59,004 nucleotides of DNA, from contig CAMVAB010000001.1 in assembly GCA_947165335.1 (NCBI GenBank), positions 1 through 59,004 on the forward strand, in the 5' to 3' direction. The position numbers and the translations under genes were made by a program. The notes beneath the pieces are model-generated. The model did no database searches. It saw nothing but the letters and a program-made list of their open reading frames with translations, and was not told where the DNA came from. Below, piece after piece: positions 1-59,004 of the stretch. Numbering within the stretch: the first letter of the stretch is position 1; every line of letters starts with the position of its first letter. Source of the stretch: an uncultured Pseudomonadota bacterium. Its GTDB lineage: Bacteria; Pseudomonadota; Alphaproteobacteria; Rs-D84.

Positions 1-930
1 ATTGGAACACACGCCCTATTTTCTGAAGATGTCGAATACAAAGATTTGGGTTTAGTTATTATTGATGAACAACACCGTTTTGGCGTTGCGCAACGCACCG
101 CTATGCGCGCGAAAGGGAACAACCCTGATATGTTGGCATTATCTGCGACACCTATACCACGCACGCTTTCTATGACTGTATATGGCGATATGGATATATC
201 GATAATAAACGAAAAGCCATCGGGTCGTATTCCTATCAAGACAAGTAAATTGCCAACAGAACGTGTCAATGCTTTGATTGAACGCATAGCACCACAAATC
301 GAAAACGGCGCAAAAGTATTTTGGGTTTGTCCATTGGTTGAAGAATCTGAAAACGCAGATATGATGGCAGCCGAAGCACGTTTTGATGAATTGAAAAAAC
401 ATTTCCCAGGTACCTGCCTTTGCCATGGCCAAATGGACAAAAAGCAACGCGACAAAGTAATGGCGGAATTTGCAGATACAAACTCAAAAATGCGTGTTTT
501 GGTTTCAACCACTGTTATAGAAGTTGGTATAGATGTTCCGTCTGCAACCATCATGGTTATTGAAAATGCAGAAAGATTTGGCCTTGCTGCCCTGCACCAA
601 TTACGCGGACGTGTTGGACGTGGGAACCTGCAATCATATTGCATATTGTTGTATGGTAATAATATATCGCCCGATGGCATAAAAAGATTAGATGTATTAT
701 GCGAAACAGATGATGGTTTTGTCATTGCAGAACAAGATTTAATGATGCGTGGCGTTGGTGAATTATTGGGAACAAAACAAAGTGGTTGGATACAATACTA
801 TTTTGTGAATTACCGCGAACATCGGGATTTATTCAAATTGGCACAAAGCGCTGCTATGGACAATAATGACAACGAATGGGCACATGAATTACGCCAAATA
901 TTTGGATGTTCAACAATTGCGGGGGCATAA
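1..930 (+). CDS. recG: ATP-dependent DNA helicase RecG, C-terminal part (5' end outside window)
   Basis: Frame is open from base 1 (IGTHALFSEDVEYKDLGLVIIDEQHRFGV). DEQH box and QLRGRVGRG helicase motif VI present. Confidence 0.9.
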   Translation: MGTHALFSEDVEYKDLGLVIIDEQHRFGVAQRTAMRAKGNNPDMLALSATPIPRTLSMTVYGDMDISIINEKPSGRIPIKTSKLPTERVNALIERIAPQIENGAKVFWVCPLVEESENADMMAAEARFDELKKHFPGTCLCHGQMDKKQRDKVMAEFADTNSKMRVLVSTTVIEVGIDVPSATIMVIENAERFGLAALHQLRGRVGRGNLQSYCILLYGNNISPDGIKRLDVLCETDDGFVIAEQDLMMRGVGELLGTKQSGWIQYYFVNYREHRDLFKLAQSAAMDNNDNEWAHELRQIFGCSTIAGA

Positions 931-2225
931 TGAAAAAGATATTTGCTTTCTTGTTTGCTGTATTTGTTGCCTTTAACGCAAATGGCGCGACACTTATTAA
1001 CGATACAGAAATTGAAAAGAAAATAACTGAAATCATTTTACCTGTGGCACGTGCAGCTAATATCGACGACAAAAGATTAAAAATATATATAGTTCGTGAT
1101 GATGATTTTAATGCTTTTGTTCGTGGCGGCGAAGATGTGTTTATTTATACAGGTCTGCTTAAACAAATCAAAAATCCAAATGCTCTGCGTGCTGTTGTAG
1201 CGCACGAATTGGGACATACTATCGGTGGTCACATGGTCCAAATATCCGCACGCATGCATGATGAAATGGTTCGCACACTGATTATCCAGGCACTTGGGGT
1301 TGGGTTAATGGTTGCTGGCGGGAATCCATCTGCGGGGGCTGGTGTTATGGCTGGTGCCACAGGAATTGCACAACAATCTATGCTTTCTTTTTCAAGGGAT
1401 GAAGAACGCATGGCTGACGATATGGCCGTTGATTTAATGGTCAAATCAAATAATGACCCAAAAGGGTTAATTGAAGTTTTTGAACAAATGCGTGATATGC
1501 ATGGTGAAATAGAATCAAGAGTAAACCCAAACCGCATAAACCATCCATTAACCAATGAACGCATAAACAATGCGAAAACCAAAATTAGCAAAATCAAAAA
1601 GATTCCAACAAAACCAAAATCTGAAATTTCAAAAGAAAACGCCGAATACGAAATTTTACGCGCAAAATTAGTCGGCTATTTGAACACTGATAAAAACATA
1701 ATTACAACATATCCATATTCTAACAAAACAAACGCTGCAATTTATGCGCGTGCAATCGCAAATATGCGTGGTGGCGATTTGAAAACCGCAAAAACAGGCA
1801 CACAAACACTTATTAAACGCAATCCAAACAACCCTTATTTTTATGAATTGTTGGGCGATATCGAATACCAATTTGGCGCATATGACGACAGTGTTGTTGC
1901 ATATGAAAAAAGTTTGGAATTGTCCAAAAATGCACCACAAATTGAAACCGCTTTGGCATTGGTGTTATCTGAACGCAACAAACCAAACGACAAAGCCCGC
2001 GCATCCGAATTATGTAAAAGAGTAATATTAAAAGAACCATCGCCTCTTGCATATTGGATATTGGCACGTGTCAGTGAAGGCGGCGTGTCTGATTGGGCAA
2101 TGGCAGAGTTTTATAATATGAACGGCGATAAAGCGAACGCTAAAAAATACGCAAAATCCGCCCAAAAGAAATCAGCGAAAAATTCACCAGAATACATAAA
2201 ATCTGGCGACATATTGAAAAAATAA
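930..2225 (+). CDS. Periplasmic M48 zinc metalloprotease with C-terminal TPR-like region (BepA/YfgC-like)
   Basis: Signal peptide MKKIFAFLFAVFVAFNANG and HELGH zinc motif. Helical-repeat C-terminus. The ATG at 930 overlaps the recG stop (TAATG). Confidence 0.8.
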   Translation: MKKIFAFLFAVFVAFNANGATLINDTEIEKKITEIILPVARAANIDDKRLKIYIVRDDDFNAFVRGGEDVFIYTGLLKQIKNPNALRAVVAHELGHTIGGHMVQISARMHDEMVRTLIIQALGVGLMVAGGNPSAGAGVMAGATGIAQQSMLSFSRDEERMADDMAVDLMVKSNNDPKGLIEVFEQMRDMHGEIESRVNPNRINHPLTNERINNAKTKISKIKKIPTKPKSEISKENAEYEILRAKLVGYLNTDKNIITTYPYSNKTNAAIYARAIANMRGGDLKTAKTGTQTLIKRNPNNPYFYELLGDIEYQFGAYDDSVVAYEKSLELSKNAPQIETALALVLSERNKPNDKARASELCKRVILKEPSPLAYWILARVSEGGVSDWAMAEFYNMNGDKANAKKYAKSAQKKSAKNSPEYIKSGDILKK

Positions 2226-2235
2226 GAGACTCATA

Positions 2236-2799
2236 ATGAATGTAATTTTTTGCCATGGCGTTATGCCACCAGAAATGGATTGGGAAACACGCGAATATTA
2301 TGCAGATAATTGGAAACATTGGCTGCAATTCCGCATTGAAAAAGATCATGATGTTATAACACAAATTCCAAAGTTCCCACATGCACATGCATTGCTTATG
2401 AAATATGACGAATGGGAACATATTATGAAATTCCAAGATATTAACCCAGATACTGTTTTGATTGGACATTCTGCGGGCGGTGGTTTTGTATTAAAATATT
2501 TGGCAATGCACCCAAAGTTAAAAATTAAACAAGCCATTTTAGTTGCACCTTGGATTGACCCAGACAACCTTCAACCAAATGGTTTTTATAACGGGTTCGA
2601 TTTGAATAACAATATTATCAAACAAACAGCAAACGGCATTGATATTATGATATCTGATGATGATATGCCTGATATTTTGGCAAGTTTTGATAAGATAAAA
2701 CAAAATATGCCGGATATTCGTATTCATGCGTTTTCAGGTCGCGGACATTTTTGCACGCCAGAATTACCAGAAATATTAGATATAATAAAATACAATTAA
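2236..2799 (+). CDS. Small alpha/beta-fold serine hydrolase (YdeN/RBBP9-like)
   Basis: GHSAGG nucleophile elbow in a 187-aa single-domain protein. Confidence 0.6.
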   Translation: MNVIFCHGVMPPEMDWETREYYADNWKHWLQFRIEKDHDVITQIPKFPHAHALLMKYDEWEHIMKFQDINPDTVLIGHSAGGGFVLKYLAMHPKLKIKQAILVAPWIDPDNLQPNGFYNGFDLNNNIIKQTANGIDIMISDDDMPDILASFDKIKQNMPDIRIHAFSGRGHFCTPELPEILDIIKYN

Positions 2800-2827
2800 A
2801 ATAACCGCCCGAATGGGCGGTTATTTT
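2798..2827. terminator. Bidirectional rho-independent terminator
   Basis: Perfect hairpin aaaataaccgccc-gaat-gggcggttatttt between convergent genes. Confidence 0.8.
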
Positions 2828-2828
2828 A

Positions 2829-4628
2829 TTATCCAACCAATTTCTTCCATAATGATTGTTTCTTTTGTGGTTTTTTAATTGGTTTACGATGACGTGGTGC
2901 AGTTGTTGTCACACGTTTTGCATCCGTATGTTGTGCGTTTTTCTTTTTCGCATCAGTGGATGGTTCGTGTGCATCCAAAACATCGTCTGTTTTGACTGTT
3001 TCAACAGCAACACGTTGTATCGAATATTGATCGATGTTCATCAAACTGTCATCGCCAACAATCACGATTTCTGTTTCGAATTCTTTTTCCATCGCTGCCA
3101 ATTCAGCGCGTTTTTGATTCAACAGATAAATCGCAACATCACTTGGAACCGTCATGATTATCTTTTGTGCTGGCTTTGCCAACAGTTTTTCTTGCAAGTG
3201 ACGGAACAAGATAATAGATGCAGTTTGAATAGATGGAACGACACCTGCGCCCATACAATGTGGACATACGACGTATGAAGATTCGATAAACGAAGAACGC
3301 AATCTTTGACGCGATAACATTAACACACCAAATGCGTTGATTTTCGCAACCTGGGTACGTGCACGATCGTGTTTCATAACTTCACGCATTTTTTGTTCCA
3401 ATTTGCGATTGTTCTTTTCTTCTTCCATATCGATAAAATCAATTGCAACAATACCTGCCAAATCACGCAAACGTAATTGTAATGCGATTTCTTCGGCTGC
3501 CTCTAAATTTGTATTCAAAGCGGTTTGTTCAATATCTTTTTCTTTGATAGCGCGTGAAGAGTTAACATCAATTGTCACCATGGCTTCTGTTTGATTGATA
3601 ACAATAGAACCACCAGATGGCAATACTACGTATGGTCCGTGTAACCCTTCGAGTTGTTTTTCAACACCGGCTTTGGTCATTAACGGAACAGCAGCATCTT
3701 TATATTGAACCAACTGTTTGCGTGGCGCTTTGCCATACATTTGTTGGAAATATGTTTTTGCTTCGTCATATGCCTCGCTACCTTGGACATACATAACATC
3801 GTCTTTGTCAGAAATAAAATCACGAACAACACGACGAAGTAATGAATCTTCGGTATGGATTGTGACAGGTGCCACAGATTCCAAAGTTGTTTTGCGAATA
3901 TCGTTCCAAAGAGATGTCAAATATTCGTAATCTTTTGCAATTTCTTCTGCGTTTGCATCTTGTGCAGCAGTTCTTAAAACAACAGTCATACCTTTTGGTA
4001 TTTTAAGTTCATGAAGAATTGTGCGCAATCTTGCACGTTCGGCCTTGTCAGAGATTTTCTTTGATATACCATAACTGTTGCGTTTTCTGGAATTAGGCAT
4101 TAACACAGCAAAACGGCCAGCCAATGACAAATATGTTGTCATGGACGCGCCTTTTTGTCCGCGTTCTTCCTTGACACCTTGGACCAACAAAATTTGCTTT
4201 GGTTTGATTACATCCTGAATTTTGAATTCATGTGCGCGTTTGATAAATTCTTTGTTATCTTCACCCGCGCTGTGATCATCATATTCAGCGATTTCATCTT
4301 CTTCTTCGTTTGGATCATCGTCATCATCAACGATGTTGGCATGAGCCAATTCCAATAATTTTTTCTTTTGTTCTGGGGTTACCTGATAATAATCAGGATG
4401 GATTTCAGAAAATGGTAAGAAACCATTTTTACCAGTTCCGTAATCTACGAACGCTGCCTGAAGCGACGGTTCAACACGAATAACCTTTGCCAGATAGATA
4501 TTACCCTTGATCTGAGGTTTTGTTGTTGTTTCTACGTCAAAATCAGACACACGATTTGTCGCGGAATCTACCACTACCACCCGTGTTTCTTCTGGATGAA
4601 CACCATCCACGTATATCTTTTTTGACAT
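2829..4628 (-). CDS. rne: Ribonuclease E/G family endoribonuclease (RNase E-like, short C-terminal tail)
   Basis: N-terminal S1 domain (IYLAKVIRVEPSLQAAFVDYG) with an acidic insertion, RNase E/G catalytic core and a basic C-terminal tail. A roughly 200-nt 5' UTR gap lies upstream. Confidence 0.85.
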   Translation of the reverse strand: MSKKIYVDGVHPEETRVVVVDSATNRVSDFDVETTTKPQIKGNIYLAKVIRVEPSLQAAFVDYGTGKNGFLPFSEIHPDYYQVTPEQKKKLLELAHANIVDDDDDPNEEEDEIAEYDDHSAGEDNKEFIKRAHEFKIQDVIKPKQILLVQGVKEERGQKGASMTTYLSLAGRFAVLMPNSRKRNSYGISKKISDKAERARLRTILHELKIPKGMTVVLRTAAQDANAEEIAKDYEYLTSLWNDIRKTTLESVAPVTIHTEDSLLRRVVRDFISDKDDVMYVQGSEAYDEAKTYFQQMYGKAPRKQLVQYKDAAVPLMTKAGVEKQLEGLHGPYVVLPSGGSIVINQTEAMVTIDVNSSRAIKEKDIEQTALNTNLEAAEEIALQLRLRDLAGIVAIDFIDMEEEKNNRKLEQKMREVMKHDRARTQVAKINAFGVLMLSRQRLRSSFIESSYVVCPHCMGAGVVPSIQTASIILFRHLQEKLLAKPAQKIIMTVPSDVAIYLLNQKRAELAAMEKEFETEIVIVGDDSLMNIDQYSIQRVAVETVKTDDVLDAHEPSTDAKKKNAQHTDAKRVTTTAPRHRKPIKKPQKKQSLWKKLVG

Positions 4629-4833
4629 TTAATAATCCTTTTGTGTTTGGGGCGTATAAAACAGACGCAACTCGTTCCTGTGGGGCAATCCCGCCCATGC
4701 CAAGGATGCACGCAACGATAATAAAAAGCGCGACTCGAATTACAGCAAAAAGTGACATAACAAACACTTTTTTACCCCGTTTTATACAACATCGTAAAGG
4801 ATAGCAAATGGCCCCATTAAAGGCAAGGTGTTT

Positions 4834-5859
4834 TTATTTTGAAACTTCTAATTTATGCTTTTTATGTGGCAATTTTATGTGCGGCATTTTTTGTTTGGCC
4901 TCTTCCAGCCATCTTTTCATACGCGCACGCAACCAACGTTCATAGATAAAGAACAATCCGCCAACCCCAATCAGAGGTAAAACATAATAAATTATTCTGT
5001 ATGCCAACAATGCACCGAAAATGTTTGCTTTATCAACACTTTCAGGCAATGCAACCATAAATATAGATTCAAAAACACCGATACCACCAGGTACCTGGCT
5101 GAAAACCCCAGCCACCATCGCTATCACATATAATCCAATAAATACACCAAATGGCATATCTATATATGGACTTATACAGAAATAAAGAACCAATCCCGCA
5201 CAAAGAGCATCCATTATTCCCAAGAATGTTTGAACAAGGGACATTCCAAAAGACGGTATGTGGAATTTTATTTCACCGATACGAATACTTTTATTGTAAA
5301 ACATGATTGATATTAAATAATACGCCAAAATAACAGACGCACACAAAATAAACAATCCGTTTACACCGAATGACGCCCCTGAACTCTGTGCGAACATGTC
5401 CTGAGGCACCAAGAAATAACCGATAACCGCTATTGCGGCATATCCAAGAAAGAAAGTAAAGCCAGAAAACGTTATCATCTTAATAATATCAGCCCCAGGG
5501 ACACGCCAACGTGTATATAACCGATATCTTATCGCGCCACCACTAACCACTGCATGACCGGCATTATTACTGATTGCGAACCCAAGCATCCCAGCCAACA
5601 TCCATTTCCACCAGGAAACTTTGCGGCCAACATAATCAAGTGCCAGATAATCATACAGAGACAAAGCAATATAACCGCACAAACAGGCAATAGAGGCAAA
5701 CACCAAGTTTACAAAAGGTATGTGCCACAATGCGCGCGCAATATCCATCAATGAATAATTACGCAGTTGCCAATAAAGCATACCTGCTGCAACACAGAAG
5801 AAGAAAAGTCCTGCATAACTGATTAATTTCTTAAAAAGACGCTTCGTTCTAACTGACAT
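4834..5859 (-). CDS. Polytopic membrane protein, lysylphosphatidylglycerol-synthase TM-region-like (UPF0104)
   Basis: 341 aa with about 8 hydrophobic helices and a basic C-terminus. The family assignment is from recall only. Confidence 0.5.
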   Translation of the reverse strand: MSVRTKRLFKKLISYAGLFFFCVAAGMLYWQLRNYSLMDIARALWHIPFVNLVFASIACLCGYIALSLYDYLALDYVGRKVSWWKWMLAGMLGFAISNNAGHAVVSGGAIRYRLYTRWRVPGADIIKMITFSGFTFFLGYAAIAVIGYFLVPQDMFAQSSGASFGVNGLFILCASVILAYYLISIMFYNKSIRIGEIKFHIPSFGMSLVQTFLGIMDALCAGLVLYFCISPYIDMPFGVFIGLYVIAMVAGVFSQVPGGIGVFESIFMVALPESVDKANIFGALLAYRIIYYVLPLIGVGGLFFIYERWLRARMKRWLEEAKQKMPHIKLPHKKHKLEVSK

Positions 5860-5914
5860 ATTTCATCTCTTGCAGGGGGAATATTAGCACCCGATATTAT
5901 AAAAAGCAAATTCT

Positions 5915-7672
5915 TTATTTCACAATTTCATGGAAAATCGTGGCCGGCAACGTACCACCTGTTATTTTAGAACCCATAGATTTATTGTCATCACGACCGA
6001 CCCATACACCCATCACATAATTTGGTGTTGCACCAACAAACCAAGCGTCTCTGTTATCGTTGCTGGTTCCTGTTTTTCCGCCGAACACGTTTTGTGTATA
6101 TGCGCGTTTACCAGTACCTTTTGTCACAACCTCGTACAACAACTCTTTCATGTATTCAACAGTTTGTGGTTGTAAAATTGTGATTTCTTCGGACGGATTA
6201 CGCGAATAAATAGTATGTCCCCCAGCATCTGTTATTTTAGTAATTGAATATGGATGAACCGATTTTCCATCATTCCAAATGACTGAATATATTGTAGTTA
6301 AATCCAGCAAACTCATTTCCGATGCGCCCAAAACGGTAGAATATTCGCGTTTTAAATTATTGCCGACCCCCAGACGTGCCGCCATTTTTAACACTGAATC
6401 TATACCGTATTCTTTTGTTAATTTTAAAGGTACCGAATTAACACTTTTTGCAAACGCGGTTGCCAAAGTTATCCCGCCATAATAACGTTCATCATAATTT
6501 TTAGGATTATAATCACCAATTGCAAACGGGGAATCATTCACATAAGATTCTGGGGTCATACCATTTTCCAATGCAACCAGATACACAACCGGCTTAAACG
6601 CGGAACCTGGTTGACGAAGTGCCAATGCACGGTTAAATTGGCTAACCTGATAATCATCACCACCAACCATTGCTTCGATTGCGCCATTTCTTGAAATCGC
6701 AACAATCGCACCTTGAAAATCACCTATATTGCCAGCCAGAGCCGAAACAGCACGTTTCTGCAATTGTGCATCTAATGTTGTATAAACATATAAATCTTGA
6801 TTTATTTCGCCAATTCTTGATTCTATTTCTTCACGAACAAAATCAGTCCAATAACGATATATATTTTTATCTATTTTTTGGTTGGATGCTTTTAATTGTT
6901 GTGCTGCCGCGCGTGCTTCATCCAAAGTTATATATTTTTGACGAACCATTTCAGCCAAAACAACTTTTGCACGTTTTATGTTTCGATCAGGGTTTTTAAT
7001 CGGACTGTACGATGTCGGTGCTTTTAACATAGCAGCAATTTGGGCAGATTCTGCAACACTCATTTCATTAGCAGCATGACCAAATAACAAAGTTGATGCA
7101 GCATCGATTCCACGCATACCACCAACCAGCGATATTCTGTTCATATACAAATCAAGAATTTGATTCTTAGAAAATCTGTTTTCAAGCCAACACGACAATA
7201 TTAATTCTTGGATTTTACGCGACATCTTTTTTTCACGCGACAAGAATATATTTTTAGCAGTTTGTTGGGTTATGGTTGATCCGCCAGCTGCGATTGAACC
7301 GCGAAATAAATTTACAACCAATGCACGCAAAGTTCCACGCAAAGAAATCGCACCATGTTCAAAAAATCTTTTGTCTTCGATTGCAATGATAGCCTGCCAC
7401 ACATGCGGGGGCAAAGATTCAACAGATACAGGCATTCCCATAATACGACCATCCGAACGCAATTCGCGACCATTTCTGTCTAAAAACACAATCGCAGGTT
7501 CACGGGTTTCATGTAATATAGAATCAAGTGATGGCATTTGTAAAAAAACAACCAAAACATATAAACCAACACACGCAACAACGACAAGGAATAAATTCAC
7601 AAAAAAGATTATCATACGCGTTTTAAACGAATAATGTTTTTCGTTCTTTCGCATATCTCTTTTGTTTTGCAA
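5915..7672 (-). CDS. Bifunctional class A penicillin-binding protein (glycosyltransferase + transpeptidase)
   Basis: GT51 motifs EDKRFFEHGA and RKIQE. Transpeptidase motifs SAFK, SVN and KTGT. N-terminal TM anchor. Confidence 0.85.
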   Translation of the reverse strand: MQNKRDMRKNEKHYSFKTRMIIFFVNLFLVVVACVGLYVLVVFLQMPSLDSILHETREPAIVFLDRNGRELRSDGRIMGMPVSVESLPPHVWQAIIAIEDKRFFEHGAISLRGTLRALVVNLFRGSIAAGGSTITQQTAKNIFLSREKKMSRKIQELILSCWLENRFSKNQILDLYMNRISLVGGMRGIDAASTLLFGHAANEMSVAESAQIAAMLKAPTSYSPIKNPDRNIKRAKVVLAEMVRQKYITLDEARAAAQQLKASNQKIDKNIYRYWTDFVREEIESRIGEINQDLYVYTTLDAQLQKRAVSALAGNIGDFQGAIVAISRNGAIEAMVGGDDYQVSQFNRALALRQPGSAFKPVVYLVALENGMTPESYVNDSPFAIGDYNPKNYDERYYGGITLATAFAKSVNSVPLKLTKEYGIDSVLKMAARLGVGNNLKREYSTVLGASEMSLLDLTTIYSVIWNDGKSVHPYSITKITDAGGHTIYSRNPSEEITILQPQTVEYMKELLYEVVTKGTGKRAYTQNVFGGKTGTSNDNRDAWFVGATPNYVMGVWVGRDDNKSMGSKITGGTLPATIFHEIVK

Positions 7673-7682
7673 TTTGCCCCCC

Positions 7683-9735
<2,053 letters not shown>

Positions 9736-9738
9736 AAA

Positions 9739-10485
9739 TTATCTTAGATAGAAAGTTATGGTTGATACGACACGAACACGTTTGTTAATCGACTGCTTTT
9801 CATTATCAGACCATGCGTCAACCTGATCACGCGCTGTAATGCTGAACACGCCCTGGTTTGCAGATTGAATTTTACCCAGTTTCGCGTTGGCATCTTTGGC
9901 AAACTGTTCACCGGCGGCTGTTGCGTTTTTCGTTGCCGCTTCTATCATTTGGATTTTAATGTTGTTCAAACCATTAAATACGTATATTGGCCCCGCGTAA
10001 TCTTCGGTAACTGTTACGCCCTGACGAACCAAATCGCCCATTTTTCGTGATACAGAATCAACCAAATTCACAGAATTAGACCGCACCATAACACCCGTTT
10101 CGATAACATATCTGTCATTGTTATCTTGTCCTTGACGTTGGGCATCGCTGTATCCGGCGTATTTATCGCGCACTGTTATTCTTAAATTCTGTAATTCGCC
10201 GTCTTCAAAACCATTATCCATCAAAAAAGCACGTGTTTTTTGAATATCCGAATCAATATCCGCCTGAACTTTTGCTAAATCAGCCCCAACACGATTAAAT
10301 TTAATATTCCACACAGCTGTATCAGCGACAACATCCATTTCAGCCAGTCCTTTGACCGTAACAGTCCGGCGCGCTAACGATTTATAAACGCCATTTCCGA
10401 TAAAAAAACCCGCCAAAGCCACACCAAAAGCTAAAATTATGACCCAAATTGTTGGTAATTCCTTGAATTTTCCGGCTAATTTCAT
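9739..10485 (-). CDS. SIMPL/DUF541-like periplasmic protein (BP26/Omp28-type)
   Basis: TM/signal anchor and a beta-rich body that I recall as the SIMPL family. Start at 10485 is preceded by a GGGAG RBS. The upstream part of the ORF-track call looks non-coding. Confidence 0.6.
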   Translation of the reverse strand: MKLAGKFKELPTIWVIILAFGVALAGFFIGNGVYKSLARRTVTVKGLAEMDVVADTAVWNIKFNRVGADLAKVQADIDSDIQKTRAFLMDNGFEDGELQNLRITVRDKYAGYSDAQRQGQDNNDRYVIETGVMVRSNSVNLVDSVSRKMGDLVRQGVTVTEDYAGPIYVFNGLNNIKIQMIEAATKNATAAGEQFAKDANAKLGKIQSANQGVFSITARDQVDAWSDNEKQSINKRVRVVSTITFYLR

Positions 10486-10577
10486 AAAAAACTCCCTTTC
10501 TTTTGACAAAAAGATTATAGCCAAAATCAAAAATAAAGTCAATACGAAAAAAAATATCAAAAAAATGCTTGCAAAAT

Positions 10578-10606
10578 TTGCGAAGGGGTCATTTGTGTGA
10601 TACAAT
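10578..10606 (+). promoter_or_regulatory. Putative sigma70 promoter with extended -10
   Basis: TTGCGA, 17-nt spacer including TGa, then TACAAT, about 25 nt upstream of the 10631 ATG. Confidence 0.45.
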
Positions 10607-10630
10607 TGTATTGACAAAAGAGAAGAGAGA

Positions 10631-11233
10631 ATGTCTAAACGTTTGATTTTAACAGGTGTCTTAGCATTATGCTGTCCACTCGTACCGGTACAGGCAGACG
10701 CTGACTATATTACAAACGAATCGACATGTGATAACGACACACTTGGGTCAACAGAAAGTGCAACATTGGTTGCCCAATGGTCTCCTAACCCTTATACAAT
10801 TACTTATAATTGCGGTTCAGGAATCTCTGGAACGGCATCTACACCAGTTGGTCCAACAACTGCTTCTTTGGCTGTTGTAATGGATGGTCCGTATACATTG
10901 GCGGCTGGGAACAATTGTTCATTGACCGGTTATACATTTGCGGGCTGGTCGTGTCCAAATTTACCGGGGACAAAAACATTACCCGCAGATGCCCAAACAA
11001 AACTCTATTTTGCTGGGGGTGCAACGGGTACATACAGTTATGCAGGAAACATCACATGTACTGCGCAATGGACACAAAACAGTATCGCGCTTGATTGGAA
11101 TCCGGACAATGGTGGTTCGCACATAAATACTTCTTGTGCGTATGATGGTGCAATTACATTACCAGATGAACCAAGCAAGGCAGGATATACATTTGCGGGA
11201 TGGCAGGTTGTAACACCAACCCCAACCCCATAA
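10631..11233 (+). CDS. Secreted protein made of Listeria-Bacteroides (Flg_new) type repeats
   Basis: Signal peptide. Repeats of the form NPYTITYNCGSG...GYTFAGWSC and ...GYTFAGWQV. Ends in TPTPTP. Confidence 0.65.
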   Translation: MSKRLILTGVLALCCPLVPVQADADYITNESTCDNDTLGSTESATLVAQWSPNPYTITYNCGSGISGTASTPVGPTTASLAVVMDGPYTLAAGNNCSLTGYTFAGWSCPNLPGTKTLPADAQTKLYFAGGATGTYSYAGNITCTAQWTQNSIALDWNPDNGGSHINTSCAYDGAITLPDEPSKAGYTFAGWQVVTPTPTP

Positions 11234-11310
11234 CACGAGTTTTCATAGTCCCTTCCTGTGAAAGCAAAAGCCCCGCGTTTAACGCGGGTCTTTTGTTTAA
11301 TATACATATT

Positions 11311-11937
11311 TTAACGAACTATTTCTTTTGCTGATAAAACATATGTATTGTTTGCATTTGCCATTGCCGCATAAATATCTTGGACAAATCTAGGGTTCCT
11401 TTTAATATATTTTTCCATAATCTTAGAAAGATTTTTACATGATTTTTTGACCAAAGCAAGATCATCAGCATGTGTAAAATATTTATTTTGCGAATTTTCA
11501 TCCCAAATACGTAAAATTTCCACTATTTCTAATTGAACTGACGGTTCAATAGCGTTGGAAACCATTGTTGCAATACTTCTCATTGCTTGTGGGTTATCCA
11601 ATACTTTTTCAAAAGATTTCAATTCTGGATGATCTTTCATTGCCTGTTTTATAAAATTACGAACCAAACGTGACGCAAAAACATAATCGTCTTTATAACG
11701 TTCAACAGCACACCATATTACAATAGCAATCACCCCTATCATCATCGCTGTTGTTATTGAAAACGAAACAATTGCTTTTTTACTTGGGTTTTCCAATGCC
11801 TCTGGGCCTCTTGTTATCCCGATATACACAACACATGCTAACCATGGACCGCCTAACAAAACAGTTAAAGCTTTTGGCAAAAACCATTTTTTTCTAATAA
11901 TTTGGTTTTTTTCTTGTTTTTGATTCTTGTTCGACAT
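11311..11937 (-). CDS. Hypothetical membrane protein
   Basis: Start MSNKNQKQ at 11937. Two or three TM helices followed by a helical soluble domain. Confidence 0.5.
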   Translation of the reverse strand: MSNKNQKQEKNQIIRKKWFLPKALTVLLGGPWLACVVYIGITRGPEALENPSKKAIVSFSITTAMMIGVIAIVIWCAVERYKDDYVFASRLVRNFIKQAMKDHPELKSFEKVLDNPQAMRSIATMVSNAIEPSVQLEIVEILRIWDENSQNKYFTHADDLALVKKSCKNLSKIMEKYIKRNPRFVQDIYAAMANANNTYVLSAKEIVR

Positions 11938-12297
11938 TTTGATCCTTTTTGTATTTAATCTCAAAATAATACAAAAAATTATAATCGTCAAGTATTTTAC
12001 AAATAAAAACCGCACCGTTTGGTGCGTTTTTTATTTATTTATGGGGCGGGTAACCTTTTCCTCGATACACAATAATAAAAATCTATAAAAACTCGTATTA
12101 AAAAACTCCGTTTTTATGATTTTTCTAATTGTGCATTCTCGTGTTCGCTCGGGCCTTGCCCTGCGCGGCACTCCTGACAAATCGCCTGCGCTGCGCTTTG
12201 CTCTTTTACTCGTAGTCGAACTGGCCAATGCCAGTTCTAGAATCTGGTCACACCTAATAAATTAAAATACCGCCACTTTGGGCGGTATTTTAATTTA

Positions 12298-12375
12298 TGG
12301 GGCGGGTGACCAGATTCGAACTGGCGACATTTGGTACCACAAACCAACGCTCTAACCAACTGAGCTACACCCGCC
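12298..12375 (-). tRNA. tRNA-His (GTG), with G-1 and CCA encoded
   Basis: Manual cloverleaf: G-1, acceptor GCGGGTG/CACCCGC, D stem GCTC/GAGC, anticodon stem TTGGT/ACCAA with loop TTGTGGT, T arm GCCAG-TTCGAAT-CTGGT, C73 and CCA. Confidence 0.9.
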
Positions 12376-12410
12376 ATAACTTTTGTGTGGGTTATCCCAC
12401 TTGTTTTTAA

Positions 12411-12513
12411 TGGTGGAGCTGATCAGACTCGAACTGACGAGTACGTTTGCATGTCATTAAGTGTCCCAATCATTCCACTCTGCCAGATTATTTACGCAAT
12501 CTACATAAAAACC
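12411..12513 (-). pseudogene. Chimeric tRNA-like remnant
   Basis: 12411-12440 is identical to the 3' 30 nt of tRNA-Ala (12514-12543). The upstream part has a Leu-type D arm (GTGGAATGATTGGGACAC). No 5' acceptor strand or anticodon stem can be formed. Confidence 0.55.
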
Positions 12514-12589
12514 TGGTGGAGCTGATCAGACTCGAACTGACGACCCCTTGCATGCCATGCAAGTGCTCTACCAACTGAGCTACAACCCC
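12514..12589 (-). tRNA. tRNA-Ala (GGC)
   Basis: Manual cloverleaf: acceptor GGGGTTG/CAGCTCC with the G3:U70 alanine identity pair, anticodon loop ATGGCAT, T loop TTCGAGT, CCA encoded. Confidence 0.9.
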
Positions 12590-12601
12590 ATGCGGCAACT
12601 T

Positions 12602-12630
12602 ATTCTATATTTCTTCTTGCCAAAAGTCAA
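12602..12630 (-). promoter_or_regulatory. Putative promoter of the tRNA-Ala/tRNA-His unit
   Basis: On the minus strand: TTGACT, 17 nt, TAGAAT, ending 12 nt before the 5' end of tRNA-Ala. Confidence 0.5.
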
Positions 12631-12680
12631 ATCATTTTGCTAATCTTCACTATAAGTATAATTACAAGGAGTACTTTATC

Positions 12681-13241
12681 ATGGATTATTCACTTTTGAA
12701 ATCTGAAACAGAACAAAGAACTGCTCAAACACTTGAAGTATTACAAAACGAATTCGCAGGTCTGCGCACAGGCCGCGCATCCGTGCATTTGCTGGACGGA
12801 ATTAAAGTCCCGGTATATGGTGCTGAAATGCCTTTGAACCAGGTTGCGACCGTTTCAACGCCTGACACACAAACATTATCTGTAACCGTTTGGGATGTAA
12901 ACAATGCGCCTGCTGTAGAAAAGGCGATTCGTGATTCTGGTCTCGGATTAAATCCAATGACTGCTGGGGGTGTTATCCGTTTGAATTTACCACCATTAAC
13001 CGAAGAACGCCGTCGCGAATTGACCAAAGTTGCTGGAAAATATGCGGAAGACGCCAAAATTTCTATGCGTAATATTCGCCAAGATGTTATGGGTAAAATT
13101 AAACGTGCTGTGACAGACAAAGAAATTTCCGAAGATGATCAGCGCAAATATGAAGAAGATATTCAAAAAGTATTTGATGGTCGTGGGACTGAAGTTGACG
13201 CAATGTTAAAACAAAAAGAAGCAGATATTATGTCTGTATAG
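12681..13241 (+). CDS. frr: Ribosome recycling factor
   Basis: 186 aa, typical RRF sequence, in the conserved frr-uppS-cdsA-rseP-bamA order. Confidence 0.92.
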   Translation: MDYSLLKSETEQRTAQTLEVLQNEFAGLRTGRASVHLLDGIKVPVYGAEMPLNQVATVSTPDTQTLSVTVWDVNNAPAVEKAIRDSGLGLNPMTAGGVIRLNLPPLTEERRRELTKVAGKYAEDAKISMRNIRQDVMGKIKRAVTDKEISEDDQRKYEEDIQKVFDGRGTEVDAMLKQKEADIMSV

Positions 13242-13267
13242 TTTTTGTGAATTAAGGAATAAAAATC

Positions 13268-14023
13268 ATGTTTAGTCTTTTCAGAAAAAAAGAAACAAAA
13301 AAACAACCGTTGAAGATTCCACAACACATTGCTTTCATTTGTGATGGAAATCGCAGATGGGCTGAAAGGCGCGGATTACCGCCGTTGATGGGGCACAAGG
13401 CCGGAATTTCTAATTTTGAAAAACTGGTTGATTGGTTTTTTGAACGCGGGGTAACAACAATTTCTTTCTATATTTTTTCAACAGAAAATTGGAATCGTTC
13501 CAAAGAAGAAGTTGATTTCTTGATGAATCTTTTTTACAGCGAATTAAACAAAAATATGAAACACGCGATAAAGAAAAATCTGCGTTATCGTGTTGTTGGT
13601 TCGCGCGAAAAATTACCAAAAAAATTAGCAAAACTTTGTGATGAACTTGAAAAAGTTTCCGCTGAAAACACTGGTGGAACTGTTGTCTTTGCACTTAATT
13701 ACGGTGGCCAAGACGAAATTGTTCGCGCTGTAAACGCTGCGATTGAAAATGGCGAAAAGGTTGACAAGGAAACATTTGAAACATTTATGGATACTGGTGA
13801 TTTATTGCCTGTTGATTTAATGGTTCGAACAAGTAATGAAAACAGAATATCTAATTTCTTGCTTTGGAAACTGGCATATGCAGAATTGTTATTTATCCCA
13901 GAACACTGGCCTGATTTGGTTAAATCTGAAAAATTATGGCAATATGTTTTGGATGAATATCAAAAACGCGATCGTCGTTTCGGCGGTGGAAAAAAGAAAA
14001 ACTATTCAGGGAAACAAAAATGA
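13268..14023 (+). CDS. uppS: Undecaprenyl diphosphate synthase
   Basis: FICDGNRRWA motif and conserved ISNFLLW region. Confidence 0.92.
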   Translation: MFSLFRKKETKKQPLKIPQHIAFICDGNRRWAERRGLPPLMGHKAGISNFEKLVDWFFERGVTTISFYIFSTENWNRSKEEVDFLMNLFYSELNKNMKHAIKKNLRYRVVGSREKLPKKLAKLCDELEKVSAENTGGTVVFALNYGGQDEIVRAVNAAIENGEKVDKETFETFMDTGDLLPVDLMVRTSNENRISNFLLWKLAYAELLFIPEHWPDLVKSEKLWQYVLDEYQKRDRRFGGGKKKNYSGKQK

Positions 14024-14691
14024 AAATATCAAAATTATCTAATACAACATTGCGTTTTATAACTGCTGGGGGAATGTTTGTCGTATTGGCGATTGTTGTC
14101 GCTTTGGAAGTAGCTTTTCCTAGTATACACGCTGTACGTTGGTTAAGTGTTTTAATTATGATTGGCGCAATCTATGAAACATTTATAAATTTGAAAAATG
14201 CAAAAGCAAAAACTTTTGAAAGCCATCGTTTATCTTTCATCGCTTTCTTTTGTTGGTTAATATTGATGCTGATTTCCGCATATTTTGTCGGGGCACGTCC
14301 ATGGGTTATGTTATGGCTGTTAATGATAATCGTTGGTGCAGATGTCGGAGGTTGGTTGTTTGGTTTGATTTTTGGTGGCGACAAAATGTGGGAAAGAATA
14401 TCGACACATAAAACATGGGCCGGTCAAATGGGCGGTATTATTTGCGGAACTTTGATGTCTGTGTTATTCTTTTTGATGATACGCCCATACGGAAACGACA
14501 TTGTTTTTGCTGTTTTAATGGGTATCAGCATGTCATTACTCGCACAATATGGTGATTTAACAGCCAGTTATATTAAACGTTGTTTGGGCATCAAAGATTT
14601 CAGCAATTTATTGCCCGGACATGGCGGTATTATGGACAGATTTGACGGTTGGATTTACATATTACCATTGATGTGGTATTTCATAGCATAA
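14020..14691 (+). CDS. cdsA: Phosphatidate cytidylyltransferase
   Basis: Polytopic membrane protein with a CdsA C-terminal signature (GHGGIMDRFDG). Overlaps the uppS stop (ATGA). Confidence 0.88.
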   Translation: MKISKLSNTTLRFITAGGMFVVLAIVVALEVAFPSIHAVRWLSVLIMIGAIYETFINLKNAKAKTFESHRLSFIAFFCWLILMLISAYFVGARPWVMLWLLMIIVGADVGGWLFGLIFGGDKMWERISTHKTWAGQMGGIICGTLMSVLFFLMIRPYGNDIVFAVLMGISMSLLAQYGDLTASYIKRCLGIKDFSNLLPGHGGIMDRFDGWIYILPLMWYFIA

Positions 14692-14703
14692 TTAGGGGAA
14701 ATA

Positions 14704-15765
14704 ATGATGCACACCATTTTAACTATTGTTGCTTTGTTAATTGTTTTGGGAGTTGTGGTATTTGTTCACGAAGCAGGACATTTTATGGCTGCAAGATGGG
14801 CCGGTGTGCGCGTTGATGCTTTTTCTATTGGTTTTGGACCAGCAATTATAAAATGGCACGATAAACATAATACCATTTGGAAATTATGTTGTTTACCTTT
14901 GGGTGGTTATGTTTCTATTTACGGTCAAGAAGATATGTTTAACCGTAAAAAATATCAGGAATTACCAAAATCTAAAAAAGTTGGACATTATTTATCCGTA
15001 CCCGCATGGAAACAGTTTATAATTATCGCCGCTGGTGTGTTTATGAATTTTATATTGGCGTGGGGTATTTATACAGCTGATTTTATGTTCCGCCCACGCA
15101 ATATTCAATTACCAGTTGTTGGGCAAGTTGTTCGTGACAGCATTGCCTTCAAGGCGGGTGTCAAAGCGGGTGATATAATTGTAAAGATAGATAATTCATC
15201 TATTCACAATTGGGGCGAAATAATTGTCGCAAAAGAATTGGCAGATAAACATGATGCAAATGTCATCGTTTCCCGCAAGGGTCAAAAGTTTTATGTGACA
15301 TTGGCTCCTGCTGAAAAGTGGGGACTGATCGCAGATGGCAGCAAAACAATGTTCCGCAAGAAAAGTTTTGTCAGCGCTGTATATTCAGGTTTACGAGAAA
15401 CATATTATCAATCAAAAACTTTGTTGGTTGTGTTAAAACAAATTATAACGGGAGAGCGTTCTTCAAAACAATTGGGTTCCTTTATCACTATTGCCCAGGT
15501 TTCAGGTCATGCGCTCGAGGCGGGATTCTTTATATTCCTATCCATTATTGCTTTGATATCTGTTAATCTGGCGGTTATCAATTTATTACCCCTGCCCGTT
15601 TTGGATGGTGGTTATTTATTGATACTGATAATTGAAGCAATTACACGCAGAAAGTTAGGTGGCAAAGCGATGGAAATGACTATCTTAGTAGGTTGGATTT
15701 TAATCGCAATGTTATTTGCTTTCACTATGTGGAATGATATAGCACGCGTGTTTGGATTGAATTAA
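14704..15765 (+). CDS. rseP: RIP zinc metalloprotease RseP (single PDZ)
   Basis: HEAGHF motif, a PDZ-like middle region, and a NLLPLPVLDGG motif. Confidence 0.9.
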   Translation: MMHTILTIVALLIVLGVVVFVHEAGHFMAARWAGVRVDAFSIGFGPAIIKWHDKHNTIWKLCCLPLGGYVSIYGQEDMFNRKKYQELPKSKKVGHYLSVPAWKQFIIIAAGVFMNFILAWGIYTADFMFRPRNIQLPVVGQVVRDSIAFKAGVKAGDIIVKIDNSSIHNWGEIIVAKELADKHDANVIVSRKGQKFYVTLAPAEKWGLIADGSKTMFRKKSFVSAVYSGLRETYYQSKTLLVVLKQIITGERSSKQLGSFITIAQVSGHALEAGFFIFLSIIALISVNLAVINLLPLPVLDGGYLLILIIEAITRRKLGGKAMEMTILVGWILIAMLFAFTMWNDIARVFGLN

Positions 15766-15790
15766 TGGTAAAAAAAAGCGAGAAACAAAA

Positions 15791-16024
15791 ATGAAAACAC
15801 AAGAATATAATGTTCCAGCCGGCACAAATGTAAGAACAGCTGTGGAAAATGCTATCATAATGGCACGCGCAACAAATAATCATGTTATTGTTAATTTGAA
15901 CAATGCTAGATTTAGTGTAACATGCGATACAAAGGTACAAAACGCCATTGATGCGTATCTTGCTGTAAAAAGAAAAATGTTTGAAACGGAACAACAATTA
16001 AAACAAAATATAAAATGCGATTAA
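15791..16024 (+). CDS. Hypothetical 77-aa protein inserted between rseP and bamA
   Basis: ORF with an AAGCGAG-type RBS region. No recognisable motif. Confidence 0.35.
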   Translation: MKTQEYNVPAGTNVRTAVENAIIMARATNNHVIVNLNNARFSVTCDTKVQNAIDAYLAVKRKMFETEQQLKQNIKCD

Positions 16025-18273
16025 ATAAATTTTTATTTTTATCATTTATGCTTGCGGCACCTTGTTTTGTAAATGCTGCGGTTGTTTCACGCATTGATGT
16101 AAACGGCAACGAACGTATGGATAATGAATCTGTTCGTATTTTAGCCAATGTTAAAAATGGTGATAATGTCAGTTCTGAAACAATCAACAATATTGCAAAA
16201 GATTTACAATCCAGCGGTTATTTTGAAAAAGTTGATGTTAAATTAAACGGCGATATTCTTAAAATAGATGTTGTTGAATCGCCTATTATCAACATGGTTA
16301 CAGTTGAAGGCAATGATGAAATTGACACCGAAGATTTGAAAAAAGAAATCAAAACAAAAGAACGCGCATCATATGATAAATCTGTGATTGGTGCTGATGT
16401 TCAACGTTTATTGACCCTTTATCAACGCAAAGGTTTCTTTGGCACAAAAATAAACCCAAAGAAAATTGAATTAGATAATAATCGTGTAAACGTTGTTTAT
16501 GAAATTAAAGAAGGACACCCAACATACATCAGCGACATAGATTTTGAAAACAATAAAAAATTCCGTTCTCGCACTTTACGCAAAGAATTGTTATCTCGCG
16601 AACATGCTTGGTGGCGTTTTATGACACAGTTTGATGTTTATGATGAAGACAGAATCCAATACGACCAACAATTATTACACCAATTTTATATGCGTAACGG
16701 ATTTCTCGATTTTCGTATTACAGATGTCAAAGGCGCTTTTACCCAGGACCGCGAATATTATTCTGTAAAATACACTGTGGATGAAGGAAAGCAGTATAAA
16801 ATTGGTGATATAAAAATAGACAATCCTTTCCCTGATGTCCCAGACAAAGAATTATACAAAGCATTAACAATTTCTAAGAAAGATGTTTATAACATTGACG
16901 AAATAGATGCAACTGTGAATGCATTACGTGGTGTTGTCGCAGATCATGGATATGCATTTATAAGTGTTGACCCTGCCCCAGATAAACATGATGATACATT
17001 AACTGTCGATATAAACTTTAAAATAAAAAAGACAAACCGTATTTATATCAACAGCATCAATTTGTTAAATAATGTTCGTACATTCGACAGTGTCATTGAA
17101 CATCATCTTCCTATGCGCGAAGGCGATCCTTTCTCGCTTCAAACGATCGAAACAGGTCGTCAAAATTTGATGCATACACGTTATTTCAAAGATGTTCAAA
17201 TGATCCCAACGCGTCTTGCTGATGCAAACATGATGAATTTAGATGTAAAGGTTGAAGAACAACCAACTGGCGAATTATCAGGGGGGCTTGGGTGGTCTTC
17301 GATAAACGGATTCATGGTTGATGCTGGTATTACTGAAAATAATTTTATGGGACGCGGACAAATTGTCCAAATCAAAGGTTCTATCGCACAATATCAGCGT
17401 CAAGCCCTGTTTAGTTTCACAGAACCATTCTTGTTCAATCGTGAATTGTCTGGTGGATTTGATGTTTCATATACTCAATACAAATATTCACATCTTGGTG
17501 GTTATGGATATGATCGTGATTCATTTATGGTGGCAGGCCGTCTGGGGTGGCGTTTAACAGATCATTGGACCCAAACAATGCGTCTTTCTGCGTCATTCGA
17601 TCAAAACTATGATTTGCAATTGGGCGGTTGGCAAAAATCAAATCTTTACACACTTGGTACAAATCTGCGTTATTATAATTTACATACAAATTTTCAACAA
17701 AACACTCACACAGGAATTGTTGGTAATCTTGGGGTTGCTTATACTGGATTCGGTGGAACAAGTACATTTATACGATACAGTGCCGATATTACAGGCATGG
17801 TTAAATTCTTTGATGACAGATGGCAATTACGTTCATCATGGGATTTTGGCTATCTGCAATCACTTGAAAGCGATGATTATATTCCACGTGTTTACCGTTA
17901 CTTCTTGGGTGGCGAATCTTTGCGTGGATTTGATGTTGCTGGCGTTGGTTCAAGATACAGATACTATTCTTTGGGTGGTTTATGGAAAGCAAACGGGTCA
18001 ACTCAAATGAATTTTCCTATCTTTATTCCAGATGAATATCAGGTCAAAGGTTTCGTATTTGCTGATTATGGTATTTTAGGCAAACCACCTATGAAAAATC
18101 TTGATAATAACCCGTATGTTCACACAGATGAAGATTGGCGAACATCTGTTGGTTTTGGTATTTATTGGAACACGCCTATGGGACCGATGAATTTCTCGTG
18201 GGGGTGGCCAATGAAAGTGAATAAATACGACGAAGAAAGACGTTTCTTGCTGTCATTTGAAACTCAATTCTAA
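16015..18273 (+). CDS. bamA: Outer membrane protein assembly factor BamA
   Basis: Signal peptide, POTRA-repeat N-terminus, C-terminal beta-barrel ending in ...LSFETQF. Confidence 0.92.
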   Translation: MRLNKFLFLSFMLAAPCFVNAAVVSRIDVNGNERMDNESVRILANVKNGDNVSSETINNIAKDLQSSGYFEKVDVKLNGDILKIDVVESPIINMVTVEGNDEIDTEDLKKEIKTKERASYDKSVIGADVQRLLTLYQRKGFFGTKINPKKIELDNNRVNVVYEIKEGHPTYISDIDFENNKKFRSRTLRKELLSREHAWWRFMTQFDVYDEDRIQYDQQLLHQFYMRNGFLDFRITDVKGAFTQDREYYSVKYTVDEGKQYKIGDIKIDNPFPDVPDKELYKALTISKKDVYNIDEIDATVNALRGVVADHGYAFISVDPAPDKHDDTLTVDINFKIKKTNRIYINSINLLNNVRTFDSVIEHHLPMREGDPFSLQTIETGRQNLMHTRYFKDVQMIPTRLADANMMNLDVKVEEQPTGELSGGLGWSSINGFMVDAGITENNFMGRGQIVQIKGSIAQYQRQALFSFTEPFLFNRELSGGFDVSYTQYKYSHLGGYGYDRDSFMVAGRLGWRLTDHWTQTMRLSASFDQNYDLQLGGWQKSNLYTLGTNLRYYNLHTNFQQNTHTGIVGNLGVAYTGFGGTSTFIRYSADITGMVKFFDDRWQLRSSWDFGYLQSLESDDYIPRVYRYFLGGESLRGFDVAGVGSRYRYYSLGGLWKANGSTQMNFPIFIPDEYQVKGFVFADYGILGKPPMKNLDNNPYVHTDEDWRTSVGFGIYWNTPMGPMNFSWGWPMKVNKYDEERRFLLSFETQF

Positions 18274-18337
18274 TCGTTTTAGCTTGACGGGGGGAATAGA
18301 TTTTTCTTATACTAAAAAGAAAGGAAAGGATAAAGAG

Positions 18338-18493
18338 ATGAAAAAATTTTTAGCTGTTTGTGCTTTGGTTATCGTTGGTTTGTCAATGGCAGGATGTGGT
18401 CAAATATATGATCGCGAACCGGTCAGTATTGGTTATGATTCCAATGAATTAAAATTAAGTCCTTGTGCATGCATATTAGTATACAAGGCATAA
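18338..18493 (+). CDS. Small lipoprotein (51 aa)
   Basis: AAGGAAAGGA RBS and signal peptide with lipobox LSMAG-C. Confidence 0.55.
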   Translation: MKKFLAVCALVIVGLSMAGCGQIYDREPVSIGYDSNELKLSPCACILVYKA

Positions 18494-18515
18494 CGATATT
18501 TATGGGGGGAACGCT

Positions 18516-19214
18516 TTGGAATATCCAAACGATTTTGATGTGCCGTCTTTTTCAGCGGGCAAAGCTGTTGCTTTTTCCCGCGGTATGTCGATTTGGATAT
18601 CAATTGTATTTTTTCTTGTAATTGCGGCCTGTGGTTTTATTTTATTAGGCGTCCATTTAAAGAAAAATTATCCATTTATAATATCTGTTGATCCTATTAC
18701 TAACGAATGGACTGTTGTTGCGTATCCACATGAAAAACAAGAAAAAATTCAACAATATCAAATTATTCAAGAAAAACTGGCTAGAGATTATGTAAAAAAT
18801 TGGTTTACAATATCTGAAAATGCACAAACAAATGAAAAACGGTGGCAATCTTGCAGTATCGATGAATGCGCAAACACCGAACAATTTAAACCAGATAATA
18901 TAAATTGCGCAATTGCCTGTAAATCGAGTTCAACTTTATTTGAAGATTTTACAAAAATGGTTTTACCAGAATATCTGGCTCGTGTTGAATCTGGCAACGA
19001 AAAATGGACAGTTGGTCGTATGCTTATTACACCTCAGAATAAAATGTCTGAAAACTCTAGTGATTGGCAGGTTATTGCGGATATTACTTCTAATATCAGT
19101 GGAACTTTTTCGGTATTAAGTTTTGTTAACATAAAACGCGATGTTAATCTTTACCCTGCTACATTTGGATATTATGTAGAAGATTTTAATTCGTACAGGA
19201 TGATAAATGAATAA
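18516..19214 (+). CDS. Bitopic membrane protein, VirB8/DotI-like topology (tentative)
   Basis: GGGGGGA RBS with a TTG start. One N-terminal TM followed by a roughly 185-aa periplasmic domain. Paralogous to the next gene (LARDYVKNWF vs LIKKYVNEYF). Confidence 0.4.
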   Translation: MEYPNDFDVPSFSAGKAVAFSRGMSIWISIVFFLVIAACGFILLGVHLKKNYPFIISVDPITNEWTVVAYPHEKQEKIQQYQIIQEKLARDYVKNWFTISENAQTNEKRWQSCSIDECANTEQFKPDNINCAIACKSSSTLFEDFTKMVLPEYLARVESGNEKWTVGRMLITPQNKMSENSSDWQVIADITSNISGTFSVLSFVNIKRDVNLYPATFGYYVEDFNSYRMINE

Positions 19215-19875
19215 ACTGAAATCATTTTTTACAGGTTTAATTTTATTAGCAATCGTTTTTGCGATGATTCTTGTTACTGCTTTGTTGTATCGCGCAAATG
19301 AACGTTTGTCTGTAAAATCATATATATTCCAAATGAACAATTTTGCAAACCAACGCATTGGCCCAATGCAAGAAGTAAAAGATATTTCGGCAAACGATTT
19401 ACGAAACAGATTAATAAAAAAATATGTGAACGAATATTTCAAAGTTATCCCTGGCGAACAAGATGTGACAAATCGTCCAACCTTGCAAGCGATGGGGGAA
19501 ACAGCATTCGAACAATGGAAACGCAATGAAGCGAAAACAATCGCCAGTATGTCAGAGAAAAAAATGTTCCGTATGGTTCGTATTCCGAATGACGGTATCG
19601 CAACAATTACAAAAATGAAAAACGAAAATTATGACACAGATGAATTGGCCGAACTTGTGTATTACGCTGTTCGTTATTACATGTACACATGGTCAACATC
19701 CAATGTAATGGAAATAGAACCTTCGCAAGAACAAGGGACCCTTTACATAGAAGCAAAATTTAAACCTGGTATTAAACCAAATATAAATGTCCGTAAAGAT
19801 CTTGAAAAAGGGTTAGACCCTTCGGGACTGTTTATGTTTGAAGTAACAAATGTTGGAAACAAGGAAGATATATGA
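19207..19875 (+). CDS. Bitopic membrane protein, paralog of the preceding gene (VirB8/DotI-like, tentative)
   Basis: One N-terminal TM, similar size and motif spacing, overlapping start. Confidence 0.4.
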   Translation: MNKLKSFFTGLILLAIVFAMILVTALLYRANERLSVKSYIFQMNNFANQRIGPMQEVKDISANDLRNRLIKKYVNEYFKVIPGEQDVTNRPTLQAMGETAFEQWKRNEAKTIASMSEKKMFRMVRIPNDGIATITKMKNENYDTDELAELVYYAVRYYMYTWSTSNVMEIEPSQEQGTLYIEAKFKPGIKPNINVRKDLEKGLDPSGLFMFEVTNVGNKEDI

Positions 19876-20654
19876 TAAAAAAAATATTATTTTTATTGTC
19901 TGTTTGTTCTGTGGTGTTTTGCACAAATATTGCATGTGCAGAAGATGATTTATCTTTTGATAATTTCGCGATTGTCGAAGACGAAGATAGTGATATGATC
20001 ACAGAAAATGTCGCTCTTAATCCTGGTGCAAGTGTCGTCGATGTAAAACAATTTGATATTGCAGGGGTAATGTTGGGCATGCATTATGACGAATTAAATA
20101 ATTTGTTCTTTAACGGGAACAGTTTATATACACCAACTAAAAAAAATAATACTGTTTACACGATAAACAAAGAATGGAAATATAATCTTGATTATGAATG
20201 TCGTCAGAATAATATTTTCGTTCCGGCAAAACTTGAAAAATGTATTTATTCATTGGCGCAAAGTCGCGGATTACTCTATGTATCAGAAATTCATTTAGAA
20301 CGAACTTCGACTGGTGAAACCATAGATGTATATTTAACCAGCAACGCATCTGATAATGTTGTATGGAAAGTTGTTTATAATAATGACGTAAATTACACAG
20401 AAGGAGAACACGAAAAATTTGAAAACATTCGTGAAAAAAAGATATTATCCTTTTGGCAGGGTGTTTTGGATAAATATGGCGAACCAAATTCTGATGAAGA
20501 CAAATGGATATCTTCTGAAAATCCGTATGAACCGATGATGCAGGCGTATTATGGTCAACTGGTTTTGACAGATAACGGATTGAATGCTTTTGATGTTTCT
20601 GAAAACATTCAAAAGGCACGCGAAAACTTCCAGGCAAAACCATATGCATTCTAA
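19872..20654 (+). CDS. Secreted hypothetical protein
   Basis: Signal peptide MIKKILFLLSVCSVVFCTNIACA. Start overlaps the previous gene. Confidence 0.5.
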   Translation: MIKKILFLLSVCSVVFCTNIACAEDDLSFDNFAIVEDEDSDMITENVALNPGASVVDVKQFDIAGVMLGMHYDELNNLFFNGNSLYTPTKKNNTVYTINKEWKYNLDYECRQNNIFVPAKLEKCIYSLAQSRGLLYVSEIHLERTSTGETIDVYLTSNASDNVVWKVVYNNDVNYTEGEHEKFENIREKKILSFWQGVLDKYGEPNSDEDKWISSENPYEPMMQAYYGQLVLTDNGLNAFDVSENIQKARENFQAKPYAF

Positions 20655-20997
20655 AAAAACTTCTTATCAAATTGGAATATATTCTGAATTTCTCGCGCGG
20701 ATGTATTTGCGGTTTCATGGGTATAGAATATTAAGCAAAAGATATATTACTGGTAAAAAAACCAATCGCGCAGAAATAGATATCATCGCAAAACATAAAA
20801 ACACTATCGTTTTTGTAGAAGTCAAAGCGCGACAAAATATTCCTGCAGCATGGGACGCTATTACCCCGATTCAATCAGCGCGTTTGCGTCGTGCTGCAGA
20901 AACATATTTAATAAATAAACATTGGCAAGGTGATGCACGTTTTGATGTGATTGTTGTATGCGGACATAAAATATATTGGGCGAAAAACGCAATTTAA
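20644..20997 (+). CDS. yraN: YraN-family (UPF0102) endonuclease-like protein
   Basis: Start MHSKKTSYQIG. The motif EIDIIAK...VFVEVKAR is typical of YraN. Confidence 0.8.
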   Translation: MHSKKTSYQIGIYSEFLARMYLRFHGYRILSKRYITGKKTNRAEIDIIAKHKNTIVFVEVKARQNIPAAWDAITPIQSARLRRAAETYLINKHWQGDARFDVIVVCGHKIYWAKNAI

Positions 20998-21275
20998 TTT
21001 TTTATAACCGCGCTTTTAATTAATGTTACATCTTCTTTGATTCCATCTATCTTTAATTGCAATTGACCTATCCCAGATTCAAGAATTGTTGTTCTGTTTT
21101 CAAGAGATGTTATACGCTGATCCTGTCGTTCAATTTCAGAAAGAGAAGAATCTTGACGGGCGACCCAATAAATTAACCCTGCAATAAAGGCCAACAAAAA
21201 CCATGTATCGCGCAACATATCTATTACACCAATGAAACCTTGTTTTTTTGGCATGTTAATATAATAATTTACCAC
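20994..21275 (-). CDS. Small membrane-anchored coiled-coil protein (phage-module end)
   Basis: One TM helix (TWFLLAFIAGLIYWV) followed by heptad-like repeats. Confidence 0.4.
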   Translation of the reverse strand: MVNYYINMPKKQGFIGVIDMLRDTWFLLAFIAGLIYWVARQDSSLSEIERQDQRITSLENRTTILESGIGQLQLKIDGIKEDVTLIKSAVIKN

Positions 21276-21277
21276 AA

Positions 21278-21481
21278 TTATTGTGTTGGATTATTCCCCC
21301 TTTGAATTAAATTTTCTATTTGGTGAACAAGCGCCTTTTGCGCAGCCCACCAGCGTAATTCGTCATTTGTTGCATTTATCCCCATAACACGTTCGACCGT
21401 CAAAGAACGCAAATGTGCCAGGACTTGTTTTCCAGACGCACACGAAAAAGTACGCGCATATTGTTTTTCTATATCTGACAT
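21278..21481 (-). CDS. Small phage protein, Bbp19-like (tentative)
   Basis: Start MSDIEKQY. The pattern F..ASGKQVLAHL...ELRWWAAQKALV recalls the Bbp19 family of BPP-1-like podoviruses. Confidence 0.4.
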   Translation of the reverse strand: MSDIEKQYARTFSCASGKQVLAHLRSLTVERVMGINATNDELRWWAAQKALVHQIENLIQRGNNPTQ

Positions 21482-21491
21482 TTTATATTCC

Positions 21492-22715
21492 TTATATTGA
21501 CATTTCTTCACGTGCCATTTGTGCAATCGGCGCAATATATTTTAATTCTGCATCACTGTGCAAAGATATATTATCTATTAACCCACGACGCGATAAAATT
21601 TGAAGTCCGCGTTCACACAAAGGTCTTATAAATTCATGCAACAAACGACCGTATGTGGCCCCCAGTATGCGAACCATATCTGCATTACGTGCTAAAATTT
21701 CCGTAGCAGTCATTTCTTTATCTGAAAGCAAACCTAATCTATCTGCCAATAAAGTATGTCTGATTCTGTCGCGTAAATCACGCAACACAATTTGAGAAAC
21801 ATCAAAATCGGCACCACTGGACAAAGGCGTCAACCCAGAACTGCCAACTGCTTTTGGAATAATAGCACCCGGTGTTAAATTGATATTTGACAGGTTTATA
21901 ACACCATCGTCATCTGCTTGCCAAATACCGCTTACTGCGATAGTCGCATTTTTCAAAACTAATTCGACAACTTTGTTCGCTGTTTTTATATCAGGCAAAG
22001 CGCGCAATACAGGACCGCGTCCATATTGTTCACCACTAATCAGCGACCAACGGAAAATTATGTACGGATTCGTTTCAAATGTTCCACGTGCAACAATATT
22101 GTTTTCAATATCGCCACCGATATCAAGCCACGCCGTAAAATCTTGACCTATTAAAGATTGCACTAAACGTATCGGTGTTTGTGGATTATCTTTAATCATA
22201 TTTTTAACATTTTTCGGCAATGTTACATTTGGATACCTGTCTTCTATTTCACCAACAGGCAAAGATGTAGTATGAAATACGGCTCCTGGCAAAATCGCAA
22301 TATCTGTCATAGGAATAGCAGTGAACGAAAATGCTGAATCAGCACCAATTGGGTTTTCTGCCATAAATAAACACGCAGTTCCAAGAACAACTAAATCAAT
22401 ATAACACTGGTGAACAGTCGTATAAAAATTAGAATCATTCAAATGTGCTCGCAACATTGCTGTTGCAACTTCAGCATTTGGCGACAAATCGCTTTCACGC
22501 ACCAAATTTATCCATAATGATTCTGGCGGTGTTAATAACGAATACATAGATGCTGCCAAATTATCCACTGCATCTGATGCGGTTGCATCAAAAAGAGTAG
22601 CAACATCTGCATCATCTGTGGGAATAGTATAACGCATCGCTGATTTCCAACGCGACAACCATATTTCCCTTTCATCTATTGCGCGTTTATATAATTGCAT
22701 AAGATTTTTTTGCAT
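21492..22715 (-). CDS. Phage portal (head-to-tail connector, podovirus type)
   Basis: 407 aa, immediately downstream of the terminase nuclease half. N-terminal pattern resembles T7 gp8-type connectors. Confidence 0.65.
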   Translation of the reverse strand: MQKNLMQLYKRAIDEREIWLSRWKSAMRYTIPTDDADVATLFDATASDAVDNLAASMYSLLTPPESLWINLVRESDLSPNAEVATAMLRAHLNDSNFYTTVHQCYIDLVVLGTACLFMAENPIGADSAFSFTAIPMTDIAILPGAVFHTTSLPVGEIEDRYPNVTLPKNVKNMIKDNPQTPIRLVQSLIGQDFTAWLDIGGDIENNIVARGTFETNPYIIFRWSLISGEQYGRGPVLRALPDIKTANKVVELVLKNATIAVSGIWQADDDGVINLSNINLTPGAIIPKAVGSSGLTPLSSGADFDVSQIVLRDLRDRIRHTLLADRLGLLSDKEMTATEILARNADMVRILGATYGRLLHEFIRPLCERGLQILSRRGLIDNISLHSDAELKYIAPIAQMAREEMSI

Positions 22716-22734
22716 CTTTTTTTCCTTTTGTTTT

Positions 22735-23583
22735 TTATATTTTAAAATCTGTGTTTGCTTTAATTATTTTTGAACATGTGTTTAATGCATGCACCGGACA
22801 AGGCATCATTGTTAATGCACTCGAAACAGCATCCAATCCATCATCATGTTCGACAGATCCTATTGGCGACCATGCTAACATTTCAGACAACAACATTGTT
22901 TGTTTGATTTTATTACGCATATAAAGTCGCCCTGTTGTTAAAATTGGTTCAATTGCATTTAATATTCTGGTTTCTTTTTTTGTATGATTTGAAATTGGCA
23001 AGATATTTATCAAAAATTGTTTTTCTTTGGCTACATTTCGCATAATTTCAGGTAAAGCATTACCGATGCCATTTATTTCTATACCTATTCTTGATAATCT
23101 GTGTTTTTGCATAAAATCAAGAACAGCACCACATTGTGTCGCAAGAGGATGGACATCATCATCTGAAACATTCATATACACAATATCATGTACAAAAAAG
23201 TTTCTGTTTTTATCATCTCTGTAAACCAAAACGCATACGCTGCCATCTGAATTTGCGTGTCCAGAAGAAGGATCCCAATAACATGTATAACCTGTAATGA
23301 CATTATCGCCGATTCGAACATCGTGATAGTCAAAAACATCTTCATAAAAATGTACAGCCCCAGGATCCAAATGTACACGCTCGTCTGGGACATATTCCAG
23401 CATCATCTGGGCAGAAAAATGCCTGGGGCCTACAACCTCTTCTAATTCATGGACTTTTTCCAACGGAAACATCTCTGGCCATGCCGGATTTCCGGCACTA
23501 TCCACTATTGGTATTTTTAAATATTTATACCCCTTTAAAAAAGGTATTGAATTCTGAAAATTTTCGTTTAATCTAATGGACAT
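22735..23583 (-). CDS. Terminase large subunit, C-terminal nuclease half (separate ORF)
   Basis: Starts MSIRLNE at 23583. Has the RNase H-like CYWDPSSGHANSDGS motif. The first 25 aa of the ORF-track call overlap dnaB and are probably not translated. Confidence 0.7.
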   Translation of the reverse strand: MSIRLNENFQNSIPFLKGYKYLKIPIVDSAGNPAWPEMFPLEKVHELEEVVGPRHFSAQMMLEYVPDERVHLDPGAVHFYEDVFDYHDVRIGDNVITGYTCYWDPSSGHANSDGSVCVLVYRDDKNRNFFVHDIVYMNVSDDDVHPLATQCGAVLDFMQKHRLSRIGIEINGIGNALPEIMRNVAKEKQFLINILPISNHTKKETRILNAIEPILTTGRLYMRNKIKQTMLLSEMLAWSPIGSVEHDDGLDAVSSALTMMPCPVHALNTCSKIIKANTDFKI

Positions 23584-25126
23584 GGACTTTACTCCGAAAA
23601 CTTTACCTACGAATTTAGAAGCCGAACAAGCGGTTCTTGCAGCGGTGCTTATGAACAACCGCGCTTTGGAATCTGTGTCTGATTTCTTATTGCCAGAACA
23701 TTTTTCACATCCGGCTCATCAGGAAATCTATAAATTGGCTATGCGTCAATTTAGTGTTGGTATCCCTTTTGATATAATCACTGCAAAAACATATCTTGAA
23801 CAACAGGGGACACTTGAAAGTGTCGGCGGGGTTGAATATTTAACAAAATTGGCTTCTGCTGGATCAACAGTTGTAAATGTTGAACATTATGGTCGTATTG
23901 TTTTTGATAACGCTCGTCGTCGTGATTTGATAAATCTTGGACAATCTATTATTGACGATGCCTATACCGAAGATTTAGACAAAGATGTTAACACCCAAAT
24001 CGAATCTGCTGAACAAAAATTGTTTAATTTAGCATCAACTGGCGAATCTGAACATAACACTGCAACTTTGGCAGATGCTTTAAGTGCGGCACTTAAAGAG
24101 GCCGAAACAGCGTACAAAGCAGATGGAAAAATATCTGGTTTGACAACTGGTTTAGACGATTTAGACAAATCTATTGCTGGTTTACATCGTTCCGATTTAA
24201 TCATCATTGCAGGACGTCCTGGTATGGGTAAAACAACATTGGCAATGAATATCGCATTCAATGCCGCAAATGCTATTTTAAACGGTCGTGCAAACAGCCA
24301 ATTCAAAGGCGCAGTTGCATTTTTTAGTCTTGAAATGTCGCAATCTCAATTGGCATCTCGTGTGTTATCTTCTCAATCAAAAATACCTTCGTCCCGCATG
24401 CGTGAAGGTACATTATCAGACGAAGATTTCACAAAAATGACACAATATGCGGACGCTTTGTCTAAGGTTCCTGTTATAATTGACGATACAGCTAATATGT
24501 CTGTTCCTGCGATAAAAACACGTGCTCGTCGTATTGCGCGTCAACATGGTGGCATTGCTTTAATTGTTATCGACTATTTACAATTGATGACTTCACCTGG
24601 GGGGAAACACAACGATAACCGTGTCCAAGAATTATCTGAAATCACTCGTGGATTAAAGATGCTGGCCAAAGACTTAGATGTGCCTGTTATCGCATTGTCC
24701 CAATTATCGCGTAAAGTAGAAGATCGCGATGACAAAAGACCTATATTATCCGATTTGCGTGAATCTGGTTCTATTGAACAAGATGCGGATATTGTTATGT
24801 TTACATACCGCGAAGAATATTATCTGGACGGACGTTCACCAGAAAAACGTTTATCAGGCTTGGCATCTGAAAACGCACAACAGCATTGGCAAAACCGCCT
24901 TGACCGTTCAAGAAACAAAGCAGATGTTATTATTGCTAAAAACCGTCATGGAAAAACAGAAACCATACACCTAAGCTTTAATGGTGAATATTCATTGTTC
25001 GATAATTTGAACGAATTCACAAAAAATGTTCCTGATTCTGATTTTGATGTTCCTTTTGTATCATCGACTGACATGGACACTCAAAATATTTCCGATGTAA
25101 ACGATATTCCTGACGATATCATTTAA
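23576..25126 (+). CDS. dnaB: Replicative DNA helicase DnaB
   Basis: N-terminal LPTNLEAEQAVLAAVL and Walker A GRPGMGKT. RecA-like C-domain plus an acidic tail of roughly 40 aa. Confidence 0.9.
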   Translation: MDMDFTPKTLPTNLEAEQAVLAAVLMNNRALESVSDFLLPEHFSHPAHQEIYKLAMRQFSVGIPFDIITAKTYLEQQGTLESVGGVEYLTKLASAGSTVVNVEHYGRIVFDNARRRDLINLGQSIIDDAYTEDLDKDVNTQIESAEQKLFNLASTGESEHNTATLADALSAALKEAETAYKADGKISGLTTGLDDLDKSIAGLHRSDLIIIAGRPGMGKTTLAMNIAFNAANAILNGRANSQFKGAVAFFSLEMSQSQLASRVLSSQSKIPSSRMREGTLSDEDFTKMTQYADALSKVPVIIDDTANMSVPAIKTRARRIARQHGGIALIVIDYLQLMTSPGGKHNDNRVQELSEITRGLKMLAKDLDVPVIALSQLSRKVEDRDDKRPILSDLRESGSIEQDADIVMFTYREEYYLDGRSPEKRLSGLASENAQQHWQNRLDRSRNKADVIIAKNRHGKTETIHLSFNGEYSLFDNLNEFTKNVPDSDFDVPFVSSTDMDTQNISDVNDIPDDII

Positions 25127-25133
25127 ATTTTTC

Positions 25134-25170
25134 TTGCCAAAGCCATAAAAATTGACTAATATTTTGTCAA
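25134..25170 (+). promoter_or_regulatory. Putative promoter with overlapping inverted repeat (operator) of the XRE gene
   Basis: TTGCCA, 17 nt, TAATAT. The inverted repeat TTGAC-N9-GTCAA overlaps the -10 box. Confidence 0.45.
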
Positions 25171-25191
25171 CATATCTCTAAGGAGTCATAA

Positions 25192-26199
25192 ATGGCACAA
25201 GAAGAAATCATTTTTCCAAATAATATTCGCAACATTCGTGCAGCCAAAGGCTTGAAAATGACCGAATTAGCAAAACGCGCAAATTTGTCTTTGTCTGCTG
25301 TTTCAAAAATTGAAAAAGGCGTTCGTCGTTTAAATCAAAAACAACTTTTGAATGTTTGCACTATATTGGGTTGCAAATTATCTGATATCTTTATTCATGA
25401 ATCAGATGCAGTTGCACAAAATTGGCAAAATGAAATCAAACGCCGTTTAACAGACAACGAAGGCAGTGGTCTTAAAATTTTCGGCAGTGGTTTACGCAAA
25501 ATCCGTCAACGTGCTGAAAAAACCATCGCAGAAGCTGCAAAAGCTTCAAAAATGACACTGTCTGTATATCATAAAATAGAAGTCGGTCAACGCGAAGTAT
25601 ACGAAAATGAAATCGATGTTTTGGCCAAAGCTTTTGGATATACAGCCACGCAACTTTTTGATGAAATTGCTAAACTTTACAGTACCGGTGAATTAACAAA
25701 ACAAATTAACAAAGTTAAAGAACGCGTTAAATCTGTATTGGAACCTGTAAATCCAATATCTGGTTTAGATATTCGTGATGGATTATACGGCGCACAATTA
25801 TACGATAATGCACGTAAAAAATTGGTTCCTGTATTTGGTAAACCAAATGGCAAAGCAATCAAATTGAAAAAATCAGATGAAACCATGATTGTTGCACCAA
25901 CAGCACTCGAAGGCCGCAATGGTATTTACGCAGTTATTCCAAATTCGAAACGTTTGGCTGGTTTTATCCCTGAAACTTCATATGTTTTTGCTGATGCTAA
26001 TACAAAACCAAAGGTTGGTGATTTGGCAGTTTGCATAGATGCAGATTTTTCAAAATTAGATTCTGAAGAAATTGTTGACGCACAAATTGTCGTTGTTCGC
26101 CAAGACACACATGGTAAAACATACGGTCATATATCTAATCCAGAAGAAAAAGTTTCTGGCAAAACAATGCATAAAATCGTTATGATTGTTATGCAATAA
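25192..26199 (+). CDS. Transcriptional regulator with two XRE-type HTH domains and a C-terminal beta-rich domain
   Basis: Two HTH_3-like segments (IRNIRAAKGLKMTELAKRANLS... and LRKIRQRAEKTIAEAAKASKMT...). The C-terminus is vaguely S24/LexA-like but has no clear Ser/Lys dyad. Confidence 0.7.
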   Translation: MAQEEIIFPNNIRNIRAAKGLKMTELAKRANLSLSAVSKIEKGVRRLNQKQLLNVCTILGCKLSDIFIHESDAVAQNWQNEIKRRLTDNEGSGLKIFGSGLRKIRQRAEKTIAEAAKASKMTLSVYHKIEVGQREVYENEIDVLAKAFGYTATQLFDEIAKLYSTGELTKQINKVKERVKSVLEPVNPISGLDIRDGLYGAQLYDNARKKLVPVFGKPNGKAIKLKKSDETMIVAPTALEGRNGIYAVIPNSKRLAGFIPETSYVFADANTKPKVGDLAVCIDADFSKLDSEEIVDAQIVVVRQDTHGKTYGHISNPEEKVSGKTMHKIVMIVMQ

Positions 26200-26228
26200 A
26201 ACGCATATTAACAACGGAGAGAGAACAT

Positions 26229-26870
26229 ATGCCACAACAAGCACACATAATAGCACAAAGATTATTGAATCTTTATCGCCAAGAGCATGTTATAGATGGT
26301 GGTTGGGCCGCTGTTAACAAGGTTTTTATCCAAGAATCTAATGATTCAAAAGTCATCAGCGAACTCGAATTGTTGCCTACTGGTAAACGGTTAATTGCAC
26401 ATATAAATAATTTACGCAGCGGAAAAACACCTATGGATTCTATTGATAAAGATTTGCTGCCATATGGTGGTACCATGTCAGGCCAAGATGTTATATTTAA
26501 TTTATCAGATGAAGATAAATCAGAATTAAAATCTGCGTTGAATGATTTTCAACCAACACCCGAAGGATTAGAAAAAATCAAAACAATACCTGTCGTAAAA
26601 AAATTCGGCAACGATTGGATCGAAGATATAAAATCTTCCATTGCATCTGATCGAGAAATGCTTGAAAAATGGAAAGCTGTCGCAAAAACAGATAAAGCAT
26701 ATCGCCTTTGGGATTCTGCTAACCAATTATTATCAGAAACTTTGACAGAACGCAATCGTGCTCAAATCCAAGCAGACATGCCTGAATATGAAACATATTT
26801 ACCAATGTTTGGCGAAGCGGGCGAATCAGTTTTACTTAAATTGCGCACATTTGTATCATCACTTTCATAG
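26229..26870 (+). CDS. Hypothetical protein (213 aa)
   Basis: Intact ORF with a GGAGAGAGA RBS. No recognisable motif. Confidence 0.45.
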   Translation: MPQQAHIIAQRLLNLYRQEHVIDGGWAAVNKVFIQESNDSKVISELELLPTGKRLIAHINNLRSGKTPMDSIDKDLLPYGGTMSGQDVIFNLSDEDKSELKSALNDFQPTPEGLEKIKTIPVVKKFGNDWIEDIKSSIASDREMLEKWKAVAKTDKAYRLWDSANQLLSETLTERNRAQIQADMPEYETYLPMFGEAGESVLLKLRTFVSSLS

Positions 26871-26873
26871 AAA

Positions 26874-27473
26874 TCATTCTGTTTTATATATCGTATCCTG
26901 CGTATGCGGTGTCCCAATATAAATCATTGTTCCATGTGGTGATAAAATAAAATCTAGTTCTCGTAATCTTTCCCGTAAATTGATTCGTTTTTGTTGTGTA
27001 TTACATGTATTCGGCACTTCTACGTCATCACAAATTATCAAATCAGAGCGTAAACCGGTAATATTTCCCGATATTCCCTGACAAATAACAGACGGTTCTC
27101 GAATTCCGATTGGACGTTTAATAGTAATCTTATGGGACCCCCACTCTTTTTTTACATCAGGCAAAATATCGCTGCACCAGGGATGATTTTCTAAAATATT
27201 TTTTATATGCGAAACCATTCGTGATGCTAAACCTGTTTCGGCAGATAAAATCAGTATTCGTGTTTGGGGTTTATAATACAAAACGCACGCAGCAAAAACA
27301 CCTACTACCGTTGATTTACCTGAATGTCGGAAAGCGTTTAATAATCCCCTGTGTGGTTCATTGTTAAAAACATCTATTAAAAATTTCATTATTTGTTCAT
27401 GATGTTTTGGCGTTTTAAATCCCAACACTTTATTCCATTCGTACAAAAAAGATAACGCATCTGAAGCATTCAT
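26874..27473 (-). CDS. Terminase large subunit, N-terminal ATPase half (separate ORF)
   Basis: Walker A FRHSGKST and Walker B LIICDDVE. Ends ...GTPHTQDTIYKTE followed by a stop. Confidence 0.7.
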   Translation of the reverse strand: MNASDALSFLYEWNKVLGFKTPKHHEQIMKFLIDVFNNEPHRGLLNAFRHSGKSTVVGVFAACVLYYKPQTRILILSAETGLASRMVSHIKNILENHPWCSDILPDVKKEWGSHKITIKRPIGIREPSVICQGISGNITGLRSDLIICDDVEVPNTCNTQQKRINLRERLRELDFILSPHGTMIYIGTPHTQDTIYKTE

Positions 27474-27487
27474 TGTCTTTAAATTAT

Positions 27488-27838
27488 TTATCCGGCTATT
27501 TTATCTATGTTTGACAACCAATTTTTAACCAGATTTGGTTTTTTTACTTTTTTTGTTTTTTTGATTTTTTCTAAATTATCTTCTCGTTTTTCATCGTATG
27601 GTTTCGAAGTTTCAGAACGCAATCTTTTTAAAACCGCTTCTTCTGATAAACTGTCGCCTTTGTTTCCCGATGCGCCATATTTAGCGCGTTGCTCGGATAA
27701 AACTTTTTTTATCAAATTGGTTTTTGTTTCTTCGTCTTGCGCCATTTGTGATAATATTTTTTGCCGTTCTGTTTCTGCTGACTTTTTTGATTCTTTATAT
27801 TCTAAAACTTTGGTTACATCTGATACTAGTTGTCCCAT
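27488..27838 (-). CDS. Lys/Glu-rich small phage protein (function unknown)
   Basis: 116-aa charged helical protein located between the tail-tube and terminase genes. Confidence 0.4.
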   Translation of the reverse strand: MGQLVSDVTKVLEYKESKKSAETERQKILSQMAQDEETKTNLIKKVLSEQRAKYGASGNKGDSLSEEAVLKRLRSETSKPYDEKREDNLEKIKKTKKVKKPNLVKNWLSNIDKIAG

Positions 27839-27855
27839 AAAAAACTCCTTTCATT

Positions 27856-29568
27856 TTATATTAAATACCAGCCATCTGTCGTTACAGACAATATGGTCGC
27901 TGGCAATTGTTCATCACTTGATACAGACCACAAAGGTTGCATGACATCAAAATGAATTCCTAATAAATTTATAGATAAATCACCGGTATACCCGCTGTTG
28001 CTTATATCATAATTATCATTTGGTATCACTACACGATTTCCATTTACAAAAACAGTCTTGGTATCTTTCAATCGCAAAGATATTTTATGCGTCCTTATTT
28101 TTCGTGGTGGATGATTATTAACAATCATAGGTAACGCCGATACACAATACGAAAAATCGAATGTTGTTGCGTCTTGCAAACAACTTGAATCAAATTTTTC
28201 TAGATAACATGTATTTTCACGCTTTACTATTACATAAGTTGAATCGCCTAAAACCGCTACATACTTAAAAGAACCATCTGTTTTATATGTGCCCCATGCT
28301 GCAATTTCTGTGTTAGCGTATTTATTCAACACAGCCATATATCCGTCAGACATAACAACATATAAACGATGTTCTGTTGAATTATATGCGATACTGATTG
28401 GATTATCCATCATATGTTTCGCATAACAACATAAATCTGTTGCATTATAAGTTTGATTCAATACATCCATATCTAATTCACGAATATCTTTACCTGATTT
28501 TGATATGAAAACTGTTGATCCTTCTATTTGCTGTGGTGGTAAATATCTTGTAACAACACTTCCAACTGAAGTATGCTGTTTAATATTTACGTTTGATGGT
28601 GTCAAAGGCGTATTTGAAATCGCCCATTCACCAACAGATGTTAATATTTGTAAATTATCACTACTAATAACAGTAGAAATTTGATGATGTTGCGCAGACA
28701 ACAATGATACAAATATAGCTTCATCGTCTAAACCTGTCCCGACATCAAAATTATTGTATTGGCTTGTCTTGGATAACCAAACGCTGTTCGGCAAAGATGT
28801 TGTTCCACCAAAAACAAGTCGGTTTTGATGAAAAGATACAGATATCGGCCAACCGCGTTTATTACTGAAAGAGGCTTCTTTCCAATCTTTTAATGGTTGT
28901 GCCGGCAAAGTATACGGAGAATAAGTATATACTGTCGCCACTCGAGAAGTTTGAACAGATTCAACAATCCATTGTTTATTATCCACAAACAATCTGATGC
29001 CTACCCAATCTATAGACCACATATCCTGATCTGTTGTAAATGTGGCATGATTATTATCGATACTACTTGTAGTAATTGTAATTGTGATATTTTCTGTATC
29101 ATTAAACCGCGAAAACGGTATATTTATACTAGAATCTTGGTTTGCATAAAAAGAAAAATTCGTTAATGAAAAATCAGTATCCGTCTTTGTTAGTACCCGC
29201 GGTTGATAATCAGGATGCACAAAAAATAAAGAATTGAATCTCTGGGCATATTGTAAATTTTTTAAATCTGTTGTTTCCCATGGTGCTATCAAAGTTTTTA
29301 TTTTTACATCATTTTGATATACAGATATCGCCTGTCGCGAGATAACCAACAAATACTTTTCTGATTCACTGATTATAAAAGGTACCAGTATTGCATTATT
29401 TGACACCGCTTCTATGCTTTTTAATCCATTTCTGCGTTTTAATGCCCCAGATTGTAAAACGTTCATATTTTCAAGTTTAGAAACCCCATGCATATTATTT
29501 ATTGCATAAAAATCTGGGGCTACTTCACCACAAGAAAAAATATTTTGGGTTTGAAGAAAATTTCCCAT
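27856..29568 (-). CDS. Tail tubular protein B-like (T7 gp12-like nozzle)
   Basis: 570 aa, follows the gp11-like gene. N-terminal pattern (...LQSGALKRRNGLKSI...) resembles gp12. Confidence 0.5.
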   Translation of the reverse strand: MGNFLQTQNIFSCGEVAPDFYAINNMHGVSKLENMNVLQSGALKRRNGLKSIEAVSNNAILVPFIISESEKYLLVISRQAISVYQNDVKIKTLIAPWETTDLKNLQYAQRFNSLFFVHPDYQPRVLTKTDTDFSLTNFSFYANQDSSINIPFSRFNDTENITITITTSSIDNNHATFTTDQDMWSIDWVGIRLFVDNKQWIVESVQTSRVATVYTYSPYTLPAQPLKDWKEASFSNKRGWPISVSFHQNRLVFGGTTSLPNSVWLSKTSQYNNFDVGTGLDDEAIFVSLLSAQHHQISTVISSDNLQILTSVGEWAISNTPLTPSNVNIKQHTSVGSVVTRYLPPQQIEGSTVFISKSGKDIRELDMDVLNQTYNATDLCCYAKHMMDNPISIAYNSTEHRLYVVMSDGYMAVLNKYANTEIAAWGTYKTDGSFKYVAVLGDSTYVIVKRENTCYLEKFDSSCLQDATTFDFSYCVSALPMIVNNHPPRKIRTHKISLRLKDTKTVFVNGNRVVIPNDNYDISNSGYTGDLSINLLGIHFDVMQPLWSVSSDEQLPATILSVTTDGWYLI

Positions 29569-29583
29569 GATGAAATCCTTTGG

Positions 29584-30117
29584 TTAAAATCTTGAATTTA
29601 TTAAAGAGAATTTATCTATGTTTGATTGATTCGTTGAAGTGGTACTATCTATGAATTTTGCTGATTGGTATTCGGATTCATATAGCGCACTTATCATTCT
29701 AAACACGTTTGAATCACCAAGCAATGGTATACAAAATTCAACTGCTAACTTGGTAGCAACCAAAGAAGCAAAATAATTTGGAAAATCTTCGGGTTCGCTC
29801 TTTACAATTGCCAATATTTCTATTGTTTCCCCTGATGTATCTATTTTATTACCCATTATCTGTCCTTCGCTTTTCAAAACACGTAAAACATTTTCCGGAA
29901 TAACAAAATCACCATCAGTATTTCTGATTAAAACTATTTTTTTTGTTGCGAATCGCCATGGAAACATTGCCAACAAAGTATCGACAGTAGAATCAAACAA
30001 AGTTCTTGATAATTGTGCAGCAACTGTATCTTCATGCCAGGATTGTATAGGTTTTTCGCCTAATTTCAGCAAAGCCATTGAACATAAATCTATTTTCGTA
30101 AACATATTGAAATCCAT
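29584..30117 (-). CDS. Tail tubular protein A-like (T7 gp11-like adaptor)
   Basis: N-terminus ...LCSMALLKLGEKPIQSWHEDTVAA...FPWRFA mirrors T7 gp11 (...NDILASIGEPPVSTLEGD...GWTFN). Confidence 0.55.
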   Translation of the reverse strand: MDFNMFTKIDLCSMALLKLGEKPIQSWHEDTVAAQLSRTLFDSTVDTLLAMFPWRFATKKIVLIRNTDGDFVIPENVLRVLKSEGQIMGNKIDTSGETIEILAIVKSEPEDFPNYFASLVATKLAVEFCIPLLGDSNVFRMISALYESEYQSAKFIDSTTSTNQSNIDKFSLINSRF

Positions 30118-30125
30118 TTCTTAAA

Positions 30126-30152
30126 AAACGGGCCGATAAATATCGGCCCGTT
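30126..30152 (-). terminator. Rho-independent terminator after the capsid and 76-aa genes
   Basis: Hairpin aacgggccgata-N3-tatcggcccgtt followed by a T-run on the minus strand. Confidence 0.75.
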
Positions 30153-30172
30153 ATATATAAATAAAAACATTA

Positions 30173-30403
30173 CTATGAAAGCGCGCCTACACTTACAACG
30201 CCATCTGCTACTGTGATAACTTTGATAGTAGATCCATTTGAACCGTTAATCAAAATAATATCACCTGTGCTCATCAACGTTTTAACACTTGAGAAATACC
30301 CCGAAGTAGTTAATGCAGACAATGTTTCGTTTGCTTTGTAATGCCACAATGTAAATCCGTTTGCATACGCAATTACAGATAAATTTTTATTTTGAAATGC
30401 CAT
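30173..30403 (-). CDS. Small beta-rich virion protein (possible head decoration/spike base)
   Basis: 76-aa ORF directly downstream of the capsid gene. Confidence 0.4.
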   Translation of the reverse strand: MAFQNKNLSVIAYANGFTLWHYKANETLSALTTSGYFSSVKTLMSTGDIILINGSNGSTIKVITVADGVVSVGALS

Positions 30404-30426
30404 ATGATATTCCTTTTGGTTATATT

Positions 30427-31254
30427 TTATGCAGCATCGTCATCGCATTTAATGCGAACAATACCTTCATCGTCGATTAACACAGCGCCTTGGGACATAC
30501 TGTTGCTGATAAAGTGCGCAGCACGTTCACCATGCCATGTGATATCAGTTTTAACTTCTTGACCACATGCATGACCAATACTTGATGCATGATAAATAAA
30601 GCAATCACGATCATCTGTGCTTGCCAATGGCAAAGAATTGCACAAGATCCAATTAACGCCTAACCATCTTCTTGATTCGCAACCGTCAACTAATGGTGTT
30701 GCACTGCCAACATAATCAGCAGAAACAAATTCATCCAAAGCCAACAATTCATTCCATTGGTGAACACCAACAACTGCGAATCTACGACCATCATCTGGAA
30801 CATCATTTTGATTTAATTTTTCCAATGCAGCCATAATCAAGGCTTTTGTTAATCCAGTAGAATAATCACCAACATATTGTGTTGCATTGTTCATAGCAGA
30901 AATAATCAGTTCATCTGTCTTGCGACCCAAAGCGTAAGCGCCAGCAGAAGCAACTACACGACGTTCATCAACGTTAGTTTTTAATTCATCCAACGAATCA
31001 ACCCAATCACCTGCATAGTAATCTTGCAATACACATTCAACTGGTGTGTGATTTAAATTCATCACTGGAACAATACCATGACGAGATTTTGTACTGGCAA
31101 TACCTTTGCCAACTTTTTGGAAAGTTGTTGAAGCGCCTACAACACCAGATTTGCTGCGAATAGTAGAGCGCAATTTTGTGCCCATTTGCTGATAAGCTAA
31201 ATGAACATCTGCTTCAAATTGTTTTATAAACACTTGATCTACAGAAAGAGACAT
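30427..31254 (-). CDS. Major capsid protein (podovirus-type)
   Basis: 275 aa, positioned between the scaffold and tail-tube genes, and followed by a strong terminator. Family recall is only moderate. Confidence 0.6.
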   Translation of the reverse strand: MSLSVDQVFIKQFEADVHLAYQQMGTKLRSTIRSKSGVVGASTTFQKVGKGIASTKSRHGIVPVMNLNHTPVECVLQDYYAGDWVDSLDELKTNVDERRVVASAGAYALGRKTDELIISAMNNATQYVGDYSTGLTKALIMAALEKLNQNDVPDDGRRFAVVGVHQWNELLALDEFVSADYVGSATPLVDGCESRRWLGVNWILCNSLPLASTDDRDCFIYHASSIGHACGQEVKTDITWHGERAAHFISNSMSQGAVLIDDEGIVRIKCDDDAA

Positions 31255-31492
31255 ATAAAATCCTTTTTGTTTTAATTAAAAAATGCCCGAACGGGCACGA
31301 CACAATTTTGATTTATGGTTATGCAAAATAATTTGCGCCAAAAAAACAAAACAAAATACTGGTCCACAAAATGGATTGTCCAATAAATAATACAGTGAGA
31401 CTTTGCAATCGCACTGTAAAATTTATCAAAAAAATCCCCAGAATCTAAAGATTCTGGGGACAATAAAAACCACGCAAAAACGCGTGAAATTC

Positions 31493-31783
31493 TTATTTTT
31501 TCTTTGCTACTTTTTTAACTGCTTTTTTTGCAGCTGGTTTTTTAGCAGGTGCTTTTTTTGCAACTGGTTTTTTTGCAGCTACTTTTTTTGCAGGTGCTTT
31601 TTTAGCAACTGGTTTTTTTGCAACTACTTTTTTTGCAACTGGTTTTTTTGCAGGTGCTTTTTTAGCAACTGGTTTTTTTGCTGCTGGTTTTTTAGCAGCT
31701 ACTTTTTTTGCAGGTGCTTTTTTTGCAGCTGGTTTTGCAGCTGGTTTTTTAGCGCATGCACATTTTTTCTTTAAACCGAACAT
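31493..31783 (-). CDS. Histone H1-like Lys/Ala/Pro repeat protein
   Basis: About 17 tandem AKK(P/V/A)(A/V) pentapeptides, encoded by 15-nt DNA repeats. Confidence 0.6.
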
Positions 31784-31880
31784 TTGTCTCTCCTTGATTA
31801 AAGTTCTTGGCTAGAACAAAAATTTTTTTGTTCTTGTTTTATATTTTATATGAAATGAAATAAATAGTAAAGAATAAAAA

Positions 31881-32540
31881 TTATTTTGAATATAATTTTT
31901 TAAAACCATTTTCTATTTTACGAACATATTCTGGATCTTGATCTCGCCAATATTTTGGATCACGCATCATATCACGCAACATATCGTCAGTTAAATTTTC
32001 TGTTGCATTTTTATCTGTTAAAACTGTTGGTTCAAAAGATTGCATCATCTTGTATATGCCTTGAATTCCCTGGGGTGTAGAACACAATTCATCGAAAGCA
32101 TCTGCGGGTAAAAACTTTTCACCGAACGCATTTATTTCACGCATTGCATCATTCATTTTTTGTGTTGAACCAAAAAAATTTTTTAATTCATTTATTGCAT
32201 TATTTTGATTTTGTAATTCAAATAAATTTTTTAATGTCGGTTGTAAAAATTCTTCAGCAATAGAATAAATTTTTTCAACTTGTTTTGAAGTTAAACCAAT
32301 TTCATGAAATTTTTCACGCACCGATTCGTTATCAAACAAATCATTTTTTGGATATTCGTTTGCTGTATCAGGCACACCAATTGCATGATTAAATTTTTGT
32401 TTTGCATTTTCATCGTCATCATCTTTTGGCAACGATATCATACTGCTCATCTTTTTTTCGAGTTCACAATATGATTTAACCAGCGCAGATGTATTTAATT
32501 CGCCATTATCATCTAAAAACTTTTCTGGGATTTGTTCCAT
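31881..32540 (-). CDS. Capsid scaffolding/assembly protein
   Basis: Acidic helical protein. N-terminus IPEKFLDDNGELNTSALVKSYCELEKK is typical of podovirus scaffolds. Lies upstream of the capsid gene. Confidence 0.55.
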   Translation of the reverse strand: MEQIPEKFLDDNGELNTSALVKSYCELEKKMSSMISLPKDDDDENAKQKFNHAIGVPDTANEYPKNDLFDNESVREKFHEIGLTSKQVEKIYSIAEEFLQPTLKNLFELQNQNNAINELKNFFGSTQKMNDAMREINAFGEKFLPADAFDELCSTPQGIQGIYKMMQSFEPTVLTDKNATENLTDDMLRDMMRDPKYWRDQDPEYVRKIENGFKKLYSK

Positions 32541-32731
32541 TATTTCTTTCCTTTGGTTGAAGATTCTTGTTTAAGAAAATAAATGCCGGATAATGTAAAT
32601 ATTGTTTGAAGCATTGTAAAAATATCTTCATCACCTATTAAATAAGCCCCGACTGCAGACAAAATACCTATACCAGACACAATATATGTTTTTTTACCTT
32701 TTAAATAACCACCATGTATAAATTTGTTCAT
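32540..32731 (-). CDS. Holin-like small membrane protein (63 aa)
   Basis: Start MNKFIHGG with an AAAGGA RBS. Two hydrophobic helices and a charged C-terminus. Adjacent to the hydrolase gene. Confidence 0.45.
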   Translation of the reverse strand: MNKFIHGGYLKGKKTYIVSGIGILSAVGAYLIGDEDIFTMLQTIFTLSGIYFLKQESSTKGKK

Positions 32732-32747
32732 TAAAAAATCCTTTGAT

Positions 32748-33158
32748 TTATAAATAAAACAATATATCTGAATATTCCGCAATATAACCACGCGACATCG
32801 CCCAATCTGGAATGATGTCTGTATGATGAAATTTTGTTGCACCAAAAACATAGTCTCGTAAATTACCATGCAACATTGTTTGAACAACTCTTAAACACAT
32901 TTGGAATTTTTTATCGGATGCTGGCACAGAAAGATTTTTATATCGTTTTGATTTTTTGTTTAATGCGTCGAAAGTGTCAGTGTCTTTTGCAATATCATCG
33001 AAAGATTTATTATATTTAATATGAATATTATAAATCATAGATGCAAACGCTTCGACCACAGCCAACGATTCAGCATTTGTTTCTGCATATACTATGCGTG
33101 CCAGTTTATATTGAATGATTTTTGAATCATCAACATTTGTAATTAAATTTAAATGCAT
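32748..33158 (-). CDS. Cell wall hydrolase (SleB/Hydrolase_2-like endolysin)
   Basis: Start MHLNLITN. Pattern ARIVYAETN...FDALN...GATKFHH...IPDWA is typical of the family. Confidence 0.6.
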   Translation of the reverse strand: MHLNLITNVDDSKIIQYKLARIVYAETNAESLAVVEAFASMIYNIHIKYNKSFDDIAKDTDTFDALNKKSKRYKNLSVPASDKKFQMCLRVVQTMLHGNLRDYVFGATKFHHTDIIPDWAMSRGYIAEYSDILFYL

Positions 33159-33304
33159 GGTTAAATCCGTTTTGTATAAAAAAAGCCGCACAAAAACTGT
33201 GCGGGATAAAAACAAGGGTAAAAAAAATCCGCTAAAACGCGGACAGACTTCTTACTCTTGATGCATACTATAATATCACAAATTGCATTAAAAGTCAAGA
33301 ATAT

Positions 33305-33970
33305 TTAAATACTGATTTCATCGGCATAGGTTAACATATATTTACTGTCGCATCTTAAAACCAACGCACCATCTTCATTTAAACCAATTAATTCAGCGAC
33401 TTTTCCATGATATTGAATTGTTTTATTTATTGCCGCAGCCAATTCAGTCCAACGTTCACGAACGATTGAAAAATCGGCACAGCGCCATTTATCTATTTTT
33501 TTCATCAACACAGCCAACACATCATTAACAGAAACTTTTGCATATTCAATCATCTTGGTTGTTTTGTATTCTTTGACAGTTGGACAAGTTTCAACATTTA
33601 TACCGATACCAATGATCACAAAATTTTGAGAATATTCTATTAAAATACCGCTTATCTTTTTTCCATTTATTAAAATATCATTTGGCCATTTGATTTGTGG
33701 TGTTATACCAAAAGCAATCATAGTTTCAGCAACCGCAACAGCAATAGAATAAGATAATTTTGGGTCGCGTTCACCTGTTTTGAATATGAAAGAAGCGTAT
33801 AAATTACCATGATGAGAAACCCATGTGCGTTTATAACGACCGCGCCCTGCACTTTGCGCCAAAGCAGTCACAACAGTTTTATTGGTGGCTTCGCCATGGG
33901 CGATTAAATCATGAGCATAATCTTGAGTACTTGGGATTTTATCTAAAGATATTAATTTATATGCGTCCAA
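33305..33970 (-). CDS. birA: Biotin-[acetyl-CoA-carboxylase] ligase (class I, no N-terminal HTH)
   Basis: GRGRYKRTW biotin-binding loop in a 221-aa protein. Confidence 0.88.
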   Translation of the reverse strand: MDAYKLISLDKIPSTQDYAHDLIAHGEATNKTVVTALAQSAGRGRYKRTWVSHHGNLYASFIFKTGERDPKLSYSIAVAVAETMIAFGITPQIKWPNDILINGKKISGILIEYSQNFVIIGIGINVETCPTVKEYKTTKMIEYAKVSVNDVLAVLMKKIDKWRCADFSIVRERWTELAAAINKTIQYHGKVAELIGLNEDGALVLRCDSKYMLTYADEISI

Positions 33971-34382
33971 TCTTATATTTCCCGTCTATGTTTTGTATGA
34001 TATCACATCCATATGTTTTTCGCAATTGATAAACAGCATTTTCCACTGCATGCGTTTTTACATTTGGCAGAACACCAATCATATCTTTTAATTCACGCAT
34101 TGTAATATTTGGATTTTTATAAAGAAAAACTATGATTTTATGCTGCAATGAAGGCAAAACAACATCACTTCCGAAAACATCATTTATAATGTCTTTGTTT
34201 TCAAAAGCCGCCAAAATGGCAGTTTGCAATTTCGGAACTGAAATAGGTGCTTTGATTTTAATATCATCGAACACGACATCTGCGACATTTGGCGAATCGA
34301 CCATATCTGCACCCAAATCAGTCAGAATACGATACCAACATTCATCCGAAGCAAAGATTTTTATATTTTCCAACATACCCAC
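33957..34382 (-). CDS. Hypothetical protein with C-terminal winged-helix (BirA-N-terminal-like HTH)
   Basis: The C-terminus ...NITMRELKDMIG...VENAVYQLRKTYGCDIIQNIDGKYKI resembles the BirA/HTH_11 wHTH. Overlaps the birA start by 14 nt. Confidence 0.45.
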   Translation of the reverse strand: MGMLENIKIFASDECWYRILTDLGADMVDSPNVADVVFDDIKIKAPISVPKLQTAILAAFENKDIINDVFGSDVVLPSLQHKIIVFLYKNPNITMRELKDMIGVLPNVKTHAVENAVYQLRKTYGCDIIQNIDGKYKIGRI

Positions 34383-34425
34383 ACAATAGCCGATTTCAGC
34401 GCATTGTGCAAGATTTTATTATATA

Positions 34426-34668
34426 CTAGATAGTATGCGAATTGGACGGGATAAATTTAGTAAAATCTTCGAGATTTGCACCAGTAGACGCTAATATTTT
34501 TGAAATACTGTTGGTTGACGGCCATCTGGGTTGACCTTGTTTAGACCAACGTTTGCTTTTATTAAATGTTGTTGGGTCCAGACCGCTACACTTTGCAAGT
34601 CCCGAACAAGACATATTGTGTTCCATAGCAAATTTTTCTATTGCCGACCAAACATCATCATGTGTCAT
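34426..34668 (-). CDS. CI/LexA-like repressor N-terminal HTH domain only (no S24 peptidase domain)
   Basis: ...SCSGLAKCSGLDPTTFNKSKRW...PRWPSTNSISKILASTG is typical of the N-terminus of alphaproteobacterial S24-family repressors. The ORF stops after about 80 aa. Confidence 0.6.
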   Translation of the reverse strand: MTHDDVWSAIEKFAMEHNMSCSGLAKCSGLDPTTFNKSKRWSKQGQPRWPSTNSISKILASTGANLEDFTKFIPSNSHTI

Positions 34669-34843
34669 AGTATTTTTCTCCTGTAACTGCATCAGTTTCC
34701 CAATTCAACATCCATATATTACGGCTTTTTCAAGCAAATTTTCATTTGTTTGTTTTCCTAGGTAAAAAGGCAGAAAAATATACAAAAAAATTTTTTTGAC
34801 AAAAATACTTGACAAATCGTATTTTATGTATTACATTTCGATT

Positions 34844-35026
34844 CGTCAAAGGATGAATAATCGTTTGACTATATCGGGCCCAGAGTTTTCAGACTCCCTC
34901 CTACATTCTCTCTCCTCTGGACTTTGGGCCCAAACACGAGTTTCGGGATGCCCATTTCTTTTTCTCCTTTCCTTCCTTTCAGGGCATCCAGAAAAACACC
35001 ACCCAAACGGGTGGTGTTTCTTTTTG
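34844..35026 (+). ncRNA. Candidate small RNA with CU-rich (anti-SD-like) loops
   Basis: Promoter TTGACA(34809)-17 nt-TACATT(34832). Three stem-loops, two with large loops (CUCCCUCCUAC and CUCCUUUCCUUCC). Terminator aaacaccaccc-aaac-gggtggtgttt followed by a T-run. Confidence 0.35.
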
Positions 35027-35037
35027 AAACAGGACAA

Positions 35038-36060
35038 TTACATCCGCAACAAATATTTTTTCACGAACCAGCCTGAATTCAACTGAATTGCCAAATTTAA
35101 AAAATATTTTTTAAAATTGAAACAATTCGCCCATCTGGTCCAACCAAACAAAGACGCCATCTGTCCGATTGAAAGTTCATTAAAATCTTTGTGTTGAATT
35201 ATGTTTATAATTCTGTTTTTCAATCTTTTTGCTGTTTTTTTTCGCATTAAAATAAAACCATTGAAATGCCGATAACCTATGAAAGGGATTCCATCCAAAG
35301 TTCTTTTCAAATCAGCCTTTGATAAAATCATACTTAAATTTTGTTCAAGAAAGTTTTTAATTTTACTTTTCATGGAATGCAGTTGTTTTTTATCATTGCT
35401 GTACAAACAGAAATCATCGCAATATCGAATATAATCACGACAATGTAAATCATGTTTTACAAATTGATCAAGTTCATTTAAATAAACATTTCCCATCCAC
35501 TGCGAAGTAAGATTACCAATAGGCAAATTAGTATTTCCCCCCACAGAATCTATTATTTCAGATAACACACGCATTATGCGTCTGTCATGAATTTTACGTT
35601 TTACGATATTTTTCATAATTTCATGGTTAATAGATGGGAAAAATTTCCGTATATCACATTGTAAAACATATTTATTGCGCCGTATGAAGTGCATAGTTTT
35701 TTGTGATGCCCCCAAAAGTCCACGTCCAGGGATACAAGCATAAGAATCTTTGATGAAAGATTTTTGCCAAATTGGCCCCAAAACATTTATCAAAGCATGA
35801 TGGACAATATGGTCGGGATACAATGGCAATTTATAAATTATGCGTTGTTTTGGTTCATAAATTTTGAAAGTTTTATAACATGAAGTTTTATATTTACCGG
35901 TTTTAAGACTATTTCTTAATTTTTCTATAAATTCATCTTTGTGTGCCAGAAAATGTTTAACAGATTTCTTTGATTTTTTGCTTTTAATAGCCTTTTTTAC
36001 AGCTAATTCGAAATTTTCTTTTGAAATGAATTTGTCCCACAAATTTTTATAAGTTTTCAT
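35038..36060 (-). CDS. DGR-type reverse transcriptase
   Basis: Motif 4 IGNLTSQ (the DGR signature I/LGxxxSQ), YCDD catalytic box, N-terminus NLWDKFISKENFELAVKKA. The ORF-track start at 36096 is also possible. Confidence 0.9.
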   Translation of the reverse strand: MKTYKNLWDKFISKENFELAVKKAIKSKKSKKSVKHFLAHKDEFIEKLRNSLKTGKYKTSCYKTFKIYEPKQRIIYKLPLYPDHIVHHALINVLGPIWQKSFIKDSYACIPGRGLLGASQKTMHFIRRNKYVLQCDIRKFFPSINHEIMKNIVKRKIHDRRIMRVLSEIIDSVGGNTNLPIGNLTSQWMGNVYLNELDQFVKHDLHCRDYIRYCDDFCLYSNDKKQLHSMKSKIKNFLEQNLSMILSKADLKRTLDGIPFIGYRHFNGFILMRKKTAKRLKNRIINIIQHKDFNELSIGQMASLFGWTRWANCFNFKKYFLNLAIQLNSGWFVKKYLLRM

Positions 36061-36108
36061 TTTTATTCTTCTTTTGTTTTCTTGAAACATCACCACAAAA
36101 AGAACACT

Positions 36109-36435
36109 TTAAGAAAAACTGTAATATCTTTGTACATGAACAACGGTTCCAACGAAAGGTATTTGGTTTGAAAATTCTTTTACCTGTTTAGTTAAAACAC
36201 TGCTGCCTGTAAACAAAACACAAACTTCGCCATCCAATAAGAATTGTAATTGCAAACATTCTGTGCCGTCTTTTTGTTTTGAACGTCTTATTCTGTAATC
36301 GATAACTTTGATTTCGCGGTTAACAATTTCATCAAGACGCTTTTTATTCCCAGGCATAGGCGTTTGATCTTTTGCAAAAACCGAAAATTTTGGACATTCT
36401 GTATTTTTTATTTTTTCAATTTCATCAAATGTCAT
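36109..36435 (-). CDS. 108-aa ORF between TR and RT (candidate non-Avd DGR accessory protein)
   Basis: Intact ORF with a purine-rich stretch (AAAGAGAGAAAA) just upstream of the ATG. Predicted beta-rich and basic (KVIDYRIRRSKQKDG). No resemblance to the helical Avd. Confidence 0.5.
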   Translation of the reverse strand: MTFDEIEKIKNTECPKFSVFAKDQTPMPGNKKRLDEIVNREIKVIDYRIRRSKQKDGTECLQLQFLLDGEVCVLFTGSSVLTKQVKEFSNQIPFVGTVVHVQRYYSFS

Positions 36436-36460
36436 TTTTCTCTCTTTTTTTTTGTATATT

Positions 36461-36513
36461 GGATATCCCGGACGTTCGCCACGATACAGAACAAACTACT
36501 AGTCCAGATATCC
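36461..36513 (-). other. Long hairpin in the TR-downstream spacer of the DGR RNA
   Basis: GGATATCCCGGAC...GTCCAGATATCC form a roughly 12-bp stem with one bulge. Confidence 0.5.
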
Positions 36514-36703
36514 CCTGCGTATTGTGTTTGATCCAAAGAAAAATAATTTTCCCGGACAGGTTACATCGTCCCACCTTTGATGTGAAAAGGTCTTGTCCAA
36601 ACAGATATCGTTGTCGTCGATACCTGAAAAGTGCCAATGCACTTTGTCCTGCAGGTTAGCCAAACTTTGATCCCTTTGATCTCTGTTGTACCTTTCCAAA
36701 GGA

Positions 36704-36838
36704 GCGACCGACCCGAAAAGCCCGACGCGCATAGCTTCGTTGTTCCGGGCGTTGTTGCCACAGTTGTTCGTGCAATTCGAAGCGCACGAGGCGGCGGACC
36801 CGTTGTCGTTGTTGAACACCCAAAGCGACGCCACGGGA
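36704..36838 (-). repeat. DGR template repeat (TR)
   Basis: 135 nt, GC-rich, non-coding (no start codon). 25 adenines in the sense strand, mostly in AAC codons. Matches VR1 and VR2 except at adenines. Confidence 0.92.
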
Positions 36839-37207
36839 AAAACCCCACGCCACACAACAGCCATCGCACAACCGATTACGACGATGCAACCCAGTTCCGT
36901 ATGGCGGAACCATTCCCAAAAGATTCATGGTGAAATCTTTTGATGATGTATTCTTGTGTTCAAACACATCATTAAAAGATGGTTCTCTCCCCCCCCGTGT
37001 GTGTGGGGGGGGAACCTATTGACCTTCTTTTATAAAGCAAAGGTTTTTCAGGCCGAAACAAAGAAGGTCAATTTCGGCCTGTCCCGCTTTACTGCGGGAC
37101 AGGCGATGTGGGGATTCTCCCCACACCCCTGTTTGCGGCATATCGTGTTTCACACGATATGCAAACCGTTCTGCCGTGCCGCGTGTATTCGCCCCGTTTC
37201 GTTCACA

Positions 37208-37675
37208 TCATTGTGCGACCGACCCGAAAAGCCCGACGCGCATAGCTTCGACGTACCGGGCGTAGTAGCCACAGTAGTACGTGCAACTCGAAGCGCACGA
37301 GGCGGCGGACCCGTAGTCGCCGTTGAACACCCAAAGCGACGCCACGGGATGAGTCATTTTACACCAACAATAACGTCCATATTTTTCACTGCCCTGAACA
37401 AGGTTGGTTTCCCCGTTGTTCGTATCAGTCAACTGCGATTCGTAATACCCCATCGATTTACCCTGGCCCGTATTTAAACACGCAGAAATACCGTATATCA
37501 TGCCGTATGGAAACGTCGCATTCCAAAGCCCTGCTGTCGCATCGTATGTCCCCCCAGCAGTCCCGGCAACCGTTGGATCCAATACCACCACCACAGAATT
37601 ATCAACCGCACACATCGTCGTCGCAAATGACGGTATCGTTATCATCATCATCAATGCTGTTATAATCCGTTTCAT
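37208..37675 (-). CDS. DGR variable protein 1 (155-aa secreted Cys-rich protein)
   Basis: Start MKRIITALMMM with an AAGGAAAG RBS and a signal peptide. C-terminus is YCWCK...SLWVFNGDYGSAASCASSCTYYCGYYARYVEAMRVGLFGSVAQ. Confidence 0.85.
   Translation of the reverse strand: MKRIITALMMMITIPSFATTMCAVDNSVVVVLDPTVAGTAGGTYDATAGLWNATFPYGMIYGISACLNTGQGKSMGYYESQLTDTNNGETNLVQGSEKYGRYCWCKMTHPVASLWVFNGDYGSAASCASSCTYYCGYYARYVEAMRVGLFGSVAQ
37215..37349 (-). repeat. DGR variable repeat 1 (VR1)
   Basis: 135 nt colinear with TR. 11 mismatches, all at TR adenines. Confidence 0.92.
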
Positions 37676-37769
37676 CTTTTCTTTCCTTTTGTTTTGCTTC
37701 TTCCCCGTCCGCTTCTGATTCTTCCCTTGGGGGGAATACTCGCGCAGCAAGAGAGGATAGAATCCCCTT

Positions 37770-38240
37770 TTACCACACCGATTCATACATCGCAGACCGG
37801 AACGTTGTATTCGTTTTAACCGCTGTCATACAATCGTTCGTGCAATTCGATGCACATGTTGCTGCATCCGTATAGGTATCTAAAAACATCCAATATGATG
37901 TTATCCCTGTTTCTGTTCCATACGAATATACGGGTTCCATTTTGCACCAACAATATTTGCCTTGGTCTACGGATGATGTGTATAAATTCGTTTGTGGGGT
38001 TGCGTATGTCCCGCTTATTCCATTACATGCTGCTATGCCTGTTACGCGTTTCGTTGTATTATTTCCATAATCAAAATCAACATACCATATTTTGCCATTG
38101 TTCGATGATGTCCCAGTCGTCCCGGCAATATTCTTTTTCAATATGCCAACATAAGTGTTGTTTTTCGCACACACCGTAACAGCATTTGCAATATCAATTC
38201 CAAATAAACATACAAAAAATAATATTAAAAATTTTTTCAT
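37770..38240 (-). CDS. Paralog of the DGR variable proteins with a decayed (non-TR-matching) VR region
   Basis: Signal peptide and YCWCK motif. C-terminus is ...TDAATCASNCTNDCMTAVKTNTTFRSAMYESVW. Only a 15-nt identical core (37836-37850) is shared with TR. Confidence 0.75.
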   Translation of the reverse strand: MKKFLILFFVCLFGIDIANAVTVCAKNNTYVGILKKNIAGTTGTSSNNGKIWYVDFDYGNNTTKRVTGIAACNGISGTYATPQTNLYTSSVDQGKYCWCKMEPVYSYGTETGITSYWMFLDTYTDAATCASNCTNDCMTAVKTNTTFRSAMYESVW

Positions 38241-38252
38241 GTTCCTTTCCTT

Positions 38253-39041
38253 TCACTCTGTTAACAGTTGCCACCCTGTAAACGAATATCCTGAACGCGA
38301 CGGCGGTGTTTGTGGCAAAACTATGTTTCCTTCGTAAAGACATGTGTTTGTCATCATAGTGTTTTCGCCGTCCGACCATGTCAAAGACACTGTTGGTGTT
38401 GGCAAATCAACACATGTATCACCCGGATTATTATCACAGCGCGTCGTTCGCGTGTATTTCGCATATGGTGATGTACAATTGCCGTTCGTCAATTCACCAA
38501 ATGTATTCGTATTTACTGCGACATCGTAATATCCATTTATACAATCACCCGCAACATACGATACGCAACTTCCCCCCGACAGATACCCATTCGTACATAA
38601 ATTAACCACATTCCCCATCAAAAATCCGTTATATACAGGGTCAAAATCATCCGGCAGCACAATTAACGAATATCCACCAATTTGACATATACCATCACCA
38701 GGCGCCGTAAATGTGGATTCTGTAATGCCAATATTATATGTGCCGTTCATACATGATCCCTGAGTAAACGATGTACAACTGCCACCGGTCAAATATCCGT
38801 CATCACACAAAGTGTGTGTCCCACCCATTACAAAACCATTATATATCGGTTCAAAATCATCCGGAATTTCAATTAATGTATATCCACCAAATTGACATAC
38901 ACCACCAACGGGTGAAACAAATGTAGAATCTATGACATTTGATGCAACGCTGTAACCATTTTGACATGTTGCAGACGCAAAAGCATCCATTGCAAATAAT
39001 TGCAATATAAATAATCTAAAAAATAATCTATACCTACTCAT
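38253..39041 (-). CDS. Secreted Cys-rich tandem-repeat protein with a C-terminal Flg_new repeat
   Basis: GGGGGAG RBS and signal peptide. Two repeats of about 70 aa (C.NG...C.GGY.LI..PDDF.P.YNGF.MG....LC..GYL.GGSC). Ends in GYSFTGWQLLTE. Confidence 0.7.
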   Translation of the reverse strand: MSRYRLFFRLFILQLFAMDAFASATCQNGYSVASNVIDSTFVSPVGGVCQFGGYTLIEIPDDFEPIYNGFVMGGTHTLCDDGYLTGGSCTSFTQGSCMNGTYNIGITESTFTAPGDGICQIGGYSLIVLPDDFDPVYNGFLMGNVVNLCTNGYLSGGSCVSYVAGDCINGYYDVAVNTNTFGELTNGNCTSPYAKYTRTTRCDNNPGDTCVDLPTPTVSLTWSDGENTMMTNTCLYEGNIVLPQTPPSRSGYSFTGWQLLTE

Positions 39042-39250
39042 TACTCCCCCACAAAACAACCACCGTAAATCGTTATGGTGGTTGGAGGTCAGTAGCTATA
39101 AAAACAGATATAGTGTGCTTATTCTATCTTTCGATATTATTCAGCATCCCTCCAACCAATATGTTGGAGGCATTTTTCGTCTGCTCTGCGACGCTGTTTT
39201 CCAATCAGGGCTACTGCACCCAGGCACAAGAACCCCTTGTGCTTAAGTCC

Positions 39251-39280
39251 AGTGTAGTAAAAAAACGATAATACTGTCAA
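39251..39280 (-). promoter_or_regulatory. Putative promoter of the DGR target operon
   Basis: On the minus strand: TTGACA, 18 nt, TACACT. A leader of roughly 200 nt follows. Confidence 0.45.
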
Positions 39281-39320
39281 CGGCTTTTTTCGACACGAAC
39301 ATATTCTCAAAAGCCGATTT

Positions 39321-41558
39321 TTACATGAAATTCATTGGGTTGACGTCTATTTTAACACGAACATTCGTTGGCGTTTTTATTTTGTTTAACCAATCACGAA
39401 CTATCGGTTGTAAATTTGCATTCGCATCACCTGATACCAAAAATCTCATACGGTACCAATTACGAATTTGATATATTTGTGCCGCAATTGGACCCATTAT
39501 CTTGCCACCGTTCAATTGTGGCGCAACCCGTTTTAAATCATCACAATATTTTTTAAGCGTTGTTTCTTTGCTGGCTTCGACAATTATCGCAACCAATTGT
39601 CCAAACGGTGGCATTTTTGCAGCGCGTCTTGATTCCATGTCAACCCCCATAAATTCATCCCTGTCGCCCGCACAAATCGCACGAATAACCGGATGTTCAG
39701 GGTTATATGTTTGTAATAATACGCGTCCTGGAAATTCACCACGACCCGCACGTCCGGCAACCTGGAATAATTGTTGGAAAGTATGTTCGCCAGAACGAAA
39801 ATCAGTCCCAAACAGTCCCATATCCGCATCAACAACACCAACAAGTGTTAAATTTGGAAAATGATGTCCTTTGGCCAGAATCTGGGTCCCAATCACAATA
39901 TCTATTTCGCCATTTTCCATTTCGTGAACCAATCTTTCCAATGCTTCGCGCGAAATCATTGTATCAGACGATACAATGGCTGTTTTTGCGTTTGGAAATT
40001 TAACCGAAATTTCTTCTTCTATTTTCTCTAACCCTGCCCCACGCATAGAAACATCCGAACCACATTTTGGACATTTTTTGGGCATCGCAACAGTTTTTCC
40101 ACACATGTGGCACACCATTTTATTCAGATGTTTATGATAATTCATGGACATTGAACATTCAGGACATTCACACACCCAACCGCATTTTTTACACTGAACA
40201 ATTGGTGCAAAACCACGACGATTTATAAACAACATAACCTGTTTATGTTCATCCAAAGTATTGCGTATTTCTTCGCATAATTCAGCCGATAAATTACCAC
40301 TTTTTTCTTCGTCATTTATTTTGTAAATTTCTGGACGCGATGTACGCATATCTATGGTTTCAATTTTTGGCAATGTCGCCCCACCAAAACGCGATGTCAG
40401 ACGAATGCGTTTATATTTCCCCAGCGCAACATTATGCAAAGTTTCAATAGACGGGGTCGCACTGGCCAATATAATTGGGAACCCTGAAATTTTACCCCGC
40501 AACACAGCCATATCGCGCGCATGGTAATTTCCCATATCTTCTTGTTTATACGATGGGTCATGTTCTTCATCAACAATAATCAACCCCAGATTTTGCCATG
40601 GTAAAAACAAAGCACTGCGTGTTCCAACAACAACCCTTATGTCGCCACGCGCAACACCCTGCCAGATATTGCGACGACGCGCAGATGTTAAATTGCTGTG
40701 CCACACCACAGGCGGATTTCCAAATCTTTGTTTAAACCGATCCATAAATTGTGCTGTTAATGCGATTTCAGGCATCATCAACAAAACTGATTTCCCATTG
40801 TTATACGCGTTTAACAGCGCATCAAAATAAACCTGAGTTTTACCAGACCCTGTTATACCATCCAACAAATGCACGCTAAATTCATTTTTATCTACGGCCG
40901 TTTTTAATATATCTGCAGCCGCCCTTTGTTCATCGTTTAAAACAACATTTTTCGTATCAAAATATTTATATATAAAATCAGTGTTTGTTTTTTCGCGAAC
41001 AACAGATTCAACCAATACACCACTTTTTATCATTCCGCGGACAACAGCGTTCCCAACATGCGCGATATTTACAATATCGTTTATTGACATTGCGTCATTA
41101 TCATTAGACTGAAATGCATCAAATACAGCCTGACGCGCATCTGTCATTTTAATTTTCGAATCAAAATTAACCCGATATAACTGTTCCGTCTTTGGTGGTA
41201 AAAACGCATCAGGCACATTTAATATCAGCCGCAAAACTGCGCCCGGCGTCATCAGCGTCCATTGCGACATTTTATAAATCCAATCTATATCAGCACGTGA
41301 TAGATGCCCGATATTACAAACTTCTATGATTGGTTTAATTTTTGAAATATCTAAATTGCCATCGCCACTTCCAACAATAACACCAATATATTGGCGATTC
41401 ATCACAGTCACACGAACAAAATCTCCGGTATCAGCGTTGGCTGTTAAACGATAGTCATAACCAGTATTTATGACATTTGGAATTAAAACTTTTACGATAT
41501 CGCCATCTTTGAACATATGTATAAAATACTTGTTTTTTTTTGTTTTTTCAATAATCAT
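39321..41558 (-). CDS. priA: Primosomal replication restart helicase PriA
   Basis: Walker A GITGSGKT, DEEH box and a Cys-rich zinc-binding insertion. The start may be the internal Met at 41516. Confidence 0.9.
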   Translation of the reverse strand: MIIEKTKKNKYFIHMFKDGDIVKVLIPNVINTGYDYRLTANADTGDFVRVTVMNRQYIGVIVGSGDGNLDISKIKPIIEVCNIGHLSRADIDWIYKMSQWTLMTPGAVLRLILNVPDAFLPPKTEQLYRVNFDSKIKMTDARQAVFDAFQSNDNDAMSINDIVNIAHVGNAVVRGMIKSGVLVESVVREKTNTDFIYKYFDTKNVVLNDEQRAAADILKTAVDKNEFSVHLLDGITGSGKTQVYFDALLNAYNNGKSVLLMMPEIALTAQFMDRFKQRFGNPPVVWHSNLTSARRRNIWQGVARGDIRVVVGTRSALFLPWQNLGLIIVDEEHDPSYKQEDMGNYHARDMAVLRGKISGFPIILASATPSIETLHNVALGKYKRIRLTSRFGGATLPKIETIDMRTSRPEIYKINDEEKSGNLSAELCEEIRNTLDEHKQVMLFINRRGFAPIVQCKKCGWVCECPECSMSMNYHKHLNKMVCHMCGKTVAMPKKCPKCGSDVSMRGAGLEKIEEEISVKFPNAKTAIVSSDTMISREALERLVHEMENGEIDIVIGTQILAKGHHFPNLTLVGVVDADMGLFGTDFRSGEHTFQQLFQVAGRAGRGEFPGRVLLQTYNPEHPVIRAICAGDRDEFMGVDMESRRAAKMPPFGQLVAIIVEASKETTLKKYCDDLKRVAPQLNGGKIMGPIAAQIYQIRNWYRMRFLVSGDANANLQPIVRDWLNKIKTPTNVRVKIDVNPMNFM

Positions 41559-41583
41559 TTACATCAAACAAAGGAAAAATTTT

Positions 41584-42306
41584 ATGTGGAAAACGTTTTT
41601 TGATTTTTGTTATTTTTGGTCATATTTTATTCTAAATAAAAAATGGCGCGACAACTATCGTGTGAACGTGTTGTTCGATTATCGCCATAAATTAAAGGTT
41701 TTATGTGAATCGTGCCCTGATATGAAAATCAAAAGTGTCCGCATGATTAAAGGCGGTTGGAACATTGGTTTCATAATTAACAATAAATACGTCTTCAAAA
41801 TCAGAAAAAAATTTGATGAAACGCGCGTTCCAAAAATTATCAAAGAAAAACGCATGACTGACGCTTTCCAAGACATCGTTCCATTATCTATACCAAAAAT
41901 AGAAATTGTTAAATCTGGGGGTTATACTTTCTATAGATATAATTTCATTCCCGGCCATAATATGAATGCCTTTTCCCTGCACACCATTATGAGACACCGC
42001 GATGTTTGGGCAAAACAATTGGCAGAATTTATTTTTGCTATGCATCATTCAAACCCGGTTGGTATTGACGATTTAAAAACAGACCGCCAAGGCGATGGCT
42101 GGCACCATAATGACATTTGCAATAATACTGTCGTCGATACAAAAACTATGAAAATCAGCGGTATTATCGATTGGGAATATTCAGGATGGAATTTTCTTGA
42201 AACAGAATTTATGAATTGTACTTTGTTTTCAAGTAAATTAAGAAAATCTGGTATAGATCAGCTGATTCGTGCCGAATATAAAAAATTAGAAGAAGCACAC
42301 AAATAA
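41584..42306 (+). CDS. Aminoglycoside/choline-kinase-like phosphotransferase (APH family)
   Basis: Catalytic loop WHHNDICNNT and IIDWEYSGW motif. Confidence 0.7.
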   Translation: MWKTFFDFCYFWSYFILNKKWRDNYRVNVLFDYRHKLKVLCESCPDMKIKSVRMIKGGWNIGFIINNKYVFKIRKKFDETRVPKIIKEKRMTDAFQDIVPLSIPKIEIVKSGGYTFYRYNFIPGHNMNAFSLHTIMRHRDVWAKQLAEFIFAMHHSNPVGIDDLKTDRQGDGWHHNDICNNTVVDTKTMKISGIIDWEYSGWNFLETEFMNCTLFSSKLRKSGIDQLIRAEYKKLEEAHK

Positions 42307-42366
42307 AAACTTGACAATTTTATTTTTTGTATTATATTGTCATCAAACAACAAAAAGGATGGCAAT

Positions 42367-43020
42367 ATGGCATTATCTGAAAAATTGAAAAAAATGCATG
42401 CCCAACAGGTTGCTTTTGCAGAGCAACAATTTGAAGCATACAAAGATTGGATCGTCAACGAATTCGTCAATGAATTTGGCGGTTCTTATCAAACTGCCGA
42501 AGGAATGAAAGATGTTTGGCGCAAAACATTTGAATACGCACCAGAATGCGAAAGTTTCTTGGAATTCAAAACCAGAATATTTATTCGTATGTTGCCAGAC
42601 CAAGAAAACATCACAAATACTCCTGTTTTCTTGAAAAACTTTATTCGCTTGGTAGCTGATTATTTGTCTGTATATGTATCACGTAAAAACTCTGATATAA
42701 AACACAATGACTGTGCAAACGAATTGTTTGACAGATTATACAGAGCATATGCAAACAGAGTTGTTAAAAATTATAACAAACAAAAAAATCTTGAATGGGG
42801 TCTGCAACAAAAAGCCAAACGCGAAGCACAAGAAGCAAAACAACAATCTTTAACACCTGTGCACGAAGGCAAAAGAAAACGTATTCGTCCTGTACGTTTT
42901 ACATTTAAAGAAGAACAACTTGATAAAATCAAAGAACAAAATGTTCGCGCAAGAATACGTTTAAAAAAACAAGAAATTGCTGAATTGAAAATATCTATCA
43001 GTGCATTAAGAGAACAATAA
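42367..43020 (+). CDS. Hypothetical protein with basic coiled-coil C-terminus
   Basis: ORF preceded by a TTGACA-type promoter. The start could be 42337 or 42367. Confidence 0.4.
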   Translation: MALSEKLKKMHAQQVAFAEQQFEAYKDWIVNEFVNEFGGSYQTAEGMKDVWRKTFEYAPECESFLEFKTRIFIRMLPDQENITNTPVFLKNFIRLVADYLSVYVSRKNSDIKHNDCANELFDRLYRAYANRVVKNYNKQKNLEWGLQQKAKREAQEAKQQSLTPVHEGKRKRIRPVRFTFKEEQLDKIKEQNVRARIRLKKQEIAELKISISALREQ

Positions 43021-43929
43021 TTATTTCAACATGCTAATTACACGTTCCAAATCGTCAAGATTTGGGACGTTTTTTATTTCCAAATCAGCATTGTATTGTC
43101 CACGGAACCAAGTGCGTTGACGTTTTGCATACTGATTCGTTTTTGTAATCCAATTTTGAATTGCGTTTTCTTTTGATATTTCACCACGCAACATTTTACA
43201 AATCTGCATTGCTCCAATAGCGCGCGTTTCATCCATATTGTTATCTATAATATATTTTGCTTCGTGTAACGCGCCACCATTTATCATGTTTGGAATACGT
43301 TTTGCGATTCGGTCTAATAATATTTCGCGTTCTGGTAAAACCAATATCTTAAAAGCCCCGGGAATCAGCGCACCAACACGTGGCATTTTTTGCCATTGCG
43401 ATAAATGCGTCCCTGTTTCAAGAAAAACTTCCAAGGCACGTGCAGTGCGTTGCGGATCGGTTTTATCAAAATCTTTTGGTAACATTTTGCGCACAGCGTC
43501 CATATCATTTTTTACCATATCGCGCGCGCGTTGACGGACATCATCACTAACATTTGGAATAGACGAAATACCATTTAACAAAACATTTATGTAATATCCG
43601 GTTCCGCCAACAAAGATTGGTGTTTTGCCCATTGCGATAATTTCATCCAATGTTTTTTTTGCTAAATTTAAATAGTCAGCAACACTGATATGTTCATTTA
43701 ACGAAAGAATTGAAAACAATCTGTATGGGACACCATCTATGTTATCAAAATTACCCGCGATACCAGCAAAAGGCGAAGCAGATATATTTTCAATACCACG
43801 ATATATTTGAACACTATCGCAATTTATAATTGCACCATTTATTTTGCGCGCTAAACAATGTGCAAAATCAGATTTGCCCGATGCGGTTGGCCCAGTAATA
43901 ACAATTGCGCGCTCTTTCATGATTTTCAT
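43021..43929 (-). CDS. miaA: tRNA dimethylallyltransferase
   Basis: P-loop ITGPTASGKS. Start at MKIMKER. The upstream 98 aa of the ORF-track call overlap the gap promoter region. Confidence 0.88.
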   Translation of the reverse strand: MKIMKERAIVITGPTASGKSDFAHCLARKINGAIINCDSVQIYRGIENISASPFAGIAGNFDNIDGVPYRLFSILSLNEHISVADYLNLAKKTLDEIIAMGKTPIFVGGTGYYINVLLNGISSIPNVSDDVRQRARDMVKNDMDAVRKMLPKDFDKTDPQRTARALEVFLETGTHLSQWQKMPRVGALIPGAFKILVLPEREILLDRIAKRIPNMINGGALHEAKYIIDNNMDETRAIGAMQICKMLRGEISKENAIQNWITKTNQYAKRQRTWFRGQYNADLEIKNVPNLDDLERVISMLK

Positions 43930-44038
43930 TATAGAAACGACTTTATATATTTGCAAGAAAACAACAGCAAAAAAATCAAATTGTGATATTTGTCCGGACA
44001 TGATAAAATAAGCATGATATGAAACGAAAGGATGAAAG

Positions 44039-45037
44039 ATGAAAAAAGTTCGCGTTGCTATAAATGGTTTTGGACGTATTGGCCGTCTGGTTTTGCGTGC
44101 CGCATTGGAATCGGGCCGCAAAGATATTGAATTTGTCGCTATTAACGATTTGGCACCAATTGAACAAAATGCGTTTTTGCTTGAATATGATTCAGTGCAT
44201 GGCAAATTAGATATGCCGGTCAAAATGCAAAAAGATTATATTATAGTTGGCAAACAAAAAATTAAATGTATTTCTGAACGCGATCCTTCTAAATATCCAT
44301 GGAAAAAATTAAATATTGATGTTGTTATGGAATGTACCGGTTTGTTTACTGCTGCCGACAAAGCACGCGTTCATATAGACGCCGGTGCAAAACGCGTTTT
44401 GGTTTCAGCACCGTCCGCTGGCGCTGATAAAACAATAGTATTCGGTGTAAACGACAATAAATTAACCAAGAAAGATATTATTGTTTCCAACGCATCTTGC
44501 ACAACAAATTGTTTAGCGCCTGTATTAAATGTTTTGGATAAAAAATTCGGTATTGAAAACGGTTGGATGACCACAGTTCACGCATACACCGGCGATCAAC
44601 AATTATTAGATAAAACACACAAAGATTTGCGTCGTGCACGCGCTGCGGCACTTTCTATGATTCCGACCAGCACCGGCGCAGCAAAAGCAATTGGTTTGGT
44701 GTTACCAAAACTCGCTGGCAAAATGGATGGTATTGCAATACGTGTTCCCACACCCGATGTATCAGTTATCGAATTGATATTGAATATGAAAAAAAAATTA
44801 ACGGCAGAAAAAGTTAACGAAGTTATGTTTGCATCACAATCGTCAATACTTGGGTTTAACGATAAACCATTGGTATCGATTGATTTCACAAATGATAAAC
44901 ACAGTTCTATATTCGATGCAACACAAACACGCGTTATCGACGGCAATGTTTTACATGTGACCGCATGGTATGATAACGAATGGGGCTTTTCAAACCGAAT
45001 GTGTGATACCGCCGTTGCAATCGGACAATTGATTTAA
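44039..45037 (+). CDS. gap: Glyceraldehyde-3-phosphate dehydrogenase
   Basis: INGFGRIGR and the active site SNASCTTNCLAP. Confidence 0.93.
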   Translation: MKKVRVAINGFGRIGRLVLRAALESGRKDIEFVAINDLAPIEQNAFLLEYDSVHGKLDMPVKMQKDYIIVGKQKIKCISERDPSKYPWKKLNIDVVMECTGLFTAADKARVHIDAGAKRVLVSAPSAGADKTIVFGVNDNKLTKKDIIVSNASCTTNCLAPVLNVLDKKFGIENGWMTTVHAYTGDQQLLDKTHKDLRRARAAALSMIPTSTGAAKAIGLVLPKLAGKMDGIAIRVPTPDVSVIELILNMKKKLTAEKVNEVMFASQSSILGFNDKPLVSIDFTNDKHSSIFDATQTRVIDGNVLHVTAWYDNEWGFSNRMCDTAVAIGQLI

Positions 45038-45065
45038 AAAAACCGTCCAATCGGACGGTTTTTTT
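45036..45065. terminator. Bidirectional terminator
   Basis: aaccgtcc-aatc-ggacggtt flanked by A- and T-runs. Confidence 0.8.
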
Positions 45066-46287
45066 ACATTTTTTTAAATATCAATGAAGTGTTTATTCCA
45101 CCAAATGCGAAATTGTTATTCATTACATAATTGGTTTCGATTTCACGTCCCGTGCCCATTATGTAATCTAATTTTCCGCATTCTGGATCTGGATTAACCA
45201 AATTCAATGTTGGTGCAAACCAACCATTATTCATCATTTTAATTGCCCAAATCGATTCCAATGCACCACACGCACCCAGTGTGTGTCCAACATAGCCTTT
45301 TTGTGTGCTGCAAGGTGTGTTATTGCCAAACACGCTTTCCGTTGCCAATGATTCCGCTATATCGCCATGTTTTGTTCCGGTTCCATGCATATCAATATAA
45401 CCAATATTTTCAGGTTTTAAATCTGCACATTGTAATGATAAACGCATACACCCGGCCATTGTATCTTTGTTTGGTTGTGTTATGTGTGTGCCGTCTGTAT
45501 TTGTTCCAAAACCAACAATTTCAGCATATATTCGCGCACCACGTTTAACAGCATGTTCATATTCTTCTAATATCAAAGTTGCCGCGCCTTCACCGATAAC
45601 CAGACCATCACGCGCCACATCAAACGGCGATGGTGTTTTATCAGGCGTATCGTTTTTCACACTGGTCGCATACAATGTATCAAATACAGCAACCTGGGTT
45701 GGATCTAATTCTTCGGCACCACCTGCAATCATAACATCTTGGGCGCCTGATTTAATTGCTTCATATGCATAACCTATGGATAAACTGCCCGATGTACACG
45801 CTGTTCCACTTGGTATCAAACGCCCTGTCGTTTTGAAATATAATGAAATATTAACAGCCGTCGTTTGTGGCATAATTTTTATATACGATGATGAATTTAT
45901 CGGGCCAACTTCGTGTGTTTGAACCATCGAATAAAAATCAAGAACCGGCCCCGCAGAACCAAACGAAGAACCATATGCAACGCCACAACGACCCGAAGTT
46001 ATAATTTCATCATTTAATAACCCTGCATCCGTTAATGCTTGTTCCGATGCATAAACTGCCATCACAGAAACAGGTCCCATCGTGCGTAAAACTTTGCGTG
46101 TATAATGTTCCGGTATTGTAAAATCGTTTACTGGTGCAACCATATGTGCGTTTAACCCTTTGATTTCTTTCAAATCGTCACGCACAACAACTGCGTTTTT
46201 ATAAGTGTGCAAACGTTTATACGAACTTTCCACATCGCACCCCAGTGCGCTGACCAATCCCATTCCTGTAATAACAACGCGTTTCAT
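45064..46287 (-). CDS. Beta-ketoacyl-ACP synthase (FabB/F-like; ApeR-like position)
   Basis: Cys-His-His triad motifs GTACTSGS, HGTGTKHGD and GHTLGACG. Confidence 0.85.
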   Translation of the reverse strand: MKRVVITGMGLVSALGCDVESSYKRLHTYKNAVVVRDDLKEIKGLNAHMVAPVNDFTIPEHYTRKVLRTMGPVSVMAVYASEQALTDAGLLNDEIITSGRCGVAYGSSFGSAGPVLDFYSMVQTHEVGPINSSSYIKIMPQTTAVNISLYFKTTGRLIPSGTACTSGSLSIGYAYEAIKSGAQDVMIAGGAEELDPTQVAVFDTLYATSVKNDTPDKTPSPFDVARDGLVIGEGAATLILEEYEHAVKRGARIYAEIVGFGTNTDGTHITQPNKDTMAGCMRLSLQCADLKPENIGYIDMHGTGTKHGDIAESLATESVFGNNTPCSTQKGYVGHTLGACGALESIWAIKMMNNGWFAPTLNLVNPDPECGKLDYIMGTGREIETNYVMNNNFAFGGINTSLIFKKM

Positions 46288-47012
46288 TAAATCATCCCCC
46301 CATTTACTGATATGACCTGACGTGTGATGTATGCAGCGTCATCACTTAAAAGATACGCAACCAAAGATGCGATTTCTTTCGGTTGTCCCATACGACGCAT
46401 AGGTATCATTTTTTGAATTTCTTCAATTGGTAATTGTGCTGTCATATCTGTTTCAATTACGCCCGGCGCAATTGCATTTACTGTGATATTGCGTTTTGCT
46501 AATTCAACAGCCAAAGATTTCACAGCACCAATTATACCCGCTTTGGATGCGGCATAATTAACCTGGCCCCTGTTTCCCATTACACCCGATATAGACGACA
46601 TCGCAATAATACGACCCGGTCTGCGTGCCGAAATCATAGGCATAACACATGGGTGCAACACATTATAAAGACCATCTAAATTAGTATGTAAAACTTTGTC
46701 CCACGCATCGCCGTCCATAACCGGAAAAGGATTATCATCATTTATCCCCGCATTACAAATAACACCATAATATGCACCATGTTCATTTATATCTTCTGAT
46801 AAAACTTTTTCTGTTTGTTCGCGATTTGAAATATCAAAAGATAAAATACGTGCATTGGCCCCTAAATCTTTGACTTCACTTAAAGTTTTTTCAACCGCTG
46901 CTTTGTTGGAATTGTAATGCAAAACTAAATCATACCCCAGCGGTGCCAGATAAAGCGCTATTGCACGACCTATACCACGAGAAGCCCCAGTAATCAAAAC
47001 AGTTTTATTCAT
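46287..47012 (-). CDS. fabG: 3-oxoacyl-ACP reductase (SDR; ApeQ-like)
   Basis: TGASRGIGRAIA and YAASKAG motifs. Confidence 0.85.
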   Translation of the reverse strand: MNKTVLITGASRGIGRAIALYLAPLGYDLVLHYNSNKAAVEKTLSEVKDLGANARILSFDISNREQTEKVLSEDINEHGAYYGVICNAGINDDNPFPVMDGDAWDKVLHTNLDGLYNVLHPCVMPMISARRPGRIIAMSSISGVMGNRGQVNYAASKAGIIGAVKSLAVELAKRNITVNAIAPGVIETDMTAQLPIEEIQKMIPMRRMGQPKEIASLVAYLLSDDAAYITRQVISVNGGMI

Positions 47013-47472
47013 TTGTTTCCCCCATAAAATCGTTTATGTCGTCTGGTCGAAAAGCATTAAGATTTGCGTTCGCAACCAAATTGTTTTTTGAATCGTATAT
47101 ATGACATTCAAAAGATGCTATGTTATTATCACAAAACATAGATTTCACATGTACATAATAACTTTCATCTTTATTGAATACAGGTATCATTACATGTAAA
47201 TCACGTGAACCCATAATAAATCCAGCAACCGCTTTTGTAGAACCTGTTAAATGAATGTCTTGTGCACCAATATAACACGCGATAGATTGTGCCATATATT
47301 CAAGCGCCACCGCCCCAGGCACACCATTTATATTTTTTTGAAATAATAAATCAGTATCTTTAACATCAATTCGTGTTACCATTTTTTGTTCATCAAAATC
47401 AACGCTTTCTATCGCACTAATAAATGCCATCGGCGCTTTCTGTGGTAATAAATCAATTGGATTTAAATTCAT
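47005..47472 (-). CDS. Hotdog-fold 3-hydroxyacyl-ACP dehydratase (ApeP-like)
   Basis: 155 aa, located between the KS and KR genes. Confidence 0.6.
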   Translation of the reverse strand: MNLNPIDLLPQKAPMAFISAIESVDFDEQKMVTRIDVKDTDLLFQKNINGVPGAVALEYMAQSIACYIGAQDIHLTGSTKAVAGFIMGSRDLHVMIPVFNKDESYYVHVKSMFCDNNIASFECHIYDSKNNLVANANLNAFRPDDINDFMGETNE

Positions 47473-47473
47473 T

Positions 47474-48610
47474 TTATTTTCCTATAATTAAACTGGCATT
47501 GCTGCCACCAAAAGCGAATGCATTACATAATATATGATTTATTTCAACTGTATCGCCAATTTTTGCTAATCTTATTTTTGCACAATCATCACCAAATTCA
47601 CCATCAAATACATGTGGTATAATAAAGTTATGCTTTAACATCAGCCACGATAAACCCATGCTAACAGCACCCGCAGCACCCAACGTGTGCCCGGTCAAAG
47701 GTTTGGTTGATGCACACAAAACATTTTCACCAAACAGCGTATTTATCGCTAAAGATTCCATTGCATCATTTGCGATTGTACCAGTACCATGCATATTTAT
47801 AAAATCTATATCATCTGGTTTTAATCCAGCGTCTTTCAGCGCCATATTCATAGATGCAATTGCACCGGCGCCCGTTGGATCAGGACTTGTTAAATGATAT
47901 GCATCAGACGTTTCACCAATACCCAATAATTTAATTCCACAACACCCACGTTCCAATATGAACAAAGCCGCGCCTTCACCCAGGTTTATCCCGTCTCTAT
48001 TTTTTGACATAGGGTTTGTGTGTTTTTTACTCAAAGCACTTAACGCGTTAAAACCATTCAAAGCGAAATCGCATCTGCCGTCAACACCACCAACCAACAC
48101 TGCATCACAAATACCGTTTTCAATCAATCTGCGTGCGCTTTCAAAAACCTTTAAACTGGACGAACAAGCGGTTGAAATTGTAAATGCAGGACCATTAAAA
48201 CCAGTTTGTTTTTTAATATATTCCGCAGGTGTTCCAAGCTCAAGTTCATTTAAAACACTTTTTTCTATTTCAATATTATTTTGAAAGGCGTGTTCTATGT
48301 GTTTTTGCGCTTCATGCACACCAGTATTTGATGAACCAACAATAATACCTATACAATTTATATCATAATTTTGTTTTAATAATTCAATGTCGCCCATTAT
48401 TTGCTTTAACGCGGCATCTATCAAATCATACATACGCAAATCGTGCACTTGTTCAACTGGCGCTGTTCCAAAAGGAACTTTTTCATCCCCGACAATAACA
48501 TTTCCTGAAAACATAGCGCGTGTATCACCACTGCGTGCGTTCTGTATAATATCGTTGTGATTGTCCCCCAGCGCACACACGAAGCCAAGATTTTTTAATA
48601 CATATTCCAT
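47474..48610 (-). CDS. Beta-ketoacyl-ACP synthase (ApeO-like)
   Basis: Start MEYVLKNLG at 48610. Motifs STACSSS, HGTGT and GHTLGAAG. Confidence 0.85.
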   Translation of the reverse strand: MEYVLKNLGFVCALGDNHNDIIQNARSGDTRAMFSGNVIVGDEKVPFGTAPVEQVHDLRMYDLIDAALKQIMGDIELLKQNYDINCIGIIVGSSNTGVHEAQKHIEHAFQNNIEIEKSVLNELELGTPAEYIKKQTGFNGPAFTISTACSSSLKVFESARRLIENGICDAVLVGGVDGRCDFALNGFNALSALSKKHTNPMSKNRDGINLGEGAALFILERGCCGIKLLGIGETSDAYHLTSPDPTGAGAIASMNMALKDAGLKPDDIDFINMHGTGTIANDAMESLAINTLFGENVLCASTKPLTGHTLGAAGAVSMGLSWLMLKHNFIIPHVFDGEFGDDCAKIRLAKIGDTVEINHILCNAFAFGGSNASLIIGK

Positions 48611-48686
48611 TTCAAATCCAACTTGCAAAATAGGAATCTTTTTATATAATGACACAGTATTGTATAAAAAAATCGATTTTTCAAGT

Positions 48687-49316
48687 ATGAACAAAACCTT
48701 ATATATTGATAATTTTGAATTTTGGATGGAAAATGATACGGAAAAACTTCCTGACGTTTCATTTATACCATCAATGTTGCGACGCCGCATGAGCGCACTT
48801 GAAAAAGTCGCAATTGGATTGGCAAATAAAATTGCACCAGAAACACCAGATTATAAACTGGTTTTTGCATCACGTTTTGGCGAATGGGAACAAACCATAA
48901 AACTTATCCGTCAATTTTATGACGACAAAGAAATGTCGCCTGCAGGATTCAGTAATTCTGTTCATAATGCCGCAATGGGACATTTTTCATTGTTAACACA
49001 TAATAAAAATTCATACACTTCTGTTGCAGCAGGCGAAAAAACAATAGAAAATGCCCTACTTGATGCAATACTGACAGATAAACCTGTATTATTTATATAT
49101 GGTGAAGAACACACCCCAACCGAATACGAACACATGTTAGAAAAGCCCGGTTTATCACATGGTTGTGCAATTTTGATTAAAGGAAACGGACAAAAAAAAT
49201 ATGAATTAACAACTAATAATGAAGATTTACCGCCACTTTCTTTTGAAGAATTAAAAAACGCCCTACAAACCGGTTCAAATATCACAACATCTAATTGGAT
49301 ATTATCAAAAAAATAA
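48687..49316 (+). CDS. KS N-terminal-domain-only protein (chain-length-factor-like, ApeC-like)
   Basis: Start MNKTLYIDNF. About 209 aa with no active-site Cys motif. Family recalled as Ketoacyl-synt_2. Confidence 0.55.
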   Translation: MNKTLYIDNFEFWMENDTEKLPDVSFIPSMLRRRMSALEKVAIGLANKIAPETPDYKLVFASRFGEWEQTIKLIRQFYDDKEMSPAGFSNSVHNAAMGHFSLLTHNKNSYTSVAAGEKTIENALLDAILTDKPVLFIYGEEHTPTEYEHMLEKPGLSHGCAILIKGNGQKKYELTTNNEDLPPLSFEELKNALQTGSNITTSNWILSKK

Positions 49317-50056
49317 TGAAAAAAATTATCAGATCTTTTTTAAGTGGTTTTTGTTTTTCCGTTTTTGGAATAGGCGGTCTTGTTGCAGGAACATTCATCG
49401 TGCCTTTCCCATTATTATTGTGCAACAAACGCAATCAAAGATGCATCTTATCTGGCACTATCCACTATTTGTGGAAATTGTTTGTATGGTTAATGTGTGC
49501 TTTGAAATTGATTGATGTAAAAATACAAAATAAAAAAAAATTAAAGCAATTACGCGGTAATATAATCGTTGCAAATCACCCATCTTTGATAGATGTTGTA
49601 ATATTGGTTTCGAAAATACCTCGTTCAATATGTGTGGTAAAAGGAAGCTTATTTCAAAATGTCTTTATAAAATTTTTAATTCGCCATGTTTATCTTTCTA
49701 ATTCTATGACGCCTGACGAATTTATGAATCAAGCCACCGATTGTTTAACAAACGGCTATAACATCATAATTTTCCCAGAAGGTACCCGTACAGTAAAAAA
49801 CAAACCAATTCATCTGCATCGCGGTTTTGCCTATTTACACTTGTATTCAAAACACGATATTCAACCACTTCATATAACAAATACCCCACATATCCTGGGC
49901 AAAGGCAGCAAATGGTACAATGTCGGGGACAAAACCTCTGTTTATAAAATAAAAATGTTGCCAACTATACGTTTTAAAGCGAAAAAATCCAACAGCATTC
50001 GTCAAAATGCTGTTTCTGTCACAAAACAAACAAAAAAAGCCCTGTTCATCGCATAG
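49316..50056 (+). CDS. Lysophospholipid (PlsC-type) acyltransferase
   Basis: NHPSLID (HX4D) and FPEGTR motifs. N-terminal TM helix. Confidence 0.8.
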   Translation: MKKIIRSFLSGFCFSVFGIGGLVAGTFIVPFPLLLCNKRNQRCILSGTIHYLWKLFVWLMCALKLIDVKIQNKKKLKQLRGNIIVANHPSLIDVVILVSKIPRSICVVKGSLFQNVFIKFLIRHVYLSNSMTPDEFMNQATDCLTNGYNIIIFPEGTRTVKNKPIHLHRGFAYLHLYSKHDIQPLHITNTPHILGKGSKWYNVGDKTSVYKIKMLPTIRFKAKKSNSIRQNAVSVTKQTKKALFIA

Positions 50057-50061
50057 AAAAA

Positions 50062-50098
50062 CTTGACAACTAGGGATTCTTTGCTAGCATTTGTCAAG
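50062..50098 (+). promoter_or_regulatory. Promoter embedded in a palindrome upstream of the ACP genes
   Basis: TTGACA(50063), 16 nt, TAGCAT(50085). The arms CTTGACAACTAG and CTAGCATTTGTCAAG form an imperfect inverted repeat. Confidence 0.45.
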
Positions 50099-50119
50099 AT
50101 TTAGATTTAAGGATACCCC

Positions 50120-50395
50120 ATGAAAAAAGAAACGCTTGAACAAGAAATCAAAGAAATTATTATTTCCGCGCTAGATTTAGAAGATGTAACCGTTGCAGAC
50201 ATCGATTCAAAGGCTCCTCTGTTTAACGAAGGACTGGGACTTGATTCTATTGATGCTTTGGAATTAGGTATGGCGTTAAAGAAAAAATACGATGTTAGTT
50301 TTAAATCAGATAAAGAAGAAAACAAAGAATTTTTTAAATCTGTAGAAAATTTAGCAAAATATATTGCAGAATCTAAAAACATCACATTGGAGTAA
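50120..50395 (+). CDS. Acyl carrier protein 1
   Basis: LGLDSIDALEL phosphopantetheine attachment motif. Confidence 0.85.
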   Translation: MKKETLEQEIKEIIISALDLEDVTVADIDSKAPLFNEGLGLDSIDALELGMALKKKYDVSFKSDKEENKEFFKSVENLAKYIAESKNITLE

Positions 50396-50399
50396 GAAC

Positions 50400-50654
50400 A
50401 TGCACACAAAAGAAGAAATTTTTAATACTATCAAAGAAATTTTAGTCAAAGATTTTGATTGCGATGAATCTAAAATTAAAAACGAATCCAAATTAGTGGA
50501 AGATTTAGATTTAGACAGCATTGATGCAGTTGATTTGGTTGTAAAATTACAAACCATCATAAATCAAAAAGTAGACCCTGAAGATTTTAAACAAATCCGC
50601 ACAATACAGGATGTTGTCGATGCAGTTGAAAAAATTGTTAACGGTAACCACTAA
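50400..50654 (+). CDS. Acyl carrier protein 2
   Basis: LDLDSIDAVDL motif. Start MHTKEEIF. Confidence 0.85.
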   Translation: MHTKEEIFNTIKEILVKDFDCDESKIKNESKLVEDLDLDSIDAVDLVVKLQTIINQKVDPEDFKQIRTIQDVVDAVEKIVNGNH

Positions 50655-51177
50655 AATATTTTTGGGGTGTTTTATCGTTGCATACCCTTTCATCGTTTTT
50701 TATGCGCTAAAACAAAATATCGCCGTTAAATTTATCGGCCTTATTTTGTTAACAGTGATTATTTTTTCGTATCTTCGCAACAGAAACAAATGTCTTTTTA
50801 TGACCGGATTACTGGTCGCCTTCATGGTTATATTGTTTAACCAAGAAATCTTTCTTAAAATCTATCCGGTGTTAATGAACGCATCTGTGTGTTCCGTCTT
50901 TGCCTTGTCTTTAAAAAAGACACCTCTTATCACACAATTTGCACAAAAGATGCAGAAAAAACCACTAAATGAAGAAACTGTCGTTTATACCCGCAGCGCA
51001 ACAGTTGCATGGGCAATATTCATGTTTTTAAACACTCTTGTTTCTTTGACAACTGTATTTATGTCAGATGAAATTTGGGTATTATATAACGGATTTATAT
51101 CTTATGTCTTGATTGGTATAATGATGTCTGCTGAATACATCTTTCGAAAGGTTAAACAACAATGTTCACACCAATAA
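50620..51177 (+). CDS. Integral membrane protein (ape-cluster-associated, COG4648-like)
   Basis: Five or six TM helices. Sits at the conserved position between the ACP and AMP-ligase genes. Confidence 0.5.
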   Translation: MQLKKLLTVTTKIFLGCFIVAYPFIVFYALKQNIAVKFIGLILLTVIIFSYLRNRNKCLFMTGLLVAFMVILFNQEIFLKIYPVLMNASVCSVFALSLKKTPLITQFAQKMQKKPLNEETVVYTRSATVAWAIFMFLNTLVSLTTVFMSDEIWVLYNGFISYVLIGIMMSAEYIFRKVKQQCSHQ

Positions 51178-52859
51178 ACCGCGTTTTTATTGAAACCATT
51201 GATAAAGACAGAATTGTTTTTTATAAGAACGAACAACCTGTATCTTTTGAAACATATATGAACGATGTCGCAAAATATGCCTGTTATTTTAACACAATAC
51301 AAAATGATAATGTTGTTATATATATCCCAAATGATTTATATTTGTTTTATGTATGTTTTATGGCAGCACTTCAAGCAGGCAAAGATGTTATTTTGCCAGC
51401 CTTGCTTACAGAACAAAATTCCAGACCTTTACTTGAAATGACAAATGTTTTAATTACTGACAAATTTGATTCTTTAAAAGGTTTTAATATTATAGATTTG
51501 AATTGCGGAAATAATATCAATTGGCAATTCAATGATATGTCTGACAGATTTTTATATTTCTTTACATCTGGGTCGACGGGCACCCCGAAACGCATCAAAA
51601 AACAATTCAAAATGCTTGCCGCCGAAGAAGATTTTCATGGACGAAATCAAAAACATTTGATTGAACAAAACCCAGTTATGATATCATCTGTTGCACCATA
51701 TCATATGTATGGGTTGCTTTGGCGATTTTTATTTCCATTAGCAAACGGTATTATATCTGATTTAGATATTGTTTTTACACCCGAAGAATTACAACATAAA
51801 CAATCTATATATGACAAAGTTTTATTTGCAACAACGCCTTCGTTTTTGGACGGCATAACCAGATATCAAAACCAATATTATTTTAGAAACAACTGTATTG
51901 GTCTTTATTCATCTGGCAGTTTATTAGATGCAAAAACATCAAACAATGCATATCAAATGTTTGGTGCATCCCCATACGAAATATTCGGCAGTACCGAAAC
52001 AGGTGGTGTTGCATCACGTCAACAAATAAACGGCCAAGAATGGACTATATTTACACCGGTAAAAGTCACATTGACAGAAAACAGTGAATTATTGATTGAA
52101 TCTGATTTTTCATGTGCAAACCCATATTTAATGTCCGACATTGTTGAAAAGACCGGCAACAATACTTTTATATTAAAGGGTCGCGGGGATCGCATGGTAA
52201 AAATTGCCGAAGAACGCGTATCGTTACCTGAAATGGAAGAAAAGCTTTGCGAATATAAATATATTGAAAAAAGTTATGTATCAACATTGTCTACAAAAGA
52301 CAGGACTATTATTTGTGCTGCAATAACATTAAATGATGACGGCAAAAATTATATTATCAAAAACGGCCGGCACCAATTCATAACTGAATTAAAACAATAT
52401 TTATTAAATTATTTTCCAAATGTTGTTCTGCCACGAAAAATCAGAATCGTTAATGCTATCCCCGTAAACACCCAGGGTAAATATATAAAATCAGATATCG
52501 CATCTATGTTCGAATCAAATGTTGCAGAACCAATAATGCAAAACATAACAAAAACAGATTCTAAATTTTCCGCGGATTTAATATTTTTAAAAGATTCTTC
52601 TTATTTTAATGGCCATTTCCCAGGGCATCCTATTTTACCTGGTGTTATACAAATGCATTTTGTTATGACATTTATCAAACAGTATTTTAACAAAGAAGCA
52701 ACAAATTATCATGTTTTGAAATTAAAGTTTTCAAATCTGATTTTGCCAGATACACAAATATATTTTGAATTGAATAAAATTGACGACAATGAATTTACAT
52801 TTGAATACAGCCACAATGGCAACAGTTGTTCAAAAGGCAAAATAGTCATAGAGGCATAA
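51162..52859 (+). CDS. AMP-dependent synthetase/ligase fused to a FabA/FabZ-like hotdog dehydratase
   Basis: FFTSGSTGTPKRI and GSTETGG adenylation motifs. The C-terminal roughly 120 aa carry GHFPGHPILPGV. Confidence 0.8.
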   Translation: MFTPINRVFIETIDKDRIVFYKNEQPVSFETYMNDVAKYACYFNTIQNDNVVIYIPNDLYLFYVCFMAALQAGKDVILPALLTEQNSRPLLEMTNVLITDKFDSLKGFNIIDLNCGNNINWQFNDMSDRFLYFFTSGSTGTPKRIKKQFKMLAAEEDFHGRNQKHLIEQNPVMISSVAPYHMYGLLWRFLFPLANGIISDLDIVFTPEELQHKQSIYDKVLFATTPSFLDGITRYQNQYYFRNNCIGLYSSGSLLDAKTSNNAYQMFGASPYEIFGSTETGGVASRQQINGQEWTIFTPVKVTLTENSELLIESDFSCANPYLMSDIVEKTGNNTFILKGRGDRMVKIAEERVSLPEMEEKLCEYKYIEKSYVSTLSTKDRTIICAAITLNDDGKNYIIKNGRHQFITELKQYLLNYFPNVVLPRKIRIVNAIPVNTQGKYIKSDIASMFESNVAEPIMQNITKTDSKFSADLIFLKDSSYFNGHFPGHPILPGVIQMHFVMTFIKQYFNKEATNYHVLKLKFSNLILPDTQIYFELNKIDDNEFTFEYSHNGNSCSKGKIVIEA

Positions 52860-52863
52860 AAAG

Positions 52864-53595
52864 ATGAAACCGGTTATAATTATTCCTTGTTTTAATCATG
52901 GCGATGCATTTGCGCCAGTGGCCGATAAATTAACCGAATTCAAAACACCTGTTATTGTCGTTGATGATGGCAGCGCTTCACAGCAATCAAAGAAAATCAA
53001 AAACATTTGTTCGGCGCACAATTTTATATACATAAAAAACAAAACAAATGGTGGCAAAGGTGCCGCTATGATTACTGGATTTCAATATGCCTTGAAACAA
53101 GGTTTTTCACATGCATTACAAATAGACGCAGATGGTCAACATGACATTCGCGATATACCATTATTTTTAAAAATCGCATTTTCACATCCAAATGATTTAA
53201 TTATTGGCAATCCTGTTTATGATGAATCTGCGCCACGCGCACGACTGGCTGGGCGAAAAATAACAAATTTTTGGGTTATGGTTGAAACATTTAATAAACA
53301 TATGCCAGACACAATGTGCGGGTTTCGTGTATATCCATTAAAAGCAGTTGAACCAATATTAGAAACTATCAAATTCAAACGTATGGGATTTGATATTGAA
53401 ATAATAGTCAAAGCATACAGAAACAAAATTAAAATTATTCCTGTGCCAACAAAAGTTATTTATCCCGAAAATGGGGTATCTCATTTCCATGCCATCAAAG
53501 ATAATTTTTATATCAGTTTGCTTCATGCGTATTTATGTTGTTTAATACCAGCATGGTTAACCAGGAGAATGTTTAGTCATGATAAAAATAAATAA
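52864..53595 (+). CDS. Family 2 glycosyltransferase
   Basis: IIIPCFNHG, VVDDGS and DADGQH motifs. Confidence 0.8.
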   Translation: MKPVIIIPCFNHGDAFAPVADKLTEFKTPVIVVDDGSASQQSKKIKNICSAHNFIYIKNKTNGGKGAAMITGFQYALKQGFSHALQIDADGQHDIRDIPLFLKIAFSHPNDLIIGNPVYDESAPRARLAGRKITNFWVMVETFNKHMPDTMCGFRVYPLKAVEPILETIKFKRMGFDIEIIVKAYRNKIKIIPVPTKVIYPENGVSHFHAIKDNFYISLLHAYLCCLIPAWLTRRMFSHDKNK

Positions 53596-54172
53596 GTTTT
53601 TATTTGTTATATCTTGTTTGTTTTCTGTTAATGCTTTTGCATACCAAATAACAGATAAAATGCCAGACACACTAAAAACATTTACAGATAATTTAAACAC
53701 TGTATCTGCAACATTCAAACAAACAAAAATATTGCCTGAATCTACGAAAAGTTTTATATCAAAAGGTTATATTAAATTTGTAAAAAATGTCGGCTTTACA
53801 TGGCATCAACAAAAACCAAGTGAAGAAATCTTTACATCGACGCTTACCACATATTGTGTTAATGGCGAAACAGAAGATTTGGATAAACTGCCGTATTTCT
53901 ACCGCATACAAACTATGATAGACAATATGTTAAATGGCGATATGTCTGAATTTTTATATGCGTTCAATGTAGATTATCGTGAACAGAAAGATTCATGGAC
54001 TTTGATAGCAACACCACGTTTAACGACCATTGCAGATATGATTCAAGATATAACAATGTACGGTACAAAAACTGATTTAACAAAAATAATCATGACATAT
54101 TATGATGGCACGATTGTTATTTTAGAATTCACACGTTTAACAAAAGAAATTGCTGATGAAATTGCTTGTTAA
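53579..54172 (+). CDS. LolA-like outer-membrane lipoprotein carrier protein
   Basis: Signal peptide, about 197 aa, at the conserved position before the exporter gene. Confidence 0.55.
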   Translation: MIKINKFLFVISCLFSVNAFAYQITDKMPDTLKTFTDNLNTVSATFKQTKILPESTKSFISKGYIKFVKNVGFTWHQQKPSEEIFTSTLTTYCVNGETEDLDKLPYFYRIQTMIDNMLNGDMSEFLYAFNVDYREQKDSWTLIATPRLTTIADMIQDITMYGTKTDLTKIIMTYYDGTIVILEFTRLTKEIADEIAC

Positions 54173-56291
54173 AAGATTTTTGTTTTGTTTGGTAATAATT
54201 ATTGGTGTTATTACGACGCTTGTGTTCAAAACACCCCTGCATACACAATCTAATTTAATGTCTTTGATAACATATACAAACGAACAACAATGGCCTGTTG
54301 ATAAAATATCAGGAAAATTTTCATCAGTTTTAAACATTGTTGTTGAATCGAGAGACGAAAAAATTGCGACCAGAACAGCAAATTCAATAATAAAAACATT
54401 AAACACTGATACTTTTGATACTCTAACCATTCAATCAAATAATTTTTCAATTAAAAATATAGCGAAAGATTTAGTTTTATATAAAAACAATTTATTAAGC
54501 ACACAAAACAAAACATTATTACAACATAATGAATCCAGAAAAATCGCAAACGCTGCTATTAAATATGTCGAAGAGTCTATGATACCACCACTTGTTTCAA
54601 TTAGTGATGATCCTTTTATGTTGTTATCTGATTATATAACGAATATAAATACAGGCAATTCAACATGGACATTGCATAACGGATTACTTTGGCAAAACAA
54701 AGATAGTGTTCATTATTTCATGATTCCTGTTGATGTTAATGTTGCTGATGCGTCACGCGCTGCAAAACAAATAAATAATCTGCGACATGAATTACAAAGT
54801 TCAGACCAAATCAAAATACACATCAGCGGAATCCCACTACATACCGCATTTATGGTTCAACGAAGCCAATTACAATTGGGTATATTGTCATTTTTGGCAA
54901 TATTAATGGCTATAGTTTTCAATTATTTATTATTTAAAAAATTATTCACACTTATCCCTGTACTAACTAGTTTATCAATTGGATTTCTTGGTGGAACCAT
55001 TGCGTTATTTTTGTGTTTTAATGCACCTCATATTTTAACATTTGTATTTGGAACGACTTTGATTGGGCTTGGCATAGATTATGCTTTTCATTTCATGACT
55101 GCGGCCACATTGAAAAACAGAAAACAAATATTTACCAACATGCGCCAATCGTTTTTGACAACACTTGTTTGCTTTTTACCGTTGTTATTTTCACAAATAA
55201 CCCTTTTGCAACAAATATCAGTATTTACAATTGTCGGTTTAACAACAATATATGTTGGATTAAAATTATTTATGCCAAACAAATTGAAATTGAATATAAA
55301 ACCGATAAAAACCAAATTGGTATTATCAAAAAAAACACGCACAATTATATTATCTATGATTACAGTCGCTATTGTTGCAACATTACCATTTGTAAAATCA
55401 GAAAATAATATGAACGAACTTTATCGTCCGAACCGCGACATCGCGGAACAGGACATATTTTTCCAAAAATTAAATAATTCAAAAGATTCTGCGATATTAT
55501 TGGTACGCGGAGATAACATAGAACAAATTCTTGAAACAGAAGAAAATATTAAAACAACAACTGACTTCTTTTCTATTGCAAGCGTTATACCATCCGTAAA
55601 AACACAAACTGAAAACCAGAAACTAGTCAAACAACTTTACGCACAACAATCTAAATATCTGAAACAAAAACTAGAATTACGTAAAACACCAACATTTGTT
55701 GAAAACGATTTTATAACCCCAGAAAATATAAAATCAGAATTTTTATCGAATTGGTTAAATAAAATGATTATCTATGATGATGGTCATGTTTATTCATTTG
55801 CACAAATTCCAGCAAATACAGATATAACCAACGAAAACGCAATTGTTGTATCACCATCACAGATTTTAACCAACAATATTCAACAATACAGCAATGAAAC
55901 ATATCGCCTGTTGTTAATATGTGGTTTATGTTTAATTGCTTTGTTATCAGTATTTTATAAAAAACGTGCAATTATTTATTTGATACCTTCTATACTTGCA
56001 ATATTACTATCAGTATCTATTCTAACATGGTTTGGTCAACCAATAACCTTTTTCCATATGTTAAGTTTCTTTATTGTGATTGGTCTTGGGCTTGATTACA
56101 CAATATTTAATATAAACGCGGATAACAACAAAGAAATGCGCCCTGTCCTATTTTCGTTCCTGACCAGTTTTGTTGGATTTGGAATGTTGGCATTTACATC
56201 GTTCTTTTTGATTAAATCAATGGGAATAACGTTGGGACTTGGGTTGGCATTATCGTATTTGATATCACTCTTTTTATTCAGAACAAAATGA
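54150..56291 (+). CDS. MMPL/RND-like exporter
   Basis: 713 aa with two blocks of TM helices, each preceded by a large loop. Confidence 0.7.
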   Translation: MLMKLLVKRFLFCLVIIIGVITTLVFKTPLHTQSNLMSLITYTNEQQWPVDKISGKFSSVLNIVVESRDEKIATRTANSIIKTLNTDTFDTLTIQSNNFSIKNIAKDLVLYKNNLLSTQNKTLLQHNESRKIANAAIKYVEESMIPPLVSISDDPFMLLSDYITNINTGNSTWTLHNGLLWQNKDSVHYFMIPVDVNVADASRAAKQINNLRHELQSSDQIKIHISGIPLHTAFMVQRSQLQLGILSFLAILMAIVFNYLLFKKLFTLIPVLTSLSIGFLGGTIALFLCFNAPHILTFVFGTTLIGLGIDYAFHFMTAATLKNRKQIFTNMRQSFLTTLVCFLPLLFSQITLLQQISVFTIVGLTTIYVGLKLFMPNKLKLNIKPIKTKLVLSKKTRTIILSMITVAIVATLPFVKSENNMNELYRPNRDIAEQDIFFQKLNNSKDSAILLVRGDNIEQILETEENIKTTTDFFSIASVIPSVKTQTENQKLVKQLYAQQSKYLKQKLELRKTPTFVENDFITPENIKSEFLSNWLNKMIIYDDGHVYSFAQIPANTDITNENAIVVSPSQILTNNIQQYSNETYRLLLICGLCLIALLSVFYKKRAIIYLIPSILAILLSVSILTWFGQPITFFHMLSFFIVIGLGLDYTIFNINADNNKEMRPVLFSFLTSFVGFGMLAFTSFFLIKSMGITLGLGLALSYLISLFLFRTK

Positions 56292-56780
56292 TATTTCATT
56301 TTGCGGTTCAATTGAACAAACACAAATTAAATAATCGCCTTTTTCATAAAAATAAGAATTTGCTTTTTCAGCATCTGCACCAAATTTAATGCGCGCTTCA
56401 TATTCCACAAAGTTTTTATAAAAATCTTGTTTATTTTTCGGTTTTGGCAAATTTAATAATTCGCTTTCACCAATAAAATCACGATTGATTGTTGTATTTT
56501 CAATATCAACACCCACAGGACTATCAGAAACCGCGACAATAACCCAATTATCTTTGTGCGCAATAGATATAAACCCAGATTTAATTATTGGTGCACTATT
56601 TTTATCTACGATAACATTTTCGCCACAAACATCTTTGACCTTTGCATGCGATAATAAATATTGTAATTTACGATTTTTGTTTGAAAATTTGCCGTATTGA
56701 AGCAGTTCTGCCCCGGATAATTTTTGTTCTAATTCAGGCACATTCTTTATATCTTGAATATTTGACATATATATTTTCAT
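56274..56780 (-). CDS. 4'-phosphopantetheinyl transferase (Sfp-type)
   Basis: VGVDIE and FVEYEARIK motifs. Confidence 0.7.
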   Translation of the reverse strand: MKIYMSNIQDIKNVPELEQKLSGAELLQYGKFSNKNRKLQYLLSHAKVKDVCGENVIVDKNSAPIIKSGFISIAHKDNWVIVAVSDSPVGVDIENTTINRDFIGESELLNLPKPKNKQDFYKNFVEYEARIKFGADAEKANSYFYEKGDYLICVCSIEPQNEISFCSE

Positions 56781-56818
56781 GGGATAAATTATAAAGGAAA
56801 AATATCAAAAGGCAACAA

Positions 56819-57736
56819 ATGAACAAATGGTATCAAATTCGCGAACAAAGCGCGGGCAATTTCCGCCTTGAATTGCTTTGGATCGTTTATAAAATATTTG
56901 GTATCAGATTTTTAAAGTTCATTTTATGGTTTGTCTGCCTGTTTATCGTCCCATTTGCGAAACCAGCAAGAGAAGCATCAAAAAAATATTCAAAAATATT
57001 GAACGCATATCAACGCGCACATGGGATGAAAGAAACCAGTATTTCAGCATTTTCGCATATTTATAATTTCGCTTGCAGTATATTGGATAAAATGTCGGCG
57101 AATAGTGATAAAAAAACAAAAATTAAATTCGCGGTTCATAAAAACACCGATTGGGATGCGTTCCAATCATGTTTAAATGACAACCAGGGCACATTTCTAA
57201 TATGTTCGCATCTTGGAAACATAGAAGCACTTTCCGCATTTTCTGGGGGTAAAAACAAACACATGCATGCATTTATGCAAATTTCCCAAAACGCCACATT
57301 TCACAAATTTATGACACGCCATAATGTCGCAAACAATACCACTATTTATCCAACCGAAGATATAAATATAGGTGTCGCATCCACAATGTATGATTTCTTA
57401 CAAAAAGGTGATTTAGTCATGATGGCTGGCGATCGCACTTCACCAAATGCACCGTCAAGATATGAAACTGTTCCTTTCTTGGGCGCCGATTGCCGTTTTC
57501 CAATTGGAACTTTCAAATTCGCAAAATCTATGTCGCACCCGATATTTGCAATATGCGTAATGAATGTGGCACACGAAAAATACGGTGTTTATGTCAAGAA
57601 ATTGGATGCCCAAACAATAAAGGAAACGATAATACAATATGCGACATTCCTTGAAAAACTGACCGTTAAATACCCAAAACAATGGTTTAATTTCTTTGAT
57701 TTTTTTGAATCAGGGACAAATCAGGCAGAAAATTAA
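56819..57736 (+). CDS. Lipid A biosynthesis (LpxL/HtrB-like) acyltransferase family protein
   Basis: N-terminal TM helix. Size and CSHLGNIE (HX4-type) region are consistent with the family. Confidence 0.6.
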   Translation: MNKWYQIREQSAGNFRLELLWIVYKIFGIRFLKFILWFVCLFIVPFAKPAREASKKYSKILNAYQRAHGMKETSISAFSHIYNFACSILDKMSANSDKKTKIKFAVHKNTDWDAFQSCLNDNQGTFLICSHLGNIEALSAFSGGKNKHMHAFMQISQNATFHKFMTRHNVANNTTIYPTEDINIGVASTMYDFLQKGDLVMMAGDRTSPNAPSRYETVPFLGADCRFPIGTFKFAKSMSHPIFAICVMNVAHEKYGVYVKKLDAQTIKETIIQYATFLEKLTVKYPKQWFNFFDFFESGTNQAEN

Positions 57737-57743
57737 AAAAAAC

Positions 57744-57772
57744 TTGATTTTCCTTAAAATATAACATACAAT
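57744..57772 (+). promoter_or_regulatory. Putative rpmG promoter
   Basis: TTGATT, 17 nt, TACAAT. Confidence 0.5.
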
Positions 57773-57801
57773 TCGCGAAGTAATTAAAAAAGGTAATAAA
57801 A

Positions 57802-57981
57802 ATGGCATCTAAAAAAGGTAGTAAAGAAGTTATAAAACTGGAAAACAAAGAAACCGGTTTTTATTACACAACAACAAAAAACACAAAATCTGAAAATACA
57901 GCGGGTAAAATGAAATTCCGTAAATACGATCCAAAATTACGTAAACACGTTGTATTTACAGAAGGTAAAATGAGCCACTAA
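57802..57981 (+). CDS. rpmG: 50S ribosomal protein L33 (59 aa; below the ORF-track cutoff)
   Basis: Manual translation gives MASKKGSKEVIKLENKETGFYYTTTKNTKSENTAGKMKFRKYDPKLRKHVVFTEGKMSH. AAGGTAA RBS upstream. Confidence 0.85.
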   Translation: MASKKGSKEVIKLENKETGFYYTTTKNTKSENTAGKMKFRKYDPKLRKHVVFTEGKMSH

Positions 57982-58006
57982 AGATTTTGGTGCATTTATA
58001 AGATTT

Positions 58007-58036
58007 AAAAACACCGGTTTTCACCGGTGTTTTTTT
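58007..58036 (+). terminator. rpmG terminator
   Basis: acaccggt-tttc-accggtgt followed by T6. Confidence 0.8.
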
Positions 58037-58245
58037 CGGCTTAGGAAGGGACCGAAAACTGATTTGTTCCCCTCTGGCTAGAGGGGTGCCGGAACGGCGG
58101 GGTGTTGCAGGTTCTCCCCTTGGGGGGAGTACCGGCGCAGCCGGGGAGGGAGGATCCCCCGCCACAGGCGGGGAATAAAAAACACCCACTTTCGTGGGTG
58201 TTTGCGTGTTGCCGTGCCGCGTGTATTCGCCCCGTTTCGTTCACA

Positions 58246-59004
58246 TCATTGTGCGACCGACCCGAAAAGCCCGACGCGCATAGCCTCGCCGCCCCGGGCG
58301 CGGGAGCCACAGTAGCTCGCGCAATTCGAAGCGCACGAGGCGGCGGACCCGCGGTCGCCGTTGAACACCCAAAGCGACGATGATGCATTTTGTTTATTTC
58401 CATTTAATGGTTTATATCCCGTTGCCTTACACCAACAGTATTGGCCCGTGCTATTTTTATTATATGATGCATCGGTAACGTATAATTTTGACCATATCTC
58501 GCCAGTTGCTTCGTCATATGTTATTGTGCCATTACTGTATCTTGTAAATATATCGGCTGCTATTGCGCCTTTTTCCTGACCAGCCAACGATGTATAGTTT
58601 GCTAAGAATTCATATGGATCCATTTGGCCGCCAACGGCAGATTCTACATTAGCTACAAAATACGCCATACCCGCATCCAATGTTGGTTGGCAACTCGCTT
58701 CACCGTATACTGTGCCATAACTGAATTCTGTTTTCCATTCGTTGACCGCTAAATCGCTTAATGCCGCACTTTCCTGGGTACATACACTTGCCCCTTCAGA
58801 ATCAACAGTCCCATCGCCATATGCAGAACAATAATCTGTATTATTATTCCACCCATGTCCGTAAGAATGATTGCCATCTATCGATGCATTTAATGTGGAC
58901 AGGTCAAATCCACGCACACGCCAGCCGCCGAATGTATATCCGGTCTTTGTCATTGTATTTGTTGGTAATGTTATCACACTGTCGTATGTACATGTGTTCG
59001 CTGT
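58246..59004 (-). CDS. DGR variable protein 2 (Flg_new repeats + large Cys-containing domain + VR2; 5' end outside window)
   Basis: The frame stays open to the window edge (TANTCTYDSVITLPTNTMTKTGYTFGGW...). C-terminus is YCWCK...SLWVFNGDRGSAASCASNCASYCGSRARGGEAMRVGLFGSVAQ. Confidence 0.85.
   Translation of the reverse strand, partial: TANTCTYDSVITLPTNTMTKTGYTFGGWRVRGFDLSTLNASIDGNHSYGHGWNNNTDYCSAYGDGTVDSEGASVCTQESAALSDLAVNEWKTEFSYGTVYGEASCQPTLDAGMAYFVANVESAVGGQMDPYEFLANYTSLAGQEKGAIAADIFTRYSNGTITYDEATGEIWSKLYVTDASYNKNSTGQYCWCKATGYKPLNGNKQNASSSLWVFNGDRGSAASCASNCASYCGSRARGGEAMRVGLFGSVAQ
58253..58379 (-). repeat. DGR variable repeat 2 (VR2), remote from TR
   Basis: 127 nt colinear with TR 36704-36830. 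16 mismatches, all at TR adenines. Confidence 0.9.

Follow-up and report, generated by a model that had tools for sequence, protein, structure and literature searches.

The window analysed here is a stretch of 59,004 nucleotides from contig CAMVAB010000001.1 (assembly GCA_947165335.1) of an uncultured alphaproteobacterium of the order Rs-D84. It contains a cluster of phage-derived genes in which the large terminase is encoded in two pieces on the minus strand, named here as TerL-N and TerL-C, with three genes between them on the opposite strand. The features of the locus are as follows.

20994–21275, minus strand: p93, a conserved 93-aa protein that abuts the host yraN and ends the cluster on its downstream side
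21278–21535, minus strand: Bbp19-like small protein, also at the downstream end
21492–22715, minus strand: portal (head-tail connector), the next gene downstream of TerL-C (Head-tail_con, E 4e-81)
22735–23583, minus strand: TerL-C, 282 aa, lid-linker segment and RNase H-like nuclease
23576–25126, plus strand: dnaB, alphaproteobacterial-type replicative DNA helicase
23581–23603, both strands: interlocked starts, with CATG at 23581–23584 holding the TerL-C ATG (minus) and the conserved dnaB ATG (plus)
25192–26199, plus strand: 2xHTH regulator, two XRE-type HTH domains and a C-terminal domain of ~130 aa
26229–26870, plus strand: p213, 213 aa, an all-helical, clade-restricted orphan
26874–27473, minus strand: TerL-N, 199 aa, the piece of a T7-type large terminase that holds the ATPase core
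27488–27838, minus strand: p116, small basic protein with a coiled coil, immediately upstream of TerL-N
27856–29568, minus strand: tail tubular protein B (T7 gp12-like; phrog_376, E 2e-87)
29584–30117, minus strand: tail tubular protein A (T7 gp11-like; Pfam family Tube; phrog_394)
30427–31254, minus strand: major capsid protein (Phage_capsid_2, E 5e-74)
31881–32540, minus strand: scaffolding protein (T7 capsid assembly protein family)
32748–33215, minus strand: SleB-like cell-wall hydrolase, the upstream limit of the phage-derived cluster

The ORFs and coordinates of both terminase pieces and of the genes between them were the same as in an earlier sequence-only reading of this DNA, which had described a 3.3-kb opposite-strand cassette of dnaB, the 2xHTH gene and the 213-aa gene, all on the plus strand. 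The phage-derived genes follow the order hydrolase, scaffold, capsid, tail tube A, tail tube B, p116, TerL, portal, Bbp19-like protein and p93. The family scans of all the ORFs between 20994 and 34382 returned structural, lysis and packaging genes together with the host lipB and dnaB only, and no integrase, excisionase or phage early/replication gene was detected by these scans. Within this interval the element is devoid of a self-propagation module, as is expected of a GTA. The p116 protein gave no match in family searches; its positional homologue immediately precedes the intact TerL of the related phages L104 and L109, and by this position p116 is a candidate small terminase. The homologue of the SleB-like hydrolase comes after TerL in the related phages. 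Neither T7 internal-core genes (gp14-16) nor a receptor-binding tailspike were recognisable in the cluster, and the remaining tailspike anchor gene of ~180 aa is missing from the window and from 35/64 species. Because the tailspike has been truncated to this anchor or lost, the delivery of DNA to recipient cells is uncertain.

TerL-N contains Walker A (RHSGKST), Walker B with the catalytic Glu (LIICDDVE) and motif III (GTPH), and ends with ...GTPHTQDTIYKTE*, the stop being two codons past ...TIYK. It scored 221.7 bits against NF033889 (cut-off 150) and aligned with residues 18–211 of T7 gp19 (E 5e-22), and its GKS, CDDVEV and GTPH were invariant in comparison with full-length TerLs. TerL-N therefore has the P-loop, Walker A/B and motif III that characterise the ATPase of a T7-type TerL. 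TerL-C begins with MSIRLNE and includes CYWDPSSGHANSDGS. Its residues 1 to ~70 form the post-motif-III ATPase/lid-linker segment and residues ~72–260 the RNase H-like nuclease; the first ~70–100 residues correspond to ~213–300 of gp19, the region linking motif III to the RNase H-like fold. The nuclease motifs WDP..D, E-N-G and DDGLDA were invariant, catalytic acids included, and the scores for the Pfam families Terminase-T7_RNaseH-like (32.3 bits; cut-off 27) and Terminase_6C (26.8; cut-off 22.6) were those of the RNase H-like nuclease of a T7-type TerL. When TerL-C was modelled alone by AF2, the nuclease domain was confident and residues 1–70 were not, which would fit a segment requiring the N piece for folding. 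Foldseek with this model matched terminase nuclease domains, the best being 8dgc_E, the T7-like PhiV-1 terminase (E 1e-10). The mechanical ORF of TerL-C extends upstream as far as a TTG at 23658.

The two pieces covered different parts of the same family models. PHROG 38 (TerL) was covered at 274–459 by TerL-N and at 468–703 by TerL-C, and NCBIfam termin_lrg_T7 at 4–190 and 333–499, respectively, without overlap in either. The concatenate of both pieces was colinear with TerLs of 480–510 aa and had ~4–7 surplus residues at the cut (~2 and ~4 on the N and C sides). Thus, TerL-N and TerL-C represent adjoining stretches of one T7-type TerL without overlap, and the earlier proposal of one terminase carried as two intact same-strand ORFs held. 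That proposal had set the split at the ATPase/nuclease domain boundary; the cut was found instead ~10 residues past motif III, at about residue ~212 of T7 gp19, and is therefore inside the ATPase region. The single polypeptide of ~450–590 aa with both domains, typical of such terminases, is replaced here by ORFs of 199 and 282 aa that lie 3.3 kb apart. In the relatives outside the clade, comprising the closest TerLs (≤51% identity, with P0242 at 51%) and ~55 related phage/prophage loci, the cut is spanned by one ORF.

The dnaB product passed the equivalogs NF006606 (622.7 bits; cut-off 540) and TIGR00665 (519.7; cut-off 385), remained under the cut-off of the phage_DnaB family TIGR03600 (415.5 against 498.65), and its nearest phage match by tblastn had an identity of ≤50%. 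It is a replicative, non-phage DnaB, in agreement with its earlier assignment as a host-type helicase. A region of ±10 kb was read per locus and the dnaB copies were counted within that span, which gave one orthologue per locus; together with the host genome size of <1 Mb (PMC12306168), this suggests that dnaB in the cassette is the sole genomic copy. In lineages with a relocated dnaB, the 2xHTH regulator still lies beside TerL-N. Family and fold matches were sought for p213 and none was found.

Both the junctions of the cassette are extremely tight, as had been noticed from the letters. At the first, the ATG of TerL-C is the complement of 23581–23583, and dnaB has ATGs at 23576 and 23582, the second of which is kept as start by the relatives. 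This CATG interlock of the two starts is found in 53/55 species and is followed by a near-invariant stretch of ~20 nt, in which the Shine-Dalgarno GGAG of TerL-C is placed inside dnaB codons 2–8. The invariant TerL-C ATG is preceded by AAGTTTT(C/G)GGAGTAAAGTCC, again in 53/55 species, and the wobble-position conservation is elevated over the first 10 codons of dnaB and the first 20 codons of TerL-C. At the second junction, p213 and TerL-N converge, with the stop of the former ending at 26870 and that of the latter at 26874–26876, leaving 3 nt. The TerL-N stop drifts by a few codons among the relatives, as expected of a free C-terminus. No promoter was identified for the TerL-C/portal operon, no direct or inverted repeats were found at the two cassette junctions, and no family match to a recombinase was obtained in or near the cassette.

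The synteny was followed in 65 species-level MAGs with TerL-N from Ca. Enterousia/order Rs-D84, a group of gut Alphaproteobacteria. TerL-N is intact in 65/65, and an intact terL is absent from all of them. The split layout (TerL-N, reversed p213-HTH-dnaB, TerL-C-portal) was kept in 56/65, with 3250–3874 nt between the TerL pieces, and the split locus is always flanked by lipB and yraN-bamA. In three deep lineages (L044, L051 and L069), TerL-C and the portal do not adjoin TerL-N. The split junctions were also present in many other metagenome contigs, which come from separate studies and were built with different assemblers. The recurrence in 56 independent species-level assemblies puts the layout far beyond chance, and the element, rather than a prophage of one genome, is an order-wide, vertically inherited cluster.

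The dN/dS was 0.084 for TerL-N and 0.173 for TerL-C, as compared with 0.061 and 0.085 for the phage-derived portal and capsid genes, 0.089 and 0.153 for the host genes dnaB and lipB, and 0.105 and 0.216 for the 2xHTH regulator and p213. No internal stops were present in the compared genes, and the low dN/dS held within both the subclades. Thus, TerL-N and TerL-C are under purifying selection. The median identity to the relatives was 81% for TerL-N, 68% for TerL-C, 85% for capsid and 88% for portal. The phage-derived genes co-diverge with the host genes (Spearman 0.65-0.76), and TerL-N, portal and capsid change at a lower rate than host genes including dnaB and lipB (slopes <1). The locus is a phage structural/packaging cluster at a fixed site, inherited vertically and kept by purifying selection, as are GTAs.

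These results together suggested that the locus probably derives from a domesticated T7-supergroup podovirus, of which a GTA-like remnant with a two-chain terminase is inherited vertically throughout the order. An ancestral local rearrangement would have put the host operon of dnaB, 2xHTH and p213 inside terL on the opposite strand, landing in a variable surface loop just past ATPase motif III, and a stop codon closing the N piece, together with an ATG and Shine-Dalgarno opening the C piece, would have healed the break. The terminase would since then have been made as two polypeptides, TerL-N with the motif core and TerL-C with the lid-linker remainder and the nuclease, which may come together again non-covalently as a working packaging motor. 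This motor would serve a phage-like, probably GTA-like, particle. Of the two explanations offered by the sequence-only reading, the two-piece terminase is supported by the conservation and the dN/dS, and the fixed, dead prophage is refuted.

A cluster that is functional in a non-classical manner, with separate ATPase and nuclease roles, as a helper-dependent defective phage, or making a particle other than a GTA that releases DNA or serves the host in another way, is a possibility of lower probability. It is favoured by the far higher constraint on TerL-N than on TerL-C (81% vs 68%; 0.084 vs 0.173), by the persistence of TerL-N without TerL-C or portal nearby in L044, L051 and L069, and by the loss of the receptor-binding part of the tailspike. 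However, the co-conservation of TerL-N, TerL-C, portal, scaffold, capsid and both tail-tube genes under purifying selection is most simply explained by the assembly of DNA-filled tailed heads, and the catalytic acids of the nuclease are invariant. The cassette could also be imagined as an element like skin in sigK of B. subtilis, its 3.3 kb being removed by programmed excision in a terminal particle-producing cell to rebuild an intact terL. The same strand of the halves and the discrete intervening segment would allow this, and the loss of dnaB would be tolerable in GTA-like producer cells, which lyse. We consider it improbable, because the cassette has neither the recombinase nor the junction repeats of such elements, exact joining must delete both the stop codon and the start codon while keeping the frame, and the N-piece stop, the invariant C-piece ATG and the conserved Shine-Dalgarno would be needless.

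Even less credible is a dead fixed prophage, in which terL was destroyed by the insertion of host DNA and the decaying ORFs are retained only through dnaB between them. An essential operon inserted there would hold the region in place, and the truncated or lost tailspike and the missing early, replication and integrase genes would agree with decay. This reading is contradicted by the clade-wide conservation, with TerL-N and TerL-C intact in all 65 and 55 species examined, respectively, by dN/dS values of 0.08 and 0.17 that are as low as that of dnaB, by invariant catalytic motifs, and by capsid and portal being more conserved than host housekeeping genes; in host genomes of <1 Mb, moreover, the persistence of a useless 12-kb remnant is unlikely. 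A single-chain terminase obtained by joining the halves at the RNA or protein level, through a trans-splicing intron or a split intein that splices in trans, is highly improbable. Inteins and introns are frequent in phage terminase genes, and split-intein "fractured genes" are described in one report (PMC2677866), but the ORF ends hold no intein fragments, the ~4–7 surplus residues leave no room for intein halves of ~100 and ~35 aa, Rfam found no intron in the window, and the flanking DNA is p213 and dnaB coding sequence of the other strand. A misjoin during assembly, or a chimeric MAG contig, at 23580 or 26872, conceivable for a metagenome-assembled contig and raised as a caution earlier, was refuted by identical junctions in 56 species-level MAGs and many further independent contigs, and its probability is negligible.

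The TerL-C/portal and dnaB operons stand back to back without intergenic DNA, so each would have to be transcribed inside or across the other, and their overlap at the 5' ends would make each transcript antisense to the other. An excludon-like coupling is conceivable, by which particle production may go with the shut-off of dnaB expression; the firing of the particle genes would antisense-silence dnaB and the co-transcribed regulator, and vice versa. The full proposal, that Rs-D84 has an unrecognised order-wide GTA-like system combining a new podovirus domestication, a two-chain motor and a dnaB-antisense growth/particle switch, is tentative and is put forward with low confidence.

If true, a podovirus-derived lineage would join the few independent domestications of phages into host-owned particles, and the retention of 12 kb of phage genes in genomes of <1 Mb would argue for a strong benefit. 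The locus would be a natural experiment in which an ATPase cut past motif III has yet been kept by selection over long evolutionary time, so that complementation between the subunits of a viral packaging ATPase could be tested directly, and the zero-spacer start interlock with dnaB would be an unusually clean candidate for antisense coupling of replication and a lytic programme. For annotation, hundreds of gut-MAG genes called "phage terminase large subunit" (~200 aa) and "hypothetical" (282 aa) would be halves of one machine and should not be scored as prophage debris.

The fold and motifs of TerL-N/TerL-C are common to the T7-type large terminase (gp19; NF033889; PDB 4BIJ, 8DGC), as is the neighbourhood of portal, scaffold and tail tubes A and B, but this terminase is one ORF in all the phage relatives examined and two polypeptides with host genes between them in Rs-D84. 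The characterised GTAs are, as far as is known, siphovirus-like. Those known as RcGTA, in Rhodobacter and many Alphaproteobacteria, and BaGTA of Bartonella likewise have a head-tail-packaging cluster without replication and integration genes, and the fixed chromosomal site, clade-wide vertical inheritance, purifying selection and interleaved host genes of Rs-D84 are GTA-like. The Rs-D84 cluster, known from its genes, differs from them in its T7-supergroup podovirus ancestry and its truncated or lost tailspike. The terL of BaGTA is intact at 1344 nt (PMC3610622). In phage "genes in pieces", a single-chain enzyme is made as two separately translated ORFs with presumed non-covalent reassembly, like the split TerL. 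Examples are the nrdA of Aeromonas phage Aeh1, split by mobE, and the T4 topoisomerase gp39/gp60. The insert there is a small mobile homing-endonuclease gene in a phage genome, whereas TerL is interrupted by an opposite-strand host operon that is essential, belongs to a bacterial chromosome and is stable across the order. The skin element in sigK of B. subtilis is an intervening element excised by program; as in that case, a discrete segment interrupts a gene needed only in a terminal cell fate, but the split TerL has no recombinase or junction repeats and each piece has its own translation signals. Excludon-type divergent/antisense operon pairs are known in Listeria, and the two operons of Rs-D84, with plausibly opposed roles in replication and lytic particle production, would similarly overlap at their 5' ends. 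At the level of sequence, the Rs-D84 arrangement is tighter than that of described excludons, as the start codons themselves overlap within the CATG.

The pieces of the T7-type large terminase (TerL) and the genes of the cassette between them were located in the window as follows.

26874-27473, minus strand: TerL-N, the ATPase-core piece, 199 aa, with RHSGKST and LIICDDVE and the C-terminus ...GTPHTQDTIYKTE followed by the stop
22735-23583, minus strand: TerL-C, the nuclease-bearing piece, 282 aa counted from MSIRLNE, containing CYWDPSSGHANSDGS
23576-25126, plus strand: dnaB, replicative helicase
25192-26199, plus strand: HTH regulator with two XRE-type HTH domains
26229-26870, plus strand: p213, a 213-aa ORF

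The ORF table reproduced all the coordinates of the sequence-only reading, and the tight junctions described there were seen when the junction sequence was read directly: the starts are interlocked, the TerL-C ATG being the complement of 23581-23583 and the dnaB ATGs lying at 23576 and 23582, and the p213 stop ends at 26870 with the TerL-N stop at 26874-26876. The two pieces occupied disjoint ranges of the PHROG 38 profile (TerL-N on positions 274-459, TerL-C on 468-703) and of NCBIfam termin_lrg_T7 (4-190 and 333-499), and their concatenate was colinear with full-length TerLs of 480-510 aa (alignment, n = 7). The same alignment showed that the joined pieces keep all the catalytic invariants (Walker A GKS, CDDVEV, GTPH, WDP..D, E-N-G and DDGLDA) and carry a handful of extra residues at the cut. 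As judged from their sequences, TerL-N and TerL-C are the contiguous, non-overlapping parts of a single protein that had been supposed, and not two terminases; this protein is a T7-type TerL by each tested criterion save the defining single-chain architecture.

The split had been placed at the ATPase/nuclease boundary, but the cut was found inside the ATPase region. Residues 5-197 of TerL-N matched residues 18-211 of T7 gp19 (PDB 4BIJ, 8DGC), and therefore the N piece stops ~10 residues past motif III (IGTPH). In TerL-C, the match to the Pfam family Terminase_6C began at residue 102 and that to the T7 RNase H-like model covered residues 149-220, and a family profile gave weak but colinear alignments to gp19 (TerL-C 30-63 to 257-290 and 190-226 to 440-476). 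An AlphaFold model of TerL-C alone, with an input alignment of 43 sequences, contained a confident RNase H-like domain (~residues 72 to 260) and had pLDDT <50 for residues 1-39 and 54-69. Its top PDB match was the T7-like PhiV-1 terminase (8dgc_E, E 1e-10), followed by the nuclease domains of HCMV, P22, RB49, HSV-1 pUL15, SPP1 and Sf6 terminases. Because the TerL-N alignment ends after motif III and the nuclease signatures of TerL-C start late, the cut is placed past the motif III helix and ahead of the strand/lid-linker segment that remains, in a loop whose length varies among intact TerLs. The closest non-clade relative (P0242, 51% identical, on a contig of only 1.2 kb) is continuous across this point (...TIYDTTSEGFLRDFHILKIPIL...).

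The split was found to be a property of the clade. A protein search with TerL-N returned 908 matches, the best 120 of which were all of 198-212 aa, 83-100% identical and encoded by gut MAGs named 'Alphaproteobacteria bacterium' or Ca. Enterousia. Homologues of TerL-C had 282 aa in most cases, and those of p213 had 210-218 aa (nearly all 212-214) and were confined to the clade. The hosts belong to the uncultured order Rs-D84, with genomes of 0.75-1.0 Mb and normal coding density (PMC12306168). A scan in which each GTDB species was represented by a single genome yielded 65 species-level genomes, which came from rumen and from the guts of horses, other animals and termites, and 17 window proteins were compared with their loci by tblastn. 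The layout TerL-N(+) / p213(-) HTH(-) dnaB(-) / TerL-C(+) portal(+) was present in 56 of the 65, with 3250-3874 nt between TerL-N and TerL-C; in the remaining nine the contig mostly ends short of TerL-C, and an intact terL was detected in none of the 65 loci. The surrounding order is also syntenic, running lipB, hydrolase, scaffold, capsid, tube A, tube B, p116 (a small gene), TerL-N, cassette, TerL-C, portal, Bbp19-like, p93 (a 93-aa gene), yraN ... bamA. Since both the layout and the whole neighbourhood are shared across the clade, a misassembly, which the sequence-only reading had kept open as a misjoin, and a strain-specific prophage are excluded.

In three deep lineages (L044 and L069, both termite-gut MAGs, and L051), p213 and the HTH gene still follow TerL-N, and the next genes are host genes (DUF5131, recG, a 799-aa ORF). 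The dnaB gene is beside recG in L069 and upstream of the phage-derived cluster in L051. Neither TerL-C nor portal was found within 8-10 kb of these three loci, where the terminase pieces may be unlinked or the C piece lost. As p213 and the HTH gene stay with TerL-N while dnaB moved, the junction of TerL-N with p213-HTH is older than the rest of the arrangement, to which dnaB is dispensable. The locus of the 'Rickettsiales bacterium Gsp477_bin73' MAG (L053) has a 1.5-kb insertion between TerL-C and portal (10388-11931), and its dnaB and TerL-C starts are not interlocked; in P0134, a TerL-C protein of 402 aa, an internal stretch of ~120 aa is duplicated in tandem, which is probably an artefact of assembly.

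The possibility of a fixed, dead prophage was checked by pairwise Nei-Gojobori dN/dS on codon alignments (pairs with dS 0.1 to 1.5). The values were 0.084 for TerL-N and 0.173 for TerL-C, compared with portal 0.061, capsid 0.085, dnaB 0.089, HTH regulator 0.105, lipB 0.153, tube A 0.171, tube B 0.187, p116 0.207, p213 0.216, scaffold 0.24 and hydrolase 0.27. No internal stop was present in 65 TerL-N or 55 TerL-C copies, and the median amino acid identity to the window was 88% for portal, 85% for capsid, 81% for TerL-N, 74% for dnaB and 71% for lipB. Distances of phage-derived and host genes were correlated (Spearman 0.65-0.76), as expected under vertical co-divergence, with slopes <1 for TerL-N, portal and capsid. 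The low dN/dS, the intact ORFs and the co-divergence with host genes together refuted the dead prophage.

In related phages the tailspike is a 676-aa pectate-lyase-like protein encoded directly upstream of the intact TerL (L076, 5947-7977). Rs-D84 species retain at most a ~180-aa gene for its N-terminal anchor of ~110 aa (31% identity, E 3e-16; for example L001 9475-10023 and L069 9472-10014), which is present in 29 species and absent from 35 including the window, where its site is the p116/TerL-N gap (27474-27487). The receptor-binding part is missing throughout the clade, no T7 core proteins were found, and selection on the other cluster genes was equally strong with and without the anchor. 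The window also holds a complete-looking diversity-generating retroelement (DGR) at 35038-37786, with these parts.

35038-36096, minus strand: DGR-type reverse transcriptase (phrog_1423, E 8e-101)
36704-36838: template repeat, 135 nt, 92% identical to the 3' end of the 192-aa ORF
37215-37349: variable repeat
37208-37786: target ORF, 192 aa, secreted-looking

Asn codons of the template are matched in the target by codons for Tyr, Gly, Ser or Val, and a 156-aa paralogue of the target lies next door (37770-38240). None of the 65 related genomes carries the reverse transcriptase in its equivalent flanks, and thus the DGR is a recent acquisition outside the phage-derived cluster.

The cassette genes were examined for their origin. 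The window DnaB passed TIGR00665 and the alphaproteobacterial-type replicative-helicase equivalog NF006606 (622.7 bits, cut-off 540), failed the phage_DnaB model and was ≤50% identical to its closest phage match; it is therefore the host helicase and not the phage-type copy considered as a refuting case by the sequence-only reading. Judged from genomes of <1 Mb, it is very probably the sole genomic copy. The C-terminal domain of the HTH regulator had no family match even at E 5 and no PDB sequence match was obtained outside the HTH region, so that a suspected LexA/CI S24-like domain was unsupported. p213 had no match in Pfam, PHROG or NCBIfam, and its AF2 model (all-helical, pLDDT 74.5) had no fold match in PDB or BFVD. 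Only chance-level repeats bracket the cassette, which therefore lacks att-like or IS-like ends. Because there are neither such repeats nor a recombinase for the cassette, no room for intein halves at the cut and no intron by Rfam in the window, its removal by excision, protein splicing or RNA splicing is unlikely.

Outside the clade, an exhaustive search (clusters at 50% identity) showed a gap, clade members being >68% identical and everything else ≤51%; the outside TerLs were mostly of 450-580 aa and the shorter ones resembled fragments. In 26 prophage loci (IMG/VR) and ~30 further metagenome loci (the latter spanning GC 0.30-0.72, in some cases with contigs of 0.2-0.9 Mb), terL was a single ORF throughout and homologues of dnaB, HTH and p213 were not found. 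Their genes run either portal, Bbp19, scaffold, capsid, tube A, tube B, (p116-like, tailspike), TerL, hydrolase, or TerL, hydrolase, portal, scaffold, capsid, tube A, tube B, and the comparison therefore makes the Rs-D84 order a circular permutation of the late module of related phages. By gene content, the Rs-D84 cluster is a late module without any early genes and with a host cassette inside terL. Two origins of the cut, integration through an attP inside terL and a cassette left over from a phage early region, both fit poorly with the host-type dnaB and with related phages that have no dnaB, HTH or p213 near terL. Among cultured phages, the closest were of Autographiviridae type by TerL (~36% identity) and pelagiphage podoviruses by portal (~33% identity). 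Two GenBank 'Bacteriophage sp.' entries from human faeces were also compared. L073 (MT838907.1) is truly related to the ancestral phage, and its genes for portal, scaffold, capsid (63% identity) and tubes A and B follow the T7 order; L072 (MT835812.1) has a dnaB 50% identical to that of the window, lacks all the phage genes of the cluster, and may be bacterial DNA that was entered as viral.

The junctions were found to be conserved in detail. In 53 of 55 species the TerL-C ATG directly follows a near-invariant AAGTTTT(C/G)GGAGTAAAGTCC, has a Shine-Dalgarno GGAG 8 nt upstream and lies in a CATG palindrome with the conserved dnaB ATG on the opposite strand; the window dnaB has an extra in-frame ATG two codons upstream. 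The interlocked starts thus leave zero intergenic DNA between the TerL-C/portal and dnaB operons: dnaB codons 2-8 encode the TerL-C ribosome-binding site, and TerL-C codons must hold the promoter and leader of dnaB. Precisely in these stretches third-position conservation was raised, to 0.80 for dnaB (vs 0.56-0.70) and to 0.83 and 0.79 for TerL-C (vs ~0.62). At the other end, the TerL-N stop falls 2-9 codons past ...TIY(K/R/Q) and is convergent with that of p213, with a 4-nt overlap in about half of the species and a few nt of separation in most others (range -25 to +64). A terminator scan found none between these genes, and a promoter scan gave promoter-like sites no commoner than in shuffles and none assignable to the TerL-C/portal or dnaB operons. 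Separately, three strong terminator-like hairpins with T-runs (31283-31487, minus strand; e.g. GTCCCCAGAATC...GATTCTGGGGAT then TTTTTTT) lie between scaffold and capsid, in a 626-nt spacer upstream of capsid, and could be an attenuator or processing site by which the ratio of scaffold to capsid is set; the corresponding spacer of relatives contains an ORF of 107-148 aa. Candidate regulators of the late cluster lie immediately upstream of lipB and hydrolase (33957-34692, minus strand): one ORF, of 141 aa, weakly matches a winged helix, and the other, of 88 aa, has an HTH of Cro/C1 type (HTH_26, E 4e-4). Counterparts of 139-145 aa and 80 aa hold the same position in L001 and L004.

Most likely, TerL-N and TerL-C are separately translated and reassemble, the ~70 first residues of TerL-C completing the ATPase/lid on the TerL-N core. 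The reassembled motor would then fill podovirus-like heads, acting with the portal, scaffold, capsid and tail-tube proteins that are conserved alongside it. The back-to-back overlap of dnaB and TerL-C might make replication and particle production interfere with each other through antisense effects, which we put forward only as a hypothesis. Since the cluster lacks genes for replication and integration, sits at one chromosomal site and co-diverges with the host, its nearest functional analogy is a gene transfer agent (GTA), and it behaves like one by every testable genomic criterion, the functional criteria being random DNA packaging and transfer. The reduced or lost tailspike and the failure to find T7 core proteins call for caution in this analogy. 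In the literature, no split terminase without inteins or introns was found, the matches to 'two separate genes' being endolysins, and no phage-like element was found for Rs-D84 or Enterousia. The novelty lies in combining known kinds, a domesticated phage cluster and a gene in pieces, and there is a realistic chance that the element represents a new, independent GTA lineage. Identity with BaGTA of Bartonella, the other alphaproteobacterial agent that is not of the Rhodobacter (RcGTA) type, was rejected, as BaGTA has a lambda-like ROR module and an intact terL of 1344 nt (PMC3610622), whereas terL of the Rs-D84 cluster is split.

Follow-up and report, generated by a model that had tools for sequence, protein, structure and literature searches.

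A probable chromosomal diversity-generating retroelement of a Candidatus Enterousia-like alphaproteobacterium, with a predicted OB-like protein in the place of Avd

Overview

The minus strand of the DNA stretch analysed here (the window, an entire contig of 59,004 nt) very probably carries a diversity-generating retroelement (DGR) that is part of the chromosome of a Candidatus Enterousia-like alphaproteobacterium and in which a small OB-like protein has the position held by Avd in Bordetella phage BPP-1. The host belongs to the order Rs-D84 and has a reduced genome; members of its group have genomes of roughly 1 Mb or less (roughly 0.75–1.0 Mb) and are probably partner-dependent (PMC12306168). 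A DGR had been proposed by a first-pass annotation, and that reading is upheld by adenine-only mismatches in two variable repeats (VR1 and VR2), by a DGR-type reverse transcriptase (RT) and by hypervariation in a sister species. [quoted passage not shown] What makes the element unusual is that three of its components, namely the helper protein, the guide-RNA hairpin and the scaffold of the variable proteins, depart from the Bordetella-phage system.

Organization of the locus

The features are collected in Table 1. On the minus strand the unit is ordered TR, structured RNA, accessory gene for the OB-like protein, RT and a terminator-like hairpin at which, from its sequence, the TR-accessory-RT transcription unit probably ends. 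On this strand the RT start follows TR at a distance of 643 nt. Two genes are targets: the first, bearing VR1, is directly upstream of TR, and the second, bearing VR2, is 21.5 kb away. The layout of target, gap, TR, spacer, 108-aa ORF and RT given previously agrees with this arrangement, the spacer being measured at 268 nt.

Table 1. Features of the retroelement and its surroundings (positions in the window).
Feature	Position	Strand	Remarks
Terminator-like hairpin just after RT stop codon	34994-35019	.	11-bp stem, T-run on both sides; consensus match only
DGR reverse transcriptase gene	35038-36060	minus	340 aa; bRT similarity, IGNLTSQ, YCDD
108-aa accessory gene	36109-36435	minus	predicted OB-like beta-barrel, not Avd
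Structured spacer RNA downstream of TR	36436-36703	minus	268 nt, covariation; position equivalent to BPP-1 Sp
Conserved hairpin motif, 3' end of spacer RNA	36454-36532	minus	~70 nt; covariance model R1
Template repeat (TR)	36704-36838	minus	135 nt, 25 adenines
Hairpin-rich gap, target gene 1 to TR	36839-37214	minus	G+C-rich hairpins
3' flank of VR1	37171-37214	minus	44-45 nt, same as VR2 3' flank, absent from TR
Target gene 1	37208-37675	minus	155-aa secreted Cys-rich protein; VR1 is its last 45 codons
Variable repeat 1 (VR1)	37215-37349	minus	135 nt
Non-diversified paralogue of target 1	37770-38240	minus	context, not a current target
Target gene 2, partial (off contig end)	58246-59004	minus	Cys-rich VR domain at C terminus
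Variable repeat 2 (VR2)	58253-58379	minus	127 nt aligned; last 42 codons of target gene 2

The window has six perfect G+C-rich hairpins of 8 bp or more, and half of these lie at 36988-37125, in the gap between target gene 1 and TR. An 11-bp stem with a GAA/GAAA loop is located ~52–77 nt after the end of VR1 (about 37138-37162), and hairpins with such loops begin 49–52 nt past both VRs; related loci show no conservation of comparable hairpins downstream of their VRs. The feature recognized by myDGR and known from BPP-1 is a G+C-rich hairpin with a GRNA loop, 4–34 bp after the VR, together with an IMH/IMH* pair (PMC6602519).

Adenine-specific differences between the repeats

TR and VR1 were recovered by a repeat search as a single 135-nt direct repeat pair with 92% identity. 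Base-by-base comparison on the minus strand placed all 11 mismatches at TR adenines (7 A>T and 4 A>G), as had been claimed for these two repeats of equal length, and with 25 adenines in 135 nt the hypergeometric probability of this outcome is 1.0e-9. All 11 changes fall at codon positions 1 or 2, where 24 of the 25 TR adenines reside; 20 of the 25 are within 10 AAC codons, which bears out the previous count and its emphasis on AAC. The TR translation ends in ...VFNNDNGSAASCASNCTNNCGNNARNNEAMRVGLFGSVA and that of target 1 in ...VFNGDYGSAASCASSCTYYCGYYARYVEAMRVGLFGSVAQ*, and the earlier translations of TR and VR1 match those obtained here. Additionally, a second, remote variable repeat, VR2, missing from the first-pass annotation, differs from TR at 16 positions over 127 nt, every one of them a TR adenine (p = 2.5e-14). 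Mismatches at non-adenine TR positions, sought as evidence against a DGR, numbered zero in VR1 and zero in VR2. The last 26 nt of the repeat (CGCGTCGGGCTTTTCGGGTCGGTCGC) are adenine-free, have 73% G+C and are identical in TR, VR1 and VR2; the adenine-free, G+C-rich end that had been likened to an IMH was in this way recovered, also in VR2, and the resemblance stands, but no IMH/IMH* difference was found inside the repeat, where TR and VR are the same to the final base. Because VR1 and VR2 depart from TR at TR adenines only, TR is taken as the master copy, and the alignments show both VRs to be copies of TR with substitutions confined to its adenines.

Related genomes present the same pattern. 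Of 45 loci, 24 contain TR/VR pairs in which adenines account for 80% or more of the mismatches, and 11 of these 24 have one or more pairs that are mismatched at adenines exclusively. When the target family proteins were clustered at 90% identity, a sister-species cluster of four near-identical proteins (cluster 3) showed no variable column among the 100 before the VR domain and 13 among the 49 inside it, all 13 corresponding to adenine-containing TR codons (AAC, ACG or CAG). Invariance of the VR across related genomes had been named as an outcome that would weigh against a DGR, and the opposite was seen. From this sister species and the two diverged VRs of the contig we infer that the element is probably currently active.

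An origin of the repeats as ordinary paralogous or duplicated sequence is extremely unlikely, and so is the relic of a dead DGR whose adenine pattern would be historical only. Such a reading could draw on the fact that the evidence for the contig is sequence alone, on the JGI metagenome contigs, in which a scan for the 27-nt invariant 3' end returned no match, and on the non-diversified paralogue next door. However, 27 of 27 differences in two independent VRs are at TR adenines, which makes ordinary divergence impossible as their source, and the paralogue itself (about 35% identical to target 1) displays local ordinary divergence, mismatches affecting all of C, T, G and A in the 36 nt over which it resembles TR. 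The RT, the accessory ORF, TR and the RNA are moreover all intact and conserved, and the VR hypervariation of the sister species is at strain level.

Reverse transcriptase

The RT start was assigned to the ATG at 36060 instead of the GTG at 36096, judging from the alignment with bRT of the Bordetella phage, which is the best solved relative (8ub7; E 3e-45, residues 2–316); solved group II intron RTs, some of them deposited as 'retron-type', gave E about 1e-18. The protein matches phrog_1423 at 8.8e-100 and RVT_1 at 9e-13. Its IGNLTSQ corresponds to the motif-4 signature [I/V/L]GxxxSQ of DGR RTs as defined in PMC7826257, a YCDD box is present, and residues corresponding to Arg74 and Ile181 were found, both of which promote adenine mutagenesis in bRT (PMC7826257). 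Identity is 31% to bRT and 48–49% to phage DGR RTs that have the same accessory gene. A group II intron RT was rejected (TIGR04416, 118.5 bits against a cutoff of 300), as was a retron RT (retron St85 model, 73.6 bits against a cutoff of 235; both NCBIfam), and no intron or retron RNA was matched by Rfam in 34000-39500 at E up to 1. The identification as a DGR RT, made originally from IGNLTSQ and YCDD, is confirmed by both motifs and by bRT as the closest solved structure; the affinity to retron or group II intron RTs that was sought as a refutation was not seen, and the protein groups with DGR RTs.

The accessory protein

The 108-aa ORF has no match in Pfam, NCBIfam or PHROG. AlphaFold2 models it (pLDDT 85.5) as a barrel of five strands and just one helix longer than five residues, in the order b1-b2-b3-helix-b4-b5 (by DSSP: E41-51, E59-67, E70-76, H79-87, E94-101, E104-107), which fits the OB order, where a helix connects strand 3 to strand 4. 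No significant neighbour of the model was found in the PDB by Foldseek (best E 0.055), the non-significant matches being domain II of RuvBL2, RPA, SSB and HIN-200 domains with TM of 0.3–0.54.

The ORF belongs to a large, unnamed family whose members are beside or fused to a DGR RT in every context examined. In the window a single ORF is matched by the family profile; of 49 related loci scanned, 43 likewise have one such ORF, always adjoining the RT, and all seven distant members are directly after an RVT_1 gene, with adenine-specific TR/VR pairs confirmed at four of these seven loci (L047, L048, L049 and L052). Members directly after an RT were also found in GenBank, in the archaeal virus ANMV-1 (KP703175), for which adenine-specific TR/VR was confirmed, and in Caudoviricetes vir525 (BK063673). 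Two further members occur as C-terminal fusions to RTs with 38–40% identity to the one described here.

The BPP-1 analogy of the first-pass annotation does not extend to the 108-aa ORF, for which Avd identity was not borne out by Pfam, hhalign or AlphaFold2. It is highly unlikely that the locus is a canonical BPP-1-type DGR with a textbook mechanism in which the 108-aa protein is a very divergent Avd, although the protein is Avd-like in size and mildly basic (pI 8.8; family mean 8.2), the accessory gene of locus L038 is placed between VR and TR, the slot of Avd in BPP-1, and Avd genes reportedly show very little conservation (PMC5758913). The figure legend of the ANMV-1 paper also draws an 'Avd' arrow, which is likely the accessory family member because, apart from a TR-encoded 64-aa ORF, that is the small basic ORF adjoining the RT. 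Nevertheless, PF22296 (bAvd) finds the Avd of BPP-1 at 7e-36 and misses both the 108-aa ORF and its ANMV-1 homologue at E up to 1, hhalign of the family profile against the Avd sequence gives 0.2% probability, the profile has no match among Avd chains in the PDB at E up to 10, the predicted fold is a barrel and not a helical bundle, and the hairpin motif described below was not detected in BPP-1. No Avd was found at the DGR locus; the 59 kb covered are only part of the genome, and an Avd gene elsewhere is possible.

The gene could also be a passenger, for example derived from a phage, with RT and RNA sufficing for mutagenic retrohoming as assumed for 'architecture A' DGRs. This is quite unlikely. 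In one catalogue 29% of DGRs are reported to lack any accessory gene (PMC5758913), the link between accessory gene and RT is known from gene association and not from biochemistry, and at locus L053 a diversified target accompanies a TR-RNA module, RT and OB-like gene being absent within 4 kb. On the other hand, the association with the RT persists while the position of the gene shifts (upstream of TR, between the RNA and the RT, following the RT, or fused to it), the gene is kept in cellular chromosomes of roughly 0.75–1.0-Mb genomes across RT divergence down to 52% identity, it is present too in phages and an archaeal virus, and the family alignment contains invariant and near-invariant residues. 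Its retention under genome reduction and the RT fusions argue that the accessory gene functions with the RT. By position and association, and not by homology, the OB-like protein takes the place that Avd has in BPP-1, and together with the RT it most probably binds the DGR RNA or single-stranded cDNA.

Spacer RNA and its conserved hairpin

The spacer was aligned in 25 sequences and has 34 consensus pairs, 17 of them with compensatory changes; 98.3% of cells are paired, compared with 28–48% when the partners were slid, and none of 500 shuffles reached the observed values. Its 3' end forms a hairpin motif with the consensus AAUACA ... stem ... UAGUAG ... GCGAA ... stem. The covariance model R1 built for it has one match in the window (77.8 bits, E 8e-16) and one strong match in each of 46 DGR loci, those of phages and ANMV-1 included, although it gave no match in L046 and L050, which both encode the OB-like gene. 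No match to the hairpin was obtained in Rfam.

Target proteins

Homologues of target 1 start at MK[KR] and the N terminus is signal-peptide-like. The AlphaFold2 model has a pLDDT of 86, above 93 for residues 51 to 150. The variable codons (residues 118, 119, 121, 130, 133, 134, 137, 138, 141 and 142) are mostly in helix 124-141. In the model the variable positions line up as a stripe along this predicted alpha-helix, and three invariant cysteines (i, i+4, i+8) are predicted on a helix face other than this stripe. Target 2 is a larger protein with a Listeria-Bacteroides-repeat-like stretch, recognized by eye, and the same Cys-rich VR domain. No relatives of target 1 were found in Pfam, PDB or BFVD: none of 47 target family members matches Pfam, the family profile matches no PDB sequence, and Foldseek detected no relative of the model (best E 0.34 in PDB and 0.45 in BFVD). 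Surveys report that VRs are 'systematically' C-type lectin (PMC8144416). A C-type-lectin fold of the Mtd or TvpA type, FGE-sulfatase and DUF1566-type domains included, was considered for the target, and no similarity was detected (hhalign against Mtd 0.2%; VR predicted helical). The targets bear predicted signal peptides and most likely serve a partner-dependent gut bacterium as variable ligand-binding proteins that are secreted or at the surface.

Proposed mechanism

The following steps are drawn from the BPP-1 analogy and from conservation. TR and spacer would be transcribed as one RNA, on which the RT and the OB-like protein would assemble, chiefly at the conserved terminal hairpin of the structured spacer. 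cDNA synthesis would be primed from within the TR-spacer RNA, TR being copied with misincorporation opposite adenines, and the cDNA would then replace VR1 or VR2 by homology with the 26-nt 3' end as a fixed anchor. By the genetic code, the 10 AAC codons would become NNC, which can specify 15 amino acids and no stop codon; adenines are likewise contained in GAC, ACG, GAA and ATG codons of TR, and the potential of each target would be about 4^25 (1e15) DNA variants and about 1.4e14 protein variants.

It is quite possible, and tentatively put forward as one joint proposal, that the OB-like protein of ~100 aa, together with the AAUACA/UAGUAG/GCGAA hairpin RNA, marks out a separate class of DGR machinery that is independent of Avd and that the Enterousia targets are a new variable-protein scaffold. 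The class may be common to bacteria, phages and archaeal viruses, and its elements may hitherto have been scored as having no accessory gene or drawn with an 'Avd' on account of size and charge. According to the model, the Enterousia targets may display diversity on one face of a cysteine-anchored alpha-helix and not on a C-type-lectin fold.

Significance

Mechanistic understanding of DGRs comes from a single complex, bRT-Avd-RNA of the Bordetella phage, and about a quarter of catalogued DGRs are without a recognizable Avd, their mode of action being an open question (PMC5758913). A conserved small barrel protein and a conserved RNA hairpin, travelling with one RT clade through bacteria, phages and an archaeal virus, are a candidate for such elements, with which Avd-independent adenine mutagenesis could be addressed directly in a reconstituted system. 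Should the helix-display scaffold be confirmed, the C-type-lectin fold would not be the sole architecture that tolerates variation on the DGR scale, and a second scaffold would be useful in protein engineering. A gut alphaproteobacterium with so small a genome retains a hypermutation system aimed at secreted proteins, which fits the idea that partner-dependent microbes depend on rapidly variable surface ligands.

Comparison with known systems

The BPP-1 element (mtd-avd-TR-brt) shares with the present one the adenine-specific transfer from TR to a VR at the 3' end of the target gene, an RT with [I/V/L]GxxxSQ, a Y-x-DD box and the Arg74 and Ile181 counterparts, an adenine-free, G+C-rich 3' end of the repeat, and a structured RNA downstream of TR that ends in a long stem-loop. 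In the Sp of BPP-1, the long stem-loop near the 3' end (nt 95–139) is the element bound by bRT (10.1101/2023.10.23.563531). Unlike BPP-1, where the Avd protomer is a four-helix bundle, the locus has an OB-like barrel; its order is TR-RNA-accessory-RT instead of avd-TR-RT, its spacer RNA is 268 nt instead of 140 nt, and its conserved hairpin has no detected counterpart in the phage. Additionally, its target was not Mtd-like or C-type-lectin-like by any test run, and it resides on a cellular chromosome and not in a phage, with a remote second target.

DGRs were reportedly described by Paul et al. in 2017 in organisms with reduced genomes, namely CPR bacteria and DPANN archaea. These resemble the present system in a host genome of roughly 1 Mb or less, a probably partner-dependent host and small targets of unknown family, and the RT search also retrieved DGR RTs of Woesearchaeota and Aenigmatarchaeota at 33–38% identity. 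They differ in that the host here is an alphaproteobacterium from animal guts; moreover, the DPANN loci L041, L043 and L044 are without the OB-like gene and the hairpin motif, TR being immediately upstream of the RT in L041 and L044 (by eye) and ending about 30 nt upstream of it in L043.

In ANMV-1, vir525 and L047–L052 the order is target-TR-RT-small ORF. Most of these elements are in viral tail or other structural modules, with Mtd-like (PF21916) or tail-fibre-type targets, the accessory gene follows and overlaps the RT whereas here it precedes it, and four of the loci have a further conserved ORF of about 103 aa that is absent here. They nevertheless carry the accessory family directly beside the RT and, in most, the hairpin motif between TR and RT; adenine-only TR/VR mismatches are shared by L047, L048, L049, L052 and ANMV-1, and their RTs, 36–49% identical to that of the present locus, are its closest relatives outside the Enterousia group.

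Reverse transcriptase and adenine-specific repeats

Among solved structures, the closest relative of the window's reverse transcriptase (RT) is the enzyme of Bordetella phage BPP-1 (bRT), at an E value of 3e-45 over almost the full length, followed by group II intron RTs (some of them deposited as "retron-type") at approximately 1e-18. It scores well under the cutoffs of the NCBIfam group II and retron models and matches phrog_1423 at 9e-100. The residues aligning to Arg74 and Ile181, which promote adenine misincorporation in bRT (PMC7826257), are conserved. An exact-protein look-up of the RT returned no record; a terminator-like hairpin is found 3' of its stop codon, and a promoter scan gave sites no more numerous than in shuffled sequence. 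The interpretation of the locus as a diversity-generating retroelement (DGR), put forward in the first-pass annotation, holds, and the translations, the 268-nt spacer, the 108-aa ORF and the IGNLTSQ and YCDD motifs were all recovered as described there.

Features of the DGR in the window, and of an additional ORF in related phage loci
Feature	Coordinates	Strand	Remarks
DGR RT	35038-36060	minus	340 aa; start chosen from the bRT alignment
Accessory (OB-like) gene	36109-36435	minus	108-aa ORF
Template repeat (TR)	36704-36838	minus	135-nt direct repeat, RT-side copy
Variable repeat 1 (VR1)	37215-37349	minus	135-nt direct repeat, 92% identity to TR
Non-diversified target 1 paralogue	37770-38240		156 aa; directly upstream of target 1
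Internally repetitive protein	38253-39059		268 aa; beyond the paralogue; weak Listeria-Bacteroides repeat match
Variable repeat 2 (VR2)	58253-58379	minus	found by whole-window search with TR
ORF of ~103 aa	L048 5322-5633; L049 5320-5631; L051 4322-4633; L052 4321-4629		phage loci

Base-by-base comparison of TR and VR1 gave 11 differences, all of them at TR adenines (7 A>T and 4 A>G), which bears out the adenine-only pattern claimed earlier; with adenine at 25 of the 135 TR positions, 11 differences placed at random would all hit adenine with a probability of 1e-9. Codon positions 1 or 2 hold 24 of the 25 adenines, 20 of which make up ten AAC codons, and the 26 nt at the 3' end of the repeat are adenine-free, again as first reported. 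VR2 forms the final 42 codons of an ORF truncated by the contig end (58246-59004) and differs from TR at 16 positions over 127 nt, 16/16 at TR adenines (p = 2.5e-14). Thus, the element has one adjacent target (target 1, ending in VR1) and one remote target (target 2, ending in VR2), 21.5 kb away.

Several features surround these repeats. The 44-45 nt located 3' of VR1 (37171-37214) are the same as those 3' of VR2 (58209-58252) and are not present in TR; apart from this flank and the VR, the remaining sequences of the two genes are unrelated, and the shared flank may stem from a recent duplication or serve as a recognition element. The two VRs of another related locus (L034) have flanks that differ from each other. 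A GRNA-loop hairpin follows both VRs here but is unconserved in relatives and was rejected as a general feature; several VRs of related loci sit inside longer ORFs. Perfect G+C-rich hairpins of 8 bp or more number six in the whole 59-kb window, and three of them cluster at 36988-37125, in the interval separating target 1 from TR, for example CCCCCCCC-ACACACAC-GGGGGGGG. The target 1 paralogue was considered as a third target and ruled out, as its mismatches to TR are not adenine-specific.

Diversification in natural populations

A scan of JGI metagenome contigs for the 27-nt invariant repeat end gave no matches. Variation was found within the target family itself, where clusters at 90% identity contain several variants each. 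In cluster 3, four proteins agree at every position up to residue 100, and their final 49 columns include 13 that vary. One of the four is encoded on a contig (L053, from a sister species) that also carries its TR, and all 13 variable columns correspond to adenine-containing codons (AAC, ACG and CAG) of that TR; clusters 6, 8 and 9 show the same behavior. The proposed hypervariability at TR-adenine positions is therefore seen in sister species only (cluster 3, 13/13 columns).

In L053 (3177-3684 and 4001-4450), the TR and a spacer RNA with the hairpin motif lie upstream of the diversified target, and the TR module is likewise surrounded by G/C-run hairpins. Neither an RT nor an accessory gene is found within 4 kb, indicating that the template module is separable from the enzyme genes. 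In the closest species-level relative (L001, 4304-4767, protein P0230) the target gene is frameshifted inside the VR, and the shifted reading is shared by three cluster members; the frameshift could be real or an assembly effect of the hypervariable region.

Target proteins

Target 1 is a protein of 155 aa with seven cysteines and a signal-peptide-like N terminus. Its family consists of approximately 50 clusters confined to Enterousia-like genomes, and none of 47 members matched Pfam. The AlphaFold2 model (pLDDT 86; 93-98 over residues 51 to 150) predicts a beta-rich body followed by C-terminal helices at 124-141 and 143-151. The ten AAC-encoded residues are 118, 119, 121, 130, 133, 134, 137, 138, 141 and 142; those at 130 and beyond are spaced i, i+3, i+4, i+7, which places them as a stripe on one face of the predicted helix, and natural variants of the family show the same periodicity of variable residues. 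The near-invariant Cys127, Cys131 and Cys135 (i, i+4, i+8) are predicted to occupy a helix face other than that of the variable stripe.

Surveys describe the C-type lectin as the systematic VR fold (PMC8144416). Foldseek searches with the target 1 model against PDB and BFVD gave no neighbor, the family profile matched none of the PDB sequences, and hhalign of the family against Mtd, the variable protein of BPP-1, gave 0.2%. [quoted passage not shown]

Target 2 carries the same VR domain as target 1, placed after an apparent Listeria-Bacteroides-repeat stretch (by eye), and several relatives have the domain embedded within larger proteins, with sequence after it that is repeat-like by eye. The trio of target 1, its paralogue and the 268-aa repeat protein recurs in L001, L005 and L012, among other related loci.

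A conserved RNA element in the spacer

The 268 nt from TR to the accessory gene are strongly conserved. RNAalifold on a 25-sequence alignment of this spacer predicted 34 pairs, 17 of them with compensatory changes; 98.3% of the cells are paired compared to 28-48% with the partners slid by 1-3 columns, and none of 500 shuffles attained any observed measure. The 3' end of the RNA is a long hairpin preceded by AAUACA, with invariant UAGUAG-like and GCGAA-like segments in the upper part, and this motif can also be seen in viral elements, where it lies between TR and RT. A covariance model of the hairpin (R1; 28 sequences, 14/14 pairs covarying) was run on the window and all the loci compared. It found exactly one strong match in the window (36454-36532, 77.8 bits) and one per locus in 46 others, over 15 of them outside the seed, including phage loci and that of the archaeal virus ANMV-1 (motif at 3899-3965 of the locus). 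The model gave no match in BPP-1, in four distant accessory-less loci (L039 and the DPANN loci L041, L043 and L044) or in L046 and L050, both of which have the accessory gene. An Rfam scan of 34000-39500 with E values up to 1 returned sub-threshold chance matches near the terminator only and none for the spacer hairpin.

In L039, L041 and L044 the TR is directly upstream of the RT. A AAAUACAG...CUAGUA...GAAA-like stretch was noticed by eye upstream of their TR, approximately 170 nt before the RT begins. R1 assigns it no score, and its reading as the hairpin motif was set aside as a by-eye impression.

The accessory gene

The accessory ORF matched nothing in Pfam, NCBIfam or PHROG. The Pfam bAvd model recovers Avd, the accessory protein of BPP-1, at 7e-36 (positive control), and with E values up to 1 both the accessory ORF and the homologue from ANMV-1 go undetected by it; aligning the family to Avd with hhalign gave a probability of 0.2%. 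The AlphaFold2 model (36-sequence alignment, pLDDT 85.5) shows three strands followed by a helix and two more strands, matching the element order of an OB fold. Foldseek with this model listed OB domains of RuvBL2, RPA, SSB and HIN-200, none of them significant, so "OB-like barrel" is used here as a description and not as an established membership. Judged from sequence and predicted structure, the accessory gene is not an Avd.

The family comprises 755 clusters at 50% identity (E < 1e-3) among 1.8 billion representatives and 481 clusters in a second database, none of which is named or has a Pfam domain. The family is very closely tied to DGR RTs: its profile matched exactly one ORF in the 59-kb window and, of 49 related loci scanned, a single ORF apiece in 43, in every case adjoining the RT. 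All seven distant members looked up are directly after an RVT_1 gene (overlapping it in six); Mtd-like targets are present in five of these loci, mostly in phage tail or structural modules, and adenine-specific TR/VR pairs were confirmed in four (L047, L048, L049 and L052). In two cases the family member is the C-terminal portion of a fusion with an RT that shares 38-40% identity with that of the window, and a third member (P0136) is also fused to an RVT_1 domain. The position of the gene varies, being between the spacer RNA and the RT in Enterousia, after the RT in viruses, and between VR and TR in L038.

GenBank members occur directly after the RT in ANMV-1 (L054, KP703175, 5001-5297, AJP62065.1) and in a Methanosarcinales virus, both annotated as hypothetical proteins. 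The ANMV-1 paper shows an "Avd" arrow in a figure legend; since the family member is the small basic ORF adjoining the RT, besides a TR-encoded 64-aa ORF, earlier work probably applied that label to it by size and charge.

In BPP-1 (L056), bbp4 (1527-1775, 82 aa) overlaps the end of brt, the position of the OB-like gene in other phages; Bbp4 was ruled out as a family member, as hhalign shows no similarity. Phage DGRs with the OB-like gene have a further conserved ORF of ~103 aa after it, which has no Pfam match and is missing from the window cassette.

Host distribution and origin

Scanning one genome per species gave 45 related loci, approximately 40 of which belong to Candidatus Enterousia or to further uncultured Alphaproteobacteria of the gut or rumen (RT identity 52-69%). 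They are members of the order Rs-D84, with genome sizes of approximately 0.75-1.0 Mb (PMC12306168, where DGRs are not mentioned). Of the 45 loci, 24 contain TR/VR pairs, ordered as in the window, in which 80% or more of the mismatches fall at adenine, and 11 of these loci have at least one pair with every mismatch at adenine.

The genes flanking the element are ordinary chromosomal ones, such as a PriA-like helicase and a BirA-like ligase, judged from the look of their translations. The RT is 48-49% identical to viral RTs with the same accessory gene, 46% to that of L038, 36% to that of ANMV-1 and 31% to bRT; these identities fit a possible origin in which the Enterousia lineage took up a phage-type DGR that was then redirected to secreted proteins of the cell.

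Comparison with known DGRs

The RNA that follows TR in BPP-1 is wrapped around the RT and Avd and serves in cis as the primer for cDNA synthesis; a long stem-loop close to its 3' end binds bRT (10.1101/2023.10.23.563531). The spacer RNA of the window is alike in position but differs in sequence and is twice as long. Between them, PMC5758913 and PMC8632793 name four accessory classes, Avd, HRDC, MSL and CH1, and compared by their descriptions the accessory family matches none of them. The element adds one more example to the DGRs, a very large known class; its accessory protein, RNA element and predicted variable-protein scaffold are all unlike the described types, the first two occurring well beyond this genome.

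Follow-up and report, generated by a model that had tools for sequence, protein, structure and literature searches.

Layout of the locus

The window, by which we mean the whole 59-kb stretch of DNA analyzed, carries a complete diversity-generating retroelement (DGR) on its minus strand. Read along that strand, a target gene ending in variable repeat 1 (VR1, 37215–37349) is followed by the template repeat (TR, 36704–36838), a 268-nt spacer, the gene of a small protein here called X (36109–36435) and the gene of a reverse transcriptase (RT, 35038–36060). A second target gene lies at a distance. The features are the following:

58246–58977 (−): target gene 2, 243 aa as listed, with a C-terminal domain homologous to target 1
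58253–58379 (−): variable repeat 2 (VR2), remote, 21 kb away; 127 nt align to the TR
37208–37786 (−): target gene 1 (listed ORF), a small Cys-rich protein of secreted type
37215–37349 (−): VR1, 3'-terminal in the target ORF; 11 mismatches to the TR
37172–37214 (−): 43-nt flank directly 3' of VR1, identical to the VR2 flank
36839–37171 (−): non-coding interval where canonical cassettes have avd, with nine inverted repeats
36704–36838 (−): TR, 135 nt with 25 adenines, AAC-rich
36436–36703 (−): structured spacer RNA (Sp-like) between TR and X
36109–36435 (−): X, predicted OB-like DGR accessory protein, an intact ORF of 108 aa, 12.6 kDa, pI 8.8
35038–36060 (−): RT, a DGR-class reverse transcriptase of 340 aa from the ATG at 36060

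The RT matches RVT_1 (E = 9e-13) and phrog_1423 (E = 8e-101) and contains the motifs IGNLTSQ and YCDD. Its best match in the PDB, over the full length, is 8ub7_A (E = 3e-45), which we take to be the bRT of the BPP-1 DGR RNP. The PDB match, the phrog_1423 assignment and the two motifs fulfill the first expectation for a DGR, a DGR-class RT beside the TR. An in-frame GTG at 36096 provides an alternative start (ORF 35038–36096, 352 aa); homology to the RTs of relatives begins at residue 13 of this longer ORF, which is the ATG at 36060.

The second expectation, that TR and VR differ at TR adenines, is met by both variable repeats, with 11 of 11 mismatches in VR1 and 16 of 16 in VR2 falling at such positions. 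Each VR ends 4 nt ahead of the stop codon. Both VRs also have the expected position at the 3' end of their target genes, and in both a conserved flank and a hairpin come next, with no IMH/IMH* difference mapped; the 43-nt flank is a candidate target-recognition (IMH-associated) element. The true start of target gene 1 is likely the methionine of MKRIITALMMM... at 37675. The protein has no match in Pfam, NCBIfam or the PDB, and no known fold is assigned to it by sequence; it is 35% identical to an adjoining paralog at 37770–38240.

The canonical avd-TR-RT arrangement (Architecture B; Wu et al., 2018) calls for an Avd homolog in the cassette and is not fulfilled in the window. None of the 61 ORFs of 85–175 aa present in the six frames of the 59-kb window matches bAvd (PF22296) or Avd-like families; the Avd of BPP-1, used as a positive control, was recovered with PF22296 at an E value of 7e-36. 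The initial annotation, which saw no Avd-like ORF, is thus upheld. No ORF with a family match was found in the interval 36839–37171, the hairpins of which include one at 37138–37162 and a C8/G8 hairpin at 36988–37013. In 15 diverse related loci, likewise, no Avd was detected among the 143 ORFs lying up to 3 kb from X. In the window and these 15 loci X and Avd exclude each other; the sample is small, and a remote avd is not ruled out. The locus has the appearance of an active DGR of the Avd-less class, in the absence of data on VR variation within the population.

The spacer RNA

The initial annotation had described a structured spacer of about 270 nt at 36436–36703. It measures 268 nt, and its fold scores z = −2.5 against shuffled sequences. 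An alignment of 31 loci (A3) yields 41 pairs that are 95.4% paired, 23 of them with double (compensatory) changes; none of 500 shuffles reaches the observed value, and slid controls are 27–47% paired. A covariance model (R1) identifies the RNA in 35 further loci with scores of 100–216 bits, and it is present in more than 60 Enterousia-like loci. The spacer is a conserved, covarying structured RNA. Rfam has no family for it; its three weak matches fall around a terminator-like hairpin that lies downstream of the RT. The spacer divides into three parts:

36663–36703 (−): P0, a stem-loop of variable length directly after the TR (CUCCUUUGG...CAAAGGG)
36514–36655 (−): core, in which helix P1 encloses hairpins P2–P5
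36461–36513 (−): 3' hairpin, consisting of P6 (12 bp) and P7 (3 bp)

The core is closed by the long-range helix P1, which pairs 36655–36651 with 36518–36514, and contains the hairpins P2 (36645–36628), P3 (36626–36602), P4 (36591–36573) and P5 (36572–36558), together with two near-invariant blocks, GUUUxGCUAACCUG and AAGGCGGGG. The 3' hairpin, noticed earlier as a stem of roughly 12 bp, is formed by P6 (36513–36502 with 36473–36461) and the distal stem P7 (36496–36494 with 36480–36478). Compensatory double changes are found in 9 of the 12 P6 pairs and in all three P7 pairs among 30 distinct related sequences, which is far above chance. The support for P0 is weak and its alignment poor; when the 31 loci are folded singly, most form a stem whose 5' arm has the conserved sequence GCUCCU. 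By analogy, and on this weak support, P0 may occupy the position of the Avd-binding stem-loop of BPP-1 (Handa et al., preprint).

Protein X and its linkage to the reverse transcriptase

The 108-aa ORF that had been reported between spacer and RT was found intact on the minus strand, and its quoted sequence was confirmed. The window protein has no sequence match in Pfam, NCBIfam, PHROGs or the PDB; only the wider family has a link to phrog_19665, a group of unknown function. The close homologs (n = 62) are nearly constant in length. The family comprises 750 clusters at 50% identity with E ≤ 1e-3, 285 of these clusters with E ≤ 1e-10, and 678 clusters at 90% identity, and displays the conserved motifs FSDFA, GxK, LQF, FTGSxVLxxQ, PF and YY(T/S)F. 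Its mean pI of 7.2–8.2 (SD about 1.4) indicates that it is not consistently basic. Judged by its sequence, X is a conserved protein of a large, previously unnamed family. No annotated function is attached to any member.

The linkage of X to the RT is tight. An RT adjoins X in 67 of 69 genomic loci, with gaps mostly of −13 to +31 nt, and in 77 of 80 viral contigs, the latter scanned with a tight alignment of 40 X members, which gives 144 of 149 for the pooled sampled loci. Distant members were inspected one by one, and all six have an adjacent RT; they comprise ANMV-1, a Methanosarcinales virus and four prophage/phage loci with Mtd-type targets. Overlap of start and stop is seen between X and RT. 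Natural fusions, with X at the C-terminus of the RT, account for 16 clusters, and the RT-X fusion of Labilibaculum euxinus has its own TR/VR pair. The linkage reaches bacteria, phages and archaeal viruses; it spans chromosomal DGRs, prophages and archaeal viruses, varied targets and both gene orders, and the genes flanking the X-RT pairs are otherwise unrelated. Adjacency to, or fusion with, a DGR RT across lineages, as expected of a DGR accessory protein, is therefore fulfilled. Exceptions are four loci in which X has no detectable RT (L016, L104, L105 and L122) and one RT of the fusion-related clade (L157) that has no adjacent X. Rearranged cassettes keep X adjacent, as in L015, where it is convergent to the RT. 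In phage loci a small ORF comes after X; it was considered as a second accessory gene and discarded, as it is not conserved and has no Avd match; bbp4, the ORF after brt in BPP-1, is not X.

These data bear directly on one of the two readings left by the initial annotation, that of an unrelated passenger, here taken to include a phage gene that hitch-hikes beside the RT. The four loci without a detected RT and the lack of any annotated function could be cited in its favor, but an adjacent RT in 144 of 149 loci with varied settings, targets and gene orders, the RT fusions and the unrelated flanking genes effectively refute it, and we consider it very improbable. They also qualify the description of the architecture as non-canonical, which holds relative to BPP-1; the cassette is a member of a large, previously unnamed class and not a one-off.

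The AlphaFold2 model of X (pLDDT 89.7) shows elements in the order b1-b2-b3-alpha-b4-b5, which DSSP assigns to strands 41–51, 59–67 and 70–76, a helix at 79–87, and strands 94–101 and 104–107. This order is that of a five-stranded OB-fold barrel, and the beta-rich, OB-like fold suggested earlier is borne out by a confident model. In a model of an RT-X fusion the X fold is kept with the same strand order (pLDDT 93.9, pTM 0.77); the inter-domain geometry was not seen, and this model informs on fold retention only, not on the docking mode. X is accordingly predicted to be OB-like and not a helical bundle, with no experimental structure available. A Foldseek search of the PDB returned the OB domain (domain II) of RuvBL2, RPA, human SSB and HIN/HIN-200 with probabilities of 0.3–0.97, the matches being weak (E = 0.07–0.9, TM ≤ 0.45). 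The modeled X shares with the OB-fold domains of SSB, RPA, HIN-200 and RuvBL domain II the five-strand barrel and the helix between strands 3 and 4, whereas the structural matches are weak, sequence similarity is lacking and X has conserved motifs of its own. Among viral structures, the best matches are two RT-domain proteins from phages, 324 and 602 aa in length (E = 1.8e-6 and 8.2e-6), which are probably RT-X fusions, and BFVD also contains phage entries named 'ssDNA binding protein' (E = 4e-3 and 1e-2, TM 0.51–0.54).

The predicted fold argues against X being a highly diverged Avd. Size and mild basicity are alike (108 aa, pI 8.8), and the legend to Figure 1b of Paul et al. (2015) marks an 'Avd' ORF in the cassette of the archaeal virus ANMV-1, that legend not stating which ORF is meant or on what basis; the legend to their Figure 3 defines Avd-like ORFs of Nanoarchaeota by pI and mass only. 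Against this, X is modeled with confidence as a beta-rich protein that has only one main helix, while Avd is a helical-bundle pentamer, and none of 104 diverse X members matches bAvd or other Avd-like Pfam families, whereas the BPP-1 Avd does match bAvd. Neither part of what would define an Avd-family protein, a four-helix bundle and a bAvd-like profile, is fulfilled by X, and we give this origin almost no credence.

That X binds nucleic acid, as had been proposed, remains an inference from the modeled fold, without binding data. If it does, it could act after reverse transcription as an SSB-like ssDNA binder that coats or protects the cDNA and aids its annealing or integration at the VR, with cDNA synthesis independent of both X and Avd. 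The OB-like topology, the Foldseek matches to RPA, human SSB and HIN-200 and the phage 'ssDNA binding protein' entries are compatible with such a function, and fusion at the RT C-terminus would put a DNA-binding module near the exiting product. Nothing, however, separates ssDNA binding from RNA or RT binding, X has no sequence match to SSB families in Pfam, NCBIfam or the PDB, and its strictly one-to-one pairing with the RT, with overlapping start/stop, is more typical of a stoichiometric enzyme subunit. We regard an SSB-like function as unlikely, without dismissing it.

Proposed role of X and comparison with known systems

Three outcomes would have told against an accessory role: homologs mostly outside DGR loci, a predicted Avd-like four-helix bundle, or an avd elsewhere. 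The homologs almost always lie beside DGR RTs or are fused to them, the models are beta-rich, and no avd was found in the window or the 15 diverse related loci with a working control; therefore, the passenger reading is rejected and the accessory reading is favored. The explanation that we consider best, and probably correct, is that of a DGR of the Avd-less class in which X is an accessory subunit in place of the helical, pentameric Avd. It builds on the DGR anatomy, the lack of a detectable Avd, the predicted fold, the linkage or fusion of X to the RT and the covarying spacer, all of which are results of the analysis, and goes beyond them in inferring that X is an RT partner that stands in for Avd, for which there is no experiment. 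By this inference, X would bind the RT as well as RNA (or cDNA) and would be needed for retrohoming instead of Avd.

In the mechanism we propose, a single minus-strand transcript would comprise the TR, the 268-nt structured spacer, X and the RT, and the translated X and RT would form a complex. X, together with the RT, would recognize the folded spacer RNA, the candidate sites being the conserved core with its several helices and the stem-loop that adjoins the TR, and this recognition would position the RNA for self-primed, adenine-mutagenic cDNA synthesis. The cDNA would then replace the adjacent VR1 and also VR2, 21 kb off, both of which would be marked by the identical 43-nt flank followed by a hairpin.

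X could instead be a regulator or modulator of the DGR that limits RT activity or couples the RT to the state of phage or host, and not a catalytic cofactor. A linkage that is tight and not absolute, the variable pI of the family and the adjacency retained in rearranged cassettes such as the convergent L015 would suit such a role. A core subunit agrees better with the RT fusions of 16 clusters and with a conservation that extends from archaeal viruses to Alphaproteobacteria, and a regulatory role appears improbable.

If X is indeed an accessory subunit, it may define a second, Avd-independent type of DGR RNP, in which the RNA is positioned not by the Avd pentamer but by an OB-fold subunit, either monomeric or oligomeric and in some cases part of the RT chain. 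Such RNPs would be found widely among phages, archaeal viruses and gut Alphaproteobacteria. This wider proposal is possible, and we advance it only tentatively. Model R1 gave nothing significant on phage-type X-DGRs (the best score, 13.5 bits with E = 0.03, lies between TR and RT at L072), so that a common X-binding RNA motif is not demonstrated. If correct, the proposal would explain a substantial share of the DGRs classed as accessory-less. The mechanistic and structural work and the DGR mutagenesis tools found in the literature all rest on the bRT-Avd-RNA particle, and a conserved partner of about 100 aa of Avd-less RTs is a concrete candidate for the open Avd-independent mechanism, and covariation has given a structure for the spacer RNA. 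As naturally occurring single chains, the RT-X fusions would be attractive compact parts for engineered targeted hypermutation, and the X family could join DGR annotation pipelines, which now report such cassettes without an accessory gene.

The DGR of BPP-1 (mtd-avd-TR-Sp-brt) resembles that of the window in the adenine-specific transfer from TR to VR, in the 3'-terminal position of the VR within the target, and in the conserved flank and hairpin after the VR, and the window RT is 31% identical to Brt. In both, the TR is followed by a structured non-coding spacer. The BPP-1 spacer is essential and wraps bRT-Avd, and Avd and bRT are positioned by elements of its RNA, among them a stem-loop immediately behind the TR (Handa et al., preprint). 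A structured spacer is hence canonical, and the earlier description of it as non-canonical stands only for its unusual length (268 nt versus about 144 nt from TR to brt in BPP-1) and for the gene that follows, which is X in the window and the RT in BPP-1. Unlike BPP-1, the window has no avd, the VR-TR interval consisting of non-coding hairpins, and has two targets, one of them remote.

Like X, Avd (bAvd-like, PF22296) is small, encoded in the cassette on the RT strand and presumably expressed stoichiometrically. The window X is mildly basic and Avd-like in this respect, with a family average near neutral; the pI of Avd is 9.5 ± 0.7 (Wu et al., 2018). The two differ in fold, OB-like beta in X as against a four-helix-bundle pentamer in Avd, without sequence relationship, and in gene position, X usually being located after the RT or fused to its C-terminus and avd ahead of the TR.

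Other small cassette proteins of DGR subsets are HRDC, MSL (MutS-like) and CH1 (Wu et al., 2018). HRDC is helical and MSL is a MutS-like protein of 112–283 aa, whereas X is beta-rich with about 100 aa, and X has no Pfam match to HRDC or MutS domains. CH1 occurs, like X, only in Avd-less DGRs, but has 160–169 aa and is acidic (pI 4.7), unlike the window protein; CH1 sequences were not compared. A literature search for OB-like or other new DGR accessory proteins found only Avd, HRDC, MSL, CH1 and PAG1-4. That X is one of the unnamed 'potential accessory genes' PAG1-4 of Wu et al. (2018) cannot be excluded, as the supplementary sequences were not compared.

The cassette of ANMV-1 contains a true X homolog, AJP62065.1 (98 aa, pI 9.1), 2 nt after the RT gene and 44–45% identical to two bacterial X-family query members; GenBank labels it hypothetical. 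Unlike the window, this cassette is arranged as target-TR-RT-X, and its spacer measures about 108 nt. ANMV-1 also has an ORF of 64 aa between its target and RT genes, which overlaps the TR and probably is not a genuine gene.

About a quarter of the catalogued DGRs lack Avd, and an Avd-independent homing mechanism has been inferred for them (Wu et al., 2018). Avd-less DGRs (Architecture A/Lineage 3, Wu et al., 2018; the DGR of the crAss-like phage LMMB) have the core target-TR-RT without avd, as here, and the phage-type X-DGRs follow exactly this order with X appended. The window clade departs from the Avd-less DGRs as described in that X is placed between spacer and RT. Furthermore, the descriptions of Architecture A/Lineage 3 and LMMB list no accessory gene, whereas here a conserved small gene accompanies the RT.

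Anatomy of the DGR and its targets

The minus strand of the window carries a complete diversity-generating retroelement (DGR) between 35.0 and 37.8 kb. Its elements, together with two related genes of the window, are the following.

35038-36060, minus strand: reverse transcriptase (RT) gene, with its ATG at 36060 and its stop at 35038, separated from X by a 48-nt gap
36109-36435, minus strand: 108-aa ORF, referred to as X
36436-36703, minus strand: non-coding spacer of 268 nt, downstream of the template repeat
36704-36838, minus strand: template repeat (TR), which matches VR1 across 135 nt
37215-37349, minus strand: first variable repeat (VR1), in the last codons of the small target ORF
37208-37786, minus strand: target gene 1, a very small Cys-rich protein of secreted type adjoining the DGR
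37770-38240, minus strand: neighbouring paralog of target 1 (35% identical)
58246-58977, minus strand: target gene 2, with a second variable repeat (VR2) at 58253-58379, 21 kb from the TR

All 11 mismatches between the TR and VR1 are located at adenines of the TR. The RT belongs to the DGR class (phrog_1423 match at 8e-101), and contains the motifs IGNLTSQ and YCDD. Its closest solved relative is chain 8ub7_A (E 3e-45 over the full length), which we take to be bRT, the RT of the DGR particle from Bordetella phage. The locus meets every testable defining feature and is a genuine DGR, but lies outside the canonical avd-TR-RT architecture. The 369 nt that separate VR1 from the TR (36839-37207), where avd is canonically found, are non-coding and hold only inverted repeats, nine in number, including an 11-bp hairpin (37138-37162) and a C8/G8 hairpin (36988-37013).

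The initial annotation, which holds in all its details, had placed the 108-aa ORF between spacer and RT, where it is indeed present as quoted, and had seen no Avd-like gene. This absence was upheld in Pfam, as none of 61 ORFs from the 59-kb window (85-175 aa, six frames) matched bAvd (PF22296) or any Avd-like family, and neither did any of 143 ORFs from 15 diverse related loci, all located no more than 3 kb from X. The Avd of the reference phage BPP-1 (Bbp7), used as the positive control, matches PF22296 with an E value of 7e-36. Because only one window was scanned, an avd elsewhere in the genome is not excluded. One ORF near the X-type DGR of one of the 15 loci matches RNase H (E 2e-48); it may be a housekeeping rnhA, which is not ruled out.

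On the minus strand, no convincing terminator interrupts the stretch from TR to RT, and a single transcript comprising TR, spacer, X and RT is plausible from sequence alone. Just past the RT stop codon, an 11-bp palindromic hairpin (34994-35019) that drew three weak Rfam leader or sRNA matches is probably a bidirectional terminator.

The TR also matches VR2, which marks a second target at a distance; 127 nt align with 16 mismatches, 16/16 at TR adenines. The 43 nt past the repeat are identical between the VR1 and VR2 copies, and are followed in each by a hairpin; the two hairpins differ. Target 1 has no sequence match in Pfam, NCBIfam or PDB, and is not recognisable by sequence as a C-type-lectin or Ig target. 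The C-terminus of its paralog is VR-like, yet its differences from the TR include non-adenine sites, and the paralog is, therefore, not currently diversified.

Predicted fold of X and its linkage to the RT

X has no sequence match in Pfam, NCBIfam, PHROG or PDB. The AlphaFold2 model, computed with 41 homologs, is confident (pLDDT 89.7, pTM 0.74), and displays short N-terminal helices followed by strands b1 (41-51), b2 (59-67) and b3 (70-76), a helix (79-87), and strands b4 (94-101) and b5 (104-107). The predicted order is that of an OB fold and not of a helical bundle, in agreement with the earlier guess of a beta-rich, OB-like protein. A Foldseek search of the PDB revealed only weak matches (E 0.07-0.9), nearly all to OB domains (RuvBL2 domain II, RPA, SSB, HIN-200 and DUF2500). 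Among predicted viral structures, the top matches were phage RT-domain proteins of 324 aa (E 1.8e-6, TM 0.71) and another of 602 aa (E 8.2e-6, TM 0.62), which are probably RT-X fusions, and the next were phage proteins named 'ssDNA binding protein' (E 4e-3 and 1e-2). The main rival to reading X as a partner of the RT is that X acts on the cDNA after synthesis in the manner of an SSB; the data do not discriminate between these readings. The pI of X is 8.8, and its family is near neutral (mean 7.2-8.2), in contrast to the 9.5 +/- 0.7 given for Avd by Wu et al. (2018). X is outside the Avd family. One relative, P0130 (233 aa), contains two X domains in tandem behind an acidic N-terminal tail.

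Close homologs of X form 62 clusters (49-92% identity; exactly 108 aa in 51) from uncultured Alphaproteobacteria of gut and rumen, many of which are labelled Candidatus Enterousia. A DGR-type RT adjoins X in 67 of the 69 loci fetched, usually at -13 to +31 nt; of the other two, L069 lies at the end of a contig, and L016 retains X and the spacer RNA but has lost the RT. In 38 of the 69, a TR/VR pair was found whose mismatches lie entirely or predominantly at adenines. The sole non-alphaproteobacterial match of the close-family scan, at 39% identity, is from a Candidatus Omnitrophica MAG (L068 3994-5285), which has the phage-type order RT-X and no TR/VR pair within the fetched 10 kb. Two MAGs, JAZNBN01 (L060 and L062) and JAZSNY01 (L057 and L063), each carry two separate X-type DGR loci.

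A profile search at E <= 1e-3 extended the family to 750 clusters at 50% identity, mostly of 95-105 aa; 285 of them reach E <= 1e-10. At 90% identity it comprises 678 clusters, none with a Pfam domain and all unnamed or 'hypothetical' save one evident mislabel. In the distant members with long contigs, X directly follows and overlaps the RT gene (4/4); these DGRs belong to prophages or phages, have Mtd-type targets, and show A-specific TR/VR pairs. X relatives are encoded in 353 IMG/VR stretches, and the RT lies directly upstream on the same strand in 77 of the best 80 loci; in two of the three exceptions (L104 and L105) X comes right after an Mtd-like target without an RT, and the third has no DGR parts nearby. 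The RT is likewise followed by an X homolog in a Methanosarcinales virus and in the archaeal virus ANMV-1, whose copy (AJP62065.1) is annotated as hypothetical.

Natural single-chain fusions, with X joined to the C-terminal end of the RT, make up 16 clusters (P0333-P0343, P0352, P0388, P0443, P0078 and P0132). The fusion of Labilibaculum euxinus, from the genome of a cultured Bacteroidota isolate (L076 5001-6245), has an A-specific TR/VR pair just upstream, and its confident AlphaFold2 model (pLDDT 93.9, pTM 0.77) retains the fold of the X part. X-associated RTs are mutually 35-67% identical; the RT of the window shares 45-49% identity with three X-linked RTs of phage type, 35-39% with the others and 31% with bRT. 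An unrelated passenger gene had been offered as the alternative to an accessory factor. Taken together, the close-homolog, wider-family, fusion and RT-relationship data reject the passenger reading and support the accessory one, in which nucleic-acid binding itself remains inferred. It is highly probable that X functions as part of the DGR.

In an RT clade related to the fusions, the RT is directly followed by a different small ORF that is also conserved (MKGNS..., 185 aa, or 107 aa in one version). It is located between RT and X in L158 (3917-4474) and L159 (3944-4501), is present without X in L157 (4050-4373), and may encode an additional protein linked to DGRs.

Gene order and the spacer RNA

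Most of the X family has the order target-TR-spacer-RT-X, with a spacer of about 100-135 nt. The order in the clade of the window is target-TR-spacer-X-RT, with a spacer of 212-291 nt in 34 of 39 loci. Two relatives are rearranged, one with X-RT and, further downstream, TR-spacer-VR (L054), the other with X convergent to spacer-RT (L015), indicating that X stays with the RT even where the RNA module moves.

An alignment of 31 spacers contains nearly invariant blocks and seven helices; 41 pairs are 95.4% paired, and 23 of them have changes on both sides. None of 500 shuffles reached the observed values, and sliding the partners by 1-3 columns reduced pairing to 27-47%. The spacer of about 270 nt noted initially is thus a conserved structured RNA, and the hairpin reported in it (36461-36513) proved to be its best-supported helix, with compensatory changes in 9/12 pairs and in 3/3 distal pairs. 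A whole-spacer covariance model detected the RNA in 35 further loci (100-216 bits), none of which was used in building it. Nothing significant was found in phage-type, archaeal-virus, Omnitrophica or Labilibaculum loci, and the motif is, therefore, clade-specific at the sequence level. Rfam has no family for it. Most loci have a variable stem-loop directly 3' of the TR; BPP-1 has an Avd-binding stem-loop directly after its TR (Handa et al. preprint), and the likeness is one of position only.

Comparison with known DGRs

Wu et al. (2018) list the accessory classes Avd, HRDC, MSL and CH1 (160-169 aa, acidic) and the tentative PAG1-4, report that 26% of DGRs are without Avd, and conclude that Lineage 3 (target-TR-RT) must rely on a mechanism independent of Avd. 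The crAss-like LMMB DGR has likewise been described as Avd-independent, with the order target-TR-RT. No beta-rich DGR accessory of about 100 aa was found in the literature searched, which did not include the PAG1-4 sequences. In Paul et al. (2015), an 'Avd' ORF is mentioned in the ANMV-1 figure legend, and Nanoarchaeota Avd-like ORFs are defined by pI and mass only. If the ANMV-1 ORF meant is the one after the RT, it is X. The novelty is not a single locus but a large, unnamed family specifically attached to Avd-less DGR RTs, accompanied in one clade by a spacer RNA that covariation supports.

On the most economical reading, X would be a partner subunit of the RT in an Avd-independent particle. 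The anatomy, linkage, fold prediction and RNA covariation are established; binding of X to the RT and to the RNA (or cDNA), and its requirement for retrohoming, are inferred, and a replacement of Avd by X as RT partner is favoured only with some reserve. In the BPP-1 particle, the RNA surrounding the TR wraps bRT and also covers the Avd barrel, an arrangement that positions a duplex for self-primed cDNA synthesis (Handa et al. preprint). The window resembles BPP-1 in its homologous RT and in the structured, conserved RNA downstream of the TR, and differs from it in that Avd is missing and the RT is coupled, or in some relatives fused, to another small protein.

Follow-up and report, generated by a model that had tools for sequence, protein, structure and literature searches.

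Most DGRs are assumed to rely on a difference between IMH and IMH* like that of BPP-1; the work on this pair in BPP-1 is reportedly that of Doulatov 2004 and Guo 2008, 2011. To our knowledge, nothing concrete has been proposed for target discrimination in DGRs whose IMH and IMH* are identical. In such DGRs recognition 'would have to extend downstream' (PMC5758913). The target hairpin described by Guo et al. 2011 has a GC-rich stem of 7–10 bp, the sequence of which is free, and a 4-nt loop that reads 5′-GRNA in sense orientation, and is located 4–34 bp from the VR 3′ end (PMC3240598). The mechanism of DGR cDNA integration, including the sparing of the TR, is unresolved (PMC12875486, 2026). Here we describe a DGR in which the TR and both its targets end in the same sequence, and a short sequence that follows the targets only.

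The DGR locus

A stretch of 59,004 nt (hereafter the window) from a Ca. Enterousia-like gut or rumen alphaproteobacterium was analyzed. The components of the DGR, all of them on the minus strand, are as follows.

35038–36096, minus strand: DGR reverse transcriptase (RT); RVT_1 E=9e-13, phrog_1423 E=8e-101, IGNLTSQ motif
36109–36435, minus strand: accessory ORF of 108 aa, located between TR and RT; L026, a related locus, has an equally long ORF in the corresponding position
36480–36703, minus strand: non-coding DGR RNA region, conserved, on the 3′ side of the TR; corresponds to the spacer of BPP-1 and has covariation-supported hairpins
36704–36838, minus strand: TR, the last 28 nt of which (36704–36731) are adenine-free; its 3′ flank is TCCTTTGGAAAGG
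37215–37349, minus strand: VR1, 135 nt, at the 3′ end of the gene of a small secreted variable protein (37786/37672–37208)
58253–58379, minus strand: VR2, 127 nt, at the 3′ end of the gene of a larger variable protein, whose frame stays open as far as position 59004, where the window ends

An [I/L/V]GxxxSQ motif is a mark of DGR RTs. The locus is a genuine DGR: an RT of the DGR type lies beside the TR, and the differences between the TR and the VRs fall on template adenines. There are 11 differences between the TR and VR1, and 16 between the TR and VR2, which lies 21 kb from the RT; every one of these mismatches (11/11 and 16/16) is at a TR adenine. The 127-nt TR has 25 adenines in all. No viral relatives of the RT were found. 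The 108-aa ORF had no match in Pfam, PHROGs, NCBIfam or PDB sequences, and its single-sequence AF2 model (pLDDT 47) is too low in confidence for use. Avd is common in DGRs but not universal; the ORF is not recognisably Avd and is a candidate for a non-Avd accessory protein.

A C-type-lectin or Ig fold is typical of DGR variable proteins, though it does not define them. The AF2 model of the VR1 variable protein (37208–37786, minus strand) has a pLDDT >90 over residues ~75–185, and the predicted structure consists of a beta core and two C-terminal helices that bear the variable residues. A search with this model revealed no Foldseek match at E≤0.001 in PDB or BFVD, there was no Pfam match, and neither of the two typical folds was recognized. 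Since no likeness to them is detectable, the VR1 protein and its homologs P0002–P0052 may represent a new DGR variable-protein scaffold.

The VR1 gene has a third paralog (37770–38240, minus strand) as its immediate upstream neighbour. It contains a decayed VR at 37830–37865 that is 78% identical to the TR core, has neither the adenine-free tail nor the 43-nt flank described below, and appears to be either a former target or a gene that was never recruited as one. A G/C-rich intergenic repeat (...CTCCCCCCAAGGGGAGAA...) that forms hairpins is present at 37719–37767 and 58112–58160, and also in the related loci L024 and L028; it is REP-like, occurs near VR loci without being specific to them, and is distinct from the 43-nt flank.

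The plus strand has a negative GC skew between positions 21000 and 59004, and both target genes are on the minus strand; judged from GC skew alone, they are therefore probably co-directional with replication, an orientation reported to favour DGR editing (PMC12875486). Elsewhere in the window, there is a tandem array at 31466–31781 with a 15-nt period (~15 or more copies, 62–88% identity). In addition, 30 nt of the 3′ part of tRNA-Ala recur 103 nt upstream (12411–12440 versus 12514–12543) without a predicted tRNA; the repeat could be an att-like duplication or a fragment of a tRNA.

The flank of the two VRs

The 43-mer TGCCGTGCCGCGTGTATTCGCCCCGTTTCGTTCACATCATTGT is present in two exact copies.

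37172–37214, minus strand: flank copy 1, 3′ of VR1; match to the flank-family profile at 37168–37210, E=7e-8
58210–58252, minus strand: flank copy 2, 3′ of VR2; match to the flank-family profile at 58206–58248, E=1e-7

The identity of these two segments had been reported in a preliminary description of the window. Both matches are exact, and identity between them breaks off at both outer edges of the 43 nt, beyond which the sequence on either side of each copy is unique within the one contig. No third copy was found in the window even when up to 3 mismatches were allowed; the number expected by chance is 0. The preliminary description was wrong in placing the 43 nt directly after the stop codon. 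Both target ORFs finish with ...GSVAQ*, their TGA codons being at 37210–37208 (VR1) and 58248–58246 (VR2). The stop codon is thus inside the 43-mer, 7 nt of which are coding or stop and 36 nt 3′ UTR. In sense orientation, copy 1 reads A-CAA-TGA (37214–37208) followed by 36 nt of 3′ UTR (37207–37172).

The 43 nt are absent from the TR. The 28-nt adenine-free tail TGCGCGTCGGGCTTTTCGGGTCGGTCGC (...GGGTCGGTCGC) is identical in the TR, VR1 and VR2, and this DGR therefore has an 'IMH' equal to its 'IMH*'. From the next base on, both VRs continue with the 43-mer and the TR with TCCTTTGGAAAGG, which has no similarity to it, so that the TR departs exactly at the end of the adenine-free block, as had been stated before. 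Because the tail is common to all three repeats, the flank alone separates the VRs from the TR.

Folding of the flank and downstream hairpins

No significant hairpin was found within the 43 nt (fold z-scores of −0.35 and +1.55 under DNA and RNA parameters, respectively), and a hairpin inside the flank, of which the preliminary description had seen no convincing long example by eye, was rejected on these z-scores. Nor did the VR tail and the flank folded together do better than shuffled sequences (z = +0.42 and +0.10). An imperfect inverted repeat formed by the adenine-free tail and the flank and centred on the stop codon appears in minimum free energy folds, but it does no better than shuffles in the window, L024, L026, L001, L009 and L017 and was rejected as well. 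A known RNA family was also considered, and the flank had no Rfam match at or near the gathering score. Among the relatives, the L015/L016 subclass alone has a strong hairpin right after the stop codon.

Outside the 43 nt, a strong inverted repeat lies downstream of each copy.

37138–37162, minus strand: hairpin 9 nt 3′ of copy 1, GCATATCGTGT-GAA-ACACGATATGC; 11-bp stem, no T-run
58180–58203, minus strand: hairpin 6 nt 3′ of copy 2, AAACACCCAC-GAAA-GTGGGTGTTT and a T-run; GRNA-type loop, 10-bp stem with 5 GC pairs

The hairpins start 49 nt (VR2) and 52 nt (VR1) from the end of TR homology, and the one at VR2 was also scored as an intrinsic terminator in a terminator scan. The same layout, the flank and then a hairpin, is found in relatives, where the stems are other ones and the loops are GAAAA, GAATA or GGCAA. 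With a strong hairpin 6–9 nt past each copy, the layout resembles that of IMH plus hairpin. The earlier suggestion that the flank acts differently from the BPP-1 cruciform is thereby weakened, though it was right that the 43 nt hold no hairpin of their own.

The flank in related DGRs

The preliminary description had proposed to look for further copies and to compare the flanks of related DGRs. The sample consisted of 23 RT relatives (57–68% amino acid identity), of loci reached via homologs of the target proteins, and of a metagenome pattern scan. With the pattern of the adenine-free tail the metagenome scan yielded only 3 loci, and neighbour-gene look-ups for VR2 orthologs yielded only contigs broken at or before the VR, or the L021-type DGR.

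C-terminal VRs followed by a homologous flank were found in the window (both copies), L024, L026, L001, L009, L013/L029, L017, L030, L031, L032 and L033. The family has the form TGATGT, ~8–12 nt, GG.CG(T/C)GG..CG, ..ACGCG.G(A)CACG, and the end of the conserved block coincides with the end of the 43 nt of the window. A profile of the flank was searched against both strands of 487 kb of related DNA and gave 13 matches, all 13 of them at VR 3′ ends, with no other match up to E=10. Of the 22 occurrences of the short motif CG[CT]GGCAC, 8 lie in VR flanks.

A dispersed repeat (REP/MITE-like) was looked for by exact, 3-mismatch, blastn-short and profile searches; a repeat family at many non-VR loci was the preliminary description's example of a finding that would undo its claim. 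All of these were negative outside VR ends: the window has its 2 copies only, the scan of viral contigs gave 0 matches, and in the 487 kb of related DNA the profile matches are confined to VR 3′ ends. The claim is thus not refuted by its own test.

The flank is not present at every VR. In L025, the VR looks adenine-diversified and ends ...GGGTCC followed by ATTGAACAATAA; TR homology stops 8 nt earlier, and the element is lacking. The L021-type sister DGR (L021/L040) has two VRs with unrelated flanks, and the target of L040/L041 that is adjacent to rpmG (L33) is followed by just TCAGGTTATGTAA and a terminator. Decayed, adenine-containing VR paralogs (L034–37, L044–45, L028 and 38240–37770 of the window) have a TAA stop codon and a plain terminator, without the element.

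The closest relative, L024, comes from an independent assembly, and its VR1 ortholog is followed by the same flank. In the 36-nt UTR part, 35 of 36 positions agree with the window, compared to 80–82% identity in the gene body, 86% in the next 50 nt past the flank and 56% in the rest of the VR–TR spacer (Fisher p = 0.006 for flank versus gene body and 2e-7 for flank versus spacer). The TR and the DGR RNA are 96% and 95% identical, respectively, a degree of conservation like that of the flank. Such identity of the flank, set against 56% in the spacer and ~80% in coding sequence, argues for purifying selection. L013 and L017 are 82% identical in the flank and 33–43% in the later spacer. More distant loci no longer show this contrast: between the window and L026 the identity of the flank is 58%, and it has diverged as quickly as the spacer.

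A peculiar case is L027. Its variable-protein gene is identical to that of L026 (10001–10472) over 914 nt, the VR included, after which the flank switches just past TGATGTT. The differing flank of L027 starts 4 nt past the stop codon and is homologous to 12058–12152 of the window. L027 is either an assembly chimera at a repeat or a structural variant without the DGR cassette.

A candidate boundary element of the target

We prefer, with a probability of about 0.5, to read the 43 nt as a recognition or boundary element specific to VRs. It would correspond to the portion of the BPP-1 IMH that discriminates between the repeats, and would work together with the downstream hairpin. Since the tail is identical in donor and recipients, the machinery can tell a recipient only by sequence past the tail. 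Integration of cDNA should end at the adenine-free tail common to the TR and the VRs. The recipient would be marked past this point by TGATGT, made up of the stop codon and the three nucleotides after it, by ~30 nt of 3′ UTR that is conserved and unstructured, and lastly by a locus-specific hairpin with a G/A-rich loop. The element may recruit or position the RT, an accessory factor or the RNA-cDNA complex, or may otherwise license cDNA integration, with the hairpin assisting as in BPP-1.

The preliminary description had put the flank forward as a target-recognition element. What stands is that it is VR-only, that it is the sole discriminator between the TR and the VRs, that it is conserved, that 13 of 13 profile matches are at VR ends, that decayed VR paralogs lack it, and that in a second case, L017 and L032 (see below), an RT-adjacent and a remote VR again have one and the same flank. 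The VRs of L025 and L021/L040 that lack it and the probable recombinational history of the VR2 copy (see below) tell against the claim, and the role in homing is what we infer.

The locus and its relatives together delimit a short, natural and VR-only candidate with clear comparative signatures and a defined spacing to a hairpin; its small size would permit transplanting and mutating it in a reconstituted system. Should the element be sufficient to license a target, it would aid in finding remote DGR targets in genomes and in designing orthogonal DGR-based diversification tools.

Alternative explanations

Somewhat doubtful, yet the strongest of the alternatives, is the view that the flank is a by-product of recombination. 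A VR1-type 3′ end with 43 nt of UTR would have been copied when a paralog was recruited, or by gene conversion between VR loci kept homologous by the TR, and the conservation of the flank would reflect an ordinary 3′-UTR or terminator-proximal role, or none. VR2 itself speaks for such events. Its closest ortholog, P0053 (83% identity), has the same first variable codons as VR2 (58246–58290) and ends ...EALRTALFYTGQ; all VR2-type orthologs end FRxxVFxxxQ or ALRTALFYTGQ, while VR2 of the window ends AMRVGLFGSVAQ, like VR1 and the TR, and then continues with the same 43 nt. Since the C-termini of the orthologs are unlike that of VR2, the 3′ end and flank of VR2 appear to be derived and imported: the 3′ part of VR2 and its flank probably came by recombination from a VR1-type locus after the species split. 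Import of the VR2 copy could by itself explain the identity of the two flanks. The fast turnover of the flank between more distant lineages, the VRs of L025 and of the L021 type, which manage without it, and the VR2 hairpin, a textbook terminator, are in line with this view too.

Three observations speak against it. The first is the identity of 35 of 36 positions with L024 already described, against the much lower values in the spacer and coding sequence. The second is that decayed paralogs of the same family lack the element, though a generic 3′-UTR function would be common to them. The third comes from the L017 VR adjacent to the RT and the remote VR of L032, which both match the L017 TR (for the L032 VR, 15 of the 16 mismatches fall on adenines) but are from different assemblies; L032 adjoins rpmG and an acyltransferase, like VR2 of the window. 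After the stop codon their flanks are identical over 98 nt, the hairpin included, but the coding C-termini differ by a 15-nt indel and the 7–22 nt between VR and flank differ, which a single conversion tract would not give.

An unlikely possibility is that the target is chosen by RNA. The DGR RNA region is strongly conserved across the RT family (loci L001–L029), for instance in AAAGTTTGGCTAACCTG and GGACAAAGTG...CACTTTTC, and probably serves this DGR lineage as its priming/spacer RNA. It contains one feature that bears on the flank, which we regard as a lead only.

36574–36590, minus strand: putative hairpin CCTTT-TCACATC-AAAGG, ~115 nt beyond the TR on its 3′ side, with a loop complementary to TGATGTGAA, which lies at the stop codon in each flank copy

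The loop of the DGR RNA, 5′-UUCACAUCA-3′, would pair with 5′-TGATGTGAA-3′ on the sense strand at the target stop codon, that is, on the strand annealed by the cDNA and a few nucleotides past the cDNA 5′ end. A branched RNA-cDNA would then anneal to the VR by its cDNA and to the adjoining flank by its RNA loop, for which the flank motif TGATGTGA is the proposed partner; the other nucleotides of the flank would be a spacer or a protein contact. The TR would be spared because it has no docking site. The 9-mer occurs at 3 places only in the window, the two VR flanks and, as the complement, the DGR RNA, and TGATG(T/C) is present without exception at the 14 C-terminal VR flanks of the clade, irrespective of how the C-terminus is extended. 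Compensatory changes are seen in L015/L016 (loop GCAUC, flank TGATGC) and in L013/L029 (loop UUACAUCA, flank TGATGTA).

The complementarity, however, is limited to 6–9 nt, with ~0.04 matches expected by chance in the ~250-nt DGR RNA region (our rough estimate, for the window alone), and over a 1.1-kb region it does not exceed shuffles. The changes in L026 and at the RT-adjacent VR of L017 have no compensating partner, relatives with an internal VR (class B) keep the hairpin without the complementarity, and some flanks fit the loop of another lineage better. The hairpin was not recovered by RNAalifold, although other hairpins of the DGR RNA covary, and conservation of TGATG may be mere stop-codon context. 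A search for identity or complementarity of the flank to other parts of the DGR (spacer, TR and RNA) revealed nothing above shuffles except the 9-mer. If pairing of this kind did take place, a base-pairing determinant of DGR targeting would be programmable and, since the mechanism of cDNA integration is unresolved (PMC12875486), also new.

Finally, a duplication by chance or through a collapsed or mis-joined repeat in the assembly is very improbable: contigs of the family do often break at VRs (L038–L041) and L027 changes its flank after 914 nt of identity with L026, but no copies are expected by chance, both copies have unique surroundings within one contig, and the flank recurs after the VR1 ortholog in L024, an independent assembly.

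Comparison with known systems

The closest described counterpart of the flank, read as a boundary element, is the IMH/IMH* pair of BPP-1 (PMC3240598, PMC5758913). In both systems a VR-specific sequence lies directly 3′ of a G/C-rich block common to the TR and the VR, it would define the recipient repeat, and a hairpin follows. The BPP-1 IMH is 21 bp long, lies within the ORF and differs from IMH* at 5 positions. The sequence described here is 43 nt long, 36 of them past the stop codon, and is identical at two targets 21 kb apart, whereas the counterpart at the TR end, TCCTTTGGAAAGG, is wholly unrelated to it. The flank is thus IMH-like but departs from the BPP-1 IMH in two respects: there is no near-identical IMH*, and most of it is outside the ORF.

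The downstream hairpins correspond in part to the target hairpin, or cruciform, of Guo et al. 2011. A strong inverted repeat is present after each copy of the flank, with stems that differ by locus and G/A-rich loops in sense orientation; at VR2 the stem has 10 bp, 5 of them GC pairs, and the loop is GAAA, and at VR1 the stem is 11 bp long and the loop, GAA, has 3 nt instead of 4. Unlike the published hairpin, they begin 49 nt (VR2) and 52 nt (VR1) past the TR homology (published range 4–34 bp). They lie outside the 43 nt, their stems are only 45–50% G+C, and the one at VR2 is also an ordinary terminator.

Targeting of terminator stem-loops by group IIC introns, an analogy drawn in PMC3240598, similarly involves a retroelement guided to a site beside a terminator-like hairpin. 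Here, no intron or ribozyme is present, and a conserved sequence lies between the homology block and the hairpin.

The DGRs with identical IMH and IMH* considered by Wu et al. 2018 (PMC5758913) are matched by the 28-nt identical tail of this locus. The downstream element was not defined there; here, a candidate for it, conserved in a family of related DGRs, is delimited.

Follow-up and report, generated by a model that had tools for sequence, protein, structure and literature searches.

The locus considered here raises the question of what kind of gene lies immediately upstream of the diversified target of a DGR cassette: a former target that has left the homing cycle, or a gene that has followed a course of its own beside a hypermutated sibling. 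The window, which is the whole stretch of DNA analysed (59,004 nucleotides), is contig C1 of an assembly of 850 kb in 82 contigs with 36.3% GC. The original prediction took the upstream paralog, here called PAR, for a decayed VR that had relaxed to genomic composition. On the evidence described below, PAR is very probably a conserved, invariant and functional sister of the variable target 1 (T1) and not a decayed ex-target, its 15-nt identity to the template repeat (TR) being coincidental and the GC islands of the locus arising from a constrained TR. The features on which the argument rests are the following.

35038..36096, minus strand: DGR reverse transcriptase (RT; Pfam RVT_1, E 9e-13)
36109..36435, minus strand: 108-aa DGR accessory gene (acc), not Avd-like
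36704..36838, minus strand: template repeat (TR), GC 0.60, with 25 adenines
37172..37214, minus strand: 43-nt VR flank, 3' of VR1; second copy at 58210-58252
37208..37675, minus strand: target 1 (T1), the diversified sibling of PAR, with VR1 at 37215-37349
37770..38240, minus strand: PAR, paralog of DGR target 1, not diversified, 156 aa
37773..37898, minus strand: C-terminal module of PAR, 42 codons, in ungapped, in-register alignment to TR and VRs
37836..37850, no strand assigned: 15-nt stretch in PAR, identical to TR 36766-36780
38253..39059, minus strand: UP268, a Cys-rich secreted protein of 268 aa with a Flg_new-like end, first gene of the UP268-PAR-T1 cluster
58246..59004, extending past the window end, minus strand: target 2 (T2), with VR2 at 58253-58379, 21 kb from the rest of the DGR

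The DGR Cassette and Its Variable Repeats

The cassette has the two hallmarks of a DGR, namely an RT with an RVT_1 domain (E 9e-13) and TR/VR pairs whose mismatches are adenine-specific. No other copy of the RT occurs in the assembly, and the 108-aa accessory gene adjoins the RT in every related locus. Compared with TR, VR1 is changed at 11 of the 25 adenines and VR2 at 16 of them, and each departs from TR at 1 of 101 non-adenine positions. In both repeats this single difference is the homology boundary, the remaining 100/101 non-adenine positions being shared with TR. Because the differences sit at TR adenines and at only 1/101 positions elsewhere, VR1 and VR2 are genuine, current VRs.

The 43-nt VR flank occurs at full length just twice in the 850-kb genome, each time beside a VR. 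A whole-genome search did not find it in PAR, in TR, or in C9, C10 and C2, contigs which could in principle stem from co-binned strains, all the genomes compared being MAGs.

PAR and the T1 Family

PAR has a Sec signal peptide (...IANA/VTVCAK), six conserved Cys, a YCWCK motif and the tail ...TFRSAMYESVW. It was previously described as sharing the architecture of T1 (signal peptide, xTxCA N-terminus and YCWCK), and this description is confirmed, as is the C-terminus quoted with it. The two proteins are 34.7% identical over 150 aa (tblastn, E 4e-14), and a comparison of the two families by hhalign, in which 28 PAR homologs aligned without T1 were set against 7 T1 orthologs, gave a probability of 99.85% and E 8.5e-31 across 140 columns, the C-terminal module among them. 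PAR is a member of the T1 family by significant full-length homology, comprising the cysteine framework and the YCWC motif. It had been anticipated that a paralog unrelated to T1 at the structure level would overturn the original prediction; the profile homology to T1 extends over the full length, module included. The invariant positions are C24, C72, C97, W98, C99, C129, C133 and C137.

Scans of PAR and T1 against Pfam and NCBIfam returned no family. The confident AlphaFold model of PAR (pLDDT 84.3, pTM 0.76) shows a five-stranded beta sheet and, after it, two C-terminal helices, on which the module lies. A Foldseek search of this model against the PDB gave nothing significant (best E 0.13, TM 0.31), and the same search did not place PAR in the CLec or FGE-sulfatase-like folds, the only lectin near the top being a non-significant match at rank 49. 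The T1/PAR family is a small secreted Cys-rich fold without a named family.

PAR Orthologs and Gene Order

A protein search detected 29 database homologs of PAR, 34-84% identical to it, in which the Cys/Trp framework is invariant and the tail, (T/D)FRSAxFESVW, is conserved. PAR orthologs lie beside T1 and/or the DGR in 14 loci of other assemblies (L001-L010, L028, L030, L037 and L038), across which RT identity falls to 57%. Among the titles of the related loci are "Candidatus Enterousia" and "Alphaproteobacteria bacterium", and the loci belong to MAGs of rumen, goat, horse and gut. The ORFs of the PAR orthologs are intact in 14/14 other loci and in the 29 database homologs.

The arrangement UP268-PAR-T1-TR-acc-RT of the window recurs in L007 and L009, and L001 differs from it in having two copies of UP268 and an interval between PAR and T1 (UP268(x2)-PAR-...-T1-TR-acc-RT). 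The order is UP268-T1-TR-PAR-acc-RT in L004, UP268-PAR-acc-RT-TR-T1 in L038 (Ca. Enterousia scatequi, RT 57% identical) and T1-TR-acc-RT-PAR in L037, where the RT is 62% identical and PAR stands on the opposite strand. UP268, PAR and T1 are found together in L010 and L008, where the DGR is on a different contig, on the short contigs L028, L030 and L032, and also in L006. UP268 itself is syntenic in L001, L004, L007-L010, L028, L030, L032 and L038.

In related genomes T1 matches its own TR with adenine/non-adenine mismatches of 13/0, 16/1, 9/0 and 15/1. The corresponding check of the PAR orthologs, as proposed in the original prediction, found a match to the own TR in 0/12 of those with a TR available, in a search that covered L001, L004, L006-L010, L037 and L038. 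We infer that PAR has never been diversified since the ancestor of the clade; that a diversified ancestor of PAR existed before the radiation of the clade is conceivable.

The linkage suggests that the PAR and T1 proteins may work together. A stronger version of this idea would make PAR the obligatory, invariant half of a pair, one member fixed and the other variable, that travels with the DGR lineage, for example in a heterodimeric or co-assembled surface receptor of which one subunit is hypermutated; PAR might also occasionally take short patches from TR. Such a partnership would explain why PAR has been kept within ~1-6 kb of the RT or beside T1 through four gene orders. This version is possible but rather unlikely.

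The 15-Nucleotide Stretch

The stretch GTTCGTGCAATTCGA at 37836-37850 is indeed identical to TR 36766-36780, as previously claimed. It reads TCG AAT TGC ACG AAC (S N C T N) on the minus strand. When up to 2 mismatches are allowed, the 15-mer pattern matches TR, VR1, VR2 and PAR only, and four hits were obtained in 0/100 shuffles. The flank of the 15-mer, quoted in the original prediction as tgcacatgttgctgc against agcgcacgaggcggc, has diverged.

This core had been described as "still" identical to TR, that is, as retained; the comparison with orthologs points the other way. The closest PAR ortholog, L028 (84% amino acid identity), reads TCA AAT TGT GCG AAC and differs at 3/15 positions, and the cysteine codon is TGT in all six other PAR orthologs aligned at the nucleotide level. 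The outgroups place the states of the window's 15-mer as derived. Judging from these alignments, TCG, TGC and ACG of the window PAR are lineage-specific changes, and the 15-mer is derived and not retained.

How these changes came about admits of two answers. Codon choice is one; the other is that PAR, although a stable paralog, received a patch from TR or from unmutated cDNA by ectopic micro-conversion in the window lineage. The three derived changes fall within 9 nt and are all toward TR; two of them, being AT-to-GC, run counter to the mutational bias of the genome. Within the patch none of the five TR adenines has been mutated, which would make TR DNA, rather than the present VRs, the donor. 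The longest common substring in other PAR/TR pairs is 5-10 nt and never exceeds 10 nt. A simulation based on the protein sequence of PAR and on codon usage in 12 other PAR modules gave P = 0.005 for an in-register run of at least 15 by codon choice alone, but this value becomes ~0.07 after allowing for ~13 own-genome pairs or genomes and for post-hoc selection. Moreover, the flanks are only ~50% identical (28/36 over the most similar 36 nt), which falls far short of the requirement of RecA-type conversion, and PAR has neither an IMH nor a VR flank to support retrohoming. The PAR modules of all genomes also favour NCG codons already, and we regard a patch from TR as unlikely.

The 15-nt identity is unusual by chance, yet it is not compelling. 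Its site is the motif C-A-S-x-C-x-x-x-C, the best conserved of the fold. On the reading of PAR as an invariant sister gene, the identity would be a derived coincidence of codon choice, and not the relic of an older match.

The C-Terminal Module of PAR

The remaining sequence of the module bears on whether PAR is a former target, whose VR left the homing cycle and took on genomic composition by drift, the 15-nt core being all that is left of its match to TR. Several features speak for such a history. PAR and T1 have the same fold and an ungapped, in-register module, and PAR sits in the cassette, beside T1, where a target would sit; its module comprises the last 42 codons of a gene located 1.7 kb from the RT, which is a VR-like location. 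The 15-nt identity to TR discussed above also belongs here.

At the nucleotide level, however, the module (37773-37898) does not have the high TR identity with adenine-confined differences of a VR. It is identical to TR at 62/126 nt and mismatches it at 52/101 non-adenine TR positions, against 1/101 in VR1 and VR2. Outside the 15-nt core, the third codon positions of PAR agree with TR in 9/37 cases (24%), which is the chance level. No IMH-like end in common with TR was seen at the 3' end of PAR, which reads TTC CGG TCT GCG ATG TAT GAA TCG GTG TGG where the aligned end of TR reads ATG CGC GTC GGG CTT TTC GGG TCG GTC GCT. The GC content of the module is 0.43 and its GC3 0.45; the remainder of PAR has a GC of 0.36.

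The module is under purifying selection and is not "relaxed". In 21 ortholog pairs analysed by the Nei-Gojobori method, dN/dS is 0.08-0.39 in the module and 0.06-0.35 in the rest of the mature protein. The values for pS (0.39-0.73) and dS (0.55-2.8) place synonymous sites near or beyond saturation in most pairs, and therefore a nucleotide relic from before the divergence of the orthologs could not have persisted. The signs of a decaying gene or pseudogene are absent from PAR, given a dN/dS of 0.08-0.39 and ORFs intact in the 14 other loci.

Among the PAR columns, those that face adenine-bearing TR codons are somewhat more variable than the remainder (1.53 vs 0.95 bits, P = 0.025), as a former VR might be expected to be. 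The rise is moderate, and the substitutions at the columns aligned to TR adenines are conservative (S/T/N/D/A) and track the phylogeny of the 28 orthologs. We read this variability as that of a common exposed face that evolves faster in both paralogs.

The phylogenetic position of PAR was evaluated with IQ-TREE on 41 modules of ~105 aa, with a midpoint root on non-DGR copies from giant surface proteins. All VR-type modules form one group (support 82/92) and PAR lies outside it, although 42 TR-homogenised residues may inflate the VR-type clade and the PAR rows branch as a comb without resolution. With PAR outside this group, parsimony favours a single DGR recruitment on the VR-type stem over an earlier gain that PAR would afterwards have lost.

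Loss of homing followed by drift to AT does occur in the T1/PAR family, and this lends the former-target history some support: it is seen in the 3' end of a VR on contig C10, in L023 and in a T1-like gene of L006. The C10 gene (15333-16466) is a duplicate of T2, with which it has a 240-nt tract at 100% identity that ends ~35 nt into the VR. Past this tract the C10 module has its own adenine-site states and 0 non-adenine TR mismatches through codon 32, and in its final 10 codons and the flank beyond them it has diverged to AT-rich synonymous codons (CTT to TTA, TTC to TTT). L023 and the L006 T1-like gene fall inside VR-type clades, where their branches are long, and their tails are AT-rich (GC3 0.33 and 0.38).

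A recent drop-out of PAR is already contradicted by these data. The general form of the former-target history has to contend with orthologs that are intact in 14 other loci, at RT identities down to 57%, and never match their own TR, with purifying selection on the module, with synonymous saturation that leaves no room for an old relic, with a 15-mer derived in the window lineage, with third-position identity at the chance level and with a position outside the VR-type clade; it is accordingly judged distinctly improbable. The claim that the paralog is a decayed VR relaxed to genomic composition is not upheld.

Composition of TR and VRs

The GC content is 0.600 in TR, 0.637 in VR1 and 0.681 in VR2; the genome averages 0.363 (sd 0.057). 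Only 0.07% of the 135-nt windows of the genome are at least as GC-rich as TR, 0.03% as VR1 and 0.005% as VR2, so that TR and the VRs do differ from the background when examined genome-wide in windows of this length. The 850-kb genome contains 8 islands of 135 nt with GC of at least 0.585, and 7/8 are TR, VRs, VR-type modules or their flanks. It had been claimed that TR and the VRs are GC-rich compared with everything around them. This stands for the repeats themselves, with their GC of 0.60-0.68 in the top 0.07% of windows, but not for all their surroundings, since the TR-VR1 spacer has a GC of 0.50 and the 246 nt downstream of VR2 (58000-58245) one of 0.58. These two flanks are not copies of TR, and therefore overwriting from TR cannot account for their GC.

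The GC of TR is not explained by its amino-acid content. The TR peptide written in genome-typical codons would have a GC of 0.42 and a GC3 of 0.32; 0.60 and 0.83 are observed, and amino-acid content was rejected as the cause. In the third positions of the genome A accounts for 34.5%, T for 38.2%, G for 14.5% and C for 12.9%, and the third positions of TR (n = 42) contain 1 A, 6 T, 13 G and 22 C. The same pattern holds in seven related TRs (7/7 genomes), with third-position A in 0-1/42 codons, T in 7-12/42 and GC3 of 0.71-0.83. TR is constrained at the nucleotide level: adenine is excluded where variation is unwanted, and T is depleted too. Avoidance of adenine is insufficient as the only cause. 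It would give a GC3 of ~0.42, and third-position T is also depleted (14-29% vs 38%); therefore a further constraint that favours GC is needed. This might be the pairing stability of the mutagenised cDNA with the target, the structure or stability of the TR RNA, or both. GC-biased conversion among the many copies of the module is an alternative cause.

VR1 and VR2 owe their high GC to being copied from a GC-rich TR. The proposal that VR composition comes from overwriting by TR is thus sound as far as the match at 100/101 non-adenine positions goes; it leaves the GC of TR itself, the C9 and C2 modules and the flanks unexplained. The C9 and C2 modules differ from TR at 16-29% of non-adenine positions and have GC3 of 0.81 and 0.71. 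No second TR or RT that could serve these GC-rich, TR-divergent modules was found in the assembly, which has one RT only. A further MAG, G005, contains at least 12 GC-rich modules that are mutually only 66-86% alike, and a search for their cognate TRs gave best non-self matches of 66-86% with many non-adenine differences. Because the C9/C2 and G005 modules diverge yet stay GC-rich, GC-richness does not simply reflect ongoing overwriting by the single TR observed.

That the islands belong to a recently imported GC-rich foreign cassette and are not a property of TR/VR function is highly implausible, for although ~20% of DGRs deviate by at least 5% from host GC, which has been taken as horizontal transfer (PMC5758913), the RT (0.30) and the accessory gene (0.32) are at or below the host average, and the sharp TR/VR contrast is also seen in 7 related genomes with RTs at 57-72% identity and is therefore old and maintained, not recent.

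Proposed Course of Events and Significance

The history that best fits PAR as an invariant sister of T1 would begin with an old duplication, predating the radiation of a clade of Enterousia-like gut and rumen Alphaproteobacteria, that gave rise to PAR and T1. T1 and its relatives would since have been rewritten by mutagenic retrohoming from TR. PAR would have evolved through ordinary point substitution under purifying selection and with normal genomic base composition. TR would act as a nucleotide-constrained template in which adenine is confined to the AAY codons meant to vary and T is depleted, giving a GC3 of ~0.8, and every homing event would copy this composition into VR1 and VR2.

These results correct a plausible but wrong "dead VR" annotation: PAR is a conserved and selected gene, and the orphaned VRs are those of C10, L023 and the L006 T1-like gene. 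They also offer a practical rule for AT-rich reduced genomes, in which a scan of GC3 or of third-position A locates DGR targets without the RT. TR-to-TR differences affect 21-26% of same-amino-acid codons, where pS in PAR is 0.53-0.70. Synonymous change is ~2.5 times slower in TR than in PAR, which supports every TR adenine being "intended". Finally, the fixed and variable pair formed by PAR and T1 is a natural control for structure and binding work on a non-lectin DGR scaffold.

Comparison with Known Systems

Stable relatives of diversified targets have been described before. In the DiGReF survey of Schillinger et al. (2012), all but three of the DGR hosts with multiple VRs hold at least one VR-less paralog, and these paralogs were read as stable counterparts and named "conserved ancestor genes" (PMC3521204). 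PAR resembles them in that a diversified target coexists with a VR-less paralog of the same family (PMC3521204). Unlike them, it keeps a physical link with the cassette or target 1 across 14 related loci and four gene orders, and its family is an unnamed small Cys-rich fold, not of the FGE-sulfatase/C-type-lectin type. PAR is an instance of the known stable VR-less paralogs, its extra feature being the tight, clade-wide linkage to the cassette.

The GC-richness of TR and VRs is largely known as well, and the AT-rich genome adds the contrast. Wu et al. (2018; PMC5758913) and Guo et al. (2011; PMC3240598) reported constant segments of high GC at both ends of TR and VR, together with a GC-rich IMH and downstream hairpins or inverted repeats that are likewise rich in GC. 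What differs here is that the whole 135 nt of TR are GC-rich at synonymous sites (GC3 0.81-0.83 vs 0.27 in the genome), that third-position A is essentially absent in 7/7 related TRs, and that this AT-rich genome of 850 kb has no stronger GC islands than TR, the VRs and the VR-type modules.

The DGR of Bordetella phage BPP-1 (mtd-avd-TR-brt) offers a further term of comparison. The present cassette is like it in having an RT, a TR, VRs at the 3' ends of the targets and adenine-specific differences. It is unlike it in its non-Avd accessory gene of 108 aa, in the non-lectin fold of its targets, in the two targets that lie 21 kb apart and in the fixed paralog that it carries inside the cassette.

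GC islands and VR-type modules in the assembly

DGR targets can be found by GC content alone in the 850-kb genome. When stretches of 135 nt with a GC fraction of at least 0.585 were counted across it, seven of the eight islands corresponded to the template repeat (TR), to VR1 or VR2, to modules on three other contigs of the same assembly (C2, C9, and C10), or to the flanks of these. The modules outside the window lie in the following genes.

Contig C10, 15333-16466: duplicate of target T2 with an orphaned VR
Contig C9, 16767-17414: gene ending in a VR-type module, third-codon-position GC (GC3) 0.81
Contig C2, 658-1431: gene ending in a VR-type module, GC3 0.71

The C10 gene carries in VR codons 1-32 no non-adenine mismatch to the TR, and its states at the adenine sites are its own. 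The final 10 VR codons and the flank have drifted to AT-rich codons, and the 43-nt sequence that flanks VR1 and VR2 is absent from this gene. Because a tract of 240 nt is 100% identical to T2, a recent gene conversion between the two genes is suggested by the sequence. In the C9 and C2 modules, 16% and 29% of the non-adenine positions, respectively, differ from the TR. The assembly contains neither a second TR nor a second RT. Both modules, which are very GC-rich, may be targeted by a DGR that was not assembled, or they may be old orphans whose GC has persisted.

Two kinds of repeat were also observed. In several genomes, the surroundings of PAR (the non-diversified paralog of T1), T1, and VR genes repeatedly contain GC-rich hairpin repeats with the pattern CCCC..GGGG or GGGGAAT..CCCC, which do not derive from the TR and add to the GC islands.

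Window, 37719-37767 and 58112-58160: hairpin repeats
Related locus L004, 8032-9984: hairpin repeats
Related loci L028 and L032: hairpin repeats downstream of PAR

A tandem array (window 31466-31781), which lies within coding sequence upstream of the DGR, comprises units of about 15 nt in 15 registers with 62-88% identity, and probably encodes a low-complexity protein segment rich in Ala, Gly, and Lys.

Relaxed, multicopy, and irregular modules in related genomes

The strongest candidates for an ex-VR that has truly relaxed are two genes that fall in the VR-type or T1 clades on long branches. Both have an AT-rich tail, and neither matches a TR.

L023, 8001-8261: tail with GC3 0.33
L006, 10557-11069: tail with GC3 0.38

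The related MAG G005 (Horse_feces297; L040-L051) holds a large multicopy module family, with at least 12 GC-rich VR-type modules whose mutual identity is only 66-86% and whose identity to the TR adjoining the sole RT found is about 75%.

Two T1 copies are irregular. At a contig end (L029, 4411-4792), T1 becomes from the YCWC motif onward 79 nt identical to the PAR of that contig, which is either an assembly misjoin or a T1::PAR recombinant; T1 is normal in L028, from a different sample. In the T1 ortholog of L007 (8681-9147), the VR has lost 1 nt at an adenine-templated position, and the reading frame shifts as a result; the indel may have been introduced by the DGR or may stem from faulty assembly.

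Codon usage and distant orthologs of the paralog

In the PAR modules (window 37773-37898 and orthologs), NCG codons far exceed the genome norm: ACG accounts for 16 of 56 Thr codons and TCG for 18 of 77 Ser codons, versus genome frequencies of 9-10%. This excess is a mild echo of the codon "dialect" of the TR.

PAR orthologs also occur inside the DGR cassettes of two more distant Enterousia-type MAGs, with an RT identity of 57-62%.

L037, 2521-2949, minus strand: PAR ortholog
L038, 726-1154, plus strand: PAR ortholog

In one cassette the ortholog immediately follows the RT on the opposite strand, and in the other it immediately precedes the accessory gene. T1 of both cassettes carries an active VR, the adenine/non-adenine mismatches to its own TR being 13/0 (L037) and 16/1 (L038).
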